A stretch of DNA of 64,000 nt from Candidatus Kaiserbacteria bacterium (GTDB lineage Bacteria; Patescibacteriota; Minisyncoccia; Phycocordibacterales; UBA2100). The first letter of the stretch is position 1. Every line of letters begins with the position of its first letter. Positions 1-64,000 of this stretch are shown here, one piece after another. A model generated the notes under the pieces. That model had not been told where the DNA came from and made no database searches. It saw nothing but the letters and a program-made list of their open reading frames with translations. The DNA lies in NCBI GenBank assembly GCA_016214605.1, contig JACROD010000020.1:30158-94157 (forward strand), given 5' to 3'. The position numbers and the translations under genes were made by a program.

Positions 1-1
1 G

Positions 2-352
2 TGGCTCTACGGCGTGCTCTACTTCTTGCTCGTATTCGTCTTCACGTACTTCTACACGGCGATCACCTTCGAGCCGCATCAACTTGCCAAGAATCTCCAG
101 AAGAACGGTGCCTTCATCCCCGGCGTGCGCCCTGGGATCAATACCGCCGAGTATCTCGCCAACATCATCACGCGCATCACGCTCGTCGGTGCCTTGTTCC
201 TCGGTATTTTGGCGGTCTTGCCGCTGATCCTCAAGGGCCTGACCGGTATCACCGCGATCACAATCGGCGGCACCGCACTCCTCATCGTCGTCTCTGTAGT
301 CCTCGATCTCGTCAAAAAGATCGACGCACAGACTTCGATCCGGGAGTATTAA
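2..352 (+). CDS. secY: Preprotein translocase SecY, C-terminal fragment (5' end cut by window edge)
   Basis: Hydrophobic C-terminal TM segments (…LVGALFLGILAVLPLILKGLTGI…) followed by gmk/adk/map, the canonical end of the spc/secY operon. Confidence 0.8.
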   Translation, partial: WLYGVLYFLLVFVFTYFYTAITFEPHQLAKNLQKNGAFIPGVRPGINTAEYLANIITRITLVGALFLGILAVLPLILKGLTGITAITIGGTALLIVVSVVLDLVKKIDAQTSIREY

Positions 353-441
353 GAGGTTGTCGTCAAGAAACGGCACGGGATAGCCGTGCTGTTTTTGTTT
401 TGTAAACAGGCACAAGAGGATAAATTTGTTATAGTATTCGC

Positions 442-1023
442 ATGGGACAAAAACAAGTCGTCGTCATCGCGGGACCTTCGGGGTCCGGCAAGAATGCGGT
501 GATCGACGGGATCATCAAACAATGTCCGCGCTGCGAGCGCTTGGTGACCGCGACGACGCGCAAGCCGCGAGAAGGGGAGATCAACGGCGTCGATTACCAT
601 TTTCTCCCGCGTGATGAGTTTGATCGCGCGCTCGCGAGTGGTGATATCCTTGAGCACCGCTATGTAAGCGCGCTCAATACACACTATGGCGTCTACCGGC
701 CCGACCTCGAAAGCCGACTCATGCTCGGCGAAGTGGTATTGGCGCACCTCGATATCATCGGTGCGCGCTACCTCAAAGAGCACTACAACGCGACGACAAT
801 CTTCATATTGCCGGATTCGTTTGAGGTTCTCGAGACTCGCGTGCGTGGCCGCAACAAAGGCATGACCGATGGGGAGGTGAGGGAGCGTATGGAGATCGCG
901 CACAAGGAGATAACAGAACATGCACCCGAATATGACTATCGGGTGGTCAACGAGAATGGTAAGCTGAAAGAGACTGTATTGAAAGTATTGGAAATACTAC
1001 ATAAAGAAGGATATACTTTCTAG
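442..1023 (+). CDS. gmk: Guanylate kinase
   Basis: P-loop AGPSGSGK, TATTR motif, overall Gmk-like layout, 193 aa. Confidence 0.8.
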   Translation: MGQKQVVVIAGPSGSGKNAVIDGIIKQCPRCERLVTATTRKPREGEINGVDYHFLPRDEFDRALASGDILEHRYVSALNTHYGVYRPDLESRLMLGEVVLAHLDIIGARYLKEHYNATTIFILPDSFEVLETRVRGRNKGMTDGEVRERMEIAHKEITEHAPEYDYRVVNENGKLKETVLKVLEILHKEGYTF

Positions 1024-1079
1024 GTACTTTCATTTCGTTTACGAATTAATATCAATAATAACTCCAGCAAACAATAGAC

Positions 1080-1718
1080 ATGAGCAATGACCAGGGTATA
1101 GACGCAAACGGTTCAAGTTCAACTCCAAACAAAACACAGCCGGTAACACTCCTTTTTTTCGGTTCTCAAGGCTCAGGTAAGGGTACGCAGGTCAGCAAGA
1201 TCATCGGACATCTCACGACCAAATCGGATACCAAGGTGATCCGTATCGACATGGGTGCAGAATTGCGCGCTATGGTGGCGGAAGGAGGACACACGGGACC
1301 GCTCGTGCATGCAGTGATCAATGCCGGCAAGCGTATATCCGATTTCATGCCGATCTACCTATCGACCAAAAGAATGGTCGAGGAGTTTACGGGAGTCGAG
1401 CATATCATCGCCGACGGCCTCGCGCGTGGTGAAGATCAGACAAGGGGCTTCGACGACATGATGCAGTTTTATGGGCGCGGTGATTATCAGATCATCCACC
1501 TCACGCTTTCTGAAGACACTGCGGTCAAAAGGCTTCTCGCGCGCGGTCGTGCCGACGACACCGAAGAAGCCATCCGGGCGCGTCTCGTCTGGAACAAACA
1601 GATCGTCGAGCCGCAGCTTGAGCTTTTGCGCAGGCGCGGTAAGACCGTCTTTGATATCAACGGCGAGCAGGATGCCGAGGCGGTGCATAGGGATATCCTT
1701 TCCGCGCTAAAGTGGTAA
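1080..1718 (+). CDS. adk: Adenylate kinase (divergent, N-terminal extension)
   Basis: GSQGSGKGTQ P-loop (GxxGxGKGTQ), position between secY and map. Confidence 0.75.
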   Translation: MSNDQGIDANGSSSTPNKTQPVTLLFFGSQGSGKGTQVSKIIGHLTTKSDTKVIRIDMGAELRAMVAEGGHTGPLVHAVINAGKRISDFMPIYLSTKRMVEEFTGVEHIIADGLARGEDQTRGFDDMMQFYGRGDYQIIHLTLSEDTAVKRLLARGRADDTEEAIRARLVWNKQIVEPQLELLRRRGKTVFDINGEQDAEAVHRDILSALKW

Positions 1719-1728
1719 AGTATCCACT

Positions 1729-2499
1729 ATGATAGCTAAAACGCCAGAAGACATCGATGCACTACGCGAAGGCGGTAGACGGCTTGCACGGCATGTGAGC
1801 ACTTTGGTCAATATGCTCAAGCCCGGCCTTGAGGTGACCGAGCTCGAAAAGCGCGCGCGAGAAATGGTGGCTACAGACGGCGACGAACTCGCCTTTTTTG
1901 GGTATCCGTCGGGAAGGCGTGGGGAGAAATATCCGACCGCGATCTGTCTTTCGATCAATGACGCAATCGTGCACGGGATCGCGAGCCAGACCGATTACGT
2001 CCTGCAGGGAGGCGATGTGGTCTCGATCGACTTTGGCGTCAAACACAAAGGCCTCTACACCGATCATGCCAAGACCGCGATCGTGGGATCGCCCTTGAAT
2101 ACCGAGGACGAAAAACTCGTACGCGGCACTTATGAGGCGCTTGCGATAGGGATCGCGGCGGCCAAGCAGGGTGGACGCACAGGTGATATCGGGGCGGCAG
2201 TAGAAGCGATCGCCAAAAAGTACCACTTTGGCTTTCCACGCGATCTCGCCGGACATGGCGTCGGACGCGCATTACACGAGGATCCGCACGTGCCCAATTA
2301 TGGGACCGCCGGTACTGGCGCCTTACTCGAACATAATCTCGTGATCGCGATTGAGCCGATGATGACGCTCGGGTCCGGTGATCTCTATGTCGACAAAGAC
2401 AACTTCACCTATCGCACCAAAGACGGCTCCCGCGCCGCGCACGCCGAGCATACGGTGATCATCACCGAAGTAGGAGTCGAGATACTGACAAAGGAATAA
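1729..2499 (+). CDS. map: Methionine aminopeptidase type I
   Basis: 256 aa, pita-bread fold motifs (…VHGI…DFG…GHGVG…EHTV…), position after adk. Confidence 0.9.
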   Translation: MIAKTPEDIDALREGGRRLARHVSTLVNMLKPGLEVTELEKRAREMVATDGDELAFFGYPSGRRGEKYPTAICLSINDAIVHGIASQTDYVLQGGDVVSIDFGVKHKGLYTDHAKTAIVGSPLNTEDEKLVRGTYEALAIGIAAAKQGGRTGDIGAAVEAIAKKYHFGFPRDLAGHGVGRALHEDPHVPNYGTAGTGALLEHNLVIAIEPMMTLGSGDLYVDKDNFTYRTKDGSRAAHAEHTVIITEVGVEILTKE

Positions 2500-2500
2500 T

Positions 2501-2680
2501 ATGGAAGAGATTCCGCGTCGCAAAGAAAAGGGTCCTGATACGACGTGGGGGAAGCTCGCAAGACCGGCAGATCATATCGTGATCAACGAAGACTCTTCGG
2601 AAGAACACCGAACTCCCAAAGAAGGGTTTGCTTATAGAAATGAGTTGAAGAAAAATAATAAGGAACAATCCGATACATAA
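2501..2680 (+). CDS. Hypothetical Lys/Glu-rich 59-aa protein
   Basis: ATG 2 nt after map stop with AAGGA RBS; not in ORF track (<60 aa); no recognisable family. Confidence 0.2.
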   Translation: MEEIPRRKEKGPDTTWGKLARPADHIVINEDSSEEHRTPKEGFAYRNELKKNNKEQSDT

Positions 2681-2691
2681 GGTCATCCAAG

Positions 2692-2714
2692 TACATAGGG
2701 CTGTCCTGTGTATT
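2692..2714. repeat. 23-bp direct repeat copy A (tacatagggctgtcctgtgtatt), imperfect palindrome TACATAGG-N5-CCTGTGTA
   Basis: Exact second copy at 3018-3040. Confidence 0.9.
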
Positions 2715-3022
2715 CATTGTCCAAGTTCCCGTTTTTGCTCTTCTGTACGACGGGTGCGCTCCTCGCTTTGCCTCTTCAAGCGTTCTAATTGTCTGGCCTT
2801 TGCTTTCTGTAACGACTCTTCTCGATTTACGGGATCCGATCCTTTTTCGTATTCCTCGATAGTCTTTGTCAGTTTCTGTTGTGCAATTTCTAGATCAGCA
2901 TGCGCCCGCTTGTTTTCAGCCAGAGCTTCCTTCAGTCTATGATCGGTTGTCTCTGTATGCTTTTGTAAATGCTTGCCGAAGCCCTTGAAGAATTCCATTT
3001 CTGAATCATAACAAAAATACAT
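2714..3022 (-). CDS. Hypothetical coiled-coil protein (Glu/Lys/Arg-rich)
   Basis: ORF track 102 aa; start ATG lies inside repeat copy B, stop abuts copy A. Confidence 0.4.
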   Translation of the reverse strand: MYFCYDSEMEFFKGFGKHLQKHTETTDHRLKEALAENKRAHADLEIAQQKLTKTIEEYEKGSDPVNREESLQKAKARQLERLKRQSEERTRRTEEQKRELGQ

Positions 3023-3040
3023 AGGGCTGTCCTGTGTATT
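3018..3040. repeat. 23-bp direct repeat copy B
   Basis: Identical to 2692-2714; ~35 bp upstream of extended -10 of the ATPase gene. Confidence 0.9.
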
Positions 3041-3073
3041 GGCGGAGAGTAGCGACCGCGTATCTGTTTGGGG

Positions 3074-3082
3074 TGGTATAAT
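3074..3082 (+). promoter_or_regulatory. Extended -10 (TGgTATAAT) 6 nt upstream of ATG 3089 (possible leaderless transcript)
   Basis: Sequence tggtataat at 3074-3082, ATG at 3089. Confidence 0.35.
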
Positions 3083-3088
3083 TTTCTC

Positions 3089-5857
3089 ATGGAAACGCGC
3101 GGGATGGAGCGGACACGCTCCGCATCAGCGGAAAAATTCAAGTCTCCGCAGGAGGAGCTTGCCTATTTGCGTGAGCGCGTGCGAGAGAAAGAACGCGAGC
3201 TTGATGTCCCGTCGGGTAATCGGGTCGAGAGCGATCGTATCGCCAAGCGCGAGTTGCGTGCATATGGCGAGGTCCCCGCATCACGCGTCTTACACGAGGA
3301 CTTTGTCATACCCGAGCACGAGACGATCCGCCAAATACTCAAGCTCGAACCGGAGACTCACGACAAGCAGATCGACGGCCTTCTCGATATGGTCGCTCAG
3401 CATGGGATCCGCAATGCACTTTCCATCGCCTCGCGCATGAAAAACCCCCACCTCGAAGACGATCTACATCGGGCGATAGTACAGTATATCGCCGAAGGTC
3501 TGCCATCGTCCGGCTATATGCCGGAGAAGGTCCGCAAAGGCCTCAATATGGTGCTTTTTGAGATACATCCGCAGGCGCAGGTCGCTGGCGAACAGGGGCA
3601 AATGCAACAGCACAAACTGGAACAGATGCTCTCATCGTCGGAGCAATTGTATGCCGGACTCTTGTCGCTCGTCGGCGAAGGCGAGTCTTTTTCCCTAGAG
3701 ATCGCGGTAGCCGAGGGTACCGAGGAGGCATCGCTCTATCTCGCCGTACCACGGCAAAAAAAGGACCTGACTGAGCGCCTGATATCATCGGTTTTTCCCA
3801 ATGCGCGCATCGATGAAAACCGCGGCGATTACAATATCTTCAACTACGAAGGTGAACATGCCGCCGCCTATGCCAAGCTTGCCGAGCATCCGGCACGACC
3901 GTTGAAGACCTACGAAGCATTCGAGCACGATCCGCTCAATGTGACCTTGGCCGCCTTTGCACGTATTGCCAAGCACGGTGAAGGTGCGGCTCTGCAGATC
4001 GTCGTCTCGAGCGAAGGAGATCGATACAATCGCCACTACCAAAAGATGCTTCGTGAACTCGAGAAGGGGAAGACCATGGGTGAGGCGCTGCACGTCCCCG
4101 AGACGGTCTTTGGCGAGGTCATACACGATATCGCATCGTCGATATTTACTACGGATGCGGAAAAACAAAAAGAGAAGGAGCACGAAATGCGACGTACATC
4201 CGACTCGGTATCGGCCGAAGCGATCGGTCGCAAGATCAAAAGCCGGATCGTCCCCGTGACGATCCGGCTCGTCACGTCGGCACCGACTGCGGCGCGGGCG
4301 GAGGAATTGCTCAAGAACCTCGCAAGCCCGTTCGGTCAGTTTGACGATGCCAAGGGTAATCGCCTCGTTTTCAAGGAGGTATCGAGCTGGTATCTGGGGG
4401 ACTTTTTGCGCGCGTTTACCTTTCGCGAATTCGACGAGGGGAGTGCTTTGCCGTTTTCGCTCACCGAGATCACGTCGATCTTTCATTTCACCGCCGAGCT
4501 CGTGACCACATCGCGTGAGCTCAAGAAGAGCTACGCCAAACAATCTCCCGCCCCGGTCGAAATGCCGCAAGACGGTATCACGCTTGGTATCAATCGCTAC
4601 GGCGGGTCCGATACGACGGTCAAATTCGGCGCTGCGGATCGTTTGCGTCACGCCTATGTCATCGGCCAGACAGGTACCGGCAAGACGGGCTTGATCAAAA
4701 ACATGATCATGCAAGATATTAAAAATGGCGAGGGTGTCGCTTTCATTGATCCGCACGGCAACGACATCGAAGACGTACTCGCCTCGGTGCCGCCCGAGCG
4801 CTACGACGACGTGATCTACTTCGATCCGGCATATACGGCGCGGCCGATGGGCCTCAATATGCTCGAATACGACGTGACGCGCCCCGAGATGAAGACGCTC
4901 GTCATCGACGAGGTCTACGGCATCTTCCGCAAGCTCTATTCCGATGTGCCGGAAGCGTTTGGCCCGATGTTTGAGCAGTACTATCGCAACGCCGTGCAGC
5001 TCGTACTCGAAGACCCTGATTCGGGCAACACTTTTGTCGAGATCGCACGCATATTCGCCGACGCGGATTTTCGCGATATGAAGCTCGCACACTGCAAGAA
5101 TCCGATCGTCGTGCAGTTTTGGCGCAAAATCGCCGAGCAGGCGCAAGGCGATCCCAGCCTCGAAAACATCGCGCCGTACATCGTCGGCAAGTTCGACGTA
5201 TTCCTCACGAATGATGTCATGCGCCCGATCGTCGCGCAGGAAAAATCCGCTTTCGACTTTCGCGAGATCATGGATGGGCGCAAGATCTTTTTGGCCAATC
5301 TCTCCAAGGGGCGCTTGGGTGATCGCAATACTTCGCTCCTCGGGCTCGTGCTCGTGTCCAAATTCCTCCAGGCGGCATTTTCGCGCGCCGATACACGCGG
5401 GGATATGCCACCTTTCTATTTCTATATCGACGAATTCCAAAACTTTGCCACGCCGTCGATCTCGACGATCCTCTCCGAAGCGCGCAAATACAAACTCTCG
5501 CTCACGATCGCGCACCAATTCATCGCGCAATTGGATGAAAGTATCAGGGATGCCGTGATCGGCAACGTCGGCACCAAGGCGGCGTTCCGTGTTGGCACCA
5601 CCGACGCCGAATTCTTGTCCAAGCAGTTCGAGCCGACCTTCACCGCCGCCGATCTCGAAAACCTCCCCAATCGCAATGCCGTACTCTCGCTCCTGGTCAA
5701 TGGCAAGCCCGCGCGTCCTTTCACTATCGAGACAGTCAACCTCCCACATGTCGACTACAGCGTGGTCGACATGCTCAAAAAACTTTCGTACGATAAATAT
5801 GGAGCCGACCGAGAAGAAGTAGAGGCGGAAATAAGGCGCAAATTTGCCCAATTGTAG
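3089..5857 (+). CDS. TrwB/VirD4/TraG-family (T4SS coupling-protein-like) ATPase with ~520-aa N-terminal extension
   Basis: Walker A GQTGTGKTG, Walker B-like YFYIDEFQNF, QSxxQL-like AHQFIAQL; C-terminal half paralogous to CDS 58920-60203; TTG at 3068 judged less likely than ATG 3089. Confidence 0.75.
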   Translation: METRGMERTRSASAEKFKSPQEELAYLRERVREKERELDVPSGNRVESDRIAKRELRAYGEVPASRVLHEDFVIPEHETIRQILKLEPETHDKQIDGLLDMVAQHGIRNALSIASRMKNPHLEDDLHRAIVQYIAEGLPSSGYMPEKVRKGLNMVLFEIHPQAQVAGEQGQMQQHKLEQMLSSSEQLYAGLLSLVGEGESFSLEIAVAEGTEEASLYLAVPRQKKDLTERLISSVFPNARIDENRGDYNIFNYEGEHAAAYAKLAEHPARPLKTYEAFEHDPLNVTLAAFARIAKHGEGAALQIVVSSEGDRYNRHYQKMLRELEKGKTMGEALHVPETVFGEVIHDIASSIFTTDAEKQKEKEHEMRRTSDSVSAEAIGRKIKSRIVPVTIRLVTSAPTAARAEELLKNLASPFGQFDDAKGNRLVFKEVSSWYLGDFLRAFTFREFDEGSALPFSLTEITSIFHFTAELVTTSRELKKSYAKQSPAPVEMPQDGITLGINRYGGSDTTVKFGAADRLRHAYVIGQTGTGKTGLIKNMIMQDIKNGEGVAFIDPHGNDIEDVLASVPPERYDDVIYFDPAYTARPMGLNMLEYDVTRPEMKTLVIDEVYGIFRKLYSDVPEAFGPMFEQYYRNAVQLVLEDPDSGNTFVEIARIFADADFRDMKLAHCKNPIVVQFWRKIAEQAQGDPSLENIAPYIVGKFDVFLTNDVMRPIVAQEKSAFDFREIMDGRKIFLANLSKGRLGDRNTSLLGLVLVSKFLQAAFSRADTRGDMPPFYFYIDEFQNFATPSISTILSEARKYKLSLTIAHQFIAQLDESIRDAVIGNVGTKAAFRVGTTDAEFLSKQFEPTFTAADLENLPNRNAVLSLLVNGKPARPFTIETVNLPHVDYSVVDMLKKLSYDKYGADREEVEAEIRRKFAQL

Positions 5858-5869
5858 GCCCAATTGTAG
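5846..5869. repeat. Tandem 12-bp duplication (gcccaattgtag x2) spanning the ATPase stop codon
   Basis: Read directly. Confidence 0.8.
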
Positions 5870-5906
5870 GCTTCTTTCCGGGGCGGAAATGTGCTACAGT
5901 GGCGTC

Positions 5907-6491
5907 ATGCAAAAAATAAAAGAAGAGAAGACGTTTGTCATGATTAAGCCCGACGGTGTCCGTAAGGGCCTTATTGGTGAGGTTATTAAAAGGTTTGAAC
6001 AGCGTGATCTTAAGATTGTTGCGTTGGAGATGTTTCAGCCGTCGCATGAGATGATAGACAATCACTATCCGAAAGATGAAGCATGGAAGGAACGGCTTGG
6101 TAATAAGACCCTCGCAACATACGAGAAATATGGCATTGATGCCGTTAAGGAGCTTGGATCCGATGATCCTAAGGTACTTGGTGAATTAGTCCGTAAGTGG
6201 CTCCTGGACTTTATGACGTCTGCTCCCTTGGTGCGTATGGTAGTACAGGGCGTGCATGCAGTAGACATGGTCCGCAAGATCGCGGGGCCGACTATGCCAT
6301 ACGCGGCAGACATGGGGACACTTCGTGGCGATTTTTCGAATGATTCTCCAGCAATTGCCAATAGCGAGAAACGTGCGGTAGCCAACATCCTTCATGCGTC
6401 AGAAACTCCACAGGAGGCAGAGCACGAGATTGAATATTGGTTCGGTAAATCACCAATATTTCAGTATAAACGCTACGGAGTGGATGAGTAG
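5907..6491 (+). CDS. ndk: Nucleoside diphosphate kinase
   Basis: FVMIKPDGV, active-site His context NILHASE, ~195 aa. Confidence 0.85.
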   Translation: MQKIKEEKTFVMIKPDGVRKGLIGEVIKRFEQRDLKIVALEMFQPSHEMIDNHYPKDEAWKERLGNKTLATYEKYGIDAVKELGSDDPKVLGELVRKWLLDFMTSAPLVRMVVQGVHAVDMVRKIAGPTMPYAADMGTLRGDFSNDSPAIANSEKRAVANILHASETPQEAEHEIEYWFGKSPIFQYKRYGVDE

Positions 6492-6509
6492 TGCTATATA
6501 GGGCTGGTT

Positions 6510-6902
6510 ATGGAAAAGGAGTTTGACATCTGGAACGAGGCGAAAAAGCAGATCAATGCCGATGATGTGCGTGCTGATGTCTTTTATCACACACGTGAAG
6601 TTTGGTGGATCGCACTTGGTACCAATATCGGCTTCGAACAAGATGGCACCGGAAAAGGGCATCAGCGCCCCGCCATTATCCTAAAGGGCTTCAGTAAGTC
6701 AGTGTGTCTGATCATCCCGCTTACGACCTCAAAGAAACGGAATAAGTATTATGTGTCTGCGGGAACCATAGACGGAAAGGAAGCGGCCGCCATCGTATCA
6801 CAAGTGCGACTGGTCGATACACGGCGTCTGGTCAATCGAATCGGATTGTTGGATCACGATATTTTTGAGAACATCAGAAAAGCCGTCAAAGACATGCTCT
6901 GA
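6510..6902 (+). CDS. PemK/MazF-family toxin-like protein (no cognate antitoxin seen)
   Basis: 130 aa, MazF-like core (…RPAIIL…CLIIPLTTS…). Confidence 0.6.
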   Translation: MEKEFDIWNEAKKQINADDVRADVFYHTREVWWIALGTNIGFEQDGTGKGHQRPAIILKGFSKSVCLIIPLTTSKKRNKYYVSAGTIDGKEAAAIVSQVRLVDTRRLVNRIGLLDHDIFENIRKAVKDML

Positions 6903-6912
6903 CGGCTTTTCT
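6878..6912 (+). terminator. Rho-independent terminator (10-bp stem aaaagccgtc/gacggctttt + T-rich tail) overlapping mazF-like stop
   Basis: Hairpin read directly. Confidence 0.6.
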
Positions 6913-6999
6913 GATGTTCTCCCTCTTGCGAGGGCGAGGCCGAAGCCATTTGTCCATCAATAATATGCCCACTTAAAAAAAAGTCAACTTTCAGTCTAT

Positions 7000-7296
7000 A
7001 TGCAATACATTCACCAATCACACTACGGCCATGCGGGCGGGCTCCATACCGCCAAGCCCATCATGGCGATAGACAAGGGCCATGTGTACAACATGGTCAA
7101 TGGTCGCCCCGACACCAAAGCACTCTACCAGGTCAAGGGCAACAAGCTCTATGCGACGTCGCTTCACCCCGACGGTGCTTCGAATCATGCCATGTTTGAG
7201 ATCAAGGGCGACAAGATCCATACAACGATCAACCATCCGGCGCATAATCCCGCTTCGCATACCTTCGTCATTAAGCCGGGGGAGATGTACACTTAA
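7000..7296 (+). CDS. His-rich small protein (13 His), putative metal-binding, internal repeat KGNKLYATS/KGDKIHTTI
   Basis: ORF track; context upstream of copA. Confidence 0.4.
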   Translation: MQYIHQSHYGHAGGLHTAKPIMAIDKGHVYNMVNGRPDTKALYQVKGNKLYATSLHPDGASNHAMFEIKGDKIHTTINHPAHNPASHTFVIKPGEMYT

Positions 7297-7305
7297 GCGT
7301 ATCTT

Positions 7306-7698
7306 ATGAACATCTTGCGCAGACATACCATCGCCCTCATCCTTCTTACGGTTTTCGTCTCGATGACCATGGGCGGGGTGTTTTCATATCAAATGATGAT
7401 GCAAGACGGCACAATGCATGATTGCCCTTACATGGGTATCGCCGTGCTGTGCGACATGACGCCGCTTACACACCTTTCAAAGTGGCAAAATATGTTTTCC
7501 GCTACCGTACAGGTGCTCGTCGTCCTCGCGCTCCTTTTACTGCTCGCGGCATTCATCACCTCACGTTTTGTACAAGACCTCTTTTTACCGATGCAATCGC
7601 CGCCGCGAGCCGTATCCCGATACAGATATAGGGAAAGCATAACCGATCCCTTGCGTTTGGCGTTTGCCCGCGGACTCATTCACCCCAAGATCTTCTAA
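7306..7698 (+). CDS. Small membrane protein with Cys/Met motifs (HDCPYMGIAVLCDMTP)
   Basis: ORF track, hydrophobic segments, copper-cluster context. Confidence 0.4.
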   Translation: MNILRRHTIALILLTVFVSMTMGGVFSYQMMMQDGTMHDCPYMGIAVLCDMTPLTHLSKWQNMFSATVQVLVVLALLLLLAAFITSRFVQDLFLPMQSPPRAVSRYRYRESITDPLRLAFARGLIHPKIF

Positions 7699-7756
7699 CG
7701 ACAGGTGATTTTCATGTAGGTTTTTCCTACGGTGCTTTACTCTATAATCATCTGTT

Positions 7757-10054
7757 ATGGATCATATTCAAACATACAAAGTAAAAGGGATGCATTGCGC
7801 TTCGTGCGCGAGCATCATAGAAAAGACGTTCAAGAAAAAAGAAGGCGTACACTCGGTCGAAGTGAACTACGCGACCGAAACTGCGAAGGTCGCGCATGAT
7901 GCAGAAAAAGTCAGTCCAGAGCAGCTATCCAAAATCATCGAACCGCTCGGCTACTCGCTCATCCTGCCGATGGCGAATGATGAAATGAGAATGTTTGCCG
8001 AAGATCATGCCGCTCACCTCGGTCCCAATCAATCAAAGAAAGAGAAATCCACTGAACTTGCCGAGATGAAAACCAAGGTGACGATTGCCATTCCGCTCGC
8101 GATCTTCAGCGGTTTCGTCATGGCGTGGGAAATACTGGCACAATTCAATGCGGTTCCCGCCGTGCCCTATGTGTGGAGTGAGTTTTTTCACCACATCCTG
8201 CCGCTCATGGCGACGTACATGCTCTTCGTCGTCGGCAAGCCGTATCTTCTCGGTATGTATCGGTTCTTTCGATATGGAAGCGCCAACATGGACACACTGA
8301 TTGGCATTGGCACGTCGGCGGCGTATCTCTATAGTGTCATTGTTTCGGCATTTGAGGAGTCATTGCGCCCCTTTCTCAATGTCGATCATACCTACTACGA
8401 CGTGGCGATCGTCGTGATCGCGTTTATCACGCTTGGCAAATATCTGGAAGCGCAATCCAAACTCAAGACGGGTGACGCGATAGAAAAATTACTCAACTTG
8501 CAAGCGAAAACCGCGCTCGTCGTGCGGGATGGGAGGGAAGTCGAAGTGCCGATAGAGAAAATCGTGCATGGCGACATGATCGTCGTGAAGCCCGCAGGCA
8601 AAATACCCGTCGACGGAGTGGTCGTAGACGGTTCATCATACGTGGATGAAGCGATGATCACCGGCGAGCCGATGCCTGTCTCAAAGACAGTCGGAGACAC
8701 AGTGGTCGGAGGCACGCTCAACACTACGGGCGCGTTCACGTTTCGAGCCACAAAAGTCGGCTCGGAGACATTGCTTGCGCATATCATCAAGATGGTCGAG
8801 GAGGCGCAGGGAAGCAAGGCACCGATACAGACATTGGCGGATAAAATCTCAAGTGTTTTCGTGCCTGTTGTGCTTGTGCTCGCGTTCGTGTCTTTGGGGG
8901 CGTGGCTGTTGATCGGCACATCGTACCTCGGCTTCGCACAAGCGCTTTCGTTCGGTCTGGTGTCCTTCGTAGGTATCCTCGTGATCGCGTGTCCGTGTGC
9001 ACTCGGGCTTGCTACGCCCACCGCGATCATCGTCGGCGTGGGCAAGGGTGCGAAGGAAGGAATCCTCATCAAAGACGCGGCGACGCTTGAAAAATTGAAC
9101 AAAGTGAATACAGTGGTGGTCGATAAGACGGGGACCTTGACCAAGGGCAAGCCGGAGTTCATCTCGATACAAAAATTCTCACAGATGAACGATGAAAAAA
9201 TACTGGCAATTCTCGCGGCATTGGAGAAAAAGTCGGAGCATCCGATCGCGCACGCGATTGTCTCTCATGCGGAGGCGAAAGGCGTGTCCTTGCCTGCCGT
9301 GCACTCGTTTGAGGCGATCAAAGGCAAGGGGCTCAGAGGAATAGTTGAGGGTGCGGAGTATTTTGCCGGCAATGCGAAACTCATCACCGATATGCATCTC
9401 ACGATCGATACGGAAGTGCTTGAAAAAGAGACACGGAAGGGCAACACGCCCGTGCTCCTTGCGACCAGAGAACAAGTGCTTGCTCTTGTGATGGTCGCAG
9501 ATCAACTCAAAGAAAACGCAAAAGACGCCATTGATCGGCTCCACAGCCTTGGCATCAAAGTGGTCATGCTCACGGGCGATGATAAGAACACCGCCGCGCA
9601 TATCGCAAGGCGGGTCGGTATCGACGAAGTGATCGCCGAGGTAACACCCGAAGACAAACTCAACACGATTAAAAAATACCAGGCACAGGGACGGATCGTG
9701 GCCATGGCGGGCGACGGTGTCAACGATGCGCCCGCGCTCGCACAAGCCGACGTCGGCATCGCCATGGCGACGGGGACGGATGTAGCGATCGAGACGGCTG
9801 GCATTGCGCTCCTCCACGGCGACATCTCCAAGCTCGTCAAAGCGATCAATCTCTCGAAGATGACGATGCGCGGCATCAAACAGAATCTCTTCTGGGCGTT
9901 TATCTACAACATCGTCGGCATACCGCTCGCGGGAGGATTGTTCTATCCTGTATTCGGCTGGTTGCTCAATCCGGTATTTGCGGGGCTCGCCATGGCGTTT
10001 TCAAGCGTCTCGGTAGTCACCAACTCATTACGCATCAAATCAAAATCACTCTAA
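7757..10054 (+). CDS. copA: Copper-translocating P1B-type ATPase
   Basis: N-terminal [14 protein letters not shown] transmembrane motif, DKTGTLT phosphorylation site, GDGVNDAP. Confidence 0.9.
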
Positions 10055-10100
10055 GTATATGAAGAAGTTGAACCAGAATAAAAAAACAGATGAGGTATTT

Positions 10101-10226
10101 ATGTGTCCCGAATGTGGTCTCTCGTATCGTGAAGCCGAGTGGGCGCAGAAATGTGAAGCATGGTGCAAGCAATATAAGAGTTGCAACCTCGATATTATCC
10201 AGCATGCCATCAACAGTAAAAAATAA
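10101..10226 (+). CDS. 41-aa Cys-rich zinc-ribbon-like peptide (CPECG…CEAWC…SCNLDIIQHA)
   Basis: Not in ORF track (<60 aa); same motif is fused to C-terminus of CDS 55292-56209. Confidence 0.4.
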   Translation: MCPECGLSYREAEWAQKCEAWCKQYKSCNLDIIQHAINSKK

Positions 10227-10228
10227 AT

Positions 10229-11248
10229 ATGAAAACTTACACACTCCATGTCACCGGTATGCACTGTACCGCGTGCCCGATACTCATTGAAAGCGAATTA
10301 GACGATCTGTCCGAGGTGTCCCTAGCCAAAGCATCACTCAAACATCACAGTGTCGAAGTGACCGGAGACTTCGGCGACAAAGAGCCGGAGTATATTGCGC
10401 GAGACTTGAGCGAAGTGTTGAAACCCCACGGGTACTCGCTATCCGTCGAGAGACAGAGGCACGTCGCACAGTGGACCGACTTCAAGTTGGCGCTACCCAT
10501 AGCGCTTGCTTTTGCGGTCGGGTTTCTGCTCTTGCAAAAGGCGGGTCTTGTCAATCTGGTGAACACGGGGACGGTCTCGTATGGTACGGCATTCGCGGTC
10601 GGCATAGTCGCATCGCTCTCTACCTGTATGGCGGTGGTGGGCGGGCTGGTGCTCTCGATGTCTGCGACCTTTGCCAAAGAGGGGGACAAAGTAAAACCTC
10701 AACTCTTATTTCATGCCGGGCGGCTCGTATCCTTCTTCGTGCTTGGCGGCGTGATCGGAGCGATCGGGTCGGCATTTGCGCTCAACACAACAGCGACGTT
10801 TGTATTGAGTATGCTCATCGCGATTGTGATGCTTATACTCGGCATCAATCTGCTCGATGTGTTCCACTGGTCGAAGCGATTGCAGCCCTCAATGCCAAGA
10901 TTCTTGGCGCGGCACGCCTATGGCGCATCCAAACTCAACCACACACTCACACCGCTTCTTGTGGGTATCGCTACGTTCTTCCTGCCGTGCGGATTCACCC
11001 AGTCGATGCAGATATACACACTCTCGACGGGGAGCTTCCTCACGGGTGCCTTCACGATGGGATCATTTGCGCTCGGTACCTTGCCCGTGCTCGGTCTCAT
11101 CAGTTTCAGTTCGTTCAGTATCCACGATCGCGCATATGCCGGCGTCTTCTTCAAGACAGCGGGGCTCATCGTTATCTTGTTCGCCGTGGTCAATCTGATC
11201 AATAGTTTTGTTGTCATTGGCCTTGTCCCGCCATTATTCAGTTTCTAA
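10229..11248 (+). CDS. HMA-domain fused to TauE/SafE-like permease
   Basis: N-terminal GMHCTAC metal-binding motif + multi-TM body. Confidence 0.6.
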   Translation: MKTYTLHVTGMHCTACPILIESELDDLSEVSLAKASLKHHSVEVTGDFGDKEPEYIARDLSEVLKPHGYSLSVERQRHVAQWTDFKLALPIALAFAVGFLLLQKAGLVNLVNTGTVSYGTAFAVGIVASLSTCMAVVGGLVLSMSATFAKEGDKVKPQLLFHAGRLVSFFVLGGVIGAIGSAFALNTTATFVLSMLIAIVMLILGINLLDVFHWSKRLQPSMPRFLARHAYGASKLNHTLTPLLVGIATFFLPCGFTQSMQIYTLSTGSFLTGAFTMGSFALGTLPVLGLISFSSFSIHDRAYAGVFFKTAGLIVILFAVVNLINSFVVIGLVPPLFSF

Positions 11249-11259
11249 TCATCTTATCT

Positions 11260-11646
11260 ATGAAAGGAATTATATTGTCTATCATCGTCGCAGTAACCAT
11301 TATAGGGGGAGCATTCATAATGGCGACCCGTGGATCCCCATCGTCCGCGGATTCCGCACATAATGTCAGTATTGAAGACGGCAAGCAGATCATTGAAATA
11401 TCGGCGAAAGGCGGCTACTTTCCGAAAAAGAGTGTGGCGAAAGCAGGTATGCCGACTGTCTTGAGAGTCAAGACAAACGGCACGTTTGATTGCTCATCTT
11501 CGCTCCGTATTCCGAGTATGAACGTCAGCACGTTCCTCCCGCCATCCGGAACGACCGAGATTGATCTGGGTAGTCCCCAGGTAACGACCTTGCAGGGAAC
11601 ATGTGGGATGGGAATGTATTCATTTCAAGTTGAGTTTCAAAGTTAG
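11260..11646 (+). CDS. Secreted cupredoxin-like small protein (putative copper-binding)
   Basis: Signal/TM anchor, C-terminal TCGMGMYSF; weak family call. Confidence 0.35.
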   Translation: MKGIILSIIVAVTIIGGAFIMATRGSPSSADSAHNVSIEDGKQIIEISAKGGYFPKKSVAKAGMPTVLRVKTNGTFDCSSSLRIPSMNVSTFLPPSGTTEIDLGSPQVTTLQGTCGMGMYSFQVEFQS

Positions 11647-11673
11647 AGAATATGCTGTATTGTTTCGTCAAGT

Positions 11674-12165
11674 ATGTCCGGCATAAAGAAACTTCTTGAA
11701 GAAAAGAATATTCATCTCCTATTCGAGATAAGCCTCATCGGCAAGGGTATTATCGCGCTGTTTGAAATTATCGGCGGTATTTTGGTGTACTTTATAAGCC
11801 AACAGTTTTTACTCGAGCTCGTTCTGGCGATCACACAAGATGAACTCACGGAAGATCCGCGAGACTTCATCTCATACAACCTTCTCCATTCCGCACAAAG
11901 TCTCTCTATTGGTTCACAGCACTTTCTCGCCTTCTTCTTGTTGAGTCACGGAGTCATTAAAATGTTTCTTATAACAGGGCTTATCAGGGAAAAGCTGTCA
12001 TATTACCCCTCGGGTATGATCGTCTTTCTGCTTTTTATCCTCTATCAGTTGTATAGATTCAATTTCACACATTCTTTCTGGTTATTATTGATAACCGCAA
12101 TGGATGTTTTGATAATAGGACTCATTTGGCACGAATACAACTATTTACGGAAAAAACGCAACTAA
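11674..12165 (+). CDS. DUF2127-like membrane protein (AT-rich gene)
   Basis: ORF track, 4 TM, low GC relative to neighbours. Confidence 0.5.
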   Translation: MSGIKKLLEEKNIHLLFEISLIGKGIIALFEIIGGILVYFISQQFLLELVLAITQDELTEDPRDFISYNLLHSAQSLSIGSQHFLAFFLLSHGVIKMFLITGLIREKLSYYPSGMIVFLLFILYQLYRFNFTHSFWLLLITAMDVLIIGLIWHEYNYLRKKRN

Positions 12166-12352
12166 CCGGTGTTTCAGCACCATTCGTTGGTCTGGATTCA
12201 TCAGCGTGTAGTGCTATACTCTATTCAGCGGCTGGTACAACACCTCTTGGATAACGAAACGGGATGCTAATTTTGCTTCATGCATTGCGCTTGATGGCTT
12301 AGGCGACCCACCTGGATTTCCCAGGTTCGTCGTACCCGCCGCTTCGAAAGGA

Positions 12353-12382
12353 CTCCGCGATTTTTATATCGGGGAGTTTTTT
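12353..12382 (+). terminator. Terminator-like hairpin + T6 in the 5' leader, 25 nt upstream of MBL gene ATG (possible attenuator)
   Basis: ctccgcga-N8-tcggggag followed by tttttt. Confidence 0.35.
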
Positions 12383-12406
12383 CATTGGAGATGTTAGAAT
12401 ACTTTA

Positions 12407-13846
12407 ATGAAAGACCACTCAGGCAAAGCATCAGTGACATTTTATGGGGGAGCGGGCACCGTGACCGGTGCCAATTTCTTGCTTGACGCCGGTGACCCCG
12501 CAAATGGACGCGGGGCAGGTGTGAAGATACTCTTTGATTGCGGTGCGCTTGAGCGCGAACATGTCTGCGATACCAGCAATGGCATGCCTTTTGCATATGA
12601 TCTGCGATCGATCGACACACTCATCGTGACCCACGCGCATGCCGATCATATCGGCCGGATACCCAAGCTCGTACATGACGGCTTCAAGGGTACGATCTAC
12701 TCGACCGCCGCCACCAAAGACCTCGCCGAGCTCATGTTTGAGGATGCGATCAAAGTAATGGAAATGGACGTAGAGCGCCACGGATGCGAGATGATCTATC
12801 AAAAAGAGGATGTAGTGGCGGCGCTCACGCTCTGGCGCACGCAGGATTACCACGATCCTTTTGAAGTAGGGTCCGCGACGATCGAATTTTTTGACGCAGG
12901 GCATATCCTGGGCGCGGCGATGGTGAAAGTTACCCATGCGATGGAAGGTCAGACCTTCCATGGAAGGTCTGACCTTCCATCATCGCGTTCCATCCTTTTC
13001 ACCGGTGATCTGGGGAATTCTCCCGAGCCTCTTTTGAACGACACCGAAGCTCCCGCAGGAGTGAATTATGTAGTGATGGAGAGTGTGTATGGAGATCGCC
13101 TACACGAGGGTCGCGATGATCGCACCGATATACTGCGCCGCGCAATCGAGGATACGCGTATGCGCAACGGCGTGCTCTTGATCCCGTCTTTTTCGATCGA
13201 GCGTACGCAGATACTGCTCTACGAGATCGAAAAGATGATCGAAGACGGCGCCATGGAGCCGATCCGCGTGTATCTCGATGCGCCGCTCGCGATCAAGATC
13301 ACCGAGGTATTTCGCCGCCACAAAGATCTCTTGAATGCGCAGGTGCGCGCGCGCTTTGAAGCTGGCAATGACCCCTTCACCTTTGGCGGGCTCAAGCTTA
13401 CGGCCGATGCGTCCGAATCACACGAGATCCACAATGCGCCAAATCCCAAGGTCATCATCGCCGGTGCGGGGATGTCGGCCGGCGGGCGTATACGCTCACA
13501 CGAGAAACAGTATTTGCCCGACGAGAAGGCGACGGTGCTTTTCGTCGGCTACCAGGCACCAGGATCGCTTGGTCGGCAGATCGCCGATGGTAATAAACAT
13601 GTCACTATAGACGGCGAAAAGATCCGTGTGCGTGCGCAGATCGCCACACTCACTGGGTATTCCGGTCATCGCGACCGCGACGGGCTTATGGAATTCGTCG
13701 AGCAATTGGGTGATTCATTGGAGCGCGTGTTTGTCGTGATGGGGGAGCCAAAATCCGAGATGTTTCTTTCCCAGCGCATCCGCGATTTCCTCGGTGTCGA
13801 AGCAATAGCACCCGAGCAAGGTCAAAAGATCGAGATCGATTGGTAA
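12407..13846 (+). CDS. MBL-fold beta-CASP RNA-metabolising hydrolase (RNase J/CPSF73-like)
   Basis: THAHADHIGR (HxHxDH), beta-CASP length 479 aa. Confidence 0.7.
   Translation: MKDHSGKASVTFYGGAGTVTGANFLLDAGDPANGRGAGVKILFDCGALEREHVCDTSNGMPFAYDLRSIDTLIVTHAHADHIGRIPKLVHDGFKGTIYSTAATKDLAELMFEDAIKVMEMDVERHGCEMIYQKEDVVAALTLWRTQDYHDPFEVGSATIEFFDAGHILGAAMVKVTHAMEGQTFHGRSDLPSSRSILFTGDLGNSPEPLLNDTEAPAGVNYVVMESVYGDRLHEGRDDRTDILRRAIEDTRMRNGVLLIPSFSIERTQILLYEIEKMIEDGAMEPIRVYLDAPLAIKITEVFRRHKDLLNAQVRARFEAGNDPFTFGGLKLTADASESHEIHNAPNPKVIIAGAGMSAGGRIRSHEKQYLPDEKATVLFVGYQAPGSLGRQIADGNKHVTIDGEKIRVRAQIATLTGYSGHRDRDGLMEFVEQLGDSLERVFVVMGEPKSEMFLSQRIRDFLGVEAIAPEQGQKIEIDW
12941..12980. repeat. Tandem duplication of a 19-bp palindromic unit (atggaaggtc[a/t]gaccttcc) inside MBL CDS
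   Basis: Read directly; encodes HAMEGQTFHGRSDLP. Confidence 0.7.
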
Positions 13847-13931
13847 GTTATCCCCACCACAAAAAACACATCCCACCCCCCCCATGACACAATAATCCTG
13901 TACCAGGGTCACTCTCATTAATCTCCCCATC

Positions 13932-16900
13932 ATGCCTATCCCACGAAAACGCATAATGTTTGCGATCCCGCTCCTCATCTTCACAGTTGGCGTACAGCTT
14001 TCAGCCACTTTCTATGCGAGTGCACAATCAACACCATCCGCCGCCTGCCCATCCGCTCCACCTACGTGTGCTGCAGGTCAAACTCTCTATTATGTCCCAG
14101 ACGGTAGCACATGCACCAACGCGCAGATGAAATGCCGTGGAGCGGCCGGCACTGTTCCCGCAAGTTCCGCAGGCAACTCTTCGTCCCTTTCCCGCGGTTC
14201 TCGCGGTGCATCCGTCCTTGCATTCCAACAATCACTCATTACCGCAGGCTTCCTCGAAGCCGGCAACGCCACCGGCTTCTTTGGCGCACTCACCGAAGCG
14301 GCGGTCAAGCAATTCCAGAATGCACGCGGTATTGTCTCAAGCGGATCACCCGCAACAACAGGATACGGAGCCATTGGCCCCAAGACACGCCGCGCGCTTG
14401 AAAGCATCGCATCCGCAATTCCTCCCGATATGGATTCGACAAGCTCACCGCAAGCCGAGACGAATCCCGCAACCACCCAGTCACCGGTCGAACAACTCCT
14501 CGCCCAAGTAGCACAGCTACAAAAAAAGATCGCCGCATTTGGCGGCACGCCCGTCTCAATTCCTGCGACACCTTCCACACAGACTTCCGAGATCACCCGC
14601 ACTCTCGCTATCGGCTCCCGTGGTGACGACGTTACTTCTCTCCAGCAATTCCTCATCGCGCAAAACCTCCTTTCCACAGACAGCGCCACCGGCTTTTTCG
14701 GCAAAGCTACCGAAGCTGCGGTCAAGAAGCTGCAAGCGCAGCACAACCTGGAACAAGTCGGACATGTGGGTCGACTAACCAGAGCAGTCATCAATGAGGT
14801 GCGTCGTCCGGCGACACCACCGCCCGACACCACACCATCGCCGAATGAAGGGGGGACGCCAGCGCCATTTGGTGGAGGAGGCGGAGCACCCGCACCCGTA
14901 CCCGTACCCGCAAGCGGTGGCGGAGGTGGCGGGGGAGGAGGATCCTCTGGTGGAGGAGGATCTTCCGCCCCTGTCTCTTCAAGTGGCGGGTTTTCCGGCG
15001 GCAGTGCGGCATTTCCGCCACCTGAGTCAGTGCCAACATCAGATAGTACGATTCCTTCGAATACTACCGATACATCGATACTGGTCTCCGCTCCCGCACT
15101 GGCGCTCACTGCTTCAGCAGGTCCTCTTTCCATCAAGATCATCTCGCCTGATATCAGCACTACTCCCGCAGTGGCTGGCGTCGTCAATCTCGCGGCGACC
15201 GCAAGCAGCACGAGCAGCATCACCGGCGTGCAATTCAAGCTCGACGGTGTGAACCTCGGTCCCAAAGATACGATCCCTCCCTATACCGCAACAGCCACCG
15301 CAAGCGATACCGCGGGGAATGTCGCTTCGACGACGATTAATCTCCTAGGGCGAAGCACTTCATACCTGAGCGTCACACCTGCTCCCGGTACTTACAAAAG
15401 CTCGCCGCAAACTATTTATCTCTCCGCAAGCACCACGATCCGCTATCGCCGTGATGGAATCGTTCCTACCTGTGCGTCCGGCAACTTATATTCAGGTGGA
15501 ATAAATATCGCCACCTCCACCATCATCCGCGCCATCGCCTGCAAGGGCACCAAGGCGGCGTCCCCGGTGACTTCTTTCACTTATGACATCATCAATGCGT
15601 CTCTATACTACACAGCATACGGCGGCAGAATCGTCGTACCACAGCCAGGAGCCGCTACCTCGACCATCCTCAAGCCGGTTATTGCCGATCTTCAAAATTA
15701 CCTCAAACAGATGACCGGCACGGACTTCTACCTCGGTCAGTACGCCACTGCTCCCGGCATCAATCTCATCCTTACGAGTTCTCCCTCTGCTCCTGCTGAT
15801 ACTGTGGCACAGCTCAACGGCAAAGGACCCGAAGCTTTCCTCATTCGCGGCAATGCCACACGGCTCCAGATCATCGCCAACGACGAGCACGGTCTCTCGC
15901 ACGGCGTGTACTACTATCTCGAACAGCTCGGTGTACGTTGGCTCATGTCGGGTAGCAATTGGACGATCGTGCCGAAAAAGGGCAACGTCACGCTCACGAT
16001 CGATAAGCTCGTAGAGCCGGCGTTCTTTACGCGGTCGTATGCGGGTACAGGTGGTTTTGCCACGTATCGCGGGTGGGGCTATAACTGGGGCAACGCGGAT
16101 GATGGGACGAGGGTCTTTGTCAAAGATACCGCCGATTGGCAACGGCGTATGAGGTATGGCGGTCAATCGCTCGGGCATGCCACCGGCGAAGCATTTATCA
16201 CAGCAAATGTGAGCACCCTGAAAGCACACCCTGAGTATCTGGCAAAGATAGATGGTGCGTATTCTCCACTCTTCAGGACGCCATTCGCCGGGCCAGGGAA
16301 AGGTGCATACGTATGGGATGCGGCTACGCATGACTACATCAAGGCGGTGCCGGCATACACTGGTACACATGATCTCAACATCATCGCCAAGCTCAACGCC
16401 GGTAATCCTGATGTGGTCAATCTCTTTTGCAACTATATTCTGAAAGCATTTCGGACTACACGCTCTTTGCCGGGAGGCTCTTTCTATCAGACGGTGAGCG
16501 TGGAGCCATCAGACGGTGGCGGAGAAGGCAACAACTACGCCGAACTGCAAGCACAAGGAGTAGGTGATGGTTCGGAGGCCGATCAGGAATTCTTCATCGG
16601 CAACAAGTGTGCACGCATGGTGCGCGCAGAATTTCCCGATACATCGGTCATCATGCTTGCGTATGTGGCACGCGCAGATCCTCCGAGCTTCCCGCTCGAG
16701 CCCAACTTCATCATCCAACCGGCACTTGCATTCCGTGGCGGCAAGAAAACTGCGGATTTGAGCACTGAAGAGTGGATCGCGTTATGGAAGACGAAAGCCC
16801 CGAGGATGGGAGTATACGACTACTGGTCGATTCCCGACTGGACGCATGAAGAGCCGACGTTCGATTACCTCCACATAGCGGACAAGCTACGCCACTACTA

Positions 16901-18230
16901 TACCAACAACATCAAGGGCATAAATGCCGAATCCAGTTATGGTATGGGCGCTATGGGCATCGGCCACTACCTTGCCCAGCACCTCATGTGGGACATCAAT
17001 CTCGACGACAAGGCGCTTATCGACGAATGGTACACGCTCGCCTTCGGTCCCGCCAAGGCGCCTATGAAGCGGATGCTGGAGCGTTGGTCCACAAGCTACA
17101 TGCCTATCTCCTCGGAGCTTAGTGCTTCGTATCAAGATATCAACGAAGCAGAGCGGCTTGCGGTCAGTAATCCTGCCGTCCAAGCGCGCATCGATGATTA
17201 TGCGGGATATGTTCAGTATCTGCGCCTGCGCGATGAGCTTCTCAATGCGACCGATACGGCAGTGAAGACACAAAAAGCGATGTTGCTCGCCGAACACATC
17301 TTCGATATCAGCGATTCTCATATGGTGCAGACGATGCGAATCTTTGATAGAGATGTTGCCCCAGTGGACCCATCTGTTCTTGTCGCATTCGATTTCAGCG
17401 ATCCTCTGCATCCGGGCCCCGGCTGGGCGCGTGTCCACAAACTCTCGCATGCCGAAATCCTCGCACTCATTTCCGACGGCATAAGCAAGTATCCCGCGCC
17501 GGATTTCACGATCAAGAAATATACCGGAAATCTCGTGCCGCTCCAGACGATCTCGTGGCAGACGCCGACTACGACCGATAAGTGGGGGCCACACATGTTT
17601 ACCGCTGGGGATGCGGATGTAACACTTGAAATTCCGAGCGGACTCTCGAATCTCCCTCTGCGCATATCGCGATTTGTGAACAATCGCATCACGATCACCA
17701 ATACGGCAGGAAATACCGTTTACAATCGTGTGGTAACCGCATTGGCCACCAGCTCGTATGGCAATATTATCAATCCGACATGGGAGGAGCTCAGCATTCC
17801 GCTTGCCCCGGGCCGTTACAAGATCAGCTTCCATGCAACAGGCGCCAGAGTCGGCACGTTCAAATTCCAGACTTGGAAGGAGGTGCCGATCACAATGCAG
17901 AGCTTCCTTATGCCGAGTGTGGTGGGCCAGGCCACCAAACTCTACTTCTACGTTCCAAAAGGTCAGCAAAAGGTCGTCTTCTATCTTCCCCAAGGTGCTG
18001 CCGCTGGCGCCTCCGCACCGAAGTTCTACGATTCGACCGGCGCGCTCATCGCCTCCGAGCGTCGTGATGCAGGCAAGGTTCAGGTCGCGAATGTACCTGT
18101 CGGCCAGGACGGCAAAGTATGGATGGTGGCAAACCTGTACTCGCCAAACTTCCTCTTCGAGACATTCACCGTGCCACAGGCATTCTCCCTCGAACCGCAA
18201 GTCCTCATGGTGCCGAGTGATGCGCTGTAG
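13932..18230 (+). CDS. Large secreted multidomain protein: two PG_binding_1 repeats, Gly/Pro-rich linkers, DUF4838-like glycoside-hydrolase-like domain
   Basis: Signal peptide; duplicated LAFQQSLI…GFFG…AVKQFQ / LQQFLIAQN…GFFGKATEAAVKKLQ; …GLSHGVYYYLEQLGVRW…. Confidence 0.65.
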   Translation: MPIPRKRIMFAIPLLIFTVGVQLSATFYASAQSTPSAACPSAPPTCAAGQTLYYVPDGSTCTNAQMKCRGAAGTVPASSAGNSSSLSRGSRGASVLAFQQSLITAGFLEAGNATGFFGALTEAAVKQFQNARGIVSSGSPATTGYGAIGPKTRRALESIASAIPPDMDSTSSPQAETNPATTQSPVEQLLAQVAQLQKKIAAFGGTPVSIPATPSTQTSEITRTLAIGSRGDDVTSLQQFLIAQNLLSTDSATGFFGKATEAAVKKLQAQHNLEQVGHVGRLTRAVINEVRRPATPPPDTTPSPNEGGTPAPFGGGGGAPAPVPVPASGGGGGGGGGSSGGGGSSAPVSSSGGFSGGSAAFPPPESVPTSDSTIPSNTTDTSILVSAPALALTASAGPLSIKIISPDISTTPAVAGVVNLAATASSTSSITGVQFKLDGVNLGPKDTIPPYTATATASDTAGNVASTTINLLGRSTSYLSVTPAPGTYKSSPQTIYLSASTTIRYRRDGIVPTCASGNLYSGGINIATSTIIRAIACKGTKAASPVTSFTYDIINASLYYTAYGGRIVVPQPGAATSTILKPVIADLQNYLKQMTGTDFYLGQYATAPGINLILTSSPSAPADTVAQLNGKGPEAFLIRGNATRLQIIANDEHGLSHGVYYYLEQLGVRWLMSGSNWTIVPKKGNVTLTIDKLVEPAFFTRSYAGTGGFATYRGWGYNWGNADDGTRVFVKDTADWQRRMRYGGQSLGHATGEAFITANVSTLKAHPEYLAKIDGAYSPLFRTPFAGPGKGAYVWDAATHDYIKAVPAYTGTHDLNIIAKLNAGNPDVVNLFCNYILKAFRTTRSLPGGSFYQTVSVEPSDGGGEGNNYAELQAQGVGDGSEADQEFFIGNKCARMVRAEFPDTSVIMLAYVARADPPSFPLEPNFIIQPALAFRGGKKTADLSTEEWIALWKTKAPRMGVYDYWSIPDWTHEEPTFDYLHIADKLRHYYTNNIKGINAESSYGMGAMGIGHYLAQHLMWDINLDDKALIDEWYTLAFGPAKAPMKRMLERWSTSYMPISSELSASYQDINEAERLAVSNPAVQARIDDYAGYVQYLRLRDELLNATDTAVKTQKAMLLAEHIFDISDSHMVQTMRIFDRDVAPVDPSVLVAFDFSDPLHPGPGWARVHKLSHAEILALISDGISKYPAPDFTIKKYTGNLVPLQTISWQTPTTTDKWGPHMFTAGDADVTLEIPSGLSNLPLRISRFVNNRITITNTAGNTVYNRVVTALATSSYGNIINPTWEELSIPLAPGRYKISFHATGARVGTFKFQTWKEVPITMQSFLMPSVVGQATKLYFYVPKGQQKVVFYLPQGAAAGASAPKFYDSTGALIASERRDAGKVQVANVPVGQDGKVWMVANLYSPNFLFETFTVPQAFSLEPQVLMVPSDAL

Positions 18231-18292
18231 CCGCCACTTCATTACCAATGACTACAAAGAAAGGTGTGTTTTTGAGGTGATATAATAACATC

Positions 18293-18976
18293 ATGGCAAA
18301 ACGTAATGCGAATCCGAATCATAGTGCCCCGCCCAAGAAACTCTGCCGCGTCCCCGACGGATACGGCATCATCAAGATCGGTGTATCCGGGTCGGCGGAT
18401 CTGGCACACCTCGGTCTCGATGTGTTTGAGCGCGCCAAGGAAGTCGGCCGCGAAATTGCGCGCCAAGGTGCGATCATCACGACTGGTGCTACCACTGGCT
18501 TCCCGATGTTTAGCGCACAGGGTGCCAAGGATGAATGCGGCCTCTCCATAGGATTCTCTCCCGCCGCGACCGAGGACGAGCATGTGGGCACCTACAAGCT
18601 CCCACTCGATTTCATGGATGTGATCGTCTATACCGGATTTGGATATTCGGGGCGCGATCTGCTCTTCGTCCGCTCCTCGGATGCGATGATCATCGGCCCA
18701 GGCCGCATTGGCACCTTGAATGAATTTTCTGTAGCATTTGAAGACCAAAAGCCGATGGGCATTCTCGAGGGCAATTGGGATACCGACGAGCTCCTCAAGC
18801 TCGTGATCGATGCTGCACACCGCCCCAATGCCAACATCATCTTTGATTCCGACGCCAAGGCACTCGTGGAGCGCCTGATCGAAATGGTCAACAAACGCAA
18901 GTCAATAGGCGTCCCGGTCTACAACAGTCACGACGGATGGTCGGCGACAGGCAAGAACGCCGAGGTGATCTTGTAA
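18293..18976 (+). CDS. LOG/TIGR00725-family (SLOG Rossmann) protein
   Basis: ITTGATTGF…IIGPGRIGTLNEF motifs. Confidence 0.5.
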   Translation: MAKRNANPNHSAPPKKLCRVPDGYGIIKIGVSGSADLAHLGLDVFERAKEVGREIARQGAIITTGATTGFPMFSAQGAKDECGLSIGFSPAATEDEHVGTYKLPLDFMDVIVYTGFGYSGRDLLFVRSSDAMIIGPGRIGTLNEFSVAFEDQKPMGILEGNWDTDELLKLVIDAAHRPNANIIFDSDAKALVERLIEMVNKRKSIGVPVYNSHDGWSATGKNAEVIL

Positions 18977-19005
18977 AACACAGTAAATTTTGCGTAAAAA
19001 CAAAT

Positions 19006-19041
19006 GCGCCATATAATTCACGGCCGTGAATTATATGGCGC
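19006..19041 (+). terminator. 36-bp perfect palindrome (gcgccatataattcacgg|ccgtgaattatatggcgc) downstream of LOG gene
   Basis: Read directly. Confidence 0.5.
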
Positions 19042-19079
19042 GGGTGATTTTATAGAATCCCTAGCGGGAACCCCCCCAT

Positions 19080-19322
19080 ATGATTTGCAATAAATGCGGT
19101 TATGCTACAATTGCACATATGAAGGTAAACGCTGACCTTACCAAGATCCTCACCAAGGAACATGAAGAAAAGTGGGTCGCCCTGACGAAGAATCACGACA
19201 AACTCGTTGATTGCGCAAGTAATCTCAAGATCCTCAGGGACCGCCTAGGTGAGCACAGGAATGATTATGTGTACATGAGGGTATTGCGTTCGGATATGGA
19301 ATACAGTTTTTCCTTTACATGA
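19080..19322 (+). CDS. Hypothetical 80-aa protein with N-terminal CxxC (MICNKCG)
   Basis: ORF track; stop overlaps next start (ATGA). Confidence 0.35.
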   Translation: MICNKCGYATIAHMKVNADLTKILTKEHEEKWVALTKNHDKLVDCASNLKILRDRLGEHRNDYVYMRVLRSDMEYSFSFT

Positions 19323-19741
19323 CACGGCCCAAGTGGAAAGCATACGACTACAAGATTCAGGCTGGACCCGGCATGAGCTGGGTTCATCGACCAATGATCA
19401 ATATTGAGGTTTGGACGCTCGATGGGCGTGACATGGTGCCGATTTTGGCAATGATCGACTCTGGTACTGATGGAACGGTATTTCACGCTAATATCGCGGA
19501 GTCACTCGGGATCGATGAGTCAATGGGAAGAAAAGGAATACTTGGTGGCATCGGTTCGCTCGACGGTTTTTATACAGAAGTAAAGATCGTTGTCCCGGAT
19601 TTTAATATCTCGTATAAAGCCCCGGTGTTCTTTGGGAAGAATCTCCCTATGGATGGATTGTTGGGGCAGGCTACTTTCTTTCCACAATTCAAGATCAGGT
19701 TTGAAAAAGCTGAAAACAAATTTTATCTCGCGGTCTCGTAG
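19319..19741 (+). CDS. Retropepsin-like (clan AA) aspartic protease domain protein
   Basis: AMIDSGTDGTVF (D-S/T-G motif), ~140 aa. Confidence 0.5.
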   Translation: MTRPKWKAYDYKIQAGPGMSWVHRPMINIEVWTLDGRDMVPILAMIDSGTDGTVFHANIAESLGIDESMGRKGILGGIGSLDGFYTEVKIVVPDFNISYKAPVFFGKNLPMDGLLGQATFFPQFKIRFEKAENKFYLAVS

Positions 19742-19818
19742 TTTGTGGATCTAAAAAAGCTTCAAGTGGGATTTTTTCATTCACGTAAAAGCCATGGGCG
19801 AGCGATTAGAGTGACCTC

Positions 19819-20331
19819 ATGGACCCGTCCGCTTTTCGCCTTGATGACGGCAAGAATGACTGGAATATCTTTTTTGCGGTCTTTTTTCTCGCTGTCCTGA
19901 TCGTCTCTGTCTGGAGTATATGGATGATCCGTGGTGGCTTCCCAGTGTCGGTCCCCATTTTTGATGCGATTCTCATGGCTTTTGCGGCGATGCGGATCGT
20001 GCGGCTCGTCGTTTATGATTCGATCACCGGATTCTTCCGCGAATACTTCATGGAGGTGCGTATCACCGATGTGTCGGGCAAGCGGCTCGTCGAAGTGGTG
20101 CCGGCTAAGCGCGGTGCGCGAGGCACACTCTATGACTTGGTGCGTTGTCCGTGGTGTATCGGCATGTGGGCGGGACTCATTGTCACATTTTGCTACTTCG
20201 TCTTTCCCTGGGCGTGGTATGTCATCCTTTTTCTTGCCGTTTCGGGTGCGGCATCGTCTTTGCAAGTGCTTATGAATCTGATCGGTTGGGAAGCCGAGGA
20301 CTACAAGCTCGACACCTGGTCCAAGGAGTGA
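19819..20331 (+). CDS. DUF1360-like membrane protein
   Basis: CPWCIGMW motif, TM segments. Confidence 0.5.
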   Translation: MDPSAFRLDDGKNDWNIFFAVFFLAVLIVSVWSIWMIRGGFPVSVPIFDAILMAFAAMRIVRLVVYDSITGFFREYFMEVRITDVSGKRLVEVVPAKRGARGTLYDLVRCPWCIGMWAGLIVTFCYFVFPWAWYVILFLAVSGAASSLQVLMNLIGWEAEDYKLDTWSKE

Positions 20332-20341
20332 ACCGGCAACA

Positions 20342-20368
20342 AAAAGCCCCTTGTCGGGGCTTTTTGGT
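20342..20368 (+). terminator. Rho-independent terminator (aaaagcccc ttgtc ggggcttttt)
   Basis: Hairpin + T-run. Confidence 0.65.
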
Positions 20369-20383
20369 TTATTGTGTTTTGGT

Positions 20384-20413
20384 TTATTTGACCTCGCCCA
20401 TGAAGCGGGTGAA
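20384..20413. repeat. 30-bp copy of rplT 3' end (ttatttgacctcgcccatgaagcgggtgaa), orphan
   Basis: Identical to 21209-21238; minus strand encodes …PEEFTRFMGEVK*. Confidence 0.9.
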
Positions 20414-20497
20414 CTCTTCTGGAGACTTTTCCATTGACATTTTATATCTCAACAGGTATCTCTAAGGAAGTGTTCTTTAACAAAAGGAACAACAGAG

Positions 20498-21148
20498 ATG
20501 AGTGTATTGGCCGATAAGCGGGTGCCGTTCGCGGTACTTGTTGTAGATGTGTCCGAAGACTGGGAAGAGGTTGTCAAAGATCATGAGCGAGGATATGCGA
20601 TTGATTTCGAAAATTTTGGGTCAGGAGGATATAAGGCTACAGGATTAACATCCCTCGATATCGAGTATCCGCATGGATCGGTTAGGGCAGGGTTCAATGC
20701 CATCATCGATACGGTGCGTATTGCGTACAAACTCAAGATCCCGACATTTGCGGTCCATACGACTGATGAATGGTCAGATGGTGACGAAGTCACCTGTGAG
20801 TCGCTCCAGTCTTATATACCGAAAGAGCATCAGGCTTACAAGGGAGACTTTAGTGCCTTTGTCGATCCCTGTCGGTTCGAAGGTGAAGGGATCGCTGCCA
20901 AGATCGAACGTGTCCGACCGGAGCATCTCATGATTCTTGGATATGACCGGGATCATTGCGTGCTGGCGACGGTGAAGGATGCGGTAGCGCGCGGATACAA
21001 AGTGGTGACGTCCGAGCACTGTATGCTAACCAAAGCGGATTCGACAAGACGGGATGAGACACTTGCGTATTATCGAGAGCATACCCAACACATCGAGGCG
21101 CTTTCCGAAGTGTGGAACTATCTATGGTCACATCGTTGTCTCTCATAA
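20498..21148 (+). CDS. Isochorismatase-family cysteine hydrolase
   Basis: …MILGYDRDHCVLATVKDAVARGYKVV… (catalytic Cys context). Confidence 0.65.
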   Translation: MSVLADKRVPFAVLVVDVSEDWEEVVKDHERGYAIDFENFGSGGYKATGLTSLDIEYPHGSVRAGFNAIIDTVRIAYKLKIPTFAVHTTDEWSDGDEVTCESLQSYIPKEHQAYKGDFSAFVDPCRFEGEGIAAKIERVRPEHLMILGYDRDHCVLATVKDAVARGYKVVTSEHCMLTKADSTRRDETLAYYREHTQHIEALSEVWNYLWSHRCLS

Positions 21149-21161
21149 TGGGTTCAGATAT

Positions 21162-21196
21162 AAAAAAGCCGCGACTCAACGAGTCGCGGCTTTTCT
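21162..21196. terminator. Bidirectional terminator (A6-gccgcgactc aac gagtcgcggc-T4)
   Basis: Between convergent hydrolase gene and rplT. Confidence 0.65.
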
Positions 21197-21208
21197 TTGA
21201 CATCAAAA

Positions 21209-21238
21209 TTATTTGACCTCGCCCATGAAGCGGGTGAA
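21209..21238. repeat. 30-bp repeat, native 3' end of rplT
   Basis: See 20384-20413. Confidence 0.9.
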
Positions 21239-21553
21239 GACTTCCGGGTGGTCTTTGGCGAGATCGGCCATGACCTTGCGGTCGAGGGCGATGTTGCCTT
21301 TCTTGAGGGTGTCGATGAATTTGGAGTAGGAGATACCCATCGGGCGGACGGCAGCGTTGATGCGGATGGTCCAGACATTGCGGGCAAGGCGTTTCTTGGT
21401 CTTGCGGTCGCGGAACGCATTGCGGCCTGCATGGAAGATGGCCTCCTTGGCGGTGCGCTCTTTGGTGGAGCGGCCGAAGCGGTAGCCCTTGGTCTGAGCC
21501 AAGACATTTCGGCGGCGCTTAAGCTTTGTGGTACCTCGTTTGACGCGTGACAT
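21209..21553 (-). CDS. rplT: 50S ribosomal protein L20
   Basis: MSRVKRGTTKLKRRR…INAAVR…ISYSKFI. Confidence 0.9.
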   Translation of the reverse strand: MSRVKRGTTKLKRRRNVLAQTKGYRFGRSTKERTAKEAIFHAGRNAFRDRKTKKRLARNVWTIRINAAVRPMGISYSKFIDTLKKGNIALDRKVMADLAKDHPEVFTRFMGEVK

Positions 21554-21604
21554 ACGGAATAGTGATTAGCCATTAGGGTTTAGGGTATAGTAAAAAATAC
21601 GAAC

Positions 21605-21787
21605 TCAACTTGGCAAATAACGACTGCGATCACTGATGGACATATTGATGCTCACTGATCGAGCGTGGCGCATGCGGCTACTGCCGGATTGCTTGGCATT
21701 GAAATGGTTTTGGCCCGGAGCGCGGGCAACGATCTTGCCAGTGCGAGTGACACGCAGTCTTTTTGAGAATGATTTGTTGGTTTTCAT
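21605..21787 (-). CDS. rpmI: 50S ribosomal protein L35
   Basis: 60 aa basic protein, KRLRVTRTGKI…, between infC and rplT. Confidence 0.8.
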   Translation of the reverse strand: MKTNKSFSKRLRVTRTGKIVARAPGQNHFNAKQSGSSRMRHARSVSINMSISDRSRYLPS

Positions 21788-21791
21788 AGGT

Positions 21792-22427
21792 TTATTCTTC
21801 TTCCGCTTCAGCTACGTCTGCCTCGGGGAGAGGCTCCTTTGGGGCCACAGGTGCCCTGTCCTTAACAGGGGCGCTTGCTTTCTTGGAGGTATCACGCTCA
21901 AGCACGACCGAGAGGCCCTTGGGGCTTTTCTTGATCTCATCGGCGATTTTATACGATTCCGGGATTATTGCAAGGAAACGCTCAAGACGGTCTTTGAGGA
22001 ACTCAAAATCCATATATTTATAGCGCCCCCAGAGGAATAGGTCGACTTTGACCCGGTGACCCTCCCTCAGCCATTGGGCCGCTTTTGAGGCCTTAATGTG
22101 CATATCGCGCTCGGAGGTGCCGATCTTGACCTGGGTGACCTTGGTCTCGGTCACGACGGCTTTGGCCTTCACATCCTTGTCTTTTTTCTTTTGTTCGTAC
22201 TTGTACTTGCCGTAATCGGTGATCTTGGCCACGGGGGGATTGGCATTGGGGGAGATCTCGATGAGGTCGAGGCCCAGAGCGGCGGCTTTATCGAGGGCTT
22301 CGCGTATCGGCAAGACGCCGACGTTCTCGCCTTCGGGGCCGATGACGCGTACTTCACGCGCACGTATGCCCTCGTTCATCCGGACGCGCTCCTTTTCCGC
22401 TTGTGACGTGTATTTGGTGAATCCCAT
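21792..22427 (-). CDS. infC: Translation initiation factor IF-3
   Basis: …MNEGIRAREVRVIGPEGENVGVLPIREAL…; true start may be a non-ATG codon. Confidence 0.85.
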   Translation of the reverse strand: MGFTKYTSQAEKERVRMNEGIRAREVRVIGPEGENVGVLPIREALDKAAALGLDLIEISPNANPPVAKITDYGKYKYEQKKKDKDVKAKAVVTETKVTQVKIGTSERDMHIKASKAAQWLREGHRVKVDLFLWGRYKYMDFEFLKDRLERFLAIIPESYKIADEIKKSPKGLSVVLERDTSKKASAPVKDRAPVAPKEPLPEADVAEAEEE

Positions 22428-22471
22428 TTGTAGCGATTACTGTACCACGGGTGGAGTCAAAAATATAGGCT

Positions 22472-24397
22472 CTAGAGAGAGGTGGGCGTCGGTTGTTGGA
22501 TGATGCGCAGATAGGTCAGGATGCCCTCGATCGTCCAGCGGATGTTCCTAAAAGCACTCTGCAGGAGGGTCAACTGCGAAGGGGAGTAGGATTCGCTGGC
22601 GATGCCGTTGAATCCGTTCGGGGAAGCTTGTTCGAAGGTGTTGATCGGTATGAAAATATCGGGGATACCATTGGGGTAGATCATGCGCGATCCGCTGAAG
22701 GTCGAGGGAAGTATGTCGCTCAGGGGGGTACCGTTGCCCAGGCCCTGCAGCCGGATCGCGCTTATATCCGCCTCGGTGAGGACAGTGCTGTTGATAATGG
22801 GAACCGGAGCCGCTGTGCCCGCGCCGGTCAGGCGCTCGATCTGCTCGAGGATGCGCGAGGGGATAGTACTCAGAGGCGTGTTTGCAGTGCCGGTGGTCGT
22901 CCCGGTCGATGAGGTGGAGGTTGCCGTGGCGCAGTTGACTCCGTCTGTCGCACAGCCGTATTGGCAGGTCTGAAGCACCTGCATTGCGCAGAGATTCGTC
23001 TGTTGGTAAACGACGCCACTTTGGCAAGCTACGCGTGGTGTGCACTGTGAACTGTCTATCACCGTGGAGCCCTGGCCCGAAGTGCCAGTCCCTCCCGTCT
23101 GGGTGCTCCCTGCGGGCACTGTGCCGCTCGGAGATTGTGATCCGGTCGGCGCTCCGCCGCCTGGAGGCATTCCTCCTTGCATCCCGCCGGGTTGTTGACC
23201 TCCCATTTGTGGCATATTTTGGTTTTGGGAGAAAGGTACGCACTGATTATTGATCATCAGGGATCCCTGCGGACATTGCTGGTTGTATTGTTGCTGGGTA
23301 CAGCTGATTACTTGACCGTTGTAGACAGCATAGGCCGAAGAGCCGTTGCACTGAGTGGGCAAACACTGTCCATTGGCAAAGACGTACCCGAATTGGCAGT
23401 ATGATTGAGATTGAGTGGGCAAGCACCGTATATCAATCGGGTCCATAGATACAGCCGTTGCTGTTGATCCGAGCGGACAAGTGAGAGGAGAATTAGATGG
23501 TATGCATTGGCCGTTGTAGAGGACGTAACCGATTTGGCAGCTTCCACCGACGGGATAAAAAGGATTTTCCGTCGAAGGATCAGCTATGTCAGGGTCTTGA
23601 GCGGGAGATCGAGGAGTGCCTGTGGTGGAGGGCTGTTGAGAGCCGGGTGTTGTGCTACTGGGGGATTGAGTGGGGGTTGTCGCAGAGCCCGCCCCCCTGC
23701 AAGACGATTGAGGCTGCATATGTACTGCATCGGTCGTAGGCAATGTAAAAATAAGATTCATGTTGGATGCAAGCCTTTGGAGCTCGGTCTGTCTGCCGGA
23801 TTGTGATTTGATATCCAAGGCGATGCCGCCGACATGCGGACATGAAGAAAAATTTGTACATTGGTTTTTGCGTCCGCAGACCACCGTATTGCTAGTGTCC
23901 AGACATGAGGCCCTTTGATGTGCGACCGTGCGCAGTGCGGCGGTGATGCACGGATTCAGCCCCTGTGCTTTAGCGGCATTCAAGAACTTGGCGGCACATA
24001 CGAGGAATTTTGGATCCATCCCCTGATTAGGCGAGGTGAAGTATACATTGGTCTGCTTGAGTGTGGCGGCACTAAGGGTTGAATCGTAGCCAACCTTGTA
24101 ACCGGGACACACAAAGCCGGCCAATTCCTGCTGGGACTGCAATGCCCCAGTATTATTGAGACCGAGCTGATCAAGGAGTGTCTGGCTCAGACAAGTGCTG
24201 AGGGGTATGTTTGATCCGTTTAATTTTTGGAAGTTAGATACATCTTCGGTGGTCGCTTTTCGGACCGTCCCGGCGGGGCATCCGGTAATGTCGGCGTGTG
24301 CGGGGGTAGTATATAGTATTGAAATAAGCGCAAACACCAGTACGAAAAGATAAAAAGGAAAAGATGTAAAAGATCCATTTCTGTGGATGAGAAGCAT
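22472..24397 (-). CDS. Secreted Cys-rich repeat protein with N-terminal M15/VanY-like H-x-G-x-A-x-D motif and Ser/Thr/Gly/Pro-rich linker
   Basis: Signal peptide, SCPHVGGIALDI, repeated Y-x-NGQC-P modules. Confidence 0.5.
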   Translation of the reverse strand: MLLIHRNGSFTSFPFYLFVLVFALISILYTTPAHADITGCPAGTVRKATTEDVSNFQKLNGSNIPLSTCLSQTLLDQLGLNNTGALQSQQELAGFVCPGYKVGYDSTLSAATLKQTNVYFTSPNQGMDPKFLVCAAKFLNAAKAQGLNPCITAALRTVAHQRASCLDTSNTVVCGRKNQCTNFSSCPHVGGIALDIKSQSGRQTELQRLASNMNLIFTLPTTDAVHMQPQSSCRGAGSATTPTQSPSSTTPGSQQPSTTGTPRSPAQDPDIADPSTENPFYPVGGSCQIGYVLYNGQCIPSNSPLTCPLGSTATAVSMDPIDIRCLPTQSQSYCQFGYVFANGQCLPTQCNGSSAYAVYNGQVISCTQQQYNQQCPQGSLMINNQCVPFSQNQNMPQMGGQQPGGMQGGMPPGGGAPTGSQSPSGTVPAGSTQTGGTGTSGQGSTVIDSSQCTPRVACQSGVVYQQTNLCAMQVLQTCQYGCATDGVNCATATSTSSTGTTTGTANTPLSTIPSRILEQIERLTGAGTAAPVPIINSTVLTEADISAIRLQGLGNGTPLSDILPSTFSGSRMIYPNGIPDIFIPINTFEQASPNGFNGIASESYSPSQLTLLQSAFRNIRWTIEGILTYLRIIQQPTPTSL

Positions 24398-24539
24398 AGG
24401 TACAGTGTAGCGTATTGAAGACTTATATTATTTGTTATCCACCCTATTTTCATGCTGTTTGTGCAAAAATGATTCACATGGCATGGTTGCAGCAGAGTGT
24501 CGATGCCAAAGATGGAAGTAGATTGGAAGGAGTGAAAAG

Positions 24540-24971
24540 ATGATGAAGTGCGTCATCACTGGGTTTGTAGTCGCTTTCATGTCCATAGGGAGTGCGGTCG
24601 CAGAGCAACAGTACGAGGCGGATGTGGCCACGTCGCAAGAGATGCGGCAAATGGCCAGAAATCGGCAGGCAATGACAAAAGATGCCCTTGCTCCGGCACT
24701 CAGCGAGCAAGGGAAATGGCAGAGTAGGGAATGGATGTTTGTCGTTGGTTATGCTGATGTGAAGGTTACGTTCCATAAGCTCGGGTATGTGGGGTGCGGC
24801 TATATACATCTCCAGAAAACCGGGTATGTTCCTGTCTGCAACTATCGATCGGTCTATGATATGTTGACGTCCAAGGATCAGGATCAGATCAATGAAGCGA
24901 TCACTCTCATCGAGATCTATGCCATGCATGCCGGACTAATACCGTATGGACAGCCAGATTCCCATGACTGA
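24540..24971 (+). CDS. Secreted hypothetical protein (143 aa)
   Basis: ORF track, signal peptide. Confidence 0.4.
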   Translation: MMKCVITGFVVAFMSIGSAVAEQQYEADVATSQEMRQMARNRQAMTKDALAPALSEQGKWQSREWMFVVGYADVKVTFHKLGYVGCGYIHLQKTGYVPVCNYRSVYDMLTSKDQDQINEAITLIEIYAMHAGLIPYGQPDSHD

Positions 24972-25030
24972 CGTTGATCTTTGTCCTATAAAGCTCGCCA
25001 CTGCGCGGGCTTTTCTTTTTCAATAAGAAT

Positions 25031-25067
25031 GCCACGCGAAACCAAAGGTCTCGCGTGGCGTGTTTTT
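25031..25067 (+). terminator. Terminator hairpin (gccacgcga…tcgcgtggc) + T6
   Basis: Read directly. Confidence 0.5.
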
Positions 25068-26084
25068 TCAGAAAGAATATTTGCCTGCTCGTTGCAAGGC
25101 TTCGTTGAGCTCATCGCGCGAGGTCCTGGCTGCTAGAGCGGCCGCGTCGGCATATTTTTCCGGATCGGTCTGATAGGGTCCCTTCATGTATGCGAAGGTG
25201 ATCGCACGTGAAGAGTTGACCGCACAGCCGAGACCGTCTCGTCTTGCGCCAGCGACTGCTTGATCGGCTGTGCCTCCTTGTCCGCCGTATCCCGGCACCA
25301 AAAGCCATGAGTAGGGCAAAGCAGCGCGCATCCAAGGCGCGTCTTCCGGATACGTGGCTCCCATCACCGCGCCGACATTACGGTATCCGTAGATGCCTTC
25401 AGTGCCGACGCCCCATTCATTGATCATCTCTGCCAGTTCTTGCCATACCTTGAGTCCTGACTTCGTATCCAACTGCTCGACACGAGAGTTTGGCTTGAAC
25501 GAGGTCTTGGTGACGACAAAGATACCGGTACCATACTTATTGACTGATGGTCGTACAAATCTCTTCACGCAGTCATCCCCGATGTATCCATGCACGGTTA
25601 CGGCGTCGACTCGAAGAGGGGAACGTATACGGGAGAGCTCCTCGGGAGCATTTTCATTCAAGGACCACCACGGGACTTCGCCGATATGTCCATCTGCGTA
25701 CGCGTCGGCGGTGTCACCGCCGTCTCCACGCTTTGCGTCTTCGATGACAATTAATCCTTTGTCGTAGGCGTACTTGACCGTCTCCTCAAAAGCCCAGATA
25801 CCCCACATTCCGTAGGCTTCGTAGAAAGCCATTTGAGGTTTGACTGCGATTGCGAATTCGGCGATGGCGTCAATGCTCCTCTTGTTAAACTCGAGGAATA
25901 AACGACCAATCCCCTCGAAGCTCTTTCCGTACAAGTTGGCCATAAGCGTCCTCAAGTGCACGGGAATGTAACGGAGCTGTGGGTCGAGACCGGCGACGAG
26001 AATACTTTTTTTCGCATAGGCGGCCTCGACGAGGCTATCTGCGAAGTGTCGTTCCGTGGTCGGCAAATTGGGTCCAGGTATCAT
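25068..26084 (-). CDS. pyrF: Orotidine 5'-phosphate decarboxylase (type 2, long form)
   Basis: KSILVAGLDP…, DAKRGDGGDT; start set at MIPGPN with GGGAG RBS. Confidence 0.8.
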   Translation of the reverse strand: MIPGPNLPTTERHFADSLVEAAYAKKSILVAGLDPQLRYIPVHLRTLMANLYGKSFEGIGRLFLEFNKRSIDAIAEFAIAVKPQMAFYEAYGMWGIWAFEETVKYAYDKGLIVIEDAKRGDGGDTADAYADGHIGEVPWWSLNENAPEELSRIRSPLRVDAVTVHGYIGDDCVKRFVRPSVNKYGTGIFVVTKTSFKPNSRVEQLDTKSGLKVWQELAEMINEWGVGTEGIYGYRNVGAVMGATYPEDAPWMRAALPYSWLLVPGYGGQGGTADQAVAGARRDGLGCAVNSSRAITFAYMKGPYQTDPEKYADAAALAARTSRDELNEALQRAGKYSF

Positions 26085-26200
26085 GTTTCTACTCCCTATA
26101 GTTGCTCGGTCGCGTTGAGCAAGTTCCGCGAGTACTTTACACACAAATCAAAAAAAGAAAAGGCCGGCACTCTGGCGAGTGCCGGCATGATTGTCTTTGA

Positions 26201-26841
26201 TCAGTCTGTTTGCTGACTAAGCTTTGCAAGATATTCTTTTCCCTTGCCGACATTGGTGTTGATCGGTATTTTCTTGAGGTCATCGGGCATATCGGATTCG
26301 TCCCACGCCTCAAACGGTTTGTTGACCAGCGAAGTGAGCAGGGGGACGCTACCGACCATTGATGCGGTGACACCGCCGCGATTCCATAATGCGCCAACAG
26401 CAACCACATGGCCTCCGCAACGTCGCACAGCGTTTATGCCCCCTTCCGCCGATCCTCCAGTATTGAGGATGTCCTCTACAAACGCGACCTTCTTGCCGGA
26501 CATGGCCTCATCATAGCCGCGCTTCAGTATGAAACCGCCACCATCTTTTTCAGCAAATGCTGCCTGTACATCCAGACCAATGAGTTCGGACATATGCAAC
26601 GCAACGAGCTGTGAGAGAATGATGCCGCCTTTTTCAGGTCCGACCACGATTTCGACACCAAGATCCACAAACTCTTCCGCGAGTCCGTAGCAGAGTTCCG
26701 AGCAGATCACGGGATTGAGGTATATCCGGTCTTTGTTGACGTATACATGCCCGTGCTTGCCGGATGTGTAGACGAAGTGGCCGTAAAGAAGTACCCCAGC
26801 CCGCTCCATGAGCTCCAGTGCGCGAGACTCTTCCATACCCA
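26201..26841 (-). CDS. pyrE: Orotate phosphoribosyltransferase
   Basis: …HFVYTSGKHGHVYVNK…, PRTase motif VAFVEDILNTGGS; start at ATG 26841 with AGGAG RBS. Confidence 0.8.
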
Positions 26842-27012
26842 TTAACTCCTCTATTCGAGACCCTATCGTCTCTCCGAGGGAGAGGATATAGGTATTTGGG
26901 TAAAAAGGGAAGCGATTCCTCGTAGTCTGACTACGAGGGGCCGCCAGCATTGATAATTCAGATTTTTCCTGTACAACAATGCGAGCATTGTTCAAAAAAG
27001 AGGAGCGGACAC

Positions 27013-27600
27013 ATGATCTTCGAACCGCTGACCAAGAAGCTTTGGACTCGCATCAATCTAGAGGTCAGGGCTTGTGTCCAAGAAGGGGAAGAGCGCGCGA
27101 CGGTCGCGACCATTATACGGCGTCGCGGCAAGTATTTGATCATCACGAGTAGTCATGGTGCGGGAGGCGGATATTTTAATCCGGGCATCGTGAAAGGGGG
27201 CGTGGAAAGAGGCGAGACCGCGCTCGCGGCGCTCTTTCGAGAGATTCCCCAAGAGCTTGGAATCCGCCGCGCCCTACTCAAGCTCATAGGGTATGGCGGC
27301 GCGTATAGTGTGGCATCGACCAGTGCTCGAAAGAAGGGGTACACGAAAAAACGCTACTATATCTTCTATGTGACATATACCGGTCCGCAAAAGCTGCGGA
27401 TCAATGGCGAATTGTCCGGATTCTATTGGATGACACTGCCGGAGGTACACCGTGTGCTGCAGGTCCTTCTGCTTCCGCCAGAGCGACAAGAAAAATTCGA
27501 CGTCCTGACGGATGCCTTCTCGAGCCTTCAGGAGCAAAAAGGAACGCTGTTCGTCAAGAAGAAAAGGAAGTCCAGCACCAAAAAGCCGCCCCGTCATTGA
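27013..27600 (+). CDS. NUDIX hydrolase
   Basis: Nudix box GGVERGETALAALFREIPQELG. Confidence 0.6.
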   Translation: MIFEPLTKKLWTRINLEVRACVQEGEERATVATIIRRRGKYLIITSSHGAGGGYFNPGIVKGGVERGETALAALFREIPQELGIRRALLKLIGYGGAYSVASTSARKKGYTKKRYYIFYVTYTGPQKLRINGELSGFYWMTLPEVHRVLQVLLLPPERQEKFDVLTDAFSSLQEQKGTLFVKKKRKSSTKKPPRH

Positions 27601-27812
27601 TATGACCGGGCGGCTCTCTCAAGGAGCTACGGCACCGTGGTCTTGGTGCCAGTAAGTGTACGGAACTTTGCGCGCATCTTACCGTCACCGATATAGATCA
27701 CGCTCGCGCTCTGGCCGGTGGCGCTGACCTGCTCATAGTGGCACTGGTGATGGCCCGCCTGCGCGAAGACACTCGTAAAGGTGTGGAAAAATGTCGAGAG
27801 AGTGCAAAAACA

Positions 27813-29285
27813 ATGTCATACTCAGGGTATATGTCCGAAGAGACACCCCTACTTCCCGTAGGACAACCGATGTCGCCGACCGATCCAAAACCGGCACCTT
27901 CGTCTGCACCGACTCCCATCACGCACTCCATGCCGCTTTCGTCCGCTGTATTTTCGGCCTCTATGTCGGATACGCCGATCCCGGCGAAGGTGCCCGCAAC
28001 TCCTGCAGCTCCCGTCTCTCCCATAGCGTCCGCACCTACTCCCAAACCCACCACTCCCGTAGCGCCCATAACTCCGGCGTCGACTCCAATACCTCCGGTC
28101 TCGGCACCAAAAACCGCTCCACCCGTTCAGGTGATGTCGAGTGCGCCAAAAGCGACAGAGTCGGAAATGATCGTTTTCAATCCGTTCATGCCTTCTACGC
28201 AAGAAGAAATCACGCCTGTCAATGCTGTGCCGCTTGCCGTGGCACCCGTTGTACCGAAGAGTCCGACGCCGTCATCGGTGCCACTCTCGACGCCTCAGTC
28301 TATGTCGGATGATTTCGCCACTATTATTCATGAAAGCATTATCCCCAAGAGCACGCCGCTAACACCATCTACGCCGCCCGTCACCAATAGAGCTGCCGAT
28401 CAGCAGTCGCCCGTGCCGACAGATGTTACGCACACAGCACCTGTCGCTCAGAAGCCGGAAGCGCCTCGTACGTCTGAAGTCCCGGACGTCGGCCTGCAGA
28501 GGATGCCAAAGCCGCCGATGCCGGTGAACGGCAAACCCACACTTGCAGAAGCACTCAAGCCCTATGTCAAACAAGCAACCGCGTCGAAAGGTCCGAGTAT
28601 GGCCGTCTCAGTCTTTCTCATCCCGCTGGCCGCCGCCATTGTCATTTTGATGGGTGTGGGGATTCGATTTGTCGCGCCGACGCTCGTCAATACGCTCAAG
28701 GATATTCTCGCGACATCCAATCTTTCACTCCTCGGGACTCAAGTGGGGCCACCTGTGTTTGTGGCATTTGTGCTCATGCTTTTGTGCTGGTGGTGGGGGA
28801 GGGAGATACAGGTCGGTGAGCGGCGCGCGGTCATCGGATTTTTGTGGGGTGTGTCGCTCTATACGCTCCTTACGTATGCGCTCCTTGCCGGCTATAAGTA
28901 CGGATTCGTCCCGTACGCGGCTGCGCAGCCGCAGGACGGCTCGTTTGAGGTCGCACTCATGGCCTCTATAGTCGCGCCCTTGTGGTTTGTCGCCATGTTT
29001 GGCGGCCTGATCCTCACGATGTCTTTTCTCGTGATGTCTTCGACCGCACAACCGCGCATCCCGCCGCTCATGGCGTCCGTGATCACACTCGCGTCTCGAT
29101 GGCTTGTCGTCCTCATCGCGATCATCGCGTCGCTCTATGTATTTGACGCAGCGTCGTACTTCGCGCCGCTCACGCATCAGCCGATGCTTTGCCAGTACCA
29201 ATATAACGCCGCGCATCGAGATTCGTGCATGGGCGCGATGGGCGTTTCCTCTACAGCGTCCGCCGCGATGACGCAGGCGCAGTGA
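27813..29285 (+). CDS. Membrane protein with long Pro/Thr/Ser/Ala-rich N-terminal region and C-terminal multi-TM domain
   Basis: ORF track; low-complexity then TM helices. Confidence 0.5.
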   Translation: MSYSGYMSEETPLLPVGQPMSPTDPKPAPSSAPTPITHSMPLSSAVFSASMSDTPIPAKVPATPAAPVSPIASAPTPKPTTPVAPITPASTPIPPVSAPKTAPPVQVMSSAPKATESEMIVFNPFMPSTQEEITPVNAVPLAVAPVVPKSPTPSSVPLSTPQSMSDDFATIIHESIIPKSTPLTPSTPPVTNRAADQQSPVPTDVTHTAPVAQKPEAPRTSEVPDVGLQRMPKPPMPVNGKPTLAEALKPYVKQATASKGPSMAVSVFLIPLAAAIVILMGVGIRFVAPTLVNTLKDILATSNLSLLGTQVGPPVFVAFVLMLLCWWWGREIQVGERRAVIGFLWGVSLYTLLTYALLAGYKYGFVPYAAAQPQDGSFEVALMASIVAPLWFVAMFGGLILTMSFLVMSSTAQPRIPPLMASVITLASRWLVVLIAIIASLYVFDAASYFAPLTHQPMLCQYQYNAAHRDSCMGAMGVSSTASAAMTQAQ

Positions 29286-29288
29286 TCG

Positions 29289-29501
29289 TCACGTTACTTC
29301 CGCAAGATTTCTTCCATCGGCTTGCCTTTTGTCAGCTCGTCGATTAGTTTGTCGAGATAGCGAATCCCGCATCACTGGCTCCTTGATGTCTTCGACGCGG
29401 ACGCCACAGATCACGCCGGTGATGAGCTTGCGCGCGGGATTCATCTTGGGGGCTTTGGCGAAGAAGGTCTCAAAGTCGATTTGCTGCACTCGCACCTCCA
29501 A
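29289..29501 (-). pseudogene. Small gene apparently split by a +1 frameshift (…GVRVEDIKEPV | GIRYLDKLIDELTKGKPMEEILRK)
   Basis: Two protein-like frames abut at TGA near the middle. Confidence 0.2.
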
Positions 29502-29534
29502 AACAAAACACTCCGCCTCAAGCGGAGTGTTTTG
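29501..29534 (-). terminator. tmRNA terminator (12-bp stem aaaacactccgc/gcggagtgtttt, T-run on minus strand)
   Basis: Read directly. Confidence 0.6.
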
Positions 29535-29539
29535 TAATT

Positions 29540-29929
29540 GGTGGAGGTGCGGGGAATTGAACCCCGGTCCAAAGAAAGATGTCGTGTATGGTCTACGTCG
29601 CGTAGGTCATCTGGTTTTTTTAAGAACAACGTAATCAAGATGAACAGAAATACGGTGTACCGAGCTCTTGTCTTAGATACATGTCGAGCGGCATGTATCA
29701 GTGCCTGATAGGTTTGACGCCTCGCGAATTCTACTCAGGTGATCAAATTCGGAGACGGAGCTTAGGCTACGAGAGCGTAAGCTGGCTGCAAATCTGCCAT
29801 CTGGATAGGTGACAAAACTGCCCGTGCTACTTTGTTCGCACTTAGGTTTTTGTGGCGGTTTGAAAAGTCACCACAGCTTTGCGACGCACATACAGGAATC
29901 GGTTTCCCTGTCGAAGCCAAGTCACCCCC
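29540..29929 (-). ncRNA. ssrA: tmRNA (SsrA)
   Basis: 5' GGGGGUGACUUGGCUUCGACAGGG…, tRNA-like 3' end GGUUCAAUUCCCCGCACCUCCACCA, acceptor G3:U70, tag frame ending …PAYALVA-UAA, smpB adjacent. Confidence 0.85.
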
Positions 29930-30151
29930 CGTGAGATACGAAAACAAAAAGTTCTAGATGCTTTCTCAATTGTTGAATGTAAGAGTAAAAGTAATGTAGG
30001 TGTTCTCTTTTATTCGAGCTGTCGTGAAGTTTGGTATCTCACGGGGACTGGCTGTGCTTGCCCCGTGACAGCCATGCTGTTTTACGGGGTTGATCGAATG
30101 TCGGAATGTGGGGCGGAATCGTGCAACGACTCCGCCACAAGGGTAGCGATG

Positions 30152-30424
30152 CTACCGGAACATCATGTCGAGCGGCACCGGGTCGCCGTATCCATAAGGC
30201 AGCGACGAATAGCCGTCTTCTTCGCTTGACCGCGCCAGCCGCCGCCCATCCTGGAGAACGAGTTCGCCGCCAAGATTGCGCTCTTCAGCGTCGCGTTGAC
30301 GCCATAGGTGACGCAAACTCAACGTCGGGTCGTCGCCCTCGTCGACGAATGGGGCAGTGCGATGTGCGTTAGGCATAGTATCCTCCATAAACGTGGACTC
30401 TCTTTTTGGTCCACATTTCGACAT
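30152..30424 (-). CDS. Hypothetical small acidic protein
   Basis: ORF track; GC3-rich codon usage like neighbouring genes. Confidence 0.3.
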   Translation of the reverse strand: MSKCGPKRESTFMEDTMPNAHRTAPFVDEGDDPTLSLRHLWRQRDAEERNLGGELVLQDGRRLARSSEEDGYSSLPYGYGDPVPLDMMFR

Positions 30425-30448
30425 TCGATCTATGTGCCCCGTGAGTAA

Positions 30449-30928
30449 TTAAAAATTACTTTTACGGGGTTTATTTTTCAAGGTACGTCTCAGCTCTCGC
30501 TCGGTATCGCGCTTTTTTATGGTCTCGCGTTTGTCTTGCTTTTGCTTGCCGCGCGCGATGGCTATTTCGAGCTTCAACCTCCTTTTTCTATTATACACCG
30601 CTATAGGGATGACTGTCAAGCCCTGCTCTCCCTCTGCTGCCGCCACCCGGGCTATTTCCTTCTGATTGAGCAATAGACGGCGCGTTCGCTCGGGATCGTA
30701 GCTCTTTGGTGCGTTGGCTGCCTGCCAAGCGGGGATCGTGGCGCCCACCAGATAGGCCTCTCCAGCGCGCGCCACGACCCTGGCGCCCTTGAGCGAGCCG
30801 AGGCCTGCCCGCAGAGATCGGACCTCATATCCGTGCAATTCTAGACCCGCCTCGATCGTCTCGAGGATATGGTAGTCAAAGGTCGCCCGTTTGTTGTCGA
30901 TGAGGGACATTACTGTATCATGCTTCAT
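30449..30928 (-). CDS. smpB: SsrA-binding protein
   Basis: …ATFDYHILETIEAGLELHGYEVRSLRAG…, basic C-tail. Confidence 0.9.
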   Translation of the reverse strand: MKHDTVMSLIDNKRATFDYHILETIEAGLELHGYEVRSLRAGLGSLKGARVVARAGEAYLVGATIPAWQAANAPKSYDPERTRRLLLNQKEIARVAAAEGEQGLTVIPIAVYNRKRRLKLEIAIARGKQKQDKRETIKKRDTERELRRTLKNKPRKSNF

Positions 30929-30963
30929 AGAAGCCGAATTGGCTATAGTAGTGGGAGGCTCCG

Positions 30964-31194
30964 ATGGGTATCACATTCGAGATCTCGTTGCACAATGTCC
31001 CCCAAAAGATCCTTCAAAACGCTTGTTTTGAAAGGGACTTTATTAAACGTATGCAAAAATTGCTAACCGATTATCAACTGGACAATGATCTGGAGGATAC
31101 CAATATAGAGGCGTATGTCACAGACAAAGACTCGGAAGACAAAGAAGTCTTCATTATTTGCGCAAAGATCGCTGAGGACACAAATTATCGATGA
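30964..31194 (+). CDS. Hypothetical (AT-rich region; may be frameshifted with 31115-31303)
   Basis: ORF track only. Confidence 0.2.
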   Translation: MGITFEISLHNVPQKILQNACFERDFIKRMQKLLTDYQLDNDLEDTNIEAYVTDKDSEDKEVFIICAKIAEDTNYR

Positions 31195-31303
31195 TCTTGA
31201 ACTTGATCTAATGAAGGACATTGCCGAGCTACTTGCGGATCTGGTAGAAAAATATCGCGAAAACGCCGGTAGAAAGGGCAAAAAATCGCAGAAGCACAAG
31301 TGA
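31115..31303 (+). CDS. Hypothetical (overlapping frame)
   Basis: ORF track only. Confidence 0.2.
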   Translation: MSQTKTRKTKKSSLFAQRSLRTQIIDDLELDLMKDIAELLADLVEKYRENAGRKGKKSQKHK

Positions 31304-31313
31304 CAGATGGCCG

Positions 31314-33299
31314 TTGATCCAACGGCCATCTTCTTTTAAAAGACACGTAAATGTGTATAATTCTCCGATGACAGCCTCGGAAAATCATGACAAAAAGAAG
31401 CCAATAAAGCCTTCCGGAGGACCTTCTTTGGGGCAGAATATATGGTTTCAGCTCGTCGTCGCCTTCGGCGTATTTCTCCTCCTTTCCGGCGGGTATTCGC
31501 TCGTCCGCGAGTACGTATTGACCCAAAAGGAAGAAGTGCCGATCTCACAGATCGCTGAAGACATCAATGCGAGCAAGATCTCCAAGATTGTCGTGGCAGG
31601 TGACGCAGTGACCGCGACTTACACCGACAAGACCGAAAAGACTTCTCATAAAGAGACCGAAAATTCTCTCACACAGACACTCTCGAATTACAACATCGTT
31701 CCCGAGAAGCTCGCGTCGACCACGATCGAGATCCAGGATCAGAGCGGTCCGCGTTATTGGTTCCTTACGCTCGCCCCGCTCCTCATCCCCGTCATTCTCC
31801 TTTTTGCGATGATCTGGTATCTCTCGCGTCAGCTGCGCGGCGGCGGCATGCAGGCGCTTTCGTTTGGCCGCTCGATGGCGCGCTTGGTGCGACCTGAGGA
31901 TCAAAAGGTCACCTTCGCCGATGTGGCAGGCGCCAAAGAAGCCAAAGTCGAGCTCTTGGAGATCGTCGACTTCCTCAAGAATCCCGGCAAGTTTATCCAG
32001 ATCGGCGCGAGCATCCCCAAGGGCGTGCTTCTCATGGGTGCACCGGGCACCGGCAAGACCCTGCTCGCGCGCGCAGTCGCGGGCGAGGCGGGCGTGCCAT
32101 TCTTCTCAATTTCGGGATCGGAATTCGTCGAGATGTTTGTCGGCGTGGGCGCATCGCGCGTGCGCGACCTCTTTGATACCGCCAAGAAAGCTTCACCCGC
32201 AATCGTATTCATCGACGAGATCGACGCCGTGGGCCGCGCACGCGGTGCGGGCACCGGCGGAGGCAACGACGAGCGTGAGCAGACCCTCAATCAGATATTG
32301 GTCGAGATGGACGGCTTCGAGCCCAATGAAAAGGTCATCGTCATGGCCGCGACCAATCGCCCCGATGTGCTCGACCCCGCCTTGCTTCGCCCCGGCCGCT
32401 TTGATCGCCGCGTGACCATTGATGTGCCGGATCGCAAAGACCGCGAAGAGATATTGAAGACTCATGCGCGCAAGAAGCCGCTCGGTCCGGATGTAAATCT
32501 CACCGTGATCGCCGAGCGCACGCCGGGATTCTCCGGTGCCGACCTCGCCAATCTCATGAACGAAGCCGCGATCCTCGCCGCGCGCGAAGACCGCCGCGAG
32601 ATCACGCAGTATGATCTGATCCGCAGTATCGAAAAGGTCATGCTCGGACCCGAGCGCCGCTCTCATGTGCTCAATGCGCGCGAGAAAGAGATCACCGCGT
32701 ATCACGAAGCGGGCCATGCGCTCGTCGCGTCGATCCTTCCGCATGCCGATCCGGTGCACAAGATCTCGATTATCAGCCGCGGGCGCGCCGCCGGCTACAC
32801 GCTCAAGCTTCCTTTTGAAGAATCGCGGATGCATTCACGCAAACATTTCCTCGATGATATCGCGGTATCGCTCGGCGGCTATATCGCCGAAAAGATGGTG
32901 TACGACGACGTGACGACCGGCGCCTCCAACGACCTCCAGGTGCTCTCGTCGCTCGCGCGCGACATGGTCACGCGCTACGGTATGTCCGACAAGATGGGGC
33001 CTGTCGCGTATGATGCTGCGGTAGGCCGCACACTCTTTGGTGGCGGGCTCGAAGGGGGCGAGCAGTCGCAAGAGGTGGCTGCGCAGATCGACGCCGAGGT
33101 CAAGTCGATCATCACCCATGCGCACAAGCGCGCACAAGATGTGATGACAGAGCACCGCAAGGCGCTCGACGCGATCGCCAAGGCGCTGGTAGAGGTAGAG
33201 ACGCTCGAACGCGATGATTTTGAAAAGATTCTTATCGCCAACGGTATTACGCCCAAGAAGAAGGACGACGACATTGTAGGGAAGACGATCACGGGTTAA
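31314..33299 (+). CDS. ftsH: ATP-dependent zinc metalloprotease FtsH
   Basis: [20 protein letters not shown] zinc motif; start may be 31368. Confidence 0.9.
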
Positions 33300-33354
33300 A
33301 TAAAAAAAAGAGAAAAGAGAAACTGCAGCGCACACAGTGCGCCGCAGCATTTTC

Positions 33355-33645
33355 TCACTCCAAATAAGGGAGAATGTGTATTTTCTTGCAAGAACTGCAG
33401 CGGTACGCGAGCCCGTCTGACATGCCGCGATCCACCTCTTTTTGAAGTGCATCCTCGGCCTCGATATCGCCCTCGCGTGTTTCATGAAGATCTGCACCGC
33501 AAGAGGTGCATGCGGGTGTTTTCCGCAATTCGTTTTTCTTGGTGCCGTATCTCGCGCATTCATACATGATGCGCCACTCGCGCCATGTGTTGCGGGTTTG
33601 GCGAACGATGCGCCAGTCATGTGAGCATCCAGCCTCTGGTGCCAT
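33355..33645 (-). CDS. Small Cys-rich (zinc-ribbon-like) hypothetical protein
   Basis: C…H…C…CTSC…CSSC pattern. Confidence 0.4.
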   Translation of the reverse strand: MAPEAGCSHDWRIVRQTRNTWREWRIMYECARYGTKKNELRKTPACTSCGADLHETREGDIEAEDALQKEVDRGMSDGLAYRCSSCKKIHILPYLE

Positions 33646-33761
33646 TTTGATATCTCCTCGATTATCCCTCAATACAAGAATAGATCAGTCCTAAAAAGAC
33701 AGTATTCCACAAGACGTACGAATTTGCAATGATATTTGAAATGTTGTCTTATTATTAACCA

Positions 33762-34631
33762 TCAGCTGGTCATAATGAGTGTTTCGGCAGGCGGCATGCT
33801 TGGGAGAGGCTGGAGCGCGCGCATGAGCCGTGTCATGCCGATACCGCCGCCGAAGCGGGGAAAGAATCCGAGCGACAAGAATTCTTCAAGCTCCTTTTCA
33901 ACACGTTGTTTACCGAACTTATCGTACAATAGTTGTGCGTATTTGCCGTCGGAGATCGTATGGAATCGCTCACGCATCTCTTGTGCGTTGGATGATCGTT
34001 CTGCCGATCCAATCGTCTCCATACCGTCGATGATCACATCGATCTTGTGGGCGATCGCCCCATCGCGGCGCATATTCCAAAAGGGCGATGTGTGCTCGGG
34101 GAAGTGCTCGAGAAAGACGACCCTGCCGAATTCCTCTGCCATCTTTTTCTCGTGAGCGGCTGACAAGTCGTCAGTATCATAATGCCTCGCGAGTTCTGCG
34201 TATGAAGCGTGTTTGAATGATTTCTTGGATCCGAGCCTTAGATATTCACACAGATCTTCTTCGAGCGCGCGCAGATCGTCGAGGGTGCCGTGCGACTCGA
34301 ATTCAAACATGGGGAACATACGCTCATGCCGGCCGGGGATTGGATGGGGTTCGTTGCGGTAGCTCGTCGAGAGACAAAACACGCCAGGGAGATGGGGGTT
34401 GGTGAGCAATTCGTATTCGAGCCACATTTGGCCCGTTTGCGGCAGAGGCCACACCTCCCCGCCGTATTCGAACGTCGCCACGGTCGTCGGATCCTCACAG
34501 GCGGCGAGAATCGAAAGTCGATCCTGTGTATGTGCTTCGACGAATCCTTTTGATAAGAAAAAACCGCGGAGTTTCTGCGCGGTCTCTGAGAAAGCGACGA
34601 TATCTGCAGTTGGTTTGTGATTGTGTATCAT
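33762..34631 (-). CDS. Class II aaRS-like catalytic-core protein (archaeal-type AsnA / aspartate-ammonia ligase-like)
   Basis: motif 2 SYRNE, motif 3 GGGIGMTRL, 289 aa. Confidence 0.5.
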   Translation of the reverse strand: MIHNHKPTADIVAFSETAQKLRGFFLSKGFVEAHTQDRLSILAACEDPTTVATFEYGGEVWPLPQTGQMWLEYELLTNPHLPGVFCLSTSYRNEPHPIPGRHERMFPMFEFESHGTLDDLRALEEDLCEYLRLGSKKSFKHASYAELARHYDTDDLSAAHEKKMAEEFGRVVFLEHFPEHTSPFWNMRRDGAIAHKIDVIIDGMETIGSAERSSNAQEMRERFHTISDGKYAQLLYDKFGKQRVEKELEEFLSLGFFPRFGGGIGMTRLMRALQPLPSMPPAETLIMTS

Positions 34632-34858
34632 AGATCTTTTTTAGTGATTAAGAGCCCAATAATAAAAAATCCTCCGGATGGAGGATAAAATGAAACGGCG
34701 TTTGCCAATCTGCCGTCTGTTTTGTTGATAAAAATTGCCATAGGCAAATTACAGGCAGGTTAAACCTTTGCGGGCGGAACGCAAGGAGAGTTATCCCCAG
34801 GGCAAAAAATCCTTTATTTCTGGGGAGAAGTTGCTATAGTGCCTGAAGTCAAAAGAAC

Positions 34859-35788
34859 ATGAAGGGTGTCGACATGGATATCAGAACGGGAATCTTATGC
34901 GATACGGTCGAGCCTTTGGTTATCAGCAGCCTCGACGAACTACAGCGGTACAATGTGCGCGATCTGCGTCCAAAAGTACGCACACGACCACCTTTTATCT
35001 CGATGTGTACACCCGAAGGGTTTCAGGTCAAAGAAGTGCACAATCGCTTCATGGAAGGCAATGTTGAGAAAGTTGATACGGAAAAAGCATTTCGTGAGTG
35101 GTCGGCATTGTATCGGCTTGCCTCGCGCTATGGCCGCGTCGTAATGATGCAGGGCGATTCGACATGTCCCGACATGGTCTTTAAGGCCAATGCCGGATAC
35201 GTCGATCCATACAGCGACCTTGCCATCATGAGCAATATGGTCCATGAGAGTAGGCGCAAAGAGACGCCTTTGTTCAAGAAGTGGCTTGAGGAGCGCTATC
35301 GTGTCGAGTATTTACCTGACACTGTCAGGTGGGAAGGCGGGGGTGATACGATTGAAGACACGAATCGACCGATCACCTGGTGCGGTTATGGTCAGCGCTC
35401 TGAATGGGCGGCTCTGCCTCATGTGAGCAGGTTGCTGCGTCAGCCGGTGATTGCGCTGAAACTCGTATCAAAGCTCTATCATCTTGATACCTGTTTCATC
35501 GTGCTTCCCGGAGGGTTCGTGCTCTATTGTCCTGCTGCGTTCGATGCGGAAGGGCAAGCGATGATTGAATGGATGTTTGATTCGGATCATCGGATCGCGG
35601 TGACGCTCGAAGAAGCCCTGACATTTGTCTGCAACGCACTTGCCTTCGGACGCTACATCTTATTCCCTGCGGGAGCCGAATTCATCGCGTCTCGTGTGGA
35701 GCGATGCGGGTTTGTGCCGCGCTTCACGCCGATGAAAGAGATGTACAAATCGGGCGGATCAAACGCTTGTTGTGGTTTGAAACACTGA
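34859..35788 (+). CDS. Pentein-fold amidinotransferase/DDAH-family protein
   Basis: C-terminal SGGSNACC catalytic-Cys context, ~300 aa. Confidence 0.55.
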   Translation: MKGVDMDIRTGILCDTVEPLVISSLDELQRYNVRDLRPKVRTRPPFISMCTPEGFQVKEVHNRFMEGNVEKVDTEKAFREWSALYRLASRYGRVVMMQGDSTCPDMVFKANAGYVDPYSDLAIMSNMVHESRRKETPLFKKWLEERYRVEYLPDTVRWEGGGDTIEDTNRPITWCGYGQRSEWAALPHVSRLLRQPVIALKLVSKLYHLDTCFIVLPGGFVLYCPAAFDAEGQAMIEWMFDSDHRIAVTLEEALTFVCNALAFGRYILFPAGAEFIASRVERCGFVPRFTPMKEMYKSGGSNACCGLKH

Positions 35789-35849
35789 TCTGCTCATTAA
35801 TGAAAAATCCCCGCGGGCGTTTATACGCGCCCGCGGGTTCTTTTTTGTG

Positions 35850-36959
35850 CTATGCAACGAGCTTCCACCGGATCTTCTCGCCGAGACGGAAGGGGATGAC
35901 CTCTTTTGAAGTCCCGCCATCCGCGATGTGAGGCGAATGGCGCACCGTCCACTCTTCGCGGACGAGCTCGATCGTTTCGTCGGAATCACCGAGGCCGTAG
36001 AAGCGTGCGCCATTGATCGATGCGAATCGTTCGAACCGATCATCGAGTGCACCCATGTTTTCGAATGCTTCGACGTAGAGCTCGATACCCGCATGCGCCA
36101 TCAGTACGCCGCCTGCGCAACAATCCGCACGTTTTTTCTCGACCGGATGCGGTGCGGAATCGCTCCCGAGCCAGACGAATGGTTTGTCGGCTTTGGCGAG
36201 TACACGCAATGCTTCTCGGTGTTCGGTCGGCTGAATGATCGGCCACCAAAACCGCTGCGGATGGAATCCGCCGCGTAACCAATCACGCCGATCGAGCAAG
36301 AGGTGTTGTGCGGTGAGACTGCATCCCAACAAGGGACCACCGTGCTTCAGTAGATACTCGACGCCCCACTTGGTCGACAGATGCTCGACCGATATCTTGA
36401 GCTTGGGATGTGCGTCGCGTATCCGTGGCAAAGTGTGTTCGATAAAGTGTTTCTCTTGATCAAACGGATCAAGTTCGACGCCGTTCTCATCAAAGCCGTC
36501 TGCGGCATGGAGGAGCAAGACGCCGCCGTGTTCTGCGAGCGCTTGCAGACATTCATACGGCCGTGTGCCTGATGTCCAGAGCGATGACGGATTTTTGACT
36601 CCGCTGTCACTGTTGGTCGTGAGGCCGCGGGGATAGTATTTGATCCCCTTCACTGTGCCGACTCCGACCAATGCCTCTACATGACTTGGCTCCAGGGTAT
36701 CGGTAAGATAGAGTGTCATGAGCGGGAGGAAATCCGGTCCCGTTGCCTGCCATATTTCCTTGAGATAACCGCACACCTGAGATTCTGTAGTGATCGGTGG
36801 CACGGTATTGGGCATGACGATCGCCGCGCGAAAACGCTTGGCGACCATCGGGCCGACCATTTTGAGCATCGAATCGCGTCGCAGATGCTCGTGTCCGTCG
36901 AGTGGCTTGCGTATGGCGATCTTCACCGGCAAGCCTTCTGTATCGTGACTTATCTCCAT
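35850..36959 (-). CDS. pyrC: Dihydroorotase (E. coli-type class II)
   Basis: DGHEHLR…MPNTVPP…KYYP…TTNS…LGSDSAPH…. Confidence 0.85.
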   Translation of the reverse strand: MEISHDTEGLPVKIAIRKPLDGHEHLRRDSMLKMVGPMVAKRFRAAIVMPNTVPPITTESQVCGYLKEIWQATGPDFLPLMTLYLTDTLEPSHVEALVGVGTVKGIKYYPRGLTTNSDSGVKNPSSLWTSGTRPYECLQALAEHGGVLLLHAADGFDENGVELDPFDQEKHFIEHTLPRIRDAHPKLKISVEHLSTKWGVEYLLKHGGPLLGCSLTAQHLLLDRRDWLRGGFHPQRFWWPIIQPTEHREALRVLAKADKPFVWLGSDSAPHPVEKKRADCCAGGVLMAHAGIELYVEAFENMGALDDRFERFASINGARFYGLGDSDETIELVREEWTVRHSPHIADGGTSKEVIPFRLGEKIRWKLVA

Positions 36960-37078
36960 TTCTCACTTCCTTTTTGTTGCTTATTATGGACTGGAAGGCA
37001 CTTTAGCAGGAGAGGGGCATAAAAGAAAGCCGGCGGTGCTGCTGCACCGCCAGCCATGAGATACTCTGTTTCCAAAGA

Positions 37079-38035
37079 TCATAAGACTCCCAAAAGGTCT
37101 CCGAGTAGGTGGGTTATGAATCGCGGGTCTTCATTCGCCTCGCGATATCCACTGTTGATCTGTACAAGGACCGATCCGGCGCGGAAATATTTTGCCGCAC
37201 TGTTCACGTCGACCACGCCGCCCACACCGATATCAAACTTGCCTTCAGGCAGTGTCCGTGCCGCAAGCTCGGCTTGGCCCAACGAGCTGGGGAGGACTGC
37301 CGGTCCGCCCATGCCGCCTCGGGTGATGCCGAATTTGTCGGTGCGGATCGTTGGTCGGCCGCTCTCGTCATAGTTGAACGTATTGGCCAGTGTGTTTGAC
37401 GTCACGATGCCGTCGAAGACGCGGGATGTCGCGACCTTCGTTATGTTGTGCATCAGGATCGGATGCGGCATGCCCGCCGATACTTTCCATGTGATGATCG
37501 TGTTAGTGGTTCCAATCTCCTTCTCGGCTCGCTCGAATAGCATATCGATCGATTCCGGATCGAAACACATGATCGGCATCGGTCGGTCTTTGCCGTCGAA
37601 TTTGTTCGGACATGCGCCGTTGACCGTGATGAGGGGAAAGCCGACCGCGAGCGCGCGTTTGATGAGTACGATCGTGTCGTCCACGCTCGTGCCCGAGACA
37701 TTGATGCCGATGGGTTTGCCGTGATCGGCATAGATCCTCACAAGTTCTCGCCCGTGCTTCTCTATGTGTGCGATACCTGGATTGGGTAGGCCGAGCGAGT
37801 TTTGCGTGTACAACAAAACGGGGCGTCCGCCGACATTGATGTATTCGGCATGATAATCGAGCCCGCCGTTTCCGCTCGATTCCATGGTCGTAAAAGACCC
37901 TATTTCCGGTATGACATCGGTCGCGGCTAGAGCCTTGGCTTGTTCAAATGTCTTCACGACCCCGGCGGCTAGCATAATCGGATAGGGGAATACGACCCCC
38001 TTGATCTCTCGCTGCAGCCTTGCAAGTTCTTCCAT
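37079..38035 (-). CDS. pyrD: Dihydroorotate dehydrogenase (class 1)
   Basis: …NSLGLPNPG…NGACPN…. Confidence 0.85.
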   Translation of the reverse strand: MEELARLQREIKGVVFPYPIMLAAGVVKTFEQAKALAATDVIPEIGSFTTMESSGNGGLDYHAEYINVGGRPVLLYTQNSLGLPNPGIAHIEKHGRELVRIYADHGKPIGINVSGTSVDDTIVLIKRALAVGFPLITVNGACPNKFDGKDRPMPIMCFDPESIDMLFERAEKEIGTTNTIITWKVSAGMPHPILMHNITKVATSRVFDGIVTSNTLANTFNYDESGRPTIRTDKFGITRGGMGGPAVLPSSLGQAELAARTLPEGKFDIGVGGVVDVNSAAKYFRAGSVLVQINSGYREANEDPRFITHLLGDLLGVL

Positions 38036-38127
38036 TTTCTACTCCTGTTATAGAACTGAACTGCGTGACACCATACCTTCTGGCGGTTATGTAGGCAAAT
38101 CGAGTGTAGTGGTATACTCCAAAGACC

Positions 38128-39270
38128 ATGAAAAAGACAAATCCTGATATCTCGAAGAAAGCGCTGGCGCTTCACAAGAAGCTGGGTGGCAAGATTCGTG
38201 TCGTGCCGGCTGCTCCGGTACGCAACAAGACGGATCTTTCGCTCATCTATACACCCGGCGTGGCAGCTGTATCTTCTCATGTGGCTGCAAATCCGGAACA
38301 GGCGCGCGAATACACCATGAAAGGCCGGACGGTCGCCGTCATTTCCGATGGTTCTGCCGTGCTCGGTTTGGGCAATATCGGTCCTTTGGGCGCACTACCT
38401 GTCATGGAGGGAAAGGCAGCGCTTTTCAAGACCTTTGCCGATGTCGATGCGGTGCCGATCGTACTCGATACGCAAAATAGCGACGAGATCGTCGAGACGG
38501 TCAAGCGCATTGCCCCCGCATTTGGCGGCATCAATCTCGAAGACATCAGTGCGCCGCGGTGTTTTGATATCGAGAAGCGTCTCATCGAGGCGCTCGATAT
38601 CCCCATTATGCACGACGATCAGCATGGTACGGCGGTCGTGGTGCTCGCAGGGCTCATCAATGCGCTCAAGGTGGTCGGCAAGGATCTTGCGACCGCATGC
38701 ATCGTGATATCGGGTGCGGGTGCCGCTGGGACGGCGATCGCCAAGCTCCTCAAGCTTGCCGGCGCACTCGACATCACCGTCCTCGACAGCAAAGGGATCA
38801 TCTACATGGGGCGTATCGACATAGCGGAGCATAAGCGTGAGCTCGCCATGCTCACCAAGCACGGTGTCGGCGGTCTCAGAGTCGCGCTTACTGGCGCGGA
38901 CGTGCTTGTAGGCGTATCGGGGCCGCGGCTCGCGACTGCAGAGGATATCAGACTCATGGCGCCCCAGGCGATCGTCTTTGCGATGGCAAATCCGACACCC
39001 GAGATCATGCCCGATGAGGCCAAGAAAGGGGGAGCAGCGATCGTGGCGACCGGACGATCCGATTTTCCCAATCAGATCAATAATTCACTCGCTTTCCCGG
39101 GGATATTTCGCGGCGCACTCGATCATCGCGTATCGCGCATCACCGACGAGATGAAGCTCGCCGCGGCGCGCGCGATCGCCGGTCTCGTCAAAAAGCCCAC
39201 CGCCCAAAAGATCGTGCCAGATATGTTTGATAAAAAAGTGGCGCCCACGGTCGCCAAGGTGATACAGTAG
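38128..39270 (+). CDS. NAD(P)-dependent malic enzyme (short form)
   Basis: ~380 aa, …YTPGVA…, Rossmann GAGAAG. Confidence 0.8.
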   Translation: MKKTNPDISKKALALHKKLGGKIRVVPAAPVRNKTDLSLIYTPGVAAVSSHVAANPEQAREYTMKGRTVAVISDGSAVLGLGNIGPLGALPVMEGKAALFKTFADVDAVPIVLDTQNSDEIVETVKRIAPAFGGINLEDISAPRCFDIEKRLIEALDIPIMHDDQHGTAVVVLAGLINALKVVGKDLATACIVISGAGAAGTAIAKLLKLAGALDITVLDSKGIIYMGRIDIAEHKRELAMLTKHGVGGLRVALTGADVLVGVSGPRLATAEDIRLMAPQAIVFAMANPTPEIMPDEAKKGGAAIVATGRSDFPNQINNSLAFPGIFRGALDHRVSRITDEMKLAAARAIAGLVKKPTAQKIVPDMFDKKVAPTVAKVIQ

Positions 39271-39275
39271 TCAAC

Positions 39276-39309
39276 TTGACTTTGAAAATATGTACATTAT
39301 CATGTACAT
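39276..39309 (+). promoter_or_regulatory. Promoter/operator of phd-relE: TTGACT + tandem palindromic ATGTACAT x2
   Basis: ttgact…atgtacattatcatgtacat ATG. Confidence 0.4.
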
Positions 39310-39585
39310 ATGGATTCTCAGTACACACTTTCTATTTCGGAAGCACGAGCGAAGATTTCCGATATTGCCGAAGATGCGCAGGCGCCGCACAAGATATACA
39401 CGCTTACCGAGCACGGCAAGCCCAAGGTAGTGCTCATGTCCGCCGAAGAATTCGAGTCATGGAAAGAGACGGTCGAAGTCTTGCATGAGGTTCCTGATAT
39501 CTTTGAGCGGATCAAAGAAGCAAAAAATCCCAAAAGCCTTATTCCATTCGAAGTTATAAAAAAGAAGTGGTCTAAAAAGAAGTAG
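39310..39585 (+). CDS. Phd/YefM-family antitoxin
   Basis: …ISEARAKISDI…PKVVLMSAEEFESWKET…. Confidence 0.8.
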   Translation: MDSQYTLSISEARAKISDIAEDAQAPHKIYTLTEHGKPKVVLMSAEEFESWKETVEVLHEVPDIFERIKEAKNPKSLIPFEVIKKKWSKKK

Positions 39586-39588
39586 ACT

Positions 39589-39840
39589 ATGCATAGGGTC
39601 TATTTTACCCGTAGTGCTCGAAAAGAAGTTGATGCGCTTGAAGACAAATACCAAGACAAGGCGGCGCGTATTATCGACAGTCTTGCCCACGATCCCTCTC
39701 AAGGCAAGAAATTGCAAGGAGAGCTCGACGGCCAATACTCCGTACGAGCATGGCCCTTTCGTATCGTGTATGAGATCCGAAAGAAACAGCTGTATATTAT
39801 CGTATTGTCGGTCAAGCACCGGAAAGATGCATATCGTTGA
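39589..39840 (+). CDS. RelE/ParE-family toxin
   Basis: …YFTRSARKEVDAL…RIVYEI…LYIIVLSVKHRKDAYR. Confidence 0.8.
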   Translation: MHRVYFTRSARKEVDALEDKYQDKAARIIDSLAHDPSQGKKLQGELDGQYSVRAWPFRIVYEIRKKQLYIIVLSVKHRKDAYR

Positions 39841-39906
39841 GTTTGAAAACATGCCATTATGGGAGTACATTACTATGGCGCTCAAGTATTTGGGAGAACA
39901 GAACAT

Positions 39907-39979
39907 CCGTCCGTAGCTCAATGGTTAGAGCACGAAGCTTATACCTTCGGGGTTCCTGGTTCGAGTCCAGGCGGACGGA
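39907..39979 (+). tRNA. tRNA-Ile (anticodon UAU)
   Basis: Canonical cloverleaf folded by hand: acceptor ccgtccg/cggacgg, D gctc/gagc, anticodon stem cgaag/cttcg, loop cUUAUAc, T-arm cctgg-ttcgagt-ccagg; CCA not encoded. Confidence 0.75.
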
Positions 39980-40012
39980 CACGATATTGGTCTTGGTTTT
40001 ATTTGGTATGCT

Positions 40013-40996
40013 ATGGAGATGTCGCTCGACGCTATTCTCGACCTCGCCAAACAGGTTGATTCAGGGATTGAGGTCAAAGATATCACCCCCCTTCAGGGAG
40101 GGTTTAGTTCGCAGGCCTACAAGGTCGATCGAGGAGATCGTCCTTTTGTACTGCTCGTCGAAAGACCTGGAAGCGTCAGCCCCTCAAACTACGGACACGC
40201 TTATACAGTAATCACGCTCCTACAAAAGCATAATTTCAAATACGCGCCTCTGCCGCTGTGGCTCAAGGAGGATCATAAAGCGTTGGCTATCAGTTTCTTT
40301 GATGGCGTTGCTTCCGATACATTTAACTTTGACTCGAATCATATCGATTCTTCTAGGGTGGCGCTTGAAGTCATAGACAGTCTTTTGGATACGGCAAGTA
40401 TCACGCTTGATGAATATGAAAACACCGCAAAAAACTTTGGTGTTGAGCCGTTACCGATAGAAAGCCCGATGGATGGTGCAAGGAAATACGGTACTGTCTG
40501 GTTGGATATTGTCAGGAAATCATGCCCCGACGAGGATATCGTTGCGTGGCTCGAGCCTCGGGTGGAGCGCTCGATCGAGCTCGCCAAGACTATGGGCAAC
40601 AATCCACCCGTTTTTGGCCATGGTGATCCGAGTAATCCAAACATTTTACTGCGACAGGATGGTTCGTTTATGTTGATCGACTGGGACTCGGCTCGTTTTC
40701 ATACATCGGGCCCGGAATTCTTCGTGGCCTATACGACCAACCTGACCGACTTTATGAAGCCGTATCGTGAAGTTTTGACGAGTCATGTCGCTCAGAAAAT
40801 CGGTGTATCAGTAGAAGAATTTACTCATCGAGTGCATGAATACCGGCGTTATACAGAAGTTTTTGATGTCAACTGGGCTGCAATGATGATGGCCAGGATC
40901 AATGCAGGGGAAGTGTCGGGGGATATTCACGAATTTCGTGCGATCGCGCAGGAGCGCATGAAGATATACGACTCGTCATTTGGGGGAGTCCTGTGA
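40013..40996 (+). CDS. APH/choline-kinase-family phosphotransferase
   Basis: Brenner motif FGHGDPSNPNILL, IDWDSA. Confidence 0.6.
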   Translation: MEMSLDAILDLAKQVDSGIEVKDITPLQGGFSSQAYKVDRGDRPFVLLVERPGSVSPSNYGHAYTVITLLQKHNFKYAPLPLWLKEDHKALAISFFDGVASDTFNFDSNHIDSSRVALEVIDSLLDTASITLDEYENTAKNFGVEPLPIESPMDGARKYGTVWLDIVRKSCPDEDIVAWLEPRVERSIELAKTMGNNPPVFGHGDPSNPNILLRQDGSFMLIDWDSARFHTSGPEFFVAYTTNLTDFMKPYREVLTSHVAQKIGVSVEEFTHRVHEYRRYTEVFDVNWAAMMMARINAGEVSGDIHEFRAIAQERMKIYDSSFGGVL

Positions 40997-41041
40997 ATTA
41001 CACCTTGCGTGGCCTATGTGCCATGCCACAATGATGGGTAT

Positions 41042-43108
41042 ATGAAAAAATTTCTTAGCATCCTTTCTATTATTGGAATGATGATACTGCCGCTTGCAGC
41101 AAGCGCGCAGACGGTTGATATCAACAGTCTCATCGCGCAGACACAAGCGCTCATCGCGCAGATCAATGCGCTCAAAGCGCAACAGGGGTATGCATCCTCC
41201 TCTGTTGTCCCGACCACTTCAACCACAAATACTTCATCCAACGCCGGTGCGCTGACTTCCGGTATTTGTCCCACGCTTTCCCGATCGCTCTCGTACGGTG
41301 CCTCGGGCAACGACGTCTCAAGTCTACAGCAATTTCTTGCGCAAGATGTGAGCGTATATCCCGATCAGCTTGTGACGGGGTATTTTGGCACTTTGACCCA
41401 AGCTGCCGTGCAGCGTTGGCAGATGAAGTATGGCGTCGTCTCGTCCGGTGCGCCGGATTCGACCGGTTTTGGCGTCGTAGGGCCGCGCACAAAAGCCGCT
41501 ATCTTGACTCACTGTGTCCCAGGTGTGAATGCTCAGACGGGGACGCCAAATGTTGCGAGTGGTTTCATTACGGTAACGCCCGCGACCGGAAACGTACCGT
41601 TTACAACGACCATCACGGCGACCGTCAATACGTCGAATTCCTGCGTCGGCGCGACGTATATGCTTGATTTTGGCGACGGAGCGAATACGCGGCAGTACAT
41701 TTCGACAGCGGGCAATTGCAGTCAACAGGTAAAGACATTCACCCACACGTATACATCCGGCGGTGTCTATACGATCACGCTATCTGCTGGCGGGCACGAG
41801 ACGACCACGATCGTTACGGTCAACGGTGCCGGCGCACAGACAGGGGCAGTCGACTCGCTCCATGCTTCGGTTGCTTCAGGGACAGCGCCATTTTTCGTGA
41901 CATTCACTGGTTCGGTGAAGGCTGAAGATGCGGGCACTTGTACCTCCAATTGTACGGATGTTATCAATTTTGGCGACGGCGCATCGGTAGCTGTTCCGCT
42001 TCCTGTGAGAAAAGAGGGGTATCAAATATATACGACATACATCGTCAGTCATACATACACGCAGGCGGGGTCCTACATTGCCAGTCTGGTGTCCTCCTCC
42101 ACTGACCCCAATGTGTCCGTACAGACCTACGCATTCACCCAGATCACTGTGTCCGGTGCTCCGGTAGCGACACCTACGCTTTTGATCACGGTCGGCAGTA
42201 ATGCTGTGCAACAAGGAGGTATATTGCCTGTTTTTTGGTCCAGTACGAACGTCGCGACATCTTCTGCGGTCGGCCTGTGGATGGTCAATACACTCTCCGG
42301 AGCTCTCTATCCGCTTGCCATGACGCTCAACACAACAGGAAGTATGAACGCGCCCATTCCCAAGACTGCGGACGAAGGGACAGTGCCTCCGGTAGGTGTC
42401 TATGTGGCATTGGGCAAGATCTACACTCCTGCAGACGCCGTGCTCACGGGTGTGACTCCGGTATATACGGCTCTCGGGCGCAGCGACACATTCAATGTCT
42501 TAGCGAGCACTGCTGATACCAATGTCCTTCCACCAACCGAATCCTACAAGATCCTTTCAGTCGCGACGGGTGTCGGAGGAAATCAATCAGCAGTATTTAT
42601 GAACATTTCGTATCCGACCTGCTCCACCTACAAGGTGGATTGGGGCGATGGAGGAGCTCTCCAAACGGGCGGCGGTGCTTCTGCAGGATGCGGCACGCAA
42701 ACCAACATCCTACTGACTCATACTTATCAGTACAATGGTACGGCGACGGTACGTCTCATGAACGGAAGTGGTACTCAACAGGCAAGCGCGTCGCTTGCGA
42801 TAGCAAACGCAGGAACAACAAGCAAATACGGCATGCTTTCGGTGACTTCCGGCATCGGCGGAGACCCTCTCTATGTGTCGGTCCAGCTCACTGTGCCGGC
42901 ATGCCCTTCATTCTTGCTCGATTGGGGGGATAACACCCTCCCGGCATCACAGACGGCATCGCCAGGGTGCACCGGGACGACGCGCCAGACGCCGACCTTT
43001 AACCACCCCTATGCGGCGCCGGGTTCTTACATCATCAAATTGAGCGACGCATCAAGTACTTTGCAGTCGAGCTCATCGATCCACCTCTCGACGACTACGA
43101 CGCAATAA
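41042..43108 (+). CDS. Secreted protein: PG_binding_1 domain + four PKD-like repeats
   Basis: Signal peptide; …FGDG…HTYT.GG.YTI.L repeated. Confidence 0.65.
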   Translation: MKKFLSILSIIGMMILPLAASAQTVDINSLIAQTQALIAQINALKAQQGYASSSVVPTTSTTNTSSNAGALTSGICPTLSRSLSYGASGNDVSSLQQFLAQDVSVYPDQLVTGYFGTLTQAAVQRWQMKYGVVSSGAPDSTGFGVVGPRTKAAILTHCVPGVNAQTGTPNVASGFITVTPATGNVPFTTTITATVNTSNSCVGATYMLDFGDGANTRQYISTAGNCSQQVKTFTHTYTSGGVYTITLSAGGHETTTIVTVNGAGAQTGAVDSLHASVASGTAPFFVTFTGSVKAEDAGTCTSNCTDVINFGDGASVAVPLPVRKEGYQIYTTYIVSHTYTQAGSYIASLVSSSTDPNVSVQTYAFTQITVSGAPVATPTLLITVGSNAVQQGGILPVFWSSTNVATSSAVGLWMVNTLSGALYPLAMTLNTTGSMNAPIPKTADEGTVPPVGVYVALGKIYTPADAVLTGVTPVYTALGRSDTFNVLASTADTNVLPPTESYKILSVATGVGGNQSAVFMNISYPTCSTYKVDWGDGGALQTGGGASAGCGTQTNILLTHTYQYNGTATVRLMNGSGTQQASASLAIANAGTTSKYGMLSVTSGIGGDPLYVSVQLTVPACPSFLLDWGDNTLPASQTASPGCTGTTRQTPTFNHPYAAPGSYIIKLSDASSTLQSSSSIHLSTTTTQ

Positions 43109-45409
43109 TCATTCAGAATGGAGCTCCGTATGCGAGGTTTCGGTCCGCATGCGGAGCTCTTCGTGTTGTGCGAGTGTGGGGTCGGCCGCCACGATGCGTA
43201 TTGCTTCTTCGCGTGCTGCCTGGATGAGCTTCACGTTTTGGAGTGCTTCCATGCCGATGTCGGATACGCCCCACTGATGTCCGCCGCGCAAATCGCCTGC
43301 GCCGCGCGTCGCGAGATCGGCCTCGGCGAGTACAAATCCATCGTCGGACTTTTCAAGTGTCTTCAGTCGCTTGAGAGATATCTCCCCGGTCGTCTCAGGG
43401 AGGAGGAAACAGATTGGCGGATGCGAACTGCGCATGACGCGGCCGCGCAGCTGGTGGAGCTGTGCCAAGCCGAAGCGCTCGGCACCCTCGATCATGATCG
43501 CGGTCGCGTTGGGGACATTGACGCCGACTTCGACGACGGAGGTCGCCACGAGGATCTGTATTTCATTGCGTTCGAATCGTTTCATTACCTCGTCCTTTTC
43601 CTTTGGCTTCATCGCTCCGTGCAGAAGGCCGACTTCGTATTCGGGAAAGACGTCTTTTTGCAGGCGCTTTTGCTCGGCTTTGGCGGAGCGCGCCTGCAAG
43701 GCGCCGATCTTCGCCGGGTCCGGCTCTTCGATGCGCGGGCATATGACGTACGCTTGGCGGCCTTTCACCAGCTCCGCGCGGACGAGCTCGTATGCTTCGT
43801 CGCGCTGATCTTTTTTCACGATGCGAGTCGCAATCTTGGCGCGTCCCGGCGGGAGCTCGTCGAGGATGGAGAGATCGAGATCGCCATAGATGGTGAGCGC
43901 AAGCGTGCGCGGGATCGGGGTGGCGGTCATGGAGAGGAAGTGAGGTGAAGGGGCGCGGGACATTCCCACATTTCGCCCTGCGGAACTCCCTTCGGTCAAA
44001 CAGTCCTCGGTCAAAATGTGGGAATGTCCCGCGCCCTCACGGGCGTTTTTCTGCGCTAACGCGCGGCGCTGTTTGGTGCCGAAGCGGTGTTGTTCGTCGA
44101 TGATTGTGTACGCGAGGTGTTGGAACTCGACGGATTTTTGGATGAGCGCGTGCGTGCCGATGAGCATGGCGATCTCTCCATTTTTCACCCACTTGAGGAG
44201 TTGTGCGCGCGACACTTCGGTCGCTTTTCCTCTACCGATCTTGGAGGGGAATTTTTTGCACCCACTGCCGGTGATGAGACCGATGTTGATCGGGAGGTGT
44301 GAGAAGTATTCGATGAAGGATTGAAAATGCTGCGTAGCGAGGATCTCCGTCGGCGCCATATAGGCCACCTGCAAGGTCCCGCTTGTACGCCCCGGCGGGC
44401 GCGCAGTGACGATCGCGTAAGCCGTCGCCGCCGCGACCAGAGTCTTGCCTGAGCCGACGTCGCCTTCGAGGAGGCGCGCCATCGGGTGTGGTTTGCCGAA
44501 GTCTTTGAGGATGTCGTCGATCGCACGGATCTGTGCTTTGGTCGGGGGGAAGGCGATCGAGTCGAGGAATTCGTTGGCGCGCGCGTGCGCATCACTGATG
44601 GGAAATGTCTTGAACGAATCATTTTCCGCACGCTCCATCGCGCGCGTGATCTGTATCGTGAGGATCTCTTCAAAGGCAAATCGTTTGCGTGCGGCCGCCG
44701 CATGAGTGTCTTTCTCCGGTGTGTGGATATAAATGAGCGCCTCGGCGAGGTCGGGGAGATGATACCTTTTGAGGATGTCCGGCGGGATTGGATCGACTAG
44801 GGCCTCGTGTACATGCTGTGCAAAGACACGTTCGAGTGCGTGATAAAACCATCGACTCGTGATGCCTCGACTCTCCGGGTAGATAGGAAACAAAGACTTT
44901 GAATCCACTTCGACTGTGTCCGATGTCTCTCCGTTTGCAAAAAGCCCCTTGCTTGAACTGATCGCCGCCCCCACCATATCCGGCGGGATGATCTCGACCT
45001 CGGGGTTGGTCAGATACACGCGGCCCTCTTTGCCGCCGACCGTGCCGGTGACCTTGGCGACAGCGCCCTCGGGGATATACGAAGCGATGTAGGGCTGGTT
45101 GAACCACATGACCTTGACTCGGCCGGTCCCATCCTCAAACCATCCTTCAGTCGCATTGCGTCGACTCTTCCAAAGCTTCTTCGCTTTGAGTCCGTGAAAG
45201 GTCCCGATGAGCGTCACCTTGGTCCCCGGCACGAGCCCCGCCGCATTGGCCGATGCTCCTGCCGTGTCGAAGCGCACCGGGAAGTGATACAGGAGATCAT
45301 GGATCGTATGCAGTCCCAGCCGCTTCAGAGCCGCCTTCTGGTCCGGCACGAGGCGGAAATAATCGGTGATATTACTTGACGGGTCCATAATTATAGTATA
45401 CAATATCAC
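43109..45409 (-). CDS. recG: ATP-dependent DNA helicase RecG
   Basis: Wedge + helicase motifs (GDVGSGKT, DEQHRFG, TATPIPRT); start may be 45386. Confidence 0.9.
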   Translation of the reverse strand: MILYTIIMDPSSNITDYFRLVPDQKAALKRLGLHTIHDLLYHFPVRFDTAGASANAAGLVPGTKVTLIGTFHGLKAKKLWKSRRNATEGWFEDGTGRVKVMWFNQPYIASYIPEGAVAKVTGTVGGKEGRVYLTNPEVEIIPPDMVGAAISSSKGLFANGETSDTVEVDSKSLFPIYPESRGITSRWFYHALERVFAQHVHEALVDPIPPDILKRYHLPDLAEALIYIHTPEKDTHAAAARKRFAFEEILTIQITRAMERAENDSFKTFPISDAHARANEFLDSIAFPPTKAQIRAIDDILKDFGKPHPMARLLEGDVGSGKTLVAAATAYAIVTARPPGRTSGTLQVAYMAPTEILATQHFQSFIEYFSHLPINIGLITGSGCKKFPSKIGRGKATEVSRAQLLKWVKNGEIAMLIGTHALIQKSVEFQHLAYTIIDEQHRFGTKQRRALAQKNAREGAGHSHILTEDCLTEGSSAGRNVGMSRAPSPHFLSMTATPIPRTLALTIYGDLDLSILDELPPGRAKIATRIVKKDQRDEAYELVRAELVKGRQAYVICPRIEEPDPAKIGALQARSAKAEQKRLQKDVFPEYEVGLLHGAMKPKEKDEVMKRFERNEIQILVATSVVEVGVNVPNATAIMIEGAERFGLAQLHQLRGRVMRSSHPPICFLLPETTGEISLKRLKTLEKSDDGFVLAEADLATRGAGDLRGGHQWGVSDIGMEALQNVKLIQAAREEAIRIVAADPTLAQHEELRMRTETSHTELHSE
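43951..44036. repeat. Perfect 21-bp inverted repeat (gggcgcgggacattcccacat … atgtgggaatgtcccgcgccc) with 44-bp spacer, in-frame inside recG
   Basis: Read directly. Confidence 0.85.
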
Positions 45410-45560
45410 TCGGTTAGATCCTTGAGTTCAAGACATCATATCACTTTATCTCTACTTGAGACGAGCTTTTTGCGGCTTTCCGCCAGTATAGGAAGGCCCC
45501 AGCAAGCTCGTCTCATCTGAGGCAAGTCGCCGCTCGACGGTTCGAGCAAGGAGAACGACG

Positions 45561-46364
45561 ATGACGGCAACCCCGATCACGTCCGAACAAGAGAAACAGT
45601 ACAAGCGCTTCGTCGAAGACACGAGCAATCGTGGCCTCAAGGAAGTGATGGATAAAGACGCCATGCAACGATTGCTGTCGAGGGGAGGCGAGTTTCAAGC
45701 CTATTTTCTCGCTGGCGTGCGCCGATTCAGCACGAAGGCACCGGATTATGCGCTCGCGCGCATGATCCTCGGCAAGGACTTCATCTCGCCCGAGGAGATC
45801 GCGAAGTCGCGCGGTCTCGTCTACACCGATGAGCAACTCGCGAAGTTCGGCGAGACGTTGCCGCCGCAGGAAGCGCTCGAATGGTGCCGCGACAATCGCG
45901 CGGGGCTCATGGCTGGGCCGCCGCGGTCGATGTCTCTGCTCGAAGTCCGCGCACTTAAGGATGTCTACTTCTACTCGAAGGAAGGCGGTTGGTATGCTGG
46001 CGAGACGGAGATATTCGCTCGCAATGACAAGGTCGATCCGGTCTGGATCGCGTTCCTCAAGGAGCCAGTCGAGGAATCGTTCAACAAGAATTGGACCGAA
46101 CAGCAAGTGCTGGTCACCAATCCGATGGTCGTGCCCAATGCGGCCGAGGAAACCTGGTGTCTCACGACATACAAAGCGGTGCGGGGCGTCTATCTGCTCC
46201 CGAGCTGTTACGTGAGGATTTCCAGTGTGGACTCGGACGGTTACCGCGTCGGCGTCGGCGACTTCGGCGGGGCGGGCCTCCACGTCGGCCACTACTGGGA
46301 CGACGATCGGGACTCCGACTTGGGCGTCTCGGCTGTCCGGAAGTTCGGCACCTCGAACTCTTGA
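45561..46364 (+). CDS. DGR target (variable) protein, 267 aa, no signal peptide
   Basis: 3' 120 bp = VR. Confidence 0.7.
   Translation: MTATPITSEQEKQYKRFVEDTSNRGLKEVMDKDAMQRLLSRGGEFQAYFLAGVRRFSTKAPDYALARMILGKDFISPEEIAKSRGLVYTDEQLAKFGETLPPQEALEWCRDNRAGLMAGPPRSMSLLEVRALKDVYFYSKEGGWYAGETEIFARNDKVDPVWIAFLKEPVEESFNKNWTEQQVLVTNPMVVPNAAEETWCLTTYKAVRGVYLLPSCYVRISSVDSDGYRVGVGDFGGAGLHVGHYWDDDRDSDLGVSAVRKFGTSNS
46225..46344 (+). repeat. DGR variable region (VR)
   Basis: 120-bp match to TR with 13 mismatches, all at TR adenines. Confidence 0.85.
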
Positions 46365-46391
46365 ATGTTCGGCTCTTTTTGAACCATTGAA

Positions 46392-46413
46392 CCCTCGCGC
46401 GTCAGCGCGAGGG
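46392..46413 (+). terminator. GC-rich hairpin (ccctcgcgc gtca gcgcgaggg) + T-run, 48 nt downstream of VR
   Basis: Read directly; typical position of DGR VR-flanking stem-loop. Confidence 0.5.
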
Positions 46414-46714
46414 TTTTCTGTTTTGATATTTTCTTGCTATGATTTTGATATCTTGCTAATGAAGATCAGGCTACGGTTTGATCTCGCGGGATGTCTCGCC
46501 TCATACTCGACAGAGTGCCGGCGTTTAAGGATTTCGGCAGAGTGCGAAGAGGATAGAGATTCGAACTTCTTGCTCGTTTCTGGTGGAGATGTCCGCGAGG
46601 GCTACTCCCGGATAAAATTCAGGACCGAGAGGATATAGGATTGAGGGCAACCCATCGGTAAACCTCAAGATCCGGTGCCGCGCACAAGCGGGTCATAGAT
46701 GGAAACGGGCAAAC

Positions 46715-46834
46715 ATGTGGACTCGGACGGTAACCGCGTCAACGTCGGCGACTTCGACGGGACGGGCCTCAACGTCAACAACAACTGGGACGACAATCGG
46801 AACTCCGACTTGGGCGTCTCGGCTGTCCGGAAGT
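46715..46834 (+). repeat. DGR template region (TR)
   Basis: See VR; AAC-rich. Confidence 0.85.
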
Positions 46835-46883
46835 CATATCTCTTTCCTACAAATACTCCCGGTTGAAAGGCTGGAGTATTTCG

Positions 46884-47240
46884 TTACCGATCTCTACTTG
46901 ATCTGATCCATCCGCCGAGCATTCGGCCGATCTCATCAATATCGGATTGGAGAATGACGTATTTCTTATTGTCGATTGCTTTCACATCGGACATGAGTCT
47001 GATGAATACGCGCAAAAGATTCAATCTTGAACTCGCGTTTTCGAGGACGGGTAGTTTTTCGGCTTTTCCGATGTGTCCGGCAAGGAGCACCGCTTCCAAT
47101 ATCTCGAGTATAAGCGATTCGCATTTTTGCCAGATCGTGTAGCGATCCTGCCTCGAGATATCGGCGCGATATCCGTAAAAGGTCTTGTACAGATCGTACG
47201 TTTTCTTGAAGATCGGAGTATCAAAATCATTCATACGCAT
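46884..47240 (-). CDS. avd: Accessory variability determinant (Avd)-like four-helix-bundle protein
   Basis: 118 aa, between TR and RT, start codon overlaps RT start divergently. Confidence 0.6.
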   Translation of the reverse strand: MRMNDFDTPIFKKTYDLYKTFYGYRADISRQDRYTIWQKCESLILEILEAVLLAGHIGKAEKLPVLENASSRLNLLRVFIRLMSDVKAIDNKKYVILQSDIDEIGRMLGGWIRSSRDR

Positions 47241-48287
47241 GAAAATCTACGAAGATGTATACCAGTCTATTATTTCGCCGGAGAATCTCTTTGCCGCATG
47301 GCAAGTATTCAAAAGCGATAAGCGAAACAAGGCAGATGTGGCGGAGTTCGAGCAAAAAGTCGAACGGCACATCTTTCAACTGCATCGCGATTTGCGCTAC
47401 AAGACGTACCGACATGGACCGTATCACGGATTCTGGATCCACGATCCAAAACGCCGCCGGATACACAAAGCGACGGTGCGTGACAGGGTGCTTCATCATG
47501 CAATCTTTCGCGTACTCAATCCCATCTTCGAGCCTACATTCATACCGACTTCTTTTTCCTGTCGGATTGGAAAAGGCACGCACAAAGGCGTGATGGCGGT
47601 AAGCGACATGCTTCGCGCGGAAAGCCACAACAATACGCGCACGTGCTGGGCGCTCAAATGCGACGTGCGGAGATTCTTCGACAGCGTCGATCATGCGATT
47701 CTCCTTCGGATTCTTGAAAAGAGGATCAAAGACACAGACACCTGCGCCCTGCTCCGGCACATAGTAGGGAGTTACTCTGCGGATAGTTGCGGGGGGGGGG
47801 TCTTATGGGTATTCCCATCGGCAATCTCACTTCGCAGCTCTTTGCGAATATCTACATGAATGAACTGGATCAGTTTGTGAAGCATGAGTTGAAGGTAAAG
47901 CGATATGCGCGGTACACGGATGATTTTATCATTGTATCGGCGGATCGCGAGTACCTCGCATTGCTCATCCCACGCATCGAGTTGTTTTTACAGACGAGAC
48001 TTCGGCTCAGCTTGCATCCGCGTAAAGTCGAGATACGTGCATATCACCGAGGAATCGATTTTTTAGGATACGTGATCTTGTCGCATCACATGCGGCTTCG
48101 CACCAAGACGAAGAAGCGCATGATCCGCAAGCTCCGCGAACGTGTCGTAGCGTACCGGAGCGGGCACATCAAAGAAGAGCAACTGCTTGGCTCACTGCGA
48201 TCGTACCTGGGCGTGCTTTCGCACGCCGATGCATATGGTCTGATCGAGGCGCTCAAGAATGACTTTTGGTTTTGGTTGCATGAATAA
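47239..48287 (+). CDS. DGR reverse transcriptase, interrupted by frameshift at G10 tract 47791-47800
   Basis: N-term MKIYEDVYQSIISPENLFAAW, motif 4 IPIGNLTSQ (DGR-type SQ), motif C YTDD; ORFs 47185-47859 and 47787-48287 join across G10. Confidence 0.85.
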
Positions 48288-48415
48288 CACGCCGCTGTTC
48301 GGATTCATCTGCGGATTCGGGATTATTCACGGACGTCAATTACGTGGCGCATTCCCACTGTTGGGAATTCCGATACCTCAGGTGGAACTGGACTGCTTCA
48401 ATCCGCTCACAATGG

Positions 48416-48443
48416 TTGACAACCGCCTCACTGTTGGTATCAT
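48416..48443 (+). promoter_or_regulatory. Sigma70-like promoter (TTGACA-16-TATCAT) upstream of small ORF/mazF-like pair
   Basis: Read directly. Confidence 0.35.
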
Positions 48444-48469
48444 ATGCGTATATGAAAGCTACCTCAACG

Positions 48470-48628
48470 ATGAAAAAAATAAAAAGCTCTCGAACGCGGC
48501 ATGGTATAAAAAAGTTCGCACCAGTTGCCGGGACAAAAACACACGCCAAGTCTTTGAGTGAATTTGCATTTTGGAAACAAATCGCTTTACAACAGCAGGC
48601 GCTTCTCCATGCAAAAAATAGGACATAA
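48470..48628 (+). CDS. Putative small antitoxin (52 aa), overlaps toxin start
   Basis: Position/overlap only. Confidence 0.25.
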   Translation: MKKIKSSRTRHGIKKFAPVAGTKTHAKSLSEFAFWKQIALQQQALLHAKNRT

Positions 48629-48959
48629 GCACATACGGAAGGGAGACGTGTGGCTGATCGAGAATATGGTCGCGATAGGCCATATGCAAAAGGGAACGCG
48701 CCCCCATGTCGTAGTGACGCAAGTGACGGGCGAGACGGTTACCGTCGCACCCTGCACATCCGTTCGCAAGACGATTCGTCATAAATATGTCGTGGAAATA
48801 CGGCCCACCAAAGACAACGGTCTGCGTACCGTTTCGTTCATCTTGCTCTCGCAGTCGTTTGCCGCCGATACCAGTCTCTTGCAAAAAAGAATCGGGCATC
48901 TCGATGTAAACGAGATCGCTCGCGTTCAACTCGAGTATGTGAAGTACGTGACCGATTGA
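48609..48959 (+). CDS. PemK/MazF-family toxin-like protein
   Basis: GDVWLIE…TRPHVVVTQ…VAPCTS…. Confidence 0.6.
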   Translation: MQKIGHKHIRKGDVWLIENMVAIGHMQKGTRPHVVVTQVTGETVTVAPCTSVRKTIRHKYVVEIRPTKDNGLRTVSFILLSQSFAADTSLLQKRIGHLDVNEIARVQLEYVKYVTD

Positions 48960-49057
48960 GTTATACACACCCATATTTTGCCCCCCCTTGCATACTGCGA
49001 ACGCATGGGTAATATAGCGATGTTATAGGTTTTAATTTAGTTTCTTTTCTATATCGT

Positions 49058-49195
49058 ATGGATTACGACGATGACAAGGAGGTAGCGGAGGGGGTAGGGC
49101 TTTCGGATGATGCTTTACTCGAGGAAGAGGTCTCGGAGGATGAGGACGAGGACGAGCTGACCGACGAGGAGGTTACCGAGAAGGATTGGGAATAA
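49058..49195 (+). CDS. 45-aa highly acidic peptide (MDYDDDKEV…)
   Basis: Not in ORF track; alternative antisense Ser-rich ORF is low complexity. Confidence 0.25.
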   Translation: MDYDDDKEVAEGVGLSDDALLEEEVSEDEDEDELTDEEVTEKDWE

Positions 49196-49292
49196 TTTTT
49201 GAACACGATACGATCCAAGCCCCGCGAGATAGGCGCAAGACGCCACCTCGCGGGGCTTGCGATTTTATGGGTACTCGATATCATGGATATGT

Positions 49293-49625
49293 ATGCATGT
49301 ATTCTTGAAATATCTCGGTACGGTTGCCGCTGTCGTACTAACCCTCTCTATCGTGCCGGGCCTGTCGTCGGCCGATTGGGTCACGACGTTTTTGGTCGCA
49401 CTCGTATGGTCGGTGATCGTCACGGTCATCAAGCCGGTGCTCAAGCTGCTCACGCTTCCTATCACGATCATCACGTTCGGTATCTTTTCGTTCGTGCTCA
49501 ATGCGCTCCTTTTCTGGGCGATGACCCTTATCGTGCCGGGATTCATGGTCGCCGGGTTTTGGTCGGCGCTTCTCGGTGCGATCGTACTTTCTATCCTATC
49601 GTGGTTGATACACCAGCTTCTCTAG
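49293..49625 (+). CDS. DUF360/YvlD-like 4-TM membrane protein (holin-superfamily-like)
   Basis: Four TM helices, ~110 aa. Confidence 0.45.
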   Translation: MHVFLKYLGTVAAVVLTLSIVPGLSSADWVTTFLVALVWSVIVTVIKPVLKLLTLPITIITFGIFSFVLNALLFWAMTLIVPGFMVAGFWSALLGAIVLSILSWLIHQLL

Positions 49626-49628
49626 CAC

Positions 49629-50465
49629 ATGTCTGTGTATTGTTATTTCAACGGACAGATCATGCCGATCGACGAAGCGAAGGTCGGTATCAAGGATATC
49701 GGAATCTTACGCGGATTCGGCATCTATGAGGCGATGGGTACCGCCAGCCGCCGACCATTCATGTTTGAGGACCATATGGCGCGCTACCGCCGCACGGCCG
49801 ACGAACTGCATCTCAAGATCCCTGCGACCGAAGACGAGATTCTCGCGGCGATCAACGACCTGATCGCACGCAATGTGTCCGAGGATAAAGAGGCCACGAT
49901 CAAATTTTTCATCACTGGCGGTGCGACGATTCACGGTATCGAATATGATTACGAGCATCCGACGTTCTTCATGCTCGTCGATCCGCATATTCCATTTGAG
50001 TCGCATTACTATACTGAGGGGGCGGTGGTCACGGTTTTCGAACACTTGCGCCAGTTTCCGCAGCTCAAGACGACCAACTACATCCAGGCTGTGATGCTCC
50101 AGCAGGCGCGCAAGGATGCAGGTGCGATCGAGATACTCTACACATGGGGCGGCAAGGTGCTCGAATGCGCGACGAGTAATTTTATGATCGTCAAAGACGG
50201 CAAGATCATTACCGCCAAAGAAGACATTCTCTTCGGTATTACGCGCAAGGTCGCGCTCGATGTGGCACGCCCGCTTTTCACCATCGAAGAGCGCGATGTA
50301 TCGCTCGATGAGCTGTATGCCGCCGACGAAGCATTCCTCACTTCCAGCTTCAAAGACGTCATGCCGGTGGTCAAGGTAGGGGACAAGCTGATCGGCGAGG
50401 GCCGTGTAGGCCCCGTCACCAAGCGCGTCATAGAATTATTTGAAGAATATAAAAAAGCATATTGA
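49629..50465 (+). CDS. Class IV (fold type IV) PLP aminotransferase (BCAT/D-aminotransferase/ADC lyase family)
   Basis: 278 aa, family-typical layout. Confidence 0.7.
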   Translation: MSVYCYFNGQIMPIDEAKVGIKDIGILRGFGIYEAMGTASRRPFMFEDHMARYRRTADELHLKIPATEDEILAAINDLIARNVSEDKEATIKFFITGGATIHGIEYDYEHPTFFMLVDPHIPFESHYYTEGAVVTVFEHLRQFPQLKTTNYIQAVMLQQARKDAGAIEILYTWGGKVLECATSNFMIVKDGKIITAKEDILFGITRKVALDVARPLFTIEERDVSLDELYAADEAFLTSSFKDVMPVVKVGDKLIGEGRVGPVTKRVIELFEEYKKAY

Positions 50466-50914
50466 CTATGACGATGCCGACATTCACATGCCCCTTTTGC
50501 ACCGACCCTGTCGTCCAGGACCGCGCGATCATCAAGGAAAAACTCGCCTGGTCTTTCCCGACCAATATCCCCGTCGTCCCCGGACATACCCTGATATTGC
50601 CGGTACGATGTGTCGCGACCTTTGAAGAATTGACGCCCGAAGAGCGTGTCGCGATATTTGATCTCATGTCGCGCACGATGAGATCGCTCAAGAAGGTATT
50701 CGCCGCCGAGGGTTTCAATGTCGCCTGGAATCAAGGAGAGGTCGCCGGACAATCCGTCCCGCATTTTCATCTCCACGTGCTTCCGCGCAAGTCAGGGGAT
50801 ACCGGCATTACCCAATACGAACCGCGTCAATTCCTCTATCGCCCCGGCGCCCGTGAGACATCGCCCGAAGAAGAACTGAAAGATGTCGCAAAAATAATTC
50901 GTGATAATTTGTAG
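50462..50914 (+). CDS. HIT-family hydrolase
   Basis: Histidine triad HFHLHVLPR. Confidence 0.8.
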   Translation: MTMTMPTFTCPFCTDPVVQDRAIIKEKLAWSFPTNIPVVPGHTLILPVRCVATFEELTPEERVAIFDLMSRTMRSLKKVFAAEGFNVAWNQGEVAGQSVPHFHLHVLPRKSGDTGITQYEPRQFLYRPGARETSPEEELKDVAKIIRDNL

Positions 50915-50918
50915 GGGA

Positions 50919-52307
50919 TCAAGACGCGTAGGTGTCGTAGAGCGAGGGATCTTCGATTGTTTCGATTTTCTCCTCGCACAGGTCGCGCGCCATGCGTGCT
51001 TTGTCGAAATGATAATCCTCGTCGGGAAAGAATCCGGAGATCGCTTCGGCGTCACGCATCGCGTTGTAGAGGCAGACCGATGCACCGGGGGATGGGGACA
51101 TGTTGAAGATGATCTTGTCTCCGATGATCTTGCCTTCACCGAGTAAGAGCTCGCGCGTGCGCGTGTCGACGCGCTGTAAGCGCATACCGCCGTATCCGCG
51201 AGCACGTCGCACATCGCGGCCGCGCAAGGTTGGTACGATCTTGCGTAGCTGCGGGAGCAGAAAATATGTTCCGATGACCGGCAGATCGTAGAAAAAGTTG
51301 CGCAACAGGTACCAAAATCGCAACGGATCGAGGAGGATGGAGCCGAAGCTCGCCCATGTCGCTATCCGGTGCATTCCCGATGCACTGAAGAATTGCCGCA
51401 TGGTAGAGAGCTTGCCCGCCTCAAGTGCCGGATAGAATCGTGCGGTCGGGCCCCAGCGCGTGAGTCCCGGAGCGGTGAGATCGGGATCGCCGTGCACAGC
51501 GGCAAAAGGCATACGTGGATCTTGCACGCGGTATACTTTGCCGCGCAGTTTTTGCGGCGTGAAGTAGAAGCTGCCCGCGATAGGGATGAGGGAAAATTCC
51601 TTGCCGTATCCGAGGCTTTTTGCGAATCCCAAGCTGTGTGCGTCTGCATTGACGACGACGATATCCGCTCTGACGGGGCCCTTGTCGGTATTCAAAATAT
51701 ATACGCCGTCGCGCCGCTCTATCTGCTCGACAGTATGTCCGAGCAAGAGATTGACGGTATTGCCAGCGGCTTCTTGCGCGCGCCTCGCGAATGATCGCGC
51801 GAGAAGGCCAAAATCGACGGCATACCCTTGGCTACTGCAGAGTCCAAGCACGAGTTCGTGCGGATCGCGGCCGCGCATGACTTCCGGTTCCGCTTCTGCG
51901 ATGCCGTGTGCGTCGAGCTTTTGCAATTCGGGAAAAATCTCTTTCAGTGCATCGTGGCGTTTCTCGAGCGTCTCGACTTCGCCCTGCCCGACGGCGAGCA
52001 CCATCTTTTGTACACGTCTGAGGATAGTGTCCCTCTCCTCAGGGGGGAGCGTTTCAGTATAGCGTTTTACCATTCCGGCGGCGCCGCGCACTTGTCGCGC
52101 CTTTTCCGCAGAATAATTCGTCTCAATGTCGCCCATATGCAGTGTTTGGCTGTTGTTCTTCGCGTGTGAGTTGACCTGTCCGAACAAATGATACTTTTCG
52201 ATAAGCGCGATGCGCTGGATATCGGTGTAGTGTGAGAGCGCATACAGGAGCGCCGTACCCGAGACGCCGCCGCCTACTATAACGATATCGTAGCGATCAT
52301 TTTCCAT
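50919..52307 (-). CDS. mqo: Malate:quinone oxidoreductase-like FAD-dependent oxidoreductase
   Basis: DIVIVGGGVSGTA, Mqo-like NNSQT…H and SPSPGAS segments; start at MENDRY. Confidence 0.65.
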   Translation of the reverse strand: MENDRYDIVIVGGGVSGTALLYALSHYTDIQRIALIEKYHLFGQVNSHAKNNSQTLHMGDIETNYSAEKARQVRGAAGMVKRYTETLPPEERDTILRRVQKMVLAVGQGEVETLEKRHDALKEIFPELQKLDAHGIAEAEPEVMRGRDPHELVLGLCSSQGYAVDFGLLARSFARRAQEAAGNTVNLLLGHTVEQIERRDGVYILNTDKGPVRADIVVVNADAHSLGFAKSLGYGKEFSLIPIAGSFYFTPQKLRGKVYRVQDPRMPFAAVHGDPDLTAPGLTRWGPTARFYPALEAGKLSTMRQFFSASGMHRIATWASFGSILLDPLRFWYLLRNFFYDLPVIGTYFLLPQLRKIVPTLRGRDVRRARGYGGMRLQRVDTRTRELLLGEGKIIGDKIIFNMSPSPGASVCLYNAMRDAEAISGFFPDEDYHFDKARMARDLCEEKIETIEDPSLYDTYAS

Positions 52308-52399
52308 ATTTTTTAGAGTTGTACACAGACGCTTCCTTGCGCATTCATTGACGCCGAGTACTATTGCTATATTACTAGTAATACAGTAATATAGCATGA

Positions 52400-52702
52400 A
52401 TGGAAACAAAGAAATATAAAAAGATCCCGATCGATCCGGACCTTACCAAGCGAGCCAGGCTTTTGGCGCTTGCCGGGGACGAGACGCGGATCCGGATCTT
52501 CTGCTTCATGTTTGAGTACGGCGAAGCGTGCGTGTCGGATATAGCGGAGAGTCTGGATATGAACATCAACACCATTTCGCATCATCTGCGAATGATGAAA
52601 GACAACGGTTTGTTCGTCTGTGAGCGCATGGGCACCAATATCTGCTACAAGCTCGTGCGCGATGAATTCGTAGATAATCTCGAAAAGACGATCTGCGGGT
52701 AA
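52400..52702 (+). CDS. ArsR/SmtB-family metalloregulator
   Basis: wHTH; ~100 aa. Confidence 0.7.
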   Translation: METKKYKKIPIDPDLTKRARLLALAGDETRIRIFCFMFEYGEACVSDIAESLDMNINTISHHLRMMKDNGLFVCERMGTNICYKLVRDEFVDNLEKTICG

Positions 52703-52743
52703 TCTGTCGTTTATTAATTATTATTTATTTTCTACAATTACAT

Positions 52744-53178
52744 ATGGATCAAAAAGTAATAGGCGGAGTAGTGGGAGGTCTTGCGGGCGGCGTCATCTTC
52801 GGCATGCTCATGCAGATGATGGGCATGATGCCGATGATCGCGAGCATGATCGGAAGTACGGCGACCGCCGTCGGATGGATCATACACCTTGTTATCAGCG
52901 CAGTTACGGGGGCGATCTTCGTGCTGGTGTTCTCAAAATTCGTGCGCAATTACGCGGAAGGTTTCGGATACGGCCTGCTTTACGGCATGATCTGGTGGGT
53001 GCTCGGCGCTCTTATTGCGATGCCGGTCATTCTCGGCATGGGAGTGCAGATTCAAAATGCTTTCGACACGATGCGTCTTATGTCCTTGATGGGACATGTG
53101 ATCTTCGGTGTGATCCTCGGTGTCGTGTATGTGTGGTACACGGTGAAAGGTCATGAAAGCATGGAACACACCCACTAA
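52744..53178 (+). CDS. Met-rich small membrane protein
   Basis: MLMQMMGMMPMIASMIG…, 4 TM. Confidence 0.4.
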   Translation: MDQKVIGGVVGGLAGGVIFGMLMQMMGMMPMIASMIGSTATAVGWIIHLVISAVTGAIFVLVFSKFVRNYAEGFGYGLLYGMIWWVLGALIAMPVILGMGVQIQNAFDTMRLMSLMGHVIFGVILGVVYVWYTVKGHESMEHTH

Positions 53179-53198
53179 CTCAATAATTATTCCCCAGT

Positions 53199-53435
53199 AT
53201 GAAAAACGTAACGATATATACCACACCGACCTGTCACTTCTGTCACGGCGCGAAAGAGTTCTTCAAAGAGCATAATGTGACATATACAGAAAAGGATGTT
53301 TCCAGCGACATAGCTGCACGTACGGAAATGGTCGAGAAGTCGGGTCAGATGGGCGTGCCCCTCATCGATATCGAGGGCAAGCTGATCATTGGTTTCGATG
53401 AGAGCGCGTTGCGCAAGGAATTGCAGATCGCGTAG
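53199..53435 (+). CDS. Glutaredoxin-like protein (NrdH/Grx)
   Basis: TPTCHFCH CxxC, 78 aa. Confidence 0.75.
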   Translation: MKNVTIYTTPTCHFCHGAKEFFKEHNVTYTEKDVSSDIAARTEMVEKSGQMGVPLIDIEGKLIIGFDESALRKELQIA

Positions 53436-53478
53436 CACATGGAAAGCTTATTTCTGATCATTATTTTCTTTCCCTCAT

Positions 53479-54003
53479 ATGAAAACCACTTTAATCGTTC
53501 TCGGAGTCGTTGTAGTGATCGCGGCAGTGTTCGCGTGGTCGCGGCCGACGCCGCAAGCGGCGGTGCATGCCGATGCTGCGGCGGATCAAACGGGATCGAC
53601 CCTTCGTCCCGCCCCCGATTTTTCGCTTGAGAAGGTTGGCGGCGGCACGATCACGCTTGCCGACTTCAGGGGCAAGAAGCCGGTCATTCTCGATTTCTGG
53701 ACGACCTGGTGCCCCAATTGCCGTCGCGACATGCCGCGCCAAAATGAATGGTACAAGAAATACAAAGATTCGGTCGAAGTGATCGGCATCGACATGCAAG
53801 AGGATTCGAGCGTCGTCAAAGCGTTTGTCGAGAAGCTTAGTATTGTGTACCCGATAGCGCTCGATCCGCGGGCGCAGGCGACGAGGAGCTACAATGTCAT
53901 CTACACGAATTATCATGTGCTCGTCGACAAACAAGGCACTGTCGTAAAGACGATCCCGGGCGACATTAGCGAGCAGGATTTCTTGTCGCTCATCAATTTG
54001 TAA
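53479..54003 (+). CDS. TlpA/ResA-like membrane-anchored thiol:disulfide oxidoreductase
   Basis: WCPNC. Confidence 0.75.
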   Translation: MKTTLIVLGVVVVIAAVFAWSRPTPQAAVHADAAADQTGSTLRPAPDFSLEKVGGGTITLADFRGKKPVILDFWTTWCPNCRRDMPRQNEWYKKYKDSVEVIGIDMQEDSSVVKAFVEKLSIVYPIALDPRAQATRSYNVIYTNYHVLVDKQGTVVKTIPGDISEQDFLSLINL

Positions 54004-54005
54004 CC

Positions 54006-55022
54006 ATGACCATCCTGCGTCCTGTCATCGTGATCGTTCTTCTGCTCGGCATAGGAGCCGCCGTGCTCTATGGTCTGTGGCATGTGATGAATAGTTCCGG
54101 CGCCGCGCGTACGGCCTCTTCGTCTACCCCTGGAGGCCGTAGGCTTGGCGCCGGAGGTGCGCTTACGACGAATACCGCCAAGCACTCCATTCCGCTCGAG
54201 GCTGTGCTCGACGGCGGCCCGGGCAAAGATGGCATCCCCACACTCGTCGATCCGACCTTCACATCCATTGAAGACGTCGATTCCGACATCACCGATACAG
54301 TCGATGGTATTCTCGTAACGGTCGGCGATGTCGCGAAATTCTATCCGTACAACATCATGGTATGGCATGAGATCGTAAATGATACGGTAGGCGGCAAGTC
54401 GCTCATCGTCACGTTTTGTCCGCTGTGCGGCTCGGCGATCGTGTATGAGGCGGAGGTCAATGGCAAGACAGAGCTATTCGGCGTCTCCGGTAAGCTCTAC
54501 AATTCCAATCTCTTGATGTACGACAAGACGACGGAGAGCTTGTGGTCGCAGGTGCAAGGCGAGGCCGTCGTCGGTGATCTGACTGGCGTCTCGCTCACGC
54601 TCTATCCGTCGCAAGTCATTTCGTTCAAGACGCTTCGCGAGAAATATCCGCAGGCGCACGTGTTGAGTACCGATACCGGGTACCGGCGCGACTACTCATT
54701 TTACCCATACGGCAACTACGATACTTCAAGCGACTTGTATTTCCCGATCGCCATCACCGACACGCGCCTGCCGACCAAAGAGATCATGCACGTAGTGAAT
54801 TACAACAATCACTCGATTGCCTTCAAGGTCAAAGACTTGAAGCCGGGAGTTGTGGCAAACGTGGATGTGTCAGGCAAGAAATTGATCGGCAAACTTGAGG
54901 GGGGAGAAATAATCATTACTGCGGAGAGTGGCGAGAAACTCCCTGGTTACACGACGATGTGGTTCGCCTGGGCAGTGCATCATCAGCAAGACGGTATTGT
55001 ATGGACCGTCGCGCCGGAATAG
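54006..55022 (+). CDS. DUF3179-family protein
   Basis: TFCPLCGS motif, N-terminal TM. Confidence 0.65.
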   Translation: MTILRPVIVIVLLLGIGAAVLYGLWHVMNSSGAARTASSSTPGGRRLGAGGALTTNTAKHSIPLEAVLDGGPGKDGIPTLVDPTFTSIEDVDSDITDTVDGILVTVGDVAKFYPYNIMVWHEIVNDTVGGKSLIVTFCPLCGSAIVYEAEVNGKTELFGVSGKLYNSNLLMYDKTTESLWSQVQGEAVVGDLTGVSLTLYPSQVISFKTLREKYPQAHVLSTDTGYRRDYSFYPYGNYDTSSDLYFPIAITDTRLPTKEIMHVVNYNNHSIAFKVKDLKPGVVANVDVSGKKLIGKLEGGEIIITAESGEKLPGYTTMWFAWAVHHQQDGIVWTVAPE

Positions 55023-55291
55023 CAAGATACGATGGAGGTATTATTCGTTAACTCAAGATCTACATTTTATGAACAAAAAAGTCATTATCGCCGGTCTCGT
55101 AGCAAGCATGGTGGCACCTGCGACTGCGGGTGCGGAAAATAGGACAAATGGACCGCCGCCGAGGTGGTACCGCTTCGGTGGCGGTCCATAACAAGTAAGG
55201 AATAGGTGAATAGTATGGGTATGTATGGTCACCGTAAACTATATTATCAAGATTATATTCAACGCTTGAATCCGCGATACACATTTTATTT

Positions 55292-56209
55292 ATGGAACAA
55301 TTCATTCTTACCGTAAAAGCGCAACAACAGAAATATGCGAACCCTCTCGTACTTATCCACGGCTCATGGGGGTCATCCGCCATGTGGATGGGTTACACAC
55401 AATTCTTATCAATGAAAGGTTTTGATGTATATGCGCCTGATCTGCGCGGACACGGCAAGAGCGAGGGCGCACTCGCGGGAGCGACGATGTCTGATTACGT
55501 CGCCGATGTCGTGCGTGCCGTAGCCGATCATGGCCTCAAGGATCCGGTCGTTGTCGGGCACTCCATGGGCGGACTCATTGCGCTCATGTATGCGGCAGAG
55601 TATGGCGCCAAAGCGGTTATCGCTATTGATCCGAGTCCTTCCAAGGAGGTGCAGGGCGAGGGAGTGCACAAAGACTATCTCGCGATCTATTCCCCGATGG
55701 ATGCGGGTATGCCCGCTGATCCGATGGAGGTCATGAAAGCGCTTCCGGACATACCGCAAGAGATGCTCATGAAAATGAAAGACATGCTCGGCATGGAATC
55801 CGGTGTGGCGCGAAGCGAGCGCAAGCTTGGCATCTCGATACCGAAAGAAAAACTCCCGATGCCGATACTCTTTGTCGGGGGCGAGCTTGGCGAGTCGGTG
55901 CCATTCGGTATCGGCATCAAGACCGCTCGCGCCATGGCCGACTTTTATGGGAAAGAAGTGCTGGAGATCAAGGGTGCCACGCACCCCGGCATTCTCATCG
56001 GCGAGCATGCGATGGAGGCTGTACAAGGGATTGAGCAGTGGATCGCGAAAACGTCAGAAGGATCGAATAGAGTATTCACCTGTCCCGTATGCGGCATGCA
56101 GTACAAGGACGAAGAGATCGCAAAGCGATGCGAGGCGTGGTGTACGGAGCACCATAGCTGTAATCTCGACATCATCTCGCACGCCGTCAAACATTCCTCA
56201 ATTGCTTAG
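55292..56209 (+). CDS. Alpha/beta hydrolase fused to C-terminal Cys-rich CPxCG…CEAWC…SCNLDII module
   Basis: GHSMGG nucleophile elbow; C-terminal 40 aa homologous to peptide 10101-10226. Confidence 0.6.
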   Translation: MEQFILTVKAQQQKYANPLVLIHGSWGSSAMWMGYTQFLSMKGFDVYAPDLRGHGKSEGALAGATMSDYVADVVRAVADHGLKDPVVVGHSMGGLIALMYAAEYGAKAVIAIDPSPSKEVQGEGVHKDYLAIYSPMDAGMPADPMEVMKALPDIPQEMLMKMKDMLGMESGVARSERKLGISIPKEKLPMPILFVGGELGESVPFGIGIKTARAMADFYGKEVLEIKGATHPGILIGEHAMEAVQGIEQWIAKTSEGSNRVFTCPVCGMQYKDEEIAKRCEAWCTEHHSCNLDIISHAVKHSSIA

Positions 56210-56217
56210 GGTGAGGA

Positions 56218-56862
56218 GTGTATACTACAAGTATGAAAGGCAATAACACACAAAAAGGTTTCGCGTCTTCCGCACTTATCGGTGTGATCGTTTTCGTGGT
56301 AGTGGTGGGGACGGTCGCGTATCTCACCGTGTCCAAGCAGTCACAAAATACCATGGAGCCGACGGCAGACCATGTCGTCCCCATGGAGGGTGATCAGAGT
56401 ATGACGGGAGAAGTGATGAAAGGGGATGAGATGAAGGCAGGAGATGATGCCATGACAAAAAAAGACGGCGGCGTGATGATGCAAAAATATACGGGCACAG
56501 TCTTGGCCGGTACGTCGGCTCCGCTCTTGGATTTCAACAAAGCCGATTATGATGCTGCCGTACGATCAGGCAAGCTCGTGGTGCTGTATTTCTACGCCAA
56601 CTGGTGTCCGGTCTGCAAAGCGGAGTTTCCGAAGGCGCAGGCTGCGTTCAATGCGCTTACCACGGACGAGGTGATCGGATTTCGCGTCAACTACAAGGAC
56701 AATGAGACGGATAAGGATGAAGAAGCGCTGGCGCGTCAGTTTGGCGTCCCGTATCAACACACCAAGGTTTTCCTCAAAGACGGCAAACAAGTGCTCAAGG
56801 CGCCCGATCAGTGGGACGCGGCGCGCTATACTGTAGAGATACAGAAAGCGCTTACTCAATAA
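56218..56862 (+). CDS. Membrane-anchored thioredoxin-like protein
   Basis: WCPVC. Confidence 0.65.
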   Translation: MYTTSMKGNNTQKGFASSALIGVIVFVVVVGTVAYLTVSKQSQNTMEPTADHVVPMEGDQSMTGEVMKGDEMKAGDDAMTKKDGGVMMQKYTGTVLAGTSAPLLDFNKADYDAAVRSGKLVVLYFYANWCPVCKAEFPKAQAAFNALTTDEVIGFRVNYKDNETDKDEEALARQFGVPYQHTKVFLKDGKQVLKAPDQWDAARYTVEIQKALTQ

Positions 56863-56890
56863 TTATTAACTGCACTAAATTGAATTAATT

Positions 56891-57682
56891 ATGGAAAACG
56901 ATACTCAGCTTCCCATGCCACAGCCGCCCGCGCGTGATTGGAGTATCTTTTTTGCGAGTGTGTTCTTTGTGCTCGGATTTTCGTTCGTGTTCTCGCTCTT
57001 GGGTGTGCTTTTGCAGACCGTGCTCAGTAATTCTTCATATGCCGTACAGGAATGGCTCGGCCGCATCGGCGGCATCATTATCATCCTCTTCGGTCTCTTC
57101 GTGCTCGGTCTCTTCACGCCAGCATTCCTCAAGCGTGATCACAAAGTCGCGGTGAAACGTCGCTTCAAGTCAAAATATCTTACATCCTTCGTATTCGGTG
57201 CCGCGTTCGCGGTCGGGTGGACCCCATGTGTCTCGGCGGCGCTCGGCGCGATCCTCGTACTTGCGGCGACCAATGCGACGAGCGCGTTTCTCCTGCTCTT
57301 CGCATATACGCTCGGTATTGGCGTACCGTTTCTCGTCGTTGGGCTCTTTACCAATCAGGCGCAAGGGTTCATCGATAGGGCAGGACCGTGGCTGCGCTAT
57401 GTCGAATATGTATTTGGCGTGCTTCTTATCATAATCGGCGTATTCATTTTCGTCGGGGAGCTGAGTAGGATCGCGAATTTTGCCTTCCTTACTGATGTGC
57501 TTACATCGCTCAATATTGGCACCGAAGCTGGCGCCGACATCGCAGGATTGTCCGTCACCAACTTCGTCGTTGCACTGTTTGCCGGCCTCGCATCCTTCCT
57601 CTCGCCGTGTGTGCTGCCTATCATCCCCGGATTCCTTTCATATCTCGCGCAGGTGAGCATCGACCCCAAGATCCAACAATAA
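56891..57682 (+). CDS. ccdA: CcdA/DsbD-family transmembrane thiol-disulfide transporter
   Basis: Two conserved Cys (WTPCV, SPCVLP), 6+ TM. Confidence 0.7.
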   Translation: MENDTQLPMPQPPARDWSIFFASVFFVLGFSFVFSLLGVLLQTVLSNSSYAVQEWLGRIGGIIIILFGLFVLGLFTPAFLKRDHKVAVKRRFKSKYLTSFVFGAAFAVGWTPCVSAALGAILVLAATNATSAFLLLFAYTLGIGVPFLVVGLFTNQAQGFIDRAGPWLRYVEYVFGVLLIIIGVFIFVGELSRIANFAFLTDVLTSLNIGTEAGADIAGLSVTNFVVALFAGLASFLSPCVLPIIPGFLSYLAQVSIDPKIQQ

Positions 57683-57688
57683 ATCTCT

Positions 57689-58912
57689 ATGAACCATGCC
57701 GTTAGAAACGCCCTTCTGATCGTCGTAAGCTCGATCATTGTCGCTTCGATCGTCTTCCTCGAAAGTCAAAAAGTCCATTCATCCGGCCCGTCGTCGGATT
57801 CCAATGCCGCAATCGACCTCGATGCGCTCTTCCAGGCGACGCCGACTCCTTCAGATACTACGTCAGCGATCGCGGGAGCCCCACAGGAGAGCACTCCGAC
57901 CAAGCTGCCGCGGACCAGCGACTTTGAAGCGCTTCGTGCCAAATATTCGCCTGCGGTCGAGCTCGTATCTCCGGATGCGTACATCAACACAGGCCTCAAT
58001 CCCGATGGTTCTGCTAAGCCGATCACTATCGCCTCGCTCATCGGCAAGAAGGTGATCATCGTCGATTTCTGGACGTACAGCTGCATCAACTGTCAGCGCA
58101 ACATCCCGTACATTGAGGCCTGGTACGAGAAGTACAAAGACGCGGGGCTCGTAGTCATCGGCGTGCATTCTCCGGAGTTCGAATTCGAAAAGAATCTTGG
58201 GAACGTACAAGATGCGGTGAAAAAATTCGGCATCACATATCCGGTCATTCTCGACAGCGAGATGCGCACGTGGAATGCGTATTCCAATCTCTATTGGCCG
58301 GCGCACTACATCATCGATATTAACGGTCTTATTGTGGACAAGCATTTTGGCGAAGGTGGGTACGCGCAGACAGAAAGCCAGATCCAGAAGCTCTTGAAGG
58401 AGCGGCAGCAGGTGCTTGGCAGTACGGTGTCGGTGCCTGCGGGCACGGTGAATATCGCGCAGGTCGTGCAGGCCAATAGTCCGGAGACGTATTTCGGCGC
58501 TTCGCGCAACGAATACCTTGGCAATGGCGCACCATTCCTTGGTGGTATGCAGACATACGCGCGCCCCGACGACGCGTCGATTGATCGCAACAATCTCTAC
58601 CTCTCCGGCGCATGGAATCTCGACGCGGAGTACGCGGAGAATCGCTCGTCCGATGCGCGCATCATCTACAAATACACCGCGCGCAATGTCTACTTTGTCG
58701 CGAGCTCGGATGAGGGCTCCTCGATCACTGTCTTGCGCGACGGCGTGCCGGTCGATGGTTCGCACGGGGAAGACGTGTCTCCCGACGGCACCGTCATGAT
58801 CAAAAATGCGCGCCTCTACAAGCTCATATCGGAGACGCAGATGGGCACGCACACCCTCGAGATCATCATCAAAAACCCCGGCCTCAAGGCCTACACGTTT
58901 ACGTTTGGATAG
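57689..58912 (+). CDS. Thioredoxin-like (CINC) domain fused to DipZ-like C-terminal domain
   Basis: FWTYSCINCQ; together with ccdA resembles a split DipZ. Confidence 0.6.
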   Translation: MNHAVRNALLIVVSSIIVASIVFLESQKVHSSGPSSDSNAAIDLDALFQATPTPSDTTSAIAGAPQESTPTKLPRTSDFEALRAKYSPAVELVSPDAYINTGLNPDGSAKPITIASLIGKKVIIVDFWTYSCINCQRNIPYIEAWYEKYKDAGLVVIGVHSPEFEFEKNLGNVQDAVKKFGITYPVILDSEMRTWNAYSNLYWPAHYIIDINGLIVDKHFGEGGYAQTESQIQKLLKERQQVLGSTVSVPAGTVNIAQVVQANSPETYFGASRNEYLGNGAPFLGGMQTYARPDDASIDRNNLYLSGAWNLDAEYAENRSSDARIIYKYTARNVYFVASSDEGSSITVLRDGVPVDGSHGEDVSPDGTVMIKNARLYKLISETQMGTHTLEIIIKNPGLKAYTFTFG

Positions 58913-58919
58913 TGTTTCC

Positions 58920-60203
58920 TTATGAATGCAGCTGGCGTGCGAGGGATTTTTCGACGAGCAGGCGGGGCCAGCCGTAGGCGAGGCGATTGAGAGTCGTCAC
59001 CTTTGCTTTGGTCGATGAGTCTTTGGATATTTCTTCTGGCGGCAGCGTGATGCCCGAAAAGGCCTCGCTCGTTTTGCCGTCGATCATGAGCTTGATGTAG
59101 AAATTGAAACGCGGCAGGCCGATGAAGTCGCGCTCCGTGATCGGCGCGAACTCTCGCGCGAGGATCCGCGCATCTTCAATCCCGACCTCGAAGGCGAGGA
59201 GCGTGCCGACGTTGCCGAACAAGCTGTCTCGGATCGTATCCGGCAGCTGCGAAAGGTATTGATTCGCGAGATGCATACCGAGGCCGTATTTGCGCGATTC
59301 GCTCAGGAGGCTCGCAAACGTATCAGTGATGAAGTTTTGGAATTCGTCCACATACAGATAGAATGGCGTCCGCGCGGATGCACCTCGGTCGGCACGCTTC
59401 ATGACGGCGGCCTGCAGGCGCGAGATCAGGATGAGTCCGAGCATATGTGCATTCATCTCGCCGATCTTCCCCTTGGACAGGTTTACGAGCAGGATGCTCT
59501 TTTTGTCCATCAGCTCGTCAAATTCGAAGCTGTTGATGCGGTGGCCCATGATGTTGCGCATGAGCGGGCTGTTGATGAAGGGGCCGAATTTGGACATGAA
59601 GTAATTGAGCATCTCGCTTTTGTGGAAGCCGGAAGTTTTCGCCATTTGTTTGGTCCAGAAGTCGATCACGAGGGGATCGGTGAGGTGCGACCGCTTCGTC
59701 TTTTCGAATGCGGGATCGACGAAGAGCTTGGGGATCTCGAGTATGCTGCCGCCCTCGGGCCCCGCCATGACGGTGAGCGCCGCGTTGCGCAGCCAGTGTT
59801 CAAACTGTGGTCCGATAAGGCCGGTCTTTTCCGGGTCGAAGAGCTTGTAGAAGATCTGGATGCATTCGTTGACGAGGAAGTCCTTTTCGAATTCGTCGTG
59901 TGCTTCCAGGAGATTGAGTCCGAAGGGAAAATCCTTGTCGCTCGGATCGAAGAGGATCACGTCTTGCAGGCGGTTTTGGGGGATGTGCTCGAGCAGCCAG
60001 TCGATCGAATCTCCGTGCGGGTCGATAAAGCAGACGCCGTGGCCGCTTTGGATGTCTTGTAGGCACATGTTTTGGAAGATGGTCGATTTGCCGACGCCGG
60101 TCTTGCCGACCATGTACATGTGCCGCAAGCGGTCCTTTTCGGCGTACTCGATCAGCCGCCTGCGTCCGCGAAATTCATTGATGCCGATAGATACGTTTGC
60201 CAT
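58920..60203 (-). CDS. TrwB/VirD4/TraG-family ATPase (short paralog)
   Basis: VGKTGVGKS Walker A, YLYVDEFQNF, ANQYLSQL; paralog of 3089-5857. Confidence 0.75.
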   Translation of the reverse strand: MANVSIGINEFRGRRRLIEYAEKDRLRHMYMVGKTGVGKSTIFQNMCLQDIQSGHGVCFIDPHGDSIDWLLEHIPQNRLQDVILFDPSDKDFPFGLNLLEAHDEFEKDFLVNECIQIFYKLFDPEKTGLIGPQFEHWLRNAALTVMAGPEGGSILEIPKLFVDPAFEKTKRSHLTDPLVIDFWTKQMAKTSGFHKSEMLNYFMSKFGPFINSPLMRNIMGHRINSFEFDELMDKKSILLVNLSKGKIGEMNAHMLGLILISRLQAAVMKRADRGASARTPFYLYVDEFQNFITDTFASLLSESRKYGLGMHLANQYLSQLPDTIRDSLFGNVGTLLAFEVGIEDARILAREFAPITERDFIGLPRFNFYIKLMIDGKTSEAFSGITLPPEEISKDSSTKAKVTTLNRLAYGWPRLLVEKSLARQLHS

Positions 60204-60207
60204 ATTT

Positions 60208-60525
60208 TTAAATGTGAGTATCGAGGGGCTTTTGTACGAAGTATTCGGACTTGAGGGTCTTATTCAGGCGCTTTTTCATGGCGGCGATCTTGGCCTCCGA
60301 TTCGACGACCGAGAGCAAGAACTCCCGCTCATACTCTATCTTGGTACGCAGTGCGTCGAAGAGTGTGCGGCTGATGTCCGCGTGGATCGATGCGAGCATT
60401 TCGCTGCGCTCGGTATACACGCTCTGGGCCTGCGGCAGTGTGAGGCCTGCTGGGGGAGCATCTTGAGGAGATTCGTCGCTGCGGAATCGTTCGGTATGGT
60501 GCATGTGTTCGTGAGGATTGTTCAT
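60208..60525 (-). CDS. Hypothetical 105-aa protein, operon partner
   Basis: ORF track; 4-nt overlap with upstream Clp-like gene. Confidence 0.4.
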   Translation of the reverse strand: MNNPHEHMHHTERFRSDESPQDAPPAGLTLPQAQSVYTERSEMLASIHADISRTLFDALRTKIEYEREFLLSVVESEAKIAAMKKRLNKTLKSEYFVQKPLDTHI

Positions 60526-62201
60526 AGGTATGAGTGCTCGGTATGTGCCTCCAAGAGCGAATCCATGAGTAATGTCTCGCAGGTTTCTTCGACGAATCGC
60601 TTCACGGGCCGGGCGCCGAAGCGGGGATCGGCAATGTGCCGTATTCGCTCTTCGAGTGTCTCTGGTTCGATGGCGAAACGCACACGATGTTTGGAGAGCC
60701 GTTTCTCGATCTTTTGGATCTCGAGCTGTGCGACCTGCACTAGGCTCGATACGGTGAGCGGCTGAAAGACCAAAATACTGTCGAAGCGATTGATGAATTC
60801 GAGTCGGAAGGTCTTGGCGAGTATCGGTAGGACCGTCTCTGCCACAAATGCATCATTGTCGATGCGCGTATGGCGCGCATGCGCCGCCAGTATCTCCTGC
60901 ACAGCTGCGTTGGAGGTCGCCATGAAGATCGCATTGCGGGCGTCGACCGTCTCGCTTTGTCCCGAGGTGAGGCGCCCGTCGTCGAGTACCTGGAGAAACA
61001 CGTCGAATACTTTGGGATGCGCTTTTTCGATCTCGTCGAGCAGGATGAGGGAGTGGGGCTCCTTGCGCAGGGCATTGGTGAGCGCGCCGCCTTCTTCGTA
61101 GCCGACGTATCCCGGCGGGGCGCCGATCAGGCGCTGGACCGAGTGTTCTTGCTGGAATTCGGACATGTCGATGCGTGTGAAGCTCTCGGCGCGCCCAAAC
61201 ATGATCTCGGCCACGCACTTGGCGGTCTCTGTCTTGCCGACTCCCGAGGGCCCGAGCAAGAGGAACGAGCCGAGCGGACGATCGGGATTCCTGAGCCCGA
61301 GCCTGGCCCGCTGCAGGGTCGCTGCAATCTTTGCCGTGGCGCCTTTTTGGTCGACGATGCGTTTGTCGAGCGTGTCCGCGAGGTCTTTGATCCCCTGGAG
61401 CTCGCCCTGCTTCATGCGAGCGCTCGGGACGCCGGTCTTTGCTTCGATCAGATGCATGACCGATTCGGGCGTGAGAATCTTGTGATCTTGGGCGGCGCAC
61501 GACGAGATGCTTTCGTCGAGCAGGTGGATCGCCGATCGCGGCATCTGCCCGAGGACGGGAAAGCGCTGCGCGAGTGCGACGATCTCTTGCAGGGCATCGT
61601 CGGGCACGATGACGTGGTGGTGAGCATTGAGGAGGGGGATCTTTTTCGACAGGATGCGCCGGTATTCGGACGCGGTCTGTTCTTTGAGGGTGATGGTCTC
61701 GAAGAGATGTATGAACGCGGGATACTCACGCTCGAGCCACGCGTATTCGTGAGTCTCCAGGGCGAGCACGACGTGCACATCCGGGCGCGCGAGCAGATGC
61801 TTGTACAGGCGATGGATGTGCTGGGCGAACGCCGTGTTTTTGGAAAGTTCTCGCCCGAAATCATCGACGAACAAGACGCATGCAGGCAGGTGCTCGAATG
61901 CCTCGGCGTACCGCTCTTCGAGGCTCGCGTCGTTGACGGCTTCAAACACATGCTCGGTGTCCAATTGCAAGAGTGCGTATGCATCGTAGCGGGATCGTCC
62001 GATCATGTGCCGTACCCAGCCGTAGGCCAAGGCTGTTTTGCCGATGCCGCTTGGCCCTACGATGAGCGCGTTGTTGTTGATCCGGCGGCCGAGCAGGCGA
62101 TTGATCCGGCTGATCTCGTCGCGGCGACCGACGAGGGCGGGCAGGCGGCCCTTGTGCGCTTCTTCTCGCAGGTCATAGTAGGTGATCTTTTTGTTGCTCA
62201 T
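60522..62201 (-). CDS. ClpA/ClpB-family two-AAA ATPase lacking N- and M-domains (NBD1 Walker B degenerate)
   Basis: NBD1 GPSGIGKTA; NBD2 LLGPSGVGKTE…LLDEIEKAHP…DDGRLT…; 559 aa. Confidence 0.8.
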   Translation of the reverse strand: MSNKKITYYDLREEAHKGRLPALVGRRDEISRINRLLGRRINNNALIVGPSGIGKTALAYGWVRHMIGRSRYDAYALLQLDTEHVFEAVNDASLEERYAEAFEHLPACVLFVDDFGRELSKNTAFAQHIHRLYKHLLARPDVHVVLALETHEYAWLEREYPAFIHLFETITLKEQTASEYRRILSKKIPLLNAHHHVIVPDDALQEIVALAQRFPVLGQMPRSAIHLLDESISSCAAQDHKILTPESVMHLIEAKTGVPSARMKQGELQGIKDLADTLDKRIVDQKGATAKIAATLQRARLGLRNPDRPLGSFLLLGPSGVGKTETAKCVAEIMFGRAESFTRIDMSEFQQEHSVQRLIGAPPGYVGYEEGGALTNALRKEPHSLILLDEIEKAHPKVFDVFLQVLDDGRLTSGQSETVDARNAIFMATSNAAVQEILAAHARHTRIDNDAFVAETVLPILAKTFRLEFINRFDSILVFQPLTVSSLVQVAQLEIQKIEKRLSKHRVRFAIEPETLEERIRHIADPRFGARPVKRFVEETCETLLMDSLLEAHTEHSYL

Positions 62202-62216
62202 AAGTGATCTTTAGTA

Positions 62217-63104
62217 TTAGGCGGCCATCTCCAGGATAATCCCGTCTTTGCTGACACGGCTGCGCAAAGGGCTGCGGGGACGGATGATCTCGGTGTTGTC
62301 GTTTTGCGGCGGCGCGGCGACGGATCGCTGTGTGTTCGGGAGACTATAGCGGGCTGGTAGCTCGGGGCTTCGGGCGAGACGCGTCATAGGTACGCCGATC
62401 GCGTGCAGAATACTCTCTGCTTGTGCGACGGGCTCTTGCTCGCTGTTTTTTTCTCCTTCTTGTTTTTCGTTTTCGGTCACGGCCTCGTGTGCTATCGCCT
62501 CGAAAGCGAGGACTTCATTGATCGTCTCTTGTGCTTCACTTGGGATAGTGTCTTCAGGCTGCTCTGTGCGCACGATCGCGGATGTCTCGGCGACCCCTGT
62601 CTCTTCTTGCACCATGCGTTCATCTTCGGCACGCATGATCTCGTGTTTGTGGATCTCGTAGGTGACCAATCCGTTCTCGCCGAGAATGAGCTGCGTCACA
62701 TACAATATCTCTCCGTCGGCGGTCTGCTCGCGATAATCCGGCAAGAAGAAGACTCTGTCGCCGCCCTCGCGCCATTGGGCGAGCATCTCTTGGTGCAGGG
62801 TAGTGTCTTCATTCATCCACACATTGCCCTCGGGATCGCGGATATTTTGTCCGTCAAACCAGTATCCGCTGTCGCCGCTGTACGCATGCTCCCAGTCGTC
62901 CTCCTCGCCGCCTTTTTGTTCGAGGACGGCTTGTTCGCCCGGCTCGGCTGGCTCTTGGCGTTCTGCTTCTTCACTATCCTCGGATTTTTCGTACTCGGCC
63001 GTCTCGCGGGATTCGCGCTCCGAGGCAGAAGCGTACTCGACGTCCTCATTAAGTCCTTCCACGTATTCTTCTTCGTCGATAAAATCTTGGATCTCGGTCT
63101 GCAT
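62217..63104 (-). CDS. Highly acidic hypothetical protein, first gene of the operon
   Basis: ORF track (ATG at 63104; TTG 63131 rejected). Confidence 0.45.
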   Translation of the reverse strand: MQTEIQDFIDEEEYVEGLNEDVEYASASERESRETAEYEKSEDSEEAERQEPAEPGEQAVLEQKGGEEDDWEHAYSGDSGYWFDGQNIRDPEGNVWMNEDTTLHQEMLAQWREGGDRVFFLPDYREQTADGEILYVTQLILGENGLVTYEIHKHEIMRAEDERMVQEETGVAETSAIVRTEQPEDTIPSEAQETINEVLAFEAIAHEAVTENEKQEGEKNSEQEPVAQAESILHAIGVPMTRLARSPELPARYSLPNTQRSVAAPPQNDNTEIIRPRSPLRSRVSKDGIILEMAA

Positions 63105-63134
63105 AGTGATTTTTCTTGGGATAAAAAACAAAAA

Positions 63135-63150
63135 CTCCGCCCAAGCGGAG
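63135..63150 (-). terminator. Hairpin ctccgc-ccaa-gcggag followed by U-run on minus strand
   Basis: Read directly. Confidence 0.5.
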
Positions 63151-63159
63151 ATCCTTAAA

Positions 63160-63445
63160 AATGCCTTTCAGCATCGAATCCTGCTCGGGAAAAACCGGAT
63201 TGATGAAGATCGGACTCGTACCCGTGAGATGGCGAAGCCCATATCTCCGGGTCATTACCGTTGCGGCACAGTAGGGGAATCTCACCCCACTTCCTATCCG
63301 TACTTTTTCAGCACGGACCCGACTCTACTTCAGTCGGCTATCAACCGTACGTTTGATTATATGCTCGGACTTTTTCGGTGCAAACATTTTGCCCGACATG
63401 AATGTGAATAGCGAGTGTGTCAATAGAAAAAACAGACGACCGAGA
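63160..63445 (-). ncRNA. Structured ncRNA candidate, possibly minimal RNase P RNA (rnpB-like)
   Basis: No ORF; bounded by two terminators; P4-like pseudoknot AAAAG(U)CCG / CCGGUUUUU with bulged U, adjacent P2-like UCGGG/CCCGA, segments resembling AGUCCGGGC and ACGGUAA…CCCGGAG. Confidence 0.3.
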
Positions 63446-63475
63446 GCAAAGCTGACGCATGGATATCAAAAGTAT

Positions 63476-63504
63476 AGGACCACGAGATTTTGTCTCGTGG
63501 TCCT
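63476..63504 (-). terminator. Terminator of lipoprotein gene (11-bp stem aggaccacgag/ctcgtggtcct)
   Basis: Read directly. Confidence 0.55.
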
Positions 63505-63524
63505 GTTTGTTGAGACAGCGTGTC

Positions 63525-63782
63525 TCAGTAATCGCAGATGTCCTTCCCCCCGTAGTGGGGACTCGGGATCGCTTGTTTGATCTGGGCGGCCATCAACTGG
63601 GCGTCGTGGCGATCGCGGACCTTTGGCAACTGACTTGCCAGGGCAAACCGCTGCTGCCATATGGCTTCGCATTTCAACACGTCTTGTGCGTAGCGGGCGA
63701 CATACACCGAATAGGCGGAAAGGCCGCAAGACGCAAGCGCGAAGGCAACGGCGAAAGCCGGTAAGATAAGCTGCTTTTTCAA
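63525..63782 (-). CDS. Small lipoprotein (signal peptide + Cys lipobox …LASCG)
   Basis: ORF track. Confidence 0.5.
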   Translation of the reverse strand: MKKQLILPAFAVAFALASCGLSAYSVYVARYAQDVLKCEAIWQQRFALASQLPKVRDRHDAQLMAAQIKQAIPSPHYGGKDICDY

Positions 63783-64000
63783 GGAACCCTCCTGGGGGTT
63801 ATTACCGGTTTATAGTGTACACTAGTACACATAGTATGTCAAGCTTGAAAGTGCCGAGTCATATGCTCAGTTTCCCGTACCATCTCTCTCGTCGTTTAGT
63901 TTAGCTAGATAGAATCCAAGGCGTCCTATTGCATACATTGACAATGTACGCACGTTGTATATACTTGCCTTATGACTACGGTAAATGTGAGAATTGAAGA

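Follow-up and report, generated by a model that had tools for sequence, protein, structure and literature searches.

A cassette of four genes on the chromosome of a Candidatus Kaiserbacteria bacterium (Paceibacteria, CPR), conserved across a large group of these ultra-small bacteria, places a minimal Clp-type unfoldase and a soluble T4CP-family ATPase behind a predicted cobalamin (AdoCbl) riboswitch. Because this predicted riboswitch heads the operon, we assign it, from sequence, to a B12 regulon rather than to a generic secretion or DNA-handling module, and the cassette suggests a machine, so far undescribed, that acts under B12 scarcity. A full-text literature search found no published description of the module, in agreement with the preliminary description of this DNA, which had considered it new.

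Operon organization and riboswitch leader

ORF reading of the window (the whole 64-kb stretch of DNA analysed) confirmed four genes packed head to tail on the minus strand: gene A (62217-63104, ATG start, 295 aa), encoding an acidic protein; gene B (60522-62201, 559 aa), encoding a minimal Hsp100/ClpB-like double-AAA+ unfoldase; gene C (60208-60525, 105 aa), a fast-evolving orphan; and gene D (58920-60203, 427 aa), encoding a soluble T4CP-family (TrwB/VirD4-like) P-loop ATPase. The tight packing and the coordinates given in the preliminary description were confirmed. The junctions, read from the sequence, are 15 nt between A and B, a 4-nt ATGA overlap between the stop of B and the start of C, and 4 nt between C and D, so that an internal terminator or promoter would not fit. 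A TTG-extended ORF of A reaches 63131; its homologues start at ATG. D has more than 7,990 homologues, and across relatives D is 62-76% and B 43-67% identical; A, B, C and D are therefore real genes, and chance ORFs are rejected. None of the four products contains a hydrophobic segment of transmembrane strength. Among the large ORFs of the window, as stated earlier, neither VirB4 nor any other T4SS component was found; the sole other T4CP-related gene there is a long-form paralogue of D (3068-5857).

The predicted cobalamin (AdoCbl) riboswitch aptamer (63166-63311, minus strand; Rfam RF01482) lies in the 5' leader of A. In the window it is a full-length RF01482 match of 33.2 bits (E=1.3e-4), below the gathering score of 50. 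Upstream DNA is present for 11 cassette loci (the window and 10 others), and in each a cobalamin riboswitch precedes A; five leaders reach Rfam's gathering score (L001, 58.2; L167, 65; L003, 40.4; L005, 40.6; L088, 40.1), and those of L086 and L087 match a model built here, neither having been used in its training. Leader comparison shows that the riboswitch core, GGGAAGTnnGGTGAGAATCCnnCACTGTnCCGCAACGGTAA, is conserved and that the hairpin displays compensatory changes; L007, the cassette that diverges most, yielded no riboswitch. About 20 nt before the start of A, a terminator-like hairpin with a U-run (63125-63150, minus strand), formed by CTCCGCTTGGGCGGAG and then TTTTTGTTTT, is the likely expression platform, and a similar hairpin and U-run lie between riboswitch and A in 7/11 loci. 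Upstream of the leader, a consensus scan returned a promoter-like site, TTTGCA-17-TATAAT (63356-63384, minus strand, 10/12 matches); such sites are no more numerous in the region than in shuffles, and this single site is weak evidence. Cobalamin riboswitches generally follow an OFF logic, which, applied to this leader by analogy, would mean that the operon is most likely switched on at low B12. A conjugation remnant was considered and rejected, since the operon sits behind an AdoCbl riboswitch, which would place it in a B12 regulon. The aptamer lies just outside the region covered by the preliminary description, which missed it.

Products of the four genes

Alignment of B to ClpB bore out the earlier reading of a ClpA/B-family ATPase that lacks N- and M-domains and has a degenerate NBD1 Walker B: NBD1 is joined straight to NBD2, the Walker B motif reads LFVDDF instead of FIDELH, and the pore-loop-1 Tyr is gone. 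In 13/13 orthologues the Walker B Glu of NBD1 is replaced (by D/N/T/S), and pore loop 1 shows no conservation; the first ring appears to be catalytically dead, probably retaining ATP binding but not hydrolysis. The profiles matched were AAA_2 (2.6e-58), ClpB_D2-small and AAA_lid_9. NBD2 aligns with ClpB over ~300 residues (277 bits), and all 13 orthologues retain its Walker A/B motifs, GYVG pore loop, sensor 1 and GAR sensor 2 unchanged; no IGF/IGL ClpP loop was found in B or its orthologues (n = 13). The intact NBD2 pore loop and ATPase motifs, together with the missing ClpP loop, suggest for B a hexameric threading motor of minimal ClpB type, with its second ring fully intact.

The assignment of D to the TrwB/VirD4 family holds by profile, with TrwB_AAD_bind at 22.9 bits (cut-off 20.5) and TraG-D_C at 23.4 (cut-off 22), the DUF87/HerA match being below its cut-off. 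The FtsK/HerA alternative was not borne out, either by profile ranking (TrwB > DotL > HerA, FtsK absent) or by fold, the AF2 model (pLDDT 80) having DotL and Cagbeta as best Foldseek matches (TM 0.62), followed by HerA (~0.5). By contrast, D is not a canonical coupling protein, since a check for membrane segments found no anchor. Its Walker A (GKTGVGKS) and Walker B (YVDEF) show no variation.

A is indeed acidic (pI 4.2, 24% D+E). Its AF2 model, with pLDDT of ~90 at residues 50-160 and <50 elsewhere, predicts a small alpha/beta fold at ~residues 50-160. A also has an acidic linker that is disordered, and its C-terminal tail, SKDGIILEMAA, is conserved. Orthologues, 295-961 aa long, terminate in [LF][ND]G[IV]x[ML]x[RK]xA or PEFELA[AV]; this tail might just as well serve as an ssrA-like Clp tag or a T4CP signal. 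A had no match in Pfam, NCBIfam, PADLOC or PHROG; its folded domain matched no PDB fold at E<0.03, gave probability 0 against DUF4430 in hhalign, and had no detectable likeness to B12-binding domains. Small and helical, C has no match in Pfam or PDB; it separates B from D at every cassette locus (79-120 aa), and its orthologues share invariant K62, E66 and F96, with an almost invariant YF close to the C-terminus.

Conservation and B12 context

The gene neighbourhood picked out by the preliminary description is conserved in relatives: the order A-B-C-D is invariant in 13/13 loci with a short-form D, the housekeeping flanks differing between lineages, and B was never found without D. A Clp-like gene accompanies all 13 short-form D genes and is found at 0 of ~150 long-form loci (Fisher p=1.8e-19), a linkage far beyond chance. 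The cassette has core-genome character. Long forms carry a single N-terminal TM helix and a ~350-aa domain without known match, which shows no relationship to A, B or C, and in a tree the short forms branch beside one long-form clade. D is placed in a Patescibacteria-specific radiation of T4CP-like ATPases, of which it forms one branch. Compared with its long-form relatives, it has lost both membrane anchor and N-terminal domain. The all-alpha domain of known T4CPs binds partners; short-form-specific invariant residues of D are concentrated there, at 28/135 positions, compared with 8/75 in one half of the nucleotide-binding domain and 19/155 in the other. Exaptation has been suspected for the orphan T4CP homologues of Patescibacteria (PMC12102498).

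In L167, the gene immediately upstream of the riboswitch is an RNR gene with a class II insertion-domain match. B12 control recurs among the long forms. AdoCbl-II riboswitches at Rfam's gathering score head same-strand gene strings in long-form loci, and Microgenomates long-form operons also lie behind AdoCbl riboswitches. The string of L060 runs from riboswitch to a protein here called X, a small protein and the long form, with 13- and 23-nt spacers. Long-form strings contain genes for DUF4430, a transcobalamin-type B12-binding domain (PMC4350170), for DUF6580, for a PduO-type adenosyltransferase and for an RNR of the B12-dependent type. X proteins of these operons end in a basic stretch followed by G[VI]IF..S, analogous to the tail of A, and no homology between A and X proteins was detectable.

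Possible function and likeness to known systems

Our preferred reading, to which we give a probability of about 0.35, is a threading and hand-over module whose client is A, with its conserved C-terminal tail. When AdoCbl is plentiful, the leader RNA would bind it and transcription would stop at the hairpin before A; when B12 is scarce, the operon would be read through. B would then engage a client, most likely A via its tail, and thread it through the active second ring, and the unfolded chain would pass to a six-fold ring of D, with C as a bridging or regulating piece. D may deliver the chain to membrane machinery, either a patescibacterial T4SS or the anchored long-form paralogue, the purpose being cobalamin acquisition or trafficking under B12 limitation. 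A is the client candidate because its tail is conserved across orthologues of such different lengths. T4SS substrates must be unfolded, and a dedicated unfoldase is not known (PMC12857230). Against this reading, the operon encodes no membrane protein, no T4SS gene lies within 64 kb, and the folded domain of A does not resemble B12-binding domains.

The solubility of all four products, the riboswitch control and the missing protease-partner loop of B would also fit salvage of the cofactor, an unlikely reading in which, at B12 starvation, B would unfold cobalamin-holding proteins, either A, serving as a high-affinity store, or spent B12 enzymes, and free the cofactor for the essential RNR, with D and C loading or regulating and nothing exported. 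High-affinity binders give up B12 when the binder is destroyed, and an RNR gene adjoins the L167 cassette. However, salvage leaves the T4CP-type ring without a role, the domain of A has no B12-binding signature, and the operon has no cobalamin-processing enzyme. RNR is also the only obvious B12-dependent step in these genomes; B12 riboswitches control B12-independent bypasses such as nrd genes; and T4CPs and FtsK/HerA relatives, whose folds D matches, pump DNA. A deoxynucleotide bypass, likewise improbable, would have low B12 switch on a DNA-translocating D with foreign DNA as dNTP source, B stripping proteins and A acting as an acidic DNA-mimic regulator, to help import or process that DNA. 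XerC/D-type recombinase, DnaX and RNR genes adjoin long-form paralogues, and Patescibacteria have been argued to need a nucleotide source other than ComEC (PMC12102498). Yet nuclease, DNA-binding domain and channel are all absent from the operon, the co-regulated long-form genes are B12 binders or transporter-like (DUF4430, DUF6580) rather than DNA genes, and the Clp partner favours a protein substrate.

More doubtful still is an accessory coupling module of a resident T4SS, unfolding effectors or relaxase-like substrates, with B12 control incidental. D is T4CP-like by profile and fold, VirB4 occurs in 2,417/3,035 patescibacterial assemblies (PMC12102498), and T4SS substrates need unfolding (PMC12857230), but the riboswitch, present in 11/11 leaders and recurring in the long-form branch, argues that B12 control is not incidental; moreover, D has no membrane anchor, linkage to virB4 is absent in the 13 cassette loci, and only 148/5,713 patescibacterial T4CP homologues lie near virB4 (PMC12102498). 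It is very unlikely that the riboswitch in practice governs A alone, with B-C-D a general proteostasis or chaperone set downstream: no Clp-type gene besides B was seen in the window and the NBD2 of B is conserved about as in housekeeping ClpB, but the A-B spacer is too short for a terminator or promoter, gene order is invariant with B never apart from D, and B lacks the M-domain needed for DnaK-coupled disaggregation. Finally, an anti-phage defence or mobile-element module is most improbable, its weak PADLOC matches (D to mad8, 5.5e-13; B to PDC-M37B and DolB via the AAA domain) and the match of D to phrog_5156 being set against the high identity of D across divergent relatives, flanks that are always housekeeping, the absence of integrase or nuclease partners at cassette loci, and phage matches only 21-25% identical.

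Among known systems, D shares with T4CPs (TrwB of R388, VirD4, DotL with DotM/N/IcmSW, Cagbeta with CagZ) a nucleotide-binding domain with an inserted all-alpha domain. Its Walker A-Walker B spacing nearly equals that of TrwB, it has an RK.G...Q..QL motif region, and, as in Cagbeta-CagZ, a gene for a small helical protein, C, lies directly upstream. In contrast to T4CPs, D has neither N-terminal membrane domain nor T4SS/relaxase linkage, and it shares very low identity with solved T4CPs, which it matches by profile only (E 1e-6). We know of no T4CP with an Hsp100 unfoldase partner or B12-riboswitch control. The long-form patescibacterial orphan T4CP homologues (PMC12102498) have the ATPase module in common with D (42-55% identity) but carry the TM helix and ~350-aa domain, with no Clp gene nearby. 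With Hsp100/Clp proteins (ClpB, ClpA, ClpC, ClpV; human CLPB/Skd3) B shares a pair of AAA+ modules, an intact pore loop and a D2-small domain; human CLPB/Skd3 is an NBD2-only relative. The M-domain that defines ClpB and the ClpP loop that defines ClpA/C/E/X are missing in B, as is the N-domain. B is also distinct from ClpI of Actinomycetota, since ClpI keeps its N- and M-domains (PMC10149685).

The leader is like that of B12 uptake and bypass operons (btuB/btuFCD, ECF-CbrT, metE, nrd), with aptamer, terminator-like hairpin and presumed OFF logic, and related loci here hold DUF4430 binder and adenosyltransferase genes, whereas A-D include no recognisable transporter, binder or isozyme. To our knowledge, no AAA+ or T4CP ATPase belongs to any B12 regulon. 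Type VII secretion (EccA and EccC) differs in its families, EccA being a CbxX-type AAA+ and EccC multi-domain and membrane-anchored, with only a weak fold match to D (TM 0.27), and no other T7SS genes are present; the likeness is one of concept, a cytosolic AAA+ protein paired with an FtsK/HerA-superfamily ATPase that reads a C-terminal tail.

Layout and conservation of the cassette

Four minus-strand ORFs encode the acidic protein A (62217-63104, ATG start, with a TTG-extended reading up to 63131), the ClpB-like double-AAA+ ATPase B (60522-62201), the 105-aa orphan C (60208-60525) and the VirD4/TrwB-like ATPase D (58920-60203, 427 aa). All four were recovered in a six-frame ORF list where the preliminary description had placed them. 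The tight packing announced there was borne out by the sequence, with 15 nt between A and B, a 4-nt ATGA overlap between B and C, and 4 nt between C and D; a convergent gene ends 7 nt past the D stop. A is indeed acidic (pI 4.2, Asp+Glu 24%), and no hydrophobic stretch of transmembrane strength was found in A, B, C or D (top 19-residue Kyte-Doolittle score, 1.36). The window is chromosomal, with tmRNA, tRNA, FtsH, RecG, nucleotide kinase and similar genes, and proteins identical to its own are filed at NCBI under 'Candidatus Kaiserbacteria bacterium'. As already claimed, neither VirB4 nor another T4SS gene occurs among its large ORFs; a relaxase gene is absent from them too.

The neighbourhood is conserved: the A-B-C-D order is identical in every readable locus carrying a short form, that is, a D-type ATPase without a membrane anchor (L001, L003, L005, L006, L007, L085-L088, L104 (partial), L165, L167 and L168; ORFs called heuristically with genetic code 11). 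All these relatives are MAG or metagenome contigs, and some record titles, such as those of 'Gammaproteobacteria' bins, are evidently mislabelled. Relative to the window, identity decreases from D (62-76%) to B (43-67%), C (18-53%) and A (22-41%). The flanks vary among loci and are all of a housekeeping kind (Mur ligase, RuvA, S20, RNR, ATP synthase, ABC transporter). In the window, a plus-strand run of thiol-redox genes, read from translations, adjoins the cassette (52400-58912) and comprises an ArsR-like regulator, a glutaredoxin-like ORF, a multi-pass CcdA/DsbD-like membrane protein and three thioredoxin-fold ORFs with the motifs WCPNC, WCPVC and YSCINC. Elsewhere on the same strand, the gene of a copper-type P1B ATPase (HMA + E1-E2 ATPase) precedes that of an unusual HMA-DsbD_2 fusion protein (7757-11248), and a tRNA-Ile has the anticodon UAU (39907-39980), an uncommon bacterial way of reading AUA, which is usually read by a lysidine-modified CAU.

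The two ATPases and their small companions

The assignment of D to the TrwB/VirD4 family is favoured by PDB profile and fold, and narrowly by Pfam, but D lacks the membrane anchor of canonical coupling proteins. D narrowly exceeds the Pfam gathering thresholds of TrwB_AAD_bind (22.9 vs 20.5) and TraG-D_C (23.4 vs 22), and lies far under the cut-off of all NCBIfam T4CP models (e.g. SXT_TraD, 45.8 vs 366). Compared with the PDB, the D-family profile matched TrwB (1.3e-6), DotL (3.9e-5) and HerA (1e-3); the Walker A GKTGVGKS and Walker B YVDEF motifs, which both align to TrwB, are invariant. No N-terminal TM anchor is present in D, whose top 19-residue Kyte-Doolittle hydropathy is 1.24 and whose Walker A starts at residue 33. 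In the AF2 model of D (pLDDT 80), which like the other AF2 models of this analysis rests on a shallow alignment (here 43 sequences, 69-84% identical), a helical insert of residues ~104-233 lies between strands 82-85 and 237-240. This all-alpha insert sits between the Walker motifs in the nucleotide-binding domain, and the short-form-specific invariant residues of D concentrate in it. The best fold matches of the model are DotL and Cagbeta (TM 0.62), followed by HerA (about 0.5). A HerA/FtsK identity was rejected, since HerA ranks under the T4CPs by profile and fold, DUF87 scores 20.7 against 23.2, and FtsK is missing from the match lists. The homologues of D number more than 7,990, and the top 120 of them (69-100% identity) come almost all from Parcubacteria/Paceibacteria-type MAGs.

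Membership of B in the ClpA/B family was supported by Pfam (AAA_2, 2.6e-58; ClpB_D2-small, 3.8e-12; AAA_lid_9). TIGRFAM ClpB, ClpV and ClpA models also match B strongly, at scores far under their equivalog cut-offs (TIGR03346, 415 vs 1232). The predicted loss of the N- and M-domains is seen in the alignment, in which B 5-242 corresponds to E. coli ClpB 163-408 and B 244-551 to ClpB 532-835, leaving no counterpart of ClpB 1-160 or about 410-530; NBD2 of B scores 277 bits against E. coli ClpB. NBD1 does carry a degenerate Walker B, hhhhD[D/N/T/S]FG in all 13 orthologues and never with the Glu. In the same 13 aligned sequences, NBD1 retains GK[TS] and has a variable pore-loop-1 region without Tyr or any other aromatic residue, and NBD2 is invariant in Walker A/B, the GYVG pore loop, sensor 1 and the GAR sensor 2. 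The IGF/IGL/VGF ClpP-docking tripeptide was searched for after sensor 1 (ATSNAAVQEILAAHARHTRIDNDAFVAETV), a position that we take, from ClpA/ClpC sequences, to be that of the ClpP loop, and none was found in any of the 13 orthologues. Because NBD1 is degenerate, the NBD2 motifs are invariant, and the ClpP tripeptide and M-domain are absent, B is, as judged from its sequence, a probable threading motor powered by its second ring, without protease partner or DnaK coupling.

In A, residues about 50-160 make up a single alpha/beta domain, confidently folded at pLDDT about 90, and the remainder is predicted as disordered by AF2. The folded domain has no family match, and a PDB fold search returned nothing below E 0.03; comparison with the DUF4430-type B12 binders was also negative. 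The A orthologues span 295-961 aa, and they keep the folded domain and a C-terminal tail, which reads [LF][ND]G[IV]x[ML]x[RK]xA-COOH in one clade and PEFELA[AV]-COOH in another. Their C-termini (AA, VA, AV, TA) are similar to ssrA-type ends, and the tag peptide of the window's tmRNA (29539-29929, minus strand) ends in ...PAYALVA. Within the folded domain (window 62800-62880, residues about 75-100), a hairpin-like motif, FDGxN[IM]xxPxGxx[WY], recurs in a conserved protein encoded just downstream of the long forms, the membrane-anchored paralogues of D (e.g. L015 8534-9088 and L094 7314-7814). The similarity is weak (hhalign E 1e-3, probability 20%), and 10 of the 26 weak hmmsearch matches are such downstream neighbours; the common hairpin counts as a weak lead. 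C, a helical orphan, evolves fast; near its C-terminus, one Phe is invariant and one Tyr nearly so. Its profile matched nothing in the PDB or Pfam, its homologue search gave only 5 close matches, and it was not found to be homologous to the small protein encoded upstream of long forms.

Predicted cobalamin riboswitches at the cassette and at the long forms

An Rfam match places a predicted cobalamin (AdoCbl) riboswitch in the leader of A (63166-63311, minus strand), a little beyond the coordinates first given for the cassette. It lies between a promoter-like site upstream (63384-63356) and a terminator-like hairpin with U-run (63150-63125), the presumed expression platform. The 250-nt leader, from the promoter-like site to the A start, folds unusually strongly (z=-3.5). 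It matches the full RF01482 model, core motifs included, at 33.2 bits (E 1.3e-4; gathering 50), and two further models of the cobalamin clan (CL00101) match the same site. Since the score in the window is under the Rfam cut-off, orthologous leaders were examined. Those of L001 (58.2 bits), L167 (65), L003 (40.4), L005 (40.6) and L088 (40.1) each exceed their own gathering cut-off, and those of L165, L006 and L168 match a cobalamin-clan riboswitch at E <=0.005. A covariance model built from these eight leaders and that of the window recovered two untrained loci, L087 (1.3e-8) and L086 (4e-7), these E-values being rough. This brings to 11/11 the cassette loci with upstream DNA, the window counted, in which such a riboswitch precedes A by 30-250 nt in the same orientation; the divergent cassette L007 has none. 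In the nine leaders the aptamer core is conserved and pairs are compensatory, with two stem positions showing all four Watson-Crick combinations, and a terminator-like hairpin with U-run lies between riboswitch and A in 7 of the 11. Cobalamin riboswitches are established OFF switches. The cassette riboswitch would by the same behaviour be an OFF switch, and the operon would be turned on at low AdoCbl.

Throughout Patescibacteria, the ATPase module of D recurs at 42-55% identity as the C-terminal portion of larger proteins (780-960 aa). These long forms, gathered by an exhaustive homologue search and two collection scans, have a single N-terminal TM helix and a domain of about 350 aa without known assignment. 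A Clp-like gene lies within 6-7 kb in 0 of ~150 long-form loci vs 13/13 short-form loci (p=1.8e-19). The window has its own long form (3068-5857, plus strand, 929 aa; ATPase module ~510-900, TraG-D_C 4.9e-8), 53 kb from the cassette and between the methionine aminopeptidase (map) and nucleoside diphosphate kinase (ndk) genes. Replacement of the long form by the short form in Paceibacteria was rejected, the window carrying both, as was an origin of A, B or C from the long-form N-domain (hhalign probability <=0.4%). In an NJ tree without bootstrap, all short forms fall into a single clade, whose sister is a group of long forms found as tandem pairs; the window long form groups with other Parcubacteria-type long forms, a second reason for rejecting replacement. 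The tandem paralogues (L008, L009, L090-L096) are of about 820 and about 950 aa, sometimes separated by a gene of about 170 aa, and the upstream member is the nearest long-form relative of D. Phages have a relative as well: positions 406-805 of phrog_5156, an 824-position phage family of unknown function, match D (4.5e-48), which argues that long-form-like proteins also occur in phages. Bacillus phage G gp156 (JN638751.1 91966-93111) was noted with it, and tblastn matches in large Bacillus phages have only 21-25% identity.

The long forms are the 'orphan T4CP homologues' of Quinonero-Coronel et al., who counted 5,713 of them across 2,918 genomes, with virB4 nearby in only 148 cases, and who allow for their exaptation (PMC12102498); the window's genome is not among the entries of the supplement of that paper. 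Genes for DivIC, DnaX and an XerC/D-type tyrosine recombinase (34 loci) recur downstream of long forms (e.g. L024 9168-10031 (-), L024 10178-10558 and L010 5190-6791), which could reflect a chromosome- or division-related role or plain lineage synteny.

The nine-leader covariance model also matches at least 14 Microgenomates-type long-form loci, and AdoCbl-II riboswitches over the Rfam gathering threshold are found at L144, L137, L062, L030 and L060. Each is followed on its own strand by a string of genes, of which the long-form gene is the last. In L060 the riboswitch is followed by the large protein X (669 aa), a small protein and the long form, with spacers of 13 and 23 nt; other riboswitch-led strings include DUF6580 and DUF4430, the latter a domain that transcobalamin-type B12 binders carry at their C-terminus (PMC4350170). 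The strings usually adjoin genes for a PduO-type cobalamin adenosyltransferase and ribonucleotide reductase. At L167, an RNR with a class II insertion-domain match lies directly upstream of the cassette riboswitch. The order RNR, PduO adenosyltransferase, AdoCbl-II riboswitch, DUF4430/DUF6580/X, small protein and long form is common to Microgenomates-type loci (L024, L030, L037, L040, L049, L060, L061, L062, L129, L133, L137, L144 and L147), the stretch in question being some 1.5-4 kb ahead of the long form. The string looks like an island for B12 utilisation and uptake that includes the ATPase. Several X proteins have a C-terminal basic stretch plus G[VI]IF..S-COOH, resembling the tail of A; no homology of A to X was detected, the two being alike in operon position and C-terminal tail style only. 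A group I intron (66.5 bits, over gathering) was also noted near a tRNA gene of L062 (14013-14213, plus strand), a Levyibacteriota chromosome.

A candidate unfolding and hand-over system

Taken together, these results define a conserved, self-contained, riboswitch-led operon. In it, a Clp-type motor apparently driven by its D2 ring is encoded together with a T4CP paralogue that is soluble, a small protein of linker-like character and an acidic protein that is disordered and has a conserved tail. The results also place the Patescibacteria T4CP-like family repeatedly within B12-regulated, B12-related gene strings. B, C and D would act jointly, with A as a client engaged via its C-terminal tail, and the purpose may be cobalamin acquisition or trafficking at low B12. 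We favour a model of threading and hand-over, because a protease-less Clp motor needs a receiver, because D would be a six-fold ring of a family that takes substrates through C-terminal signals, and because the short-form-specific invariant residues cluster in D's partner-binding all-alpha domain. The model is further favoured because the substrates of T4SSs require unfolding, a route for which there is no known dedicated unfoldase (PMC12857230), and because 80% of Patescibacteria assemblies carry VirB4 (PMC12102498). In its full form, to which we give about one chance in four, Patescibacteria would have recruited the T4SS coupling-ATPase family as the motor of a new pathway for acquiring vitamin B12; in Paceibacteria, a ring of soluble T4CP would be stacked with a dedicated Clp-type unfoldase, both threading the B12-starvation-induced client A and delivering it out of the cell or into the host via the essential T4SS, to capture cobalamin.

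Points against hand-over are that the operon has no membrane component, that A has no recognisable B12-binding feature and that no T4SS gene is nearby. A first rival, cytoplasmic cofactor salvage, would keep the work of the cassette within the cell. Another would make the cassette a DNA/dNTP bypass for the B12-dependent RNR. A further rival is plain T4SS coupling; none of the 13 cassette loci contains a T4SS (VirB4 and others) or relaxase gene. The riboswitch could also control A alone. These four rivals are all compatible with the data. A defence or mobile-element role is unlikely, PADLOC and PHROG matches being weak or generic and the cassette core-genome in character.

All parts of the cassette come from known families; their combination and regulation are new. 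In agreement with the earlier view of an undescribed module, a full-text literature search found no paper linking a Clp/Hsp100 gene to a T4CP homologue, and no report of CPR cobalamin riboswitches upstream of Clp/T4CP-homologue genes; VirD4 and Clp are not mentioned by Wang et al. 2023 (PMC10633639). B12 regulation offers a concrete, testable handle on the role of the thousands of Patescibacteria orphan T4CP homologues (PMC12102498), and would add AAA+ and T4CP ATPases to the riboswitch-controlled genes. CPR bacteria are not known to make B12. Yet they seem dependent on it, since RNR and adenosyltransferase genes adjoin these loci, and the operon, conserved across at least the sampled Paceibacteria-type lineages, is likely part of the answer to B12 supply from hosts. 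With a Clp motor hard-wired to a T4CP paralogue, T4SS substrates would have their first candidate unfoldase. If the B12-acquisition reading is true, a type IV-like export route would for the first time be seen to have a dedicated unfoldase, and the B12 regulon would gain a member of a categorically new kind.

Among known systems, ClpA, ClpC, ClpE and ClpX carry a ClpP-docking loop in their last AAA+ module, whereas B does not. The ClpB disaggregase differs from B in having an N-domain, an active NBD1 and the coiled-coil M-domain that provides DnaK coupling, and B would define a minimal Hsp100 architecture in which the first ring is dead. By contrast, the two AAA+ modules, the ClpB-type NBD2 and the D2-small domain are common to B and ClpB.
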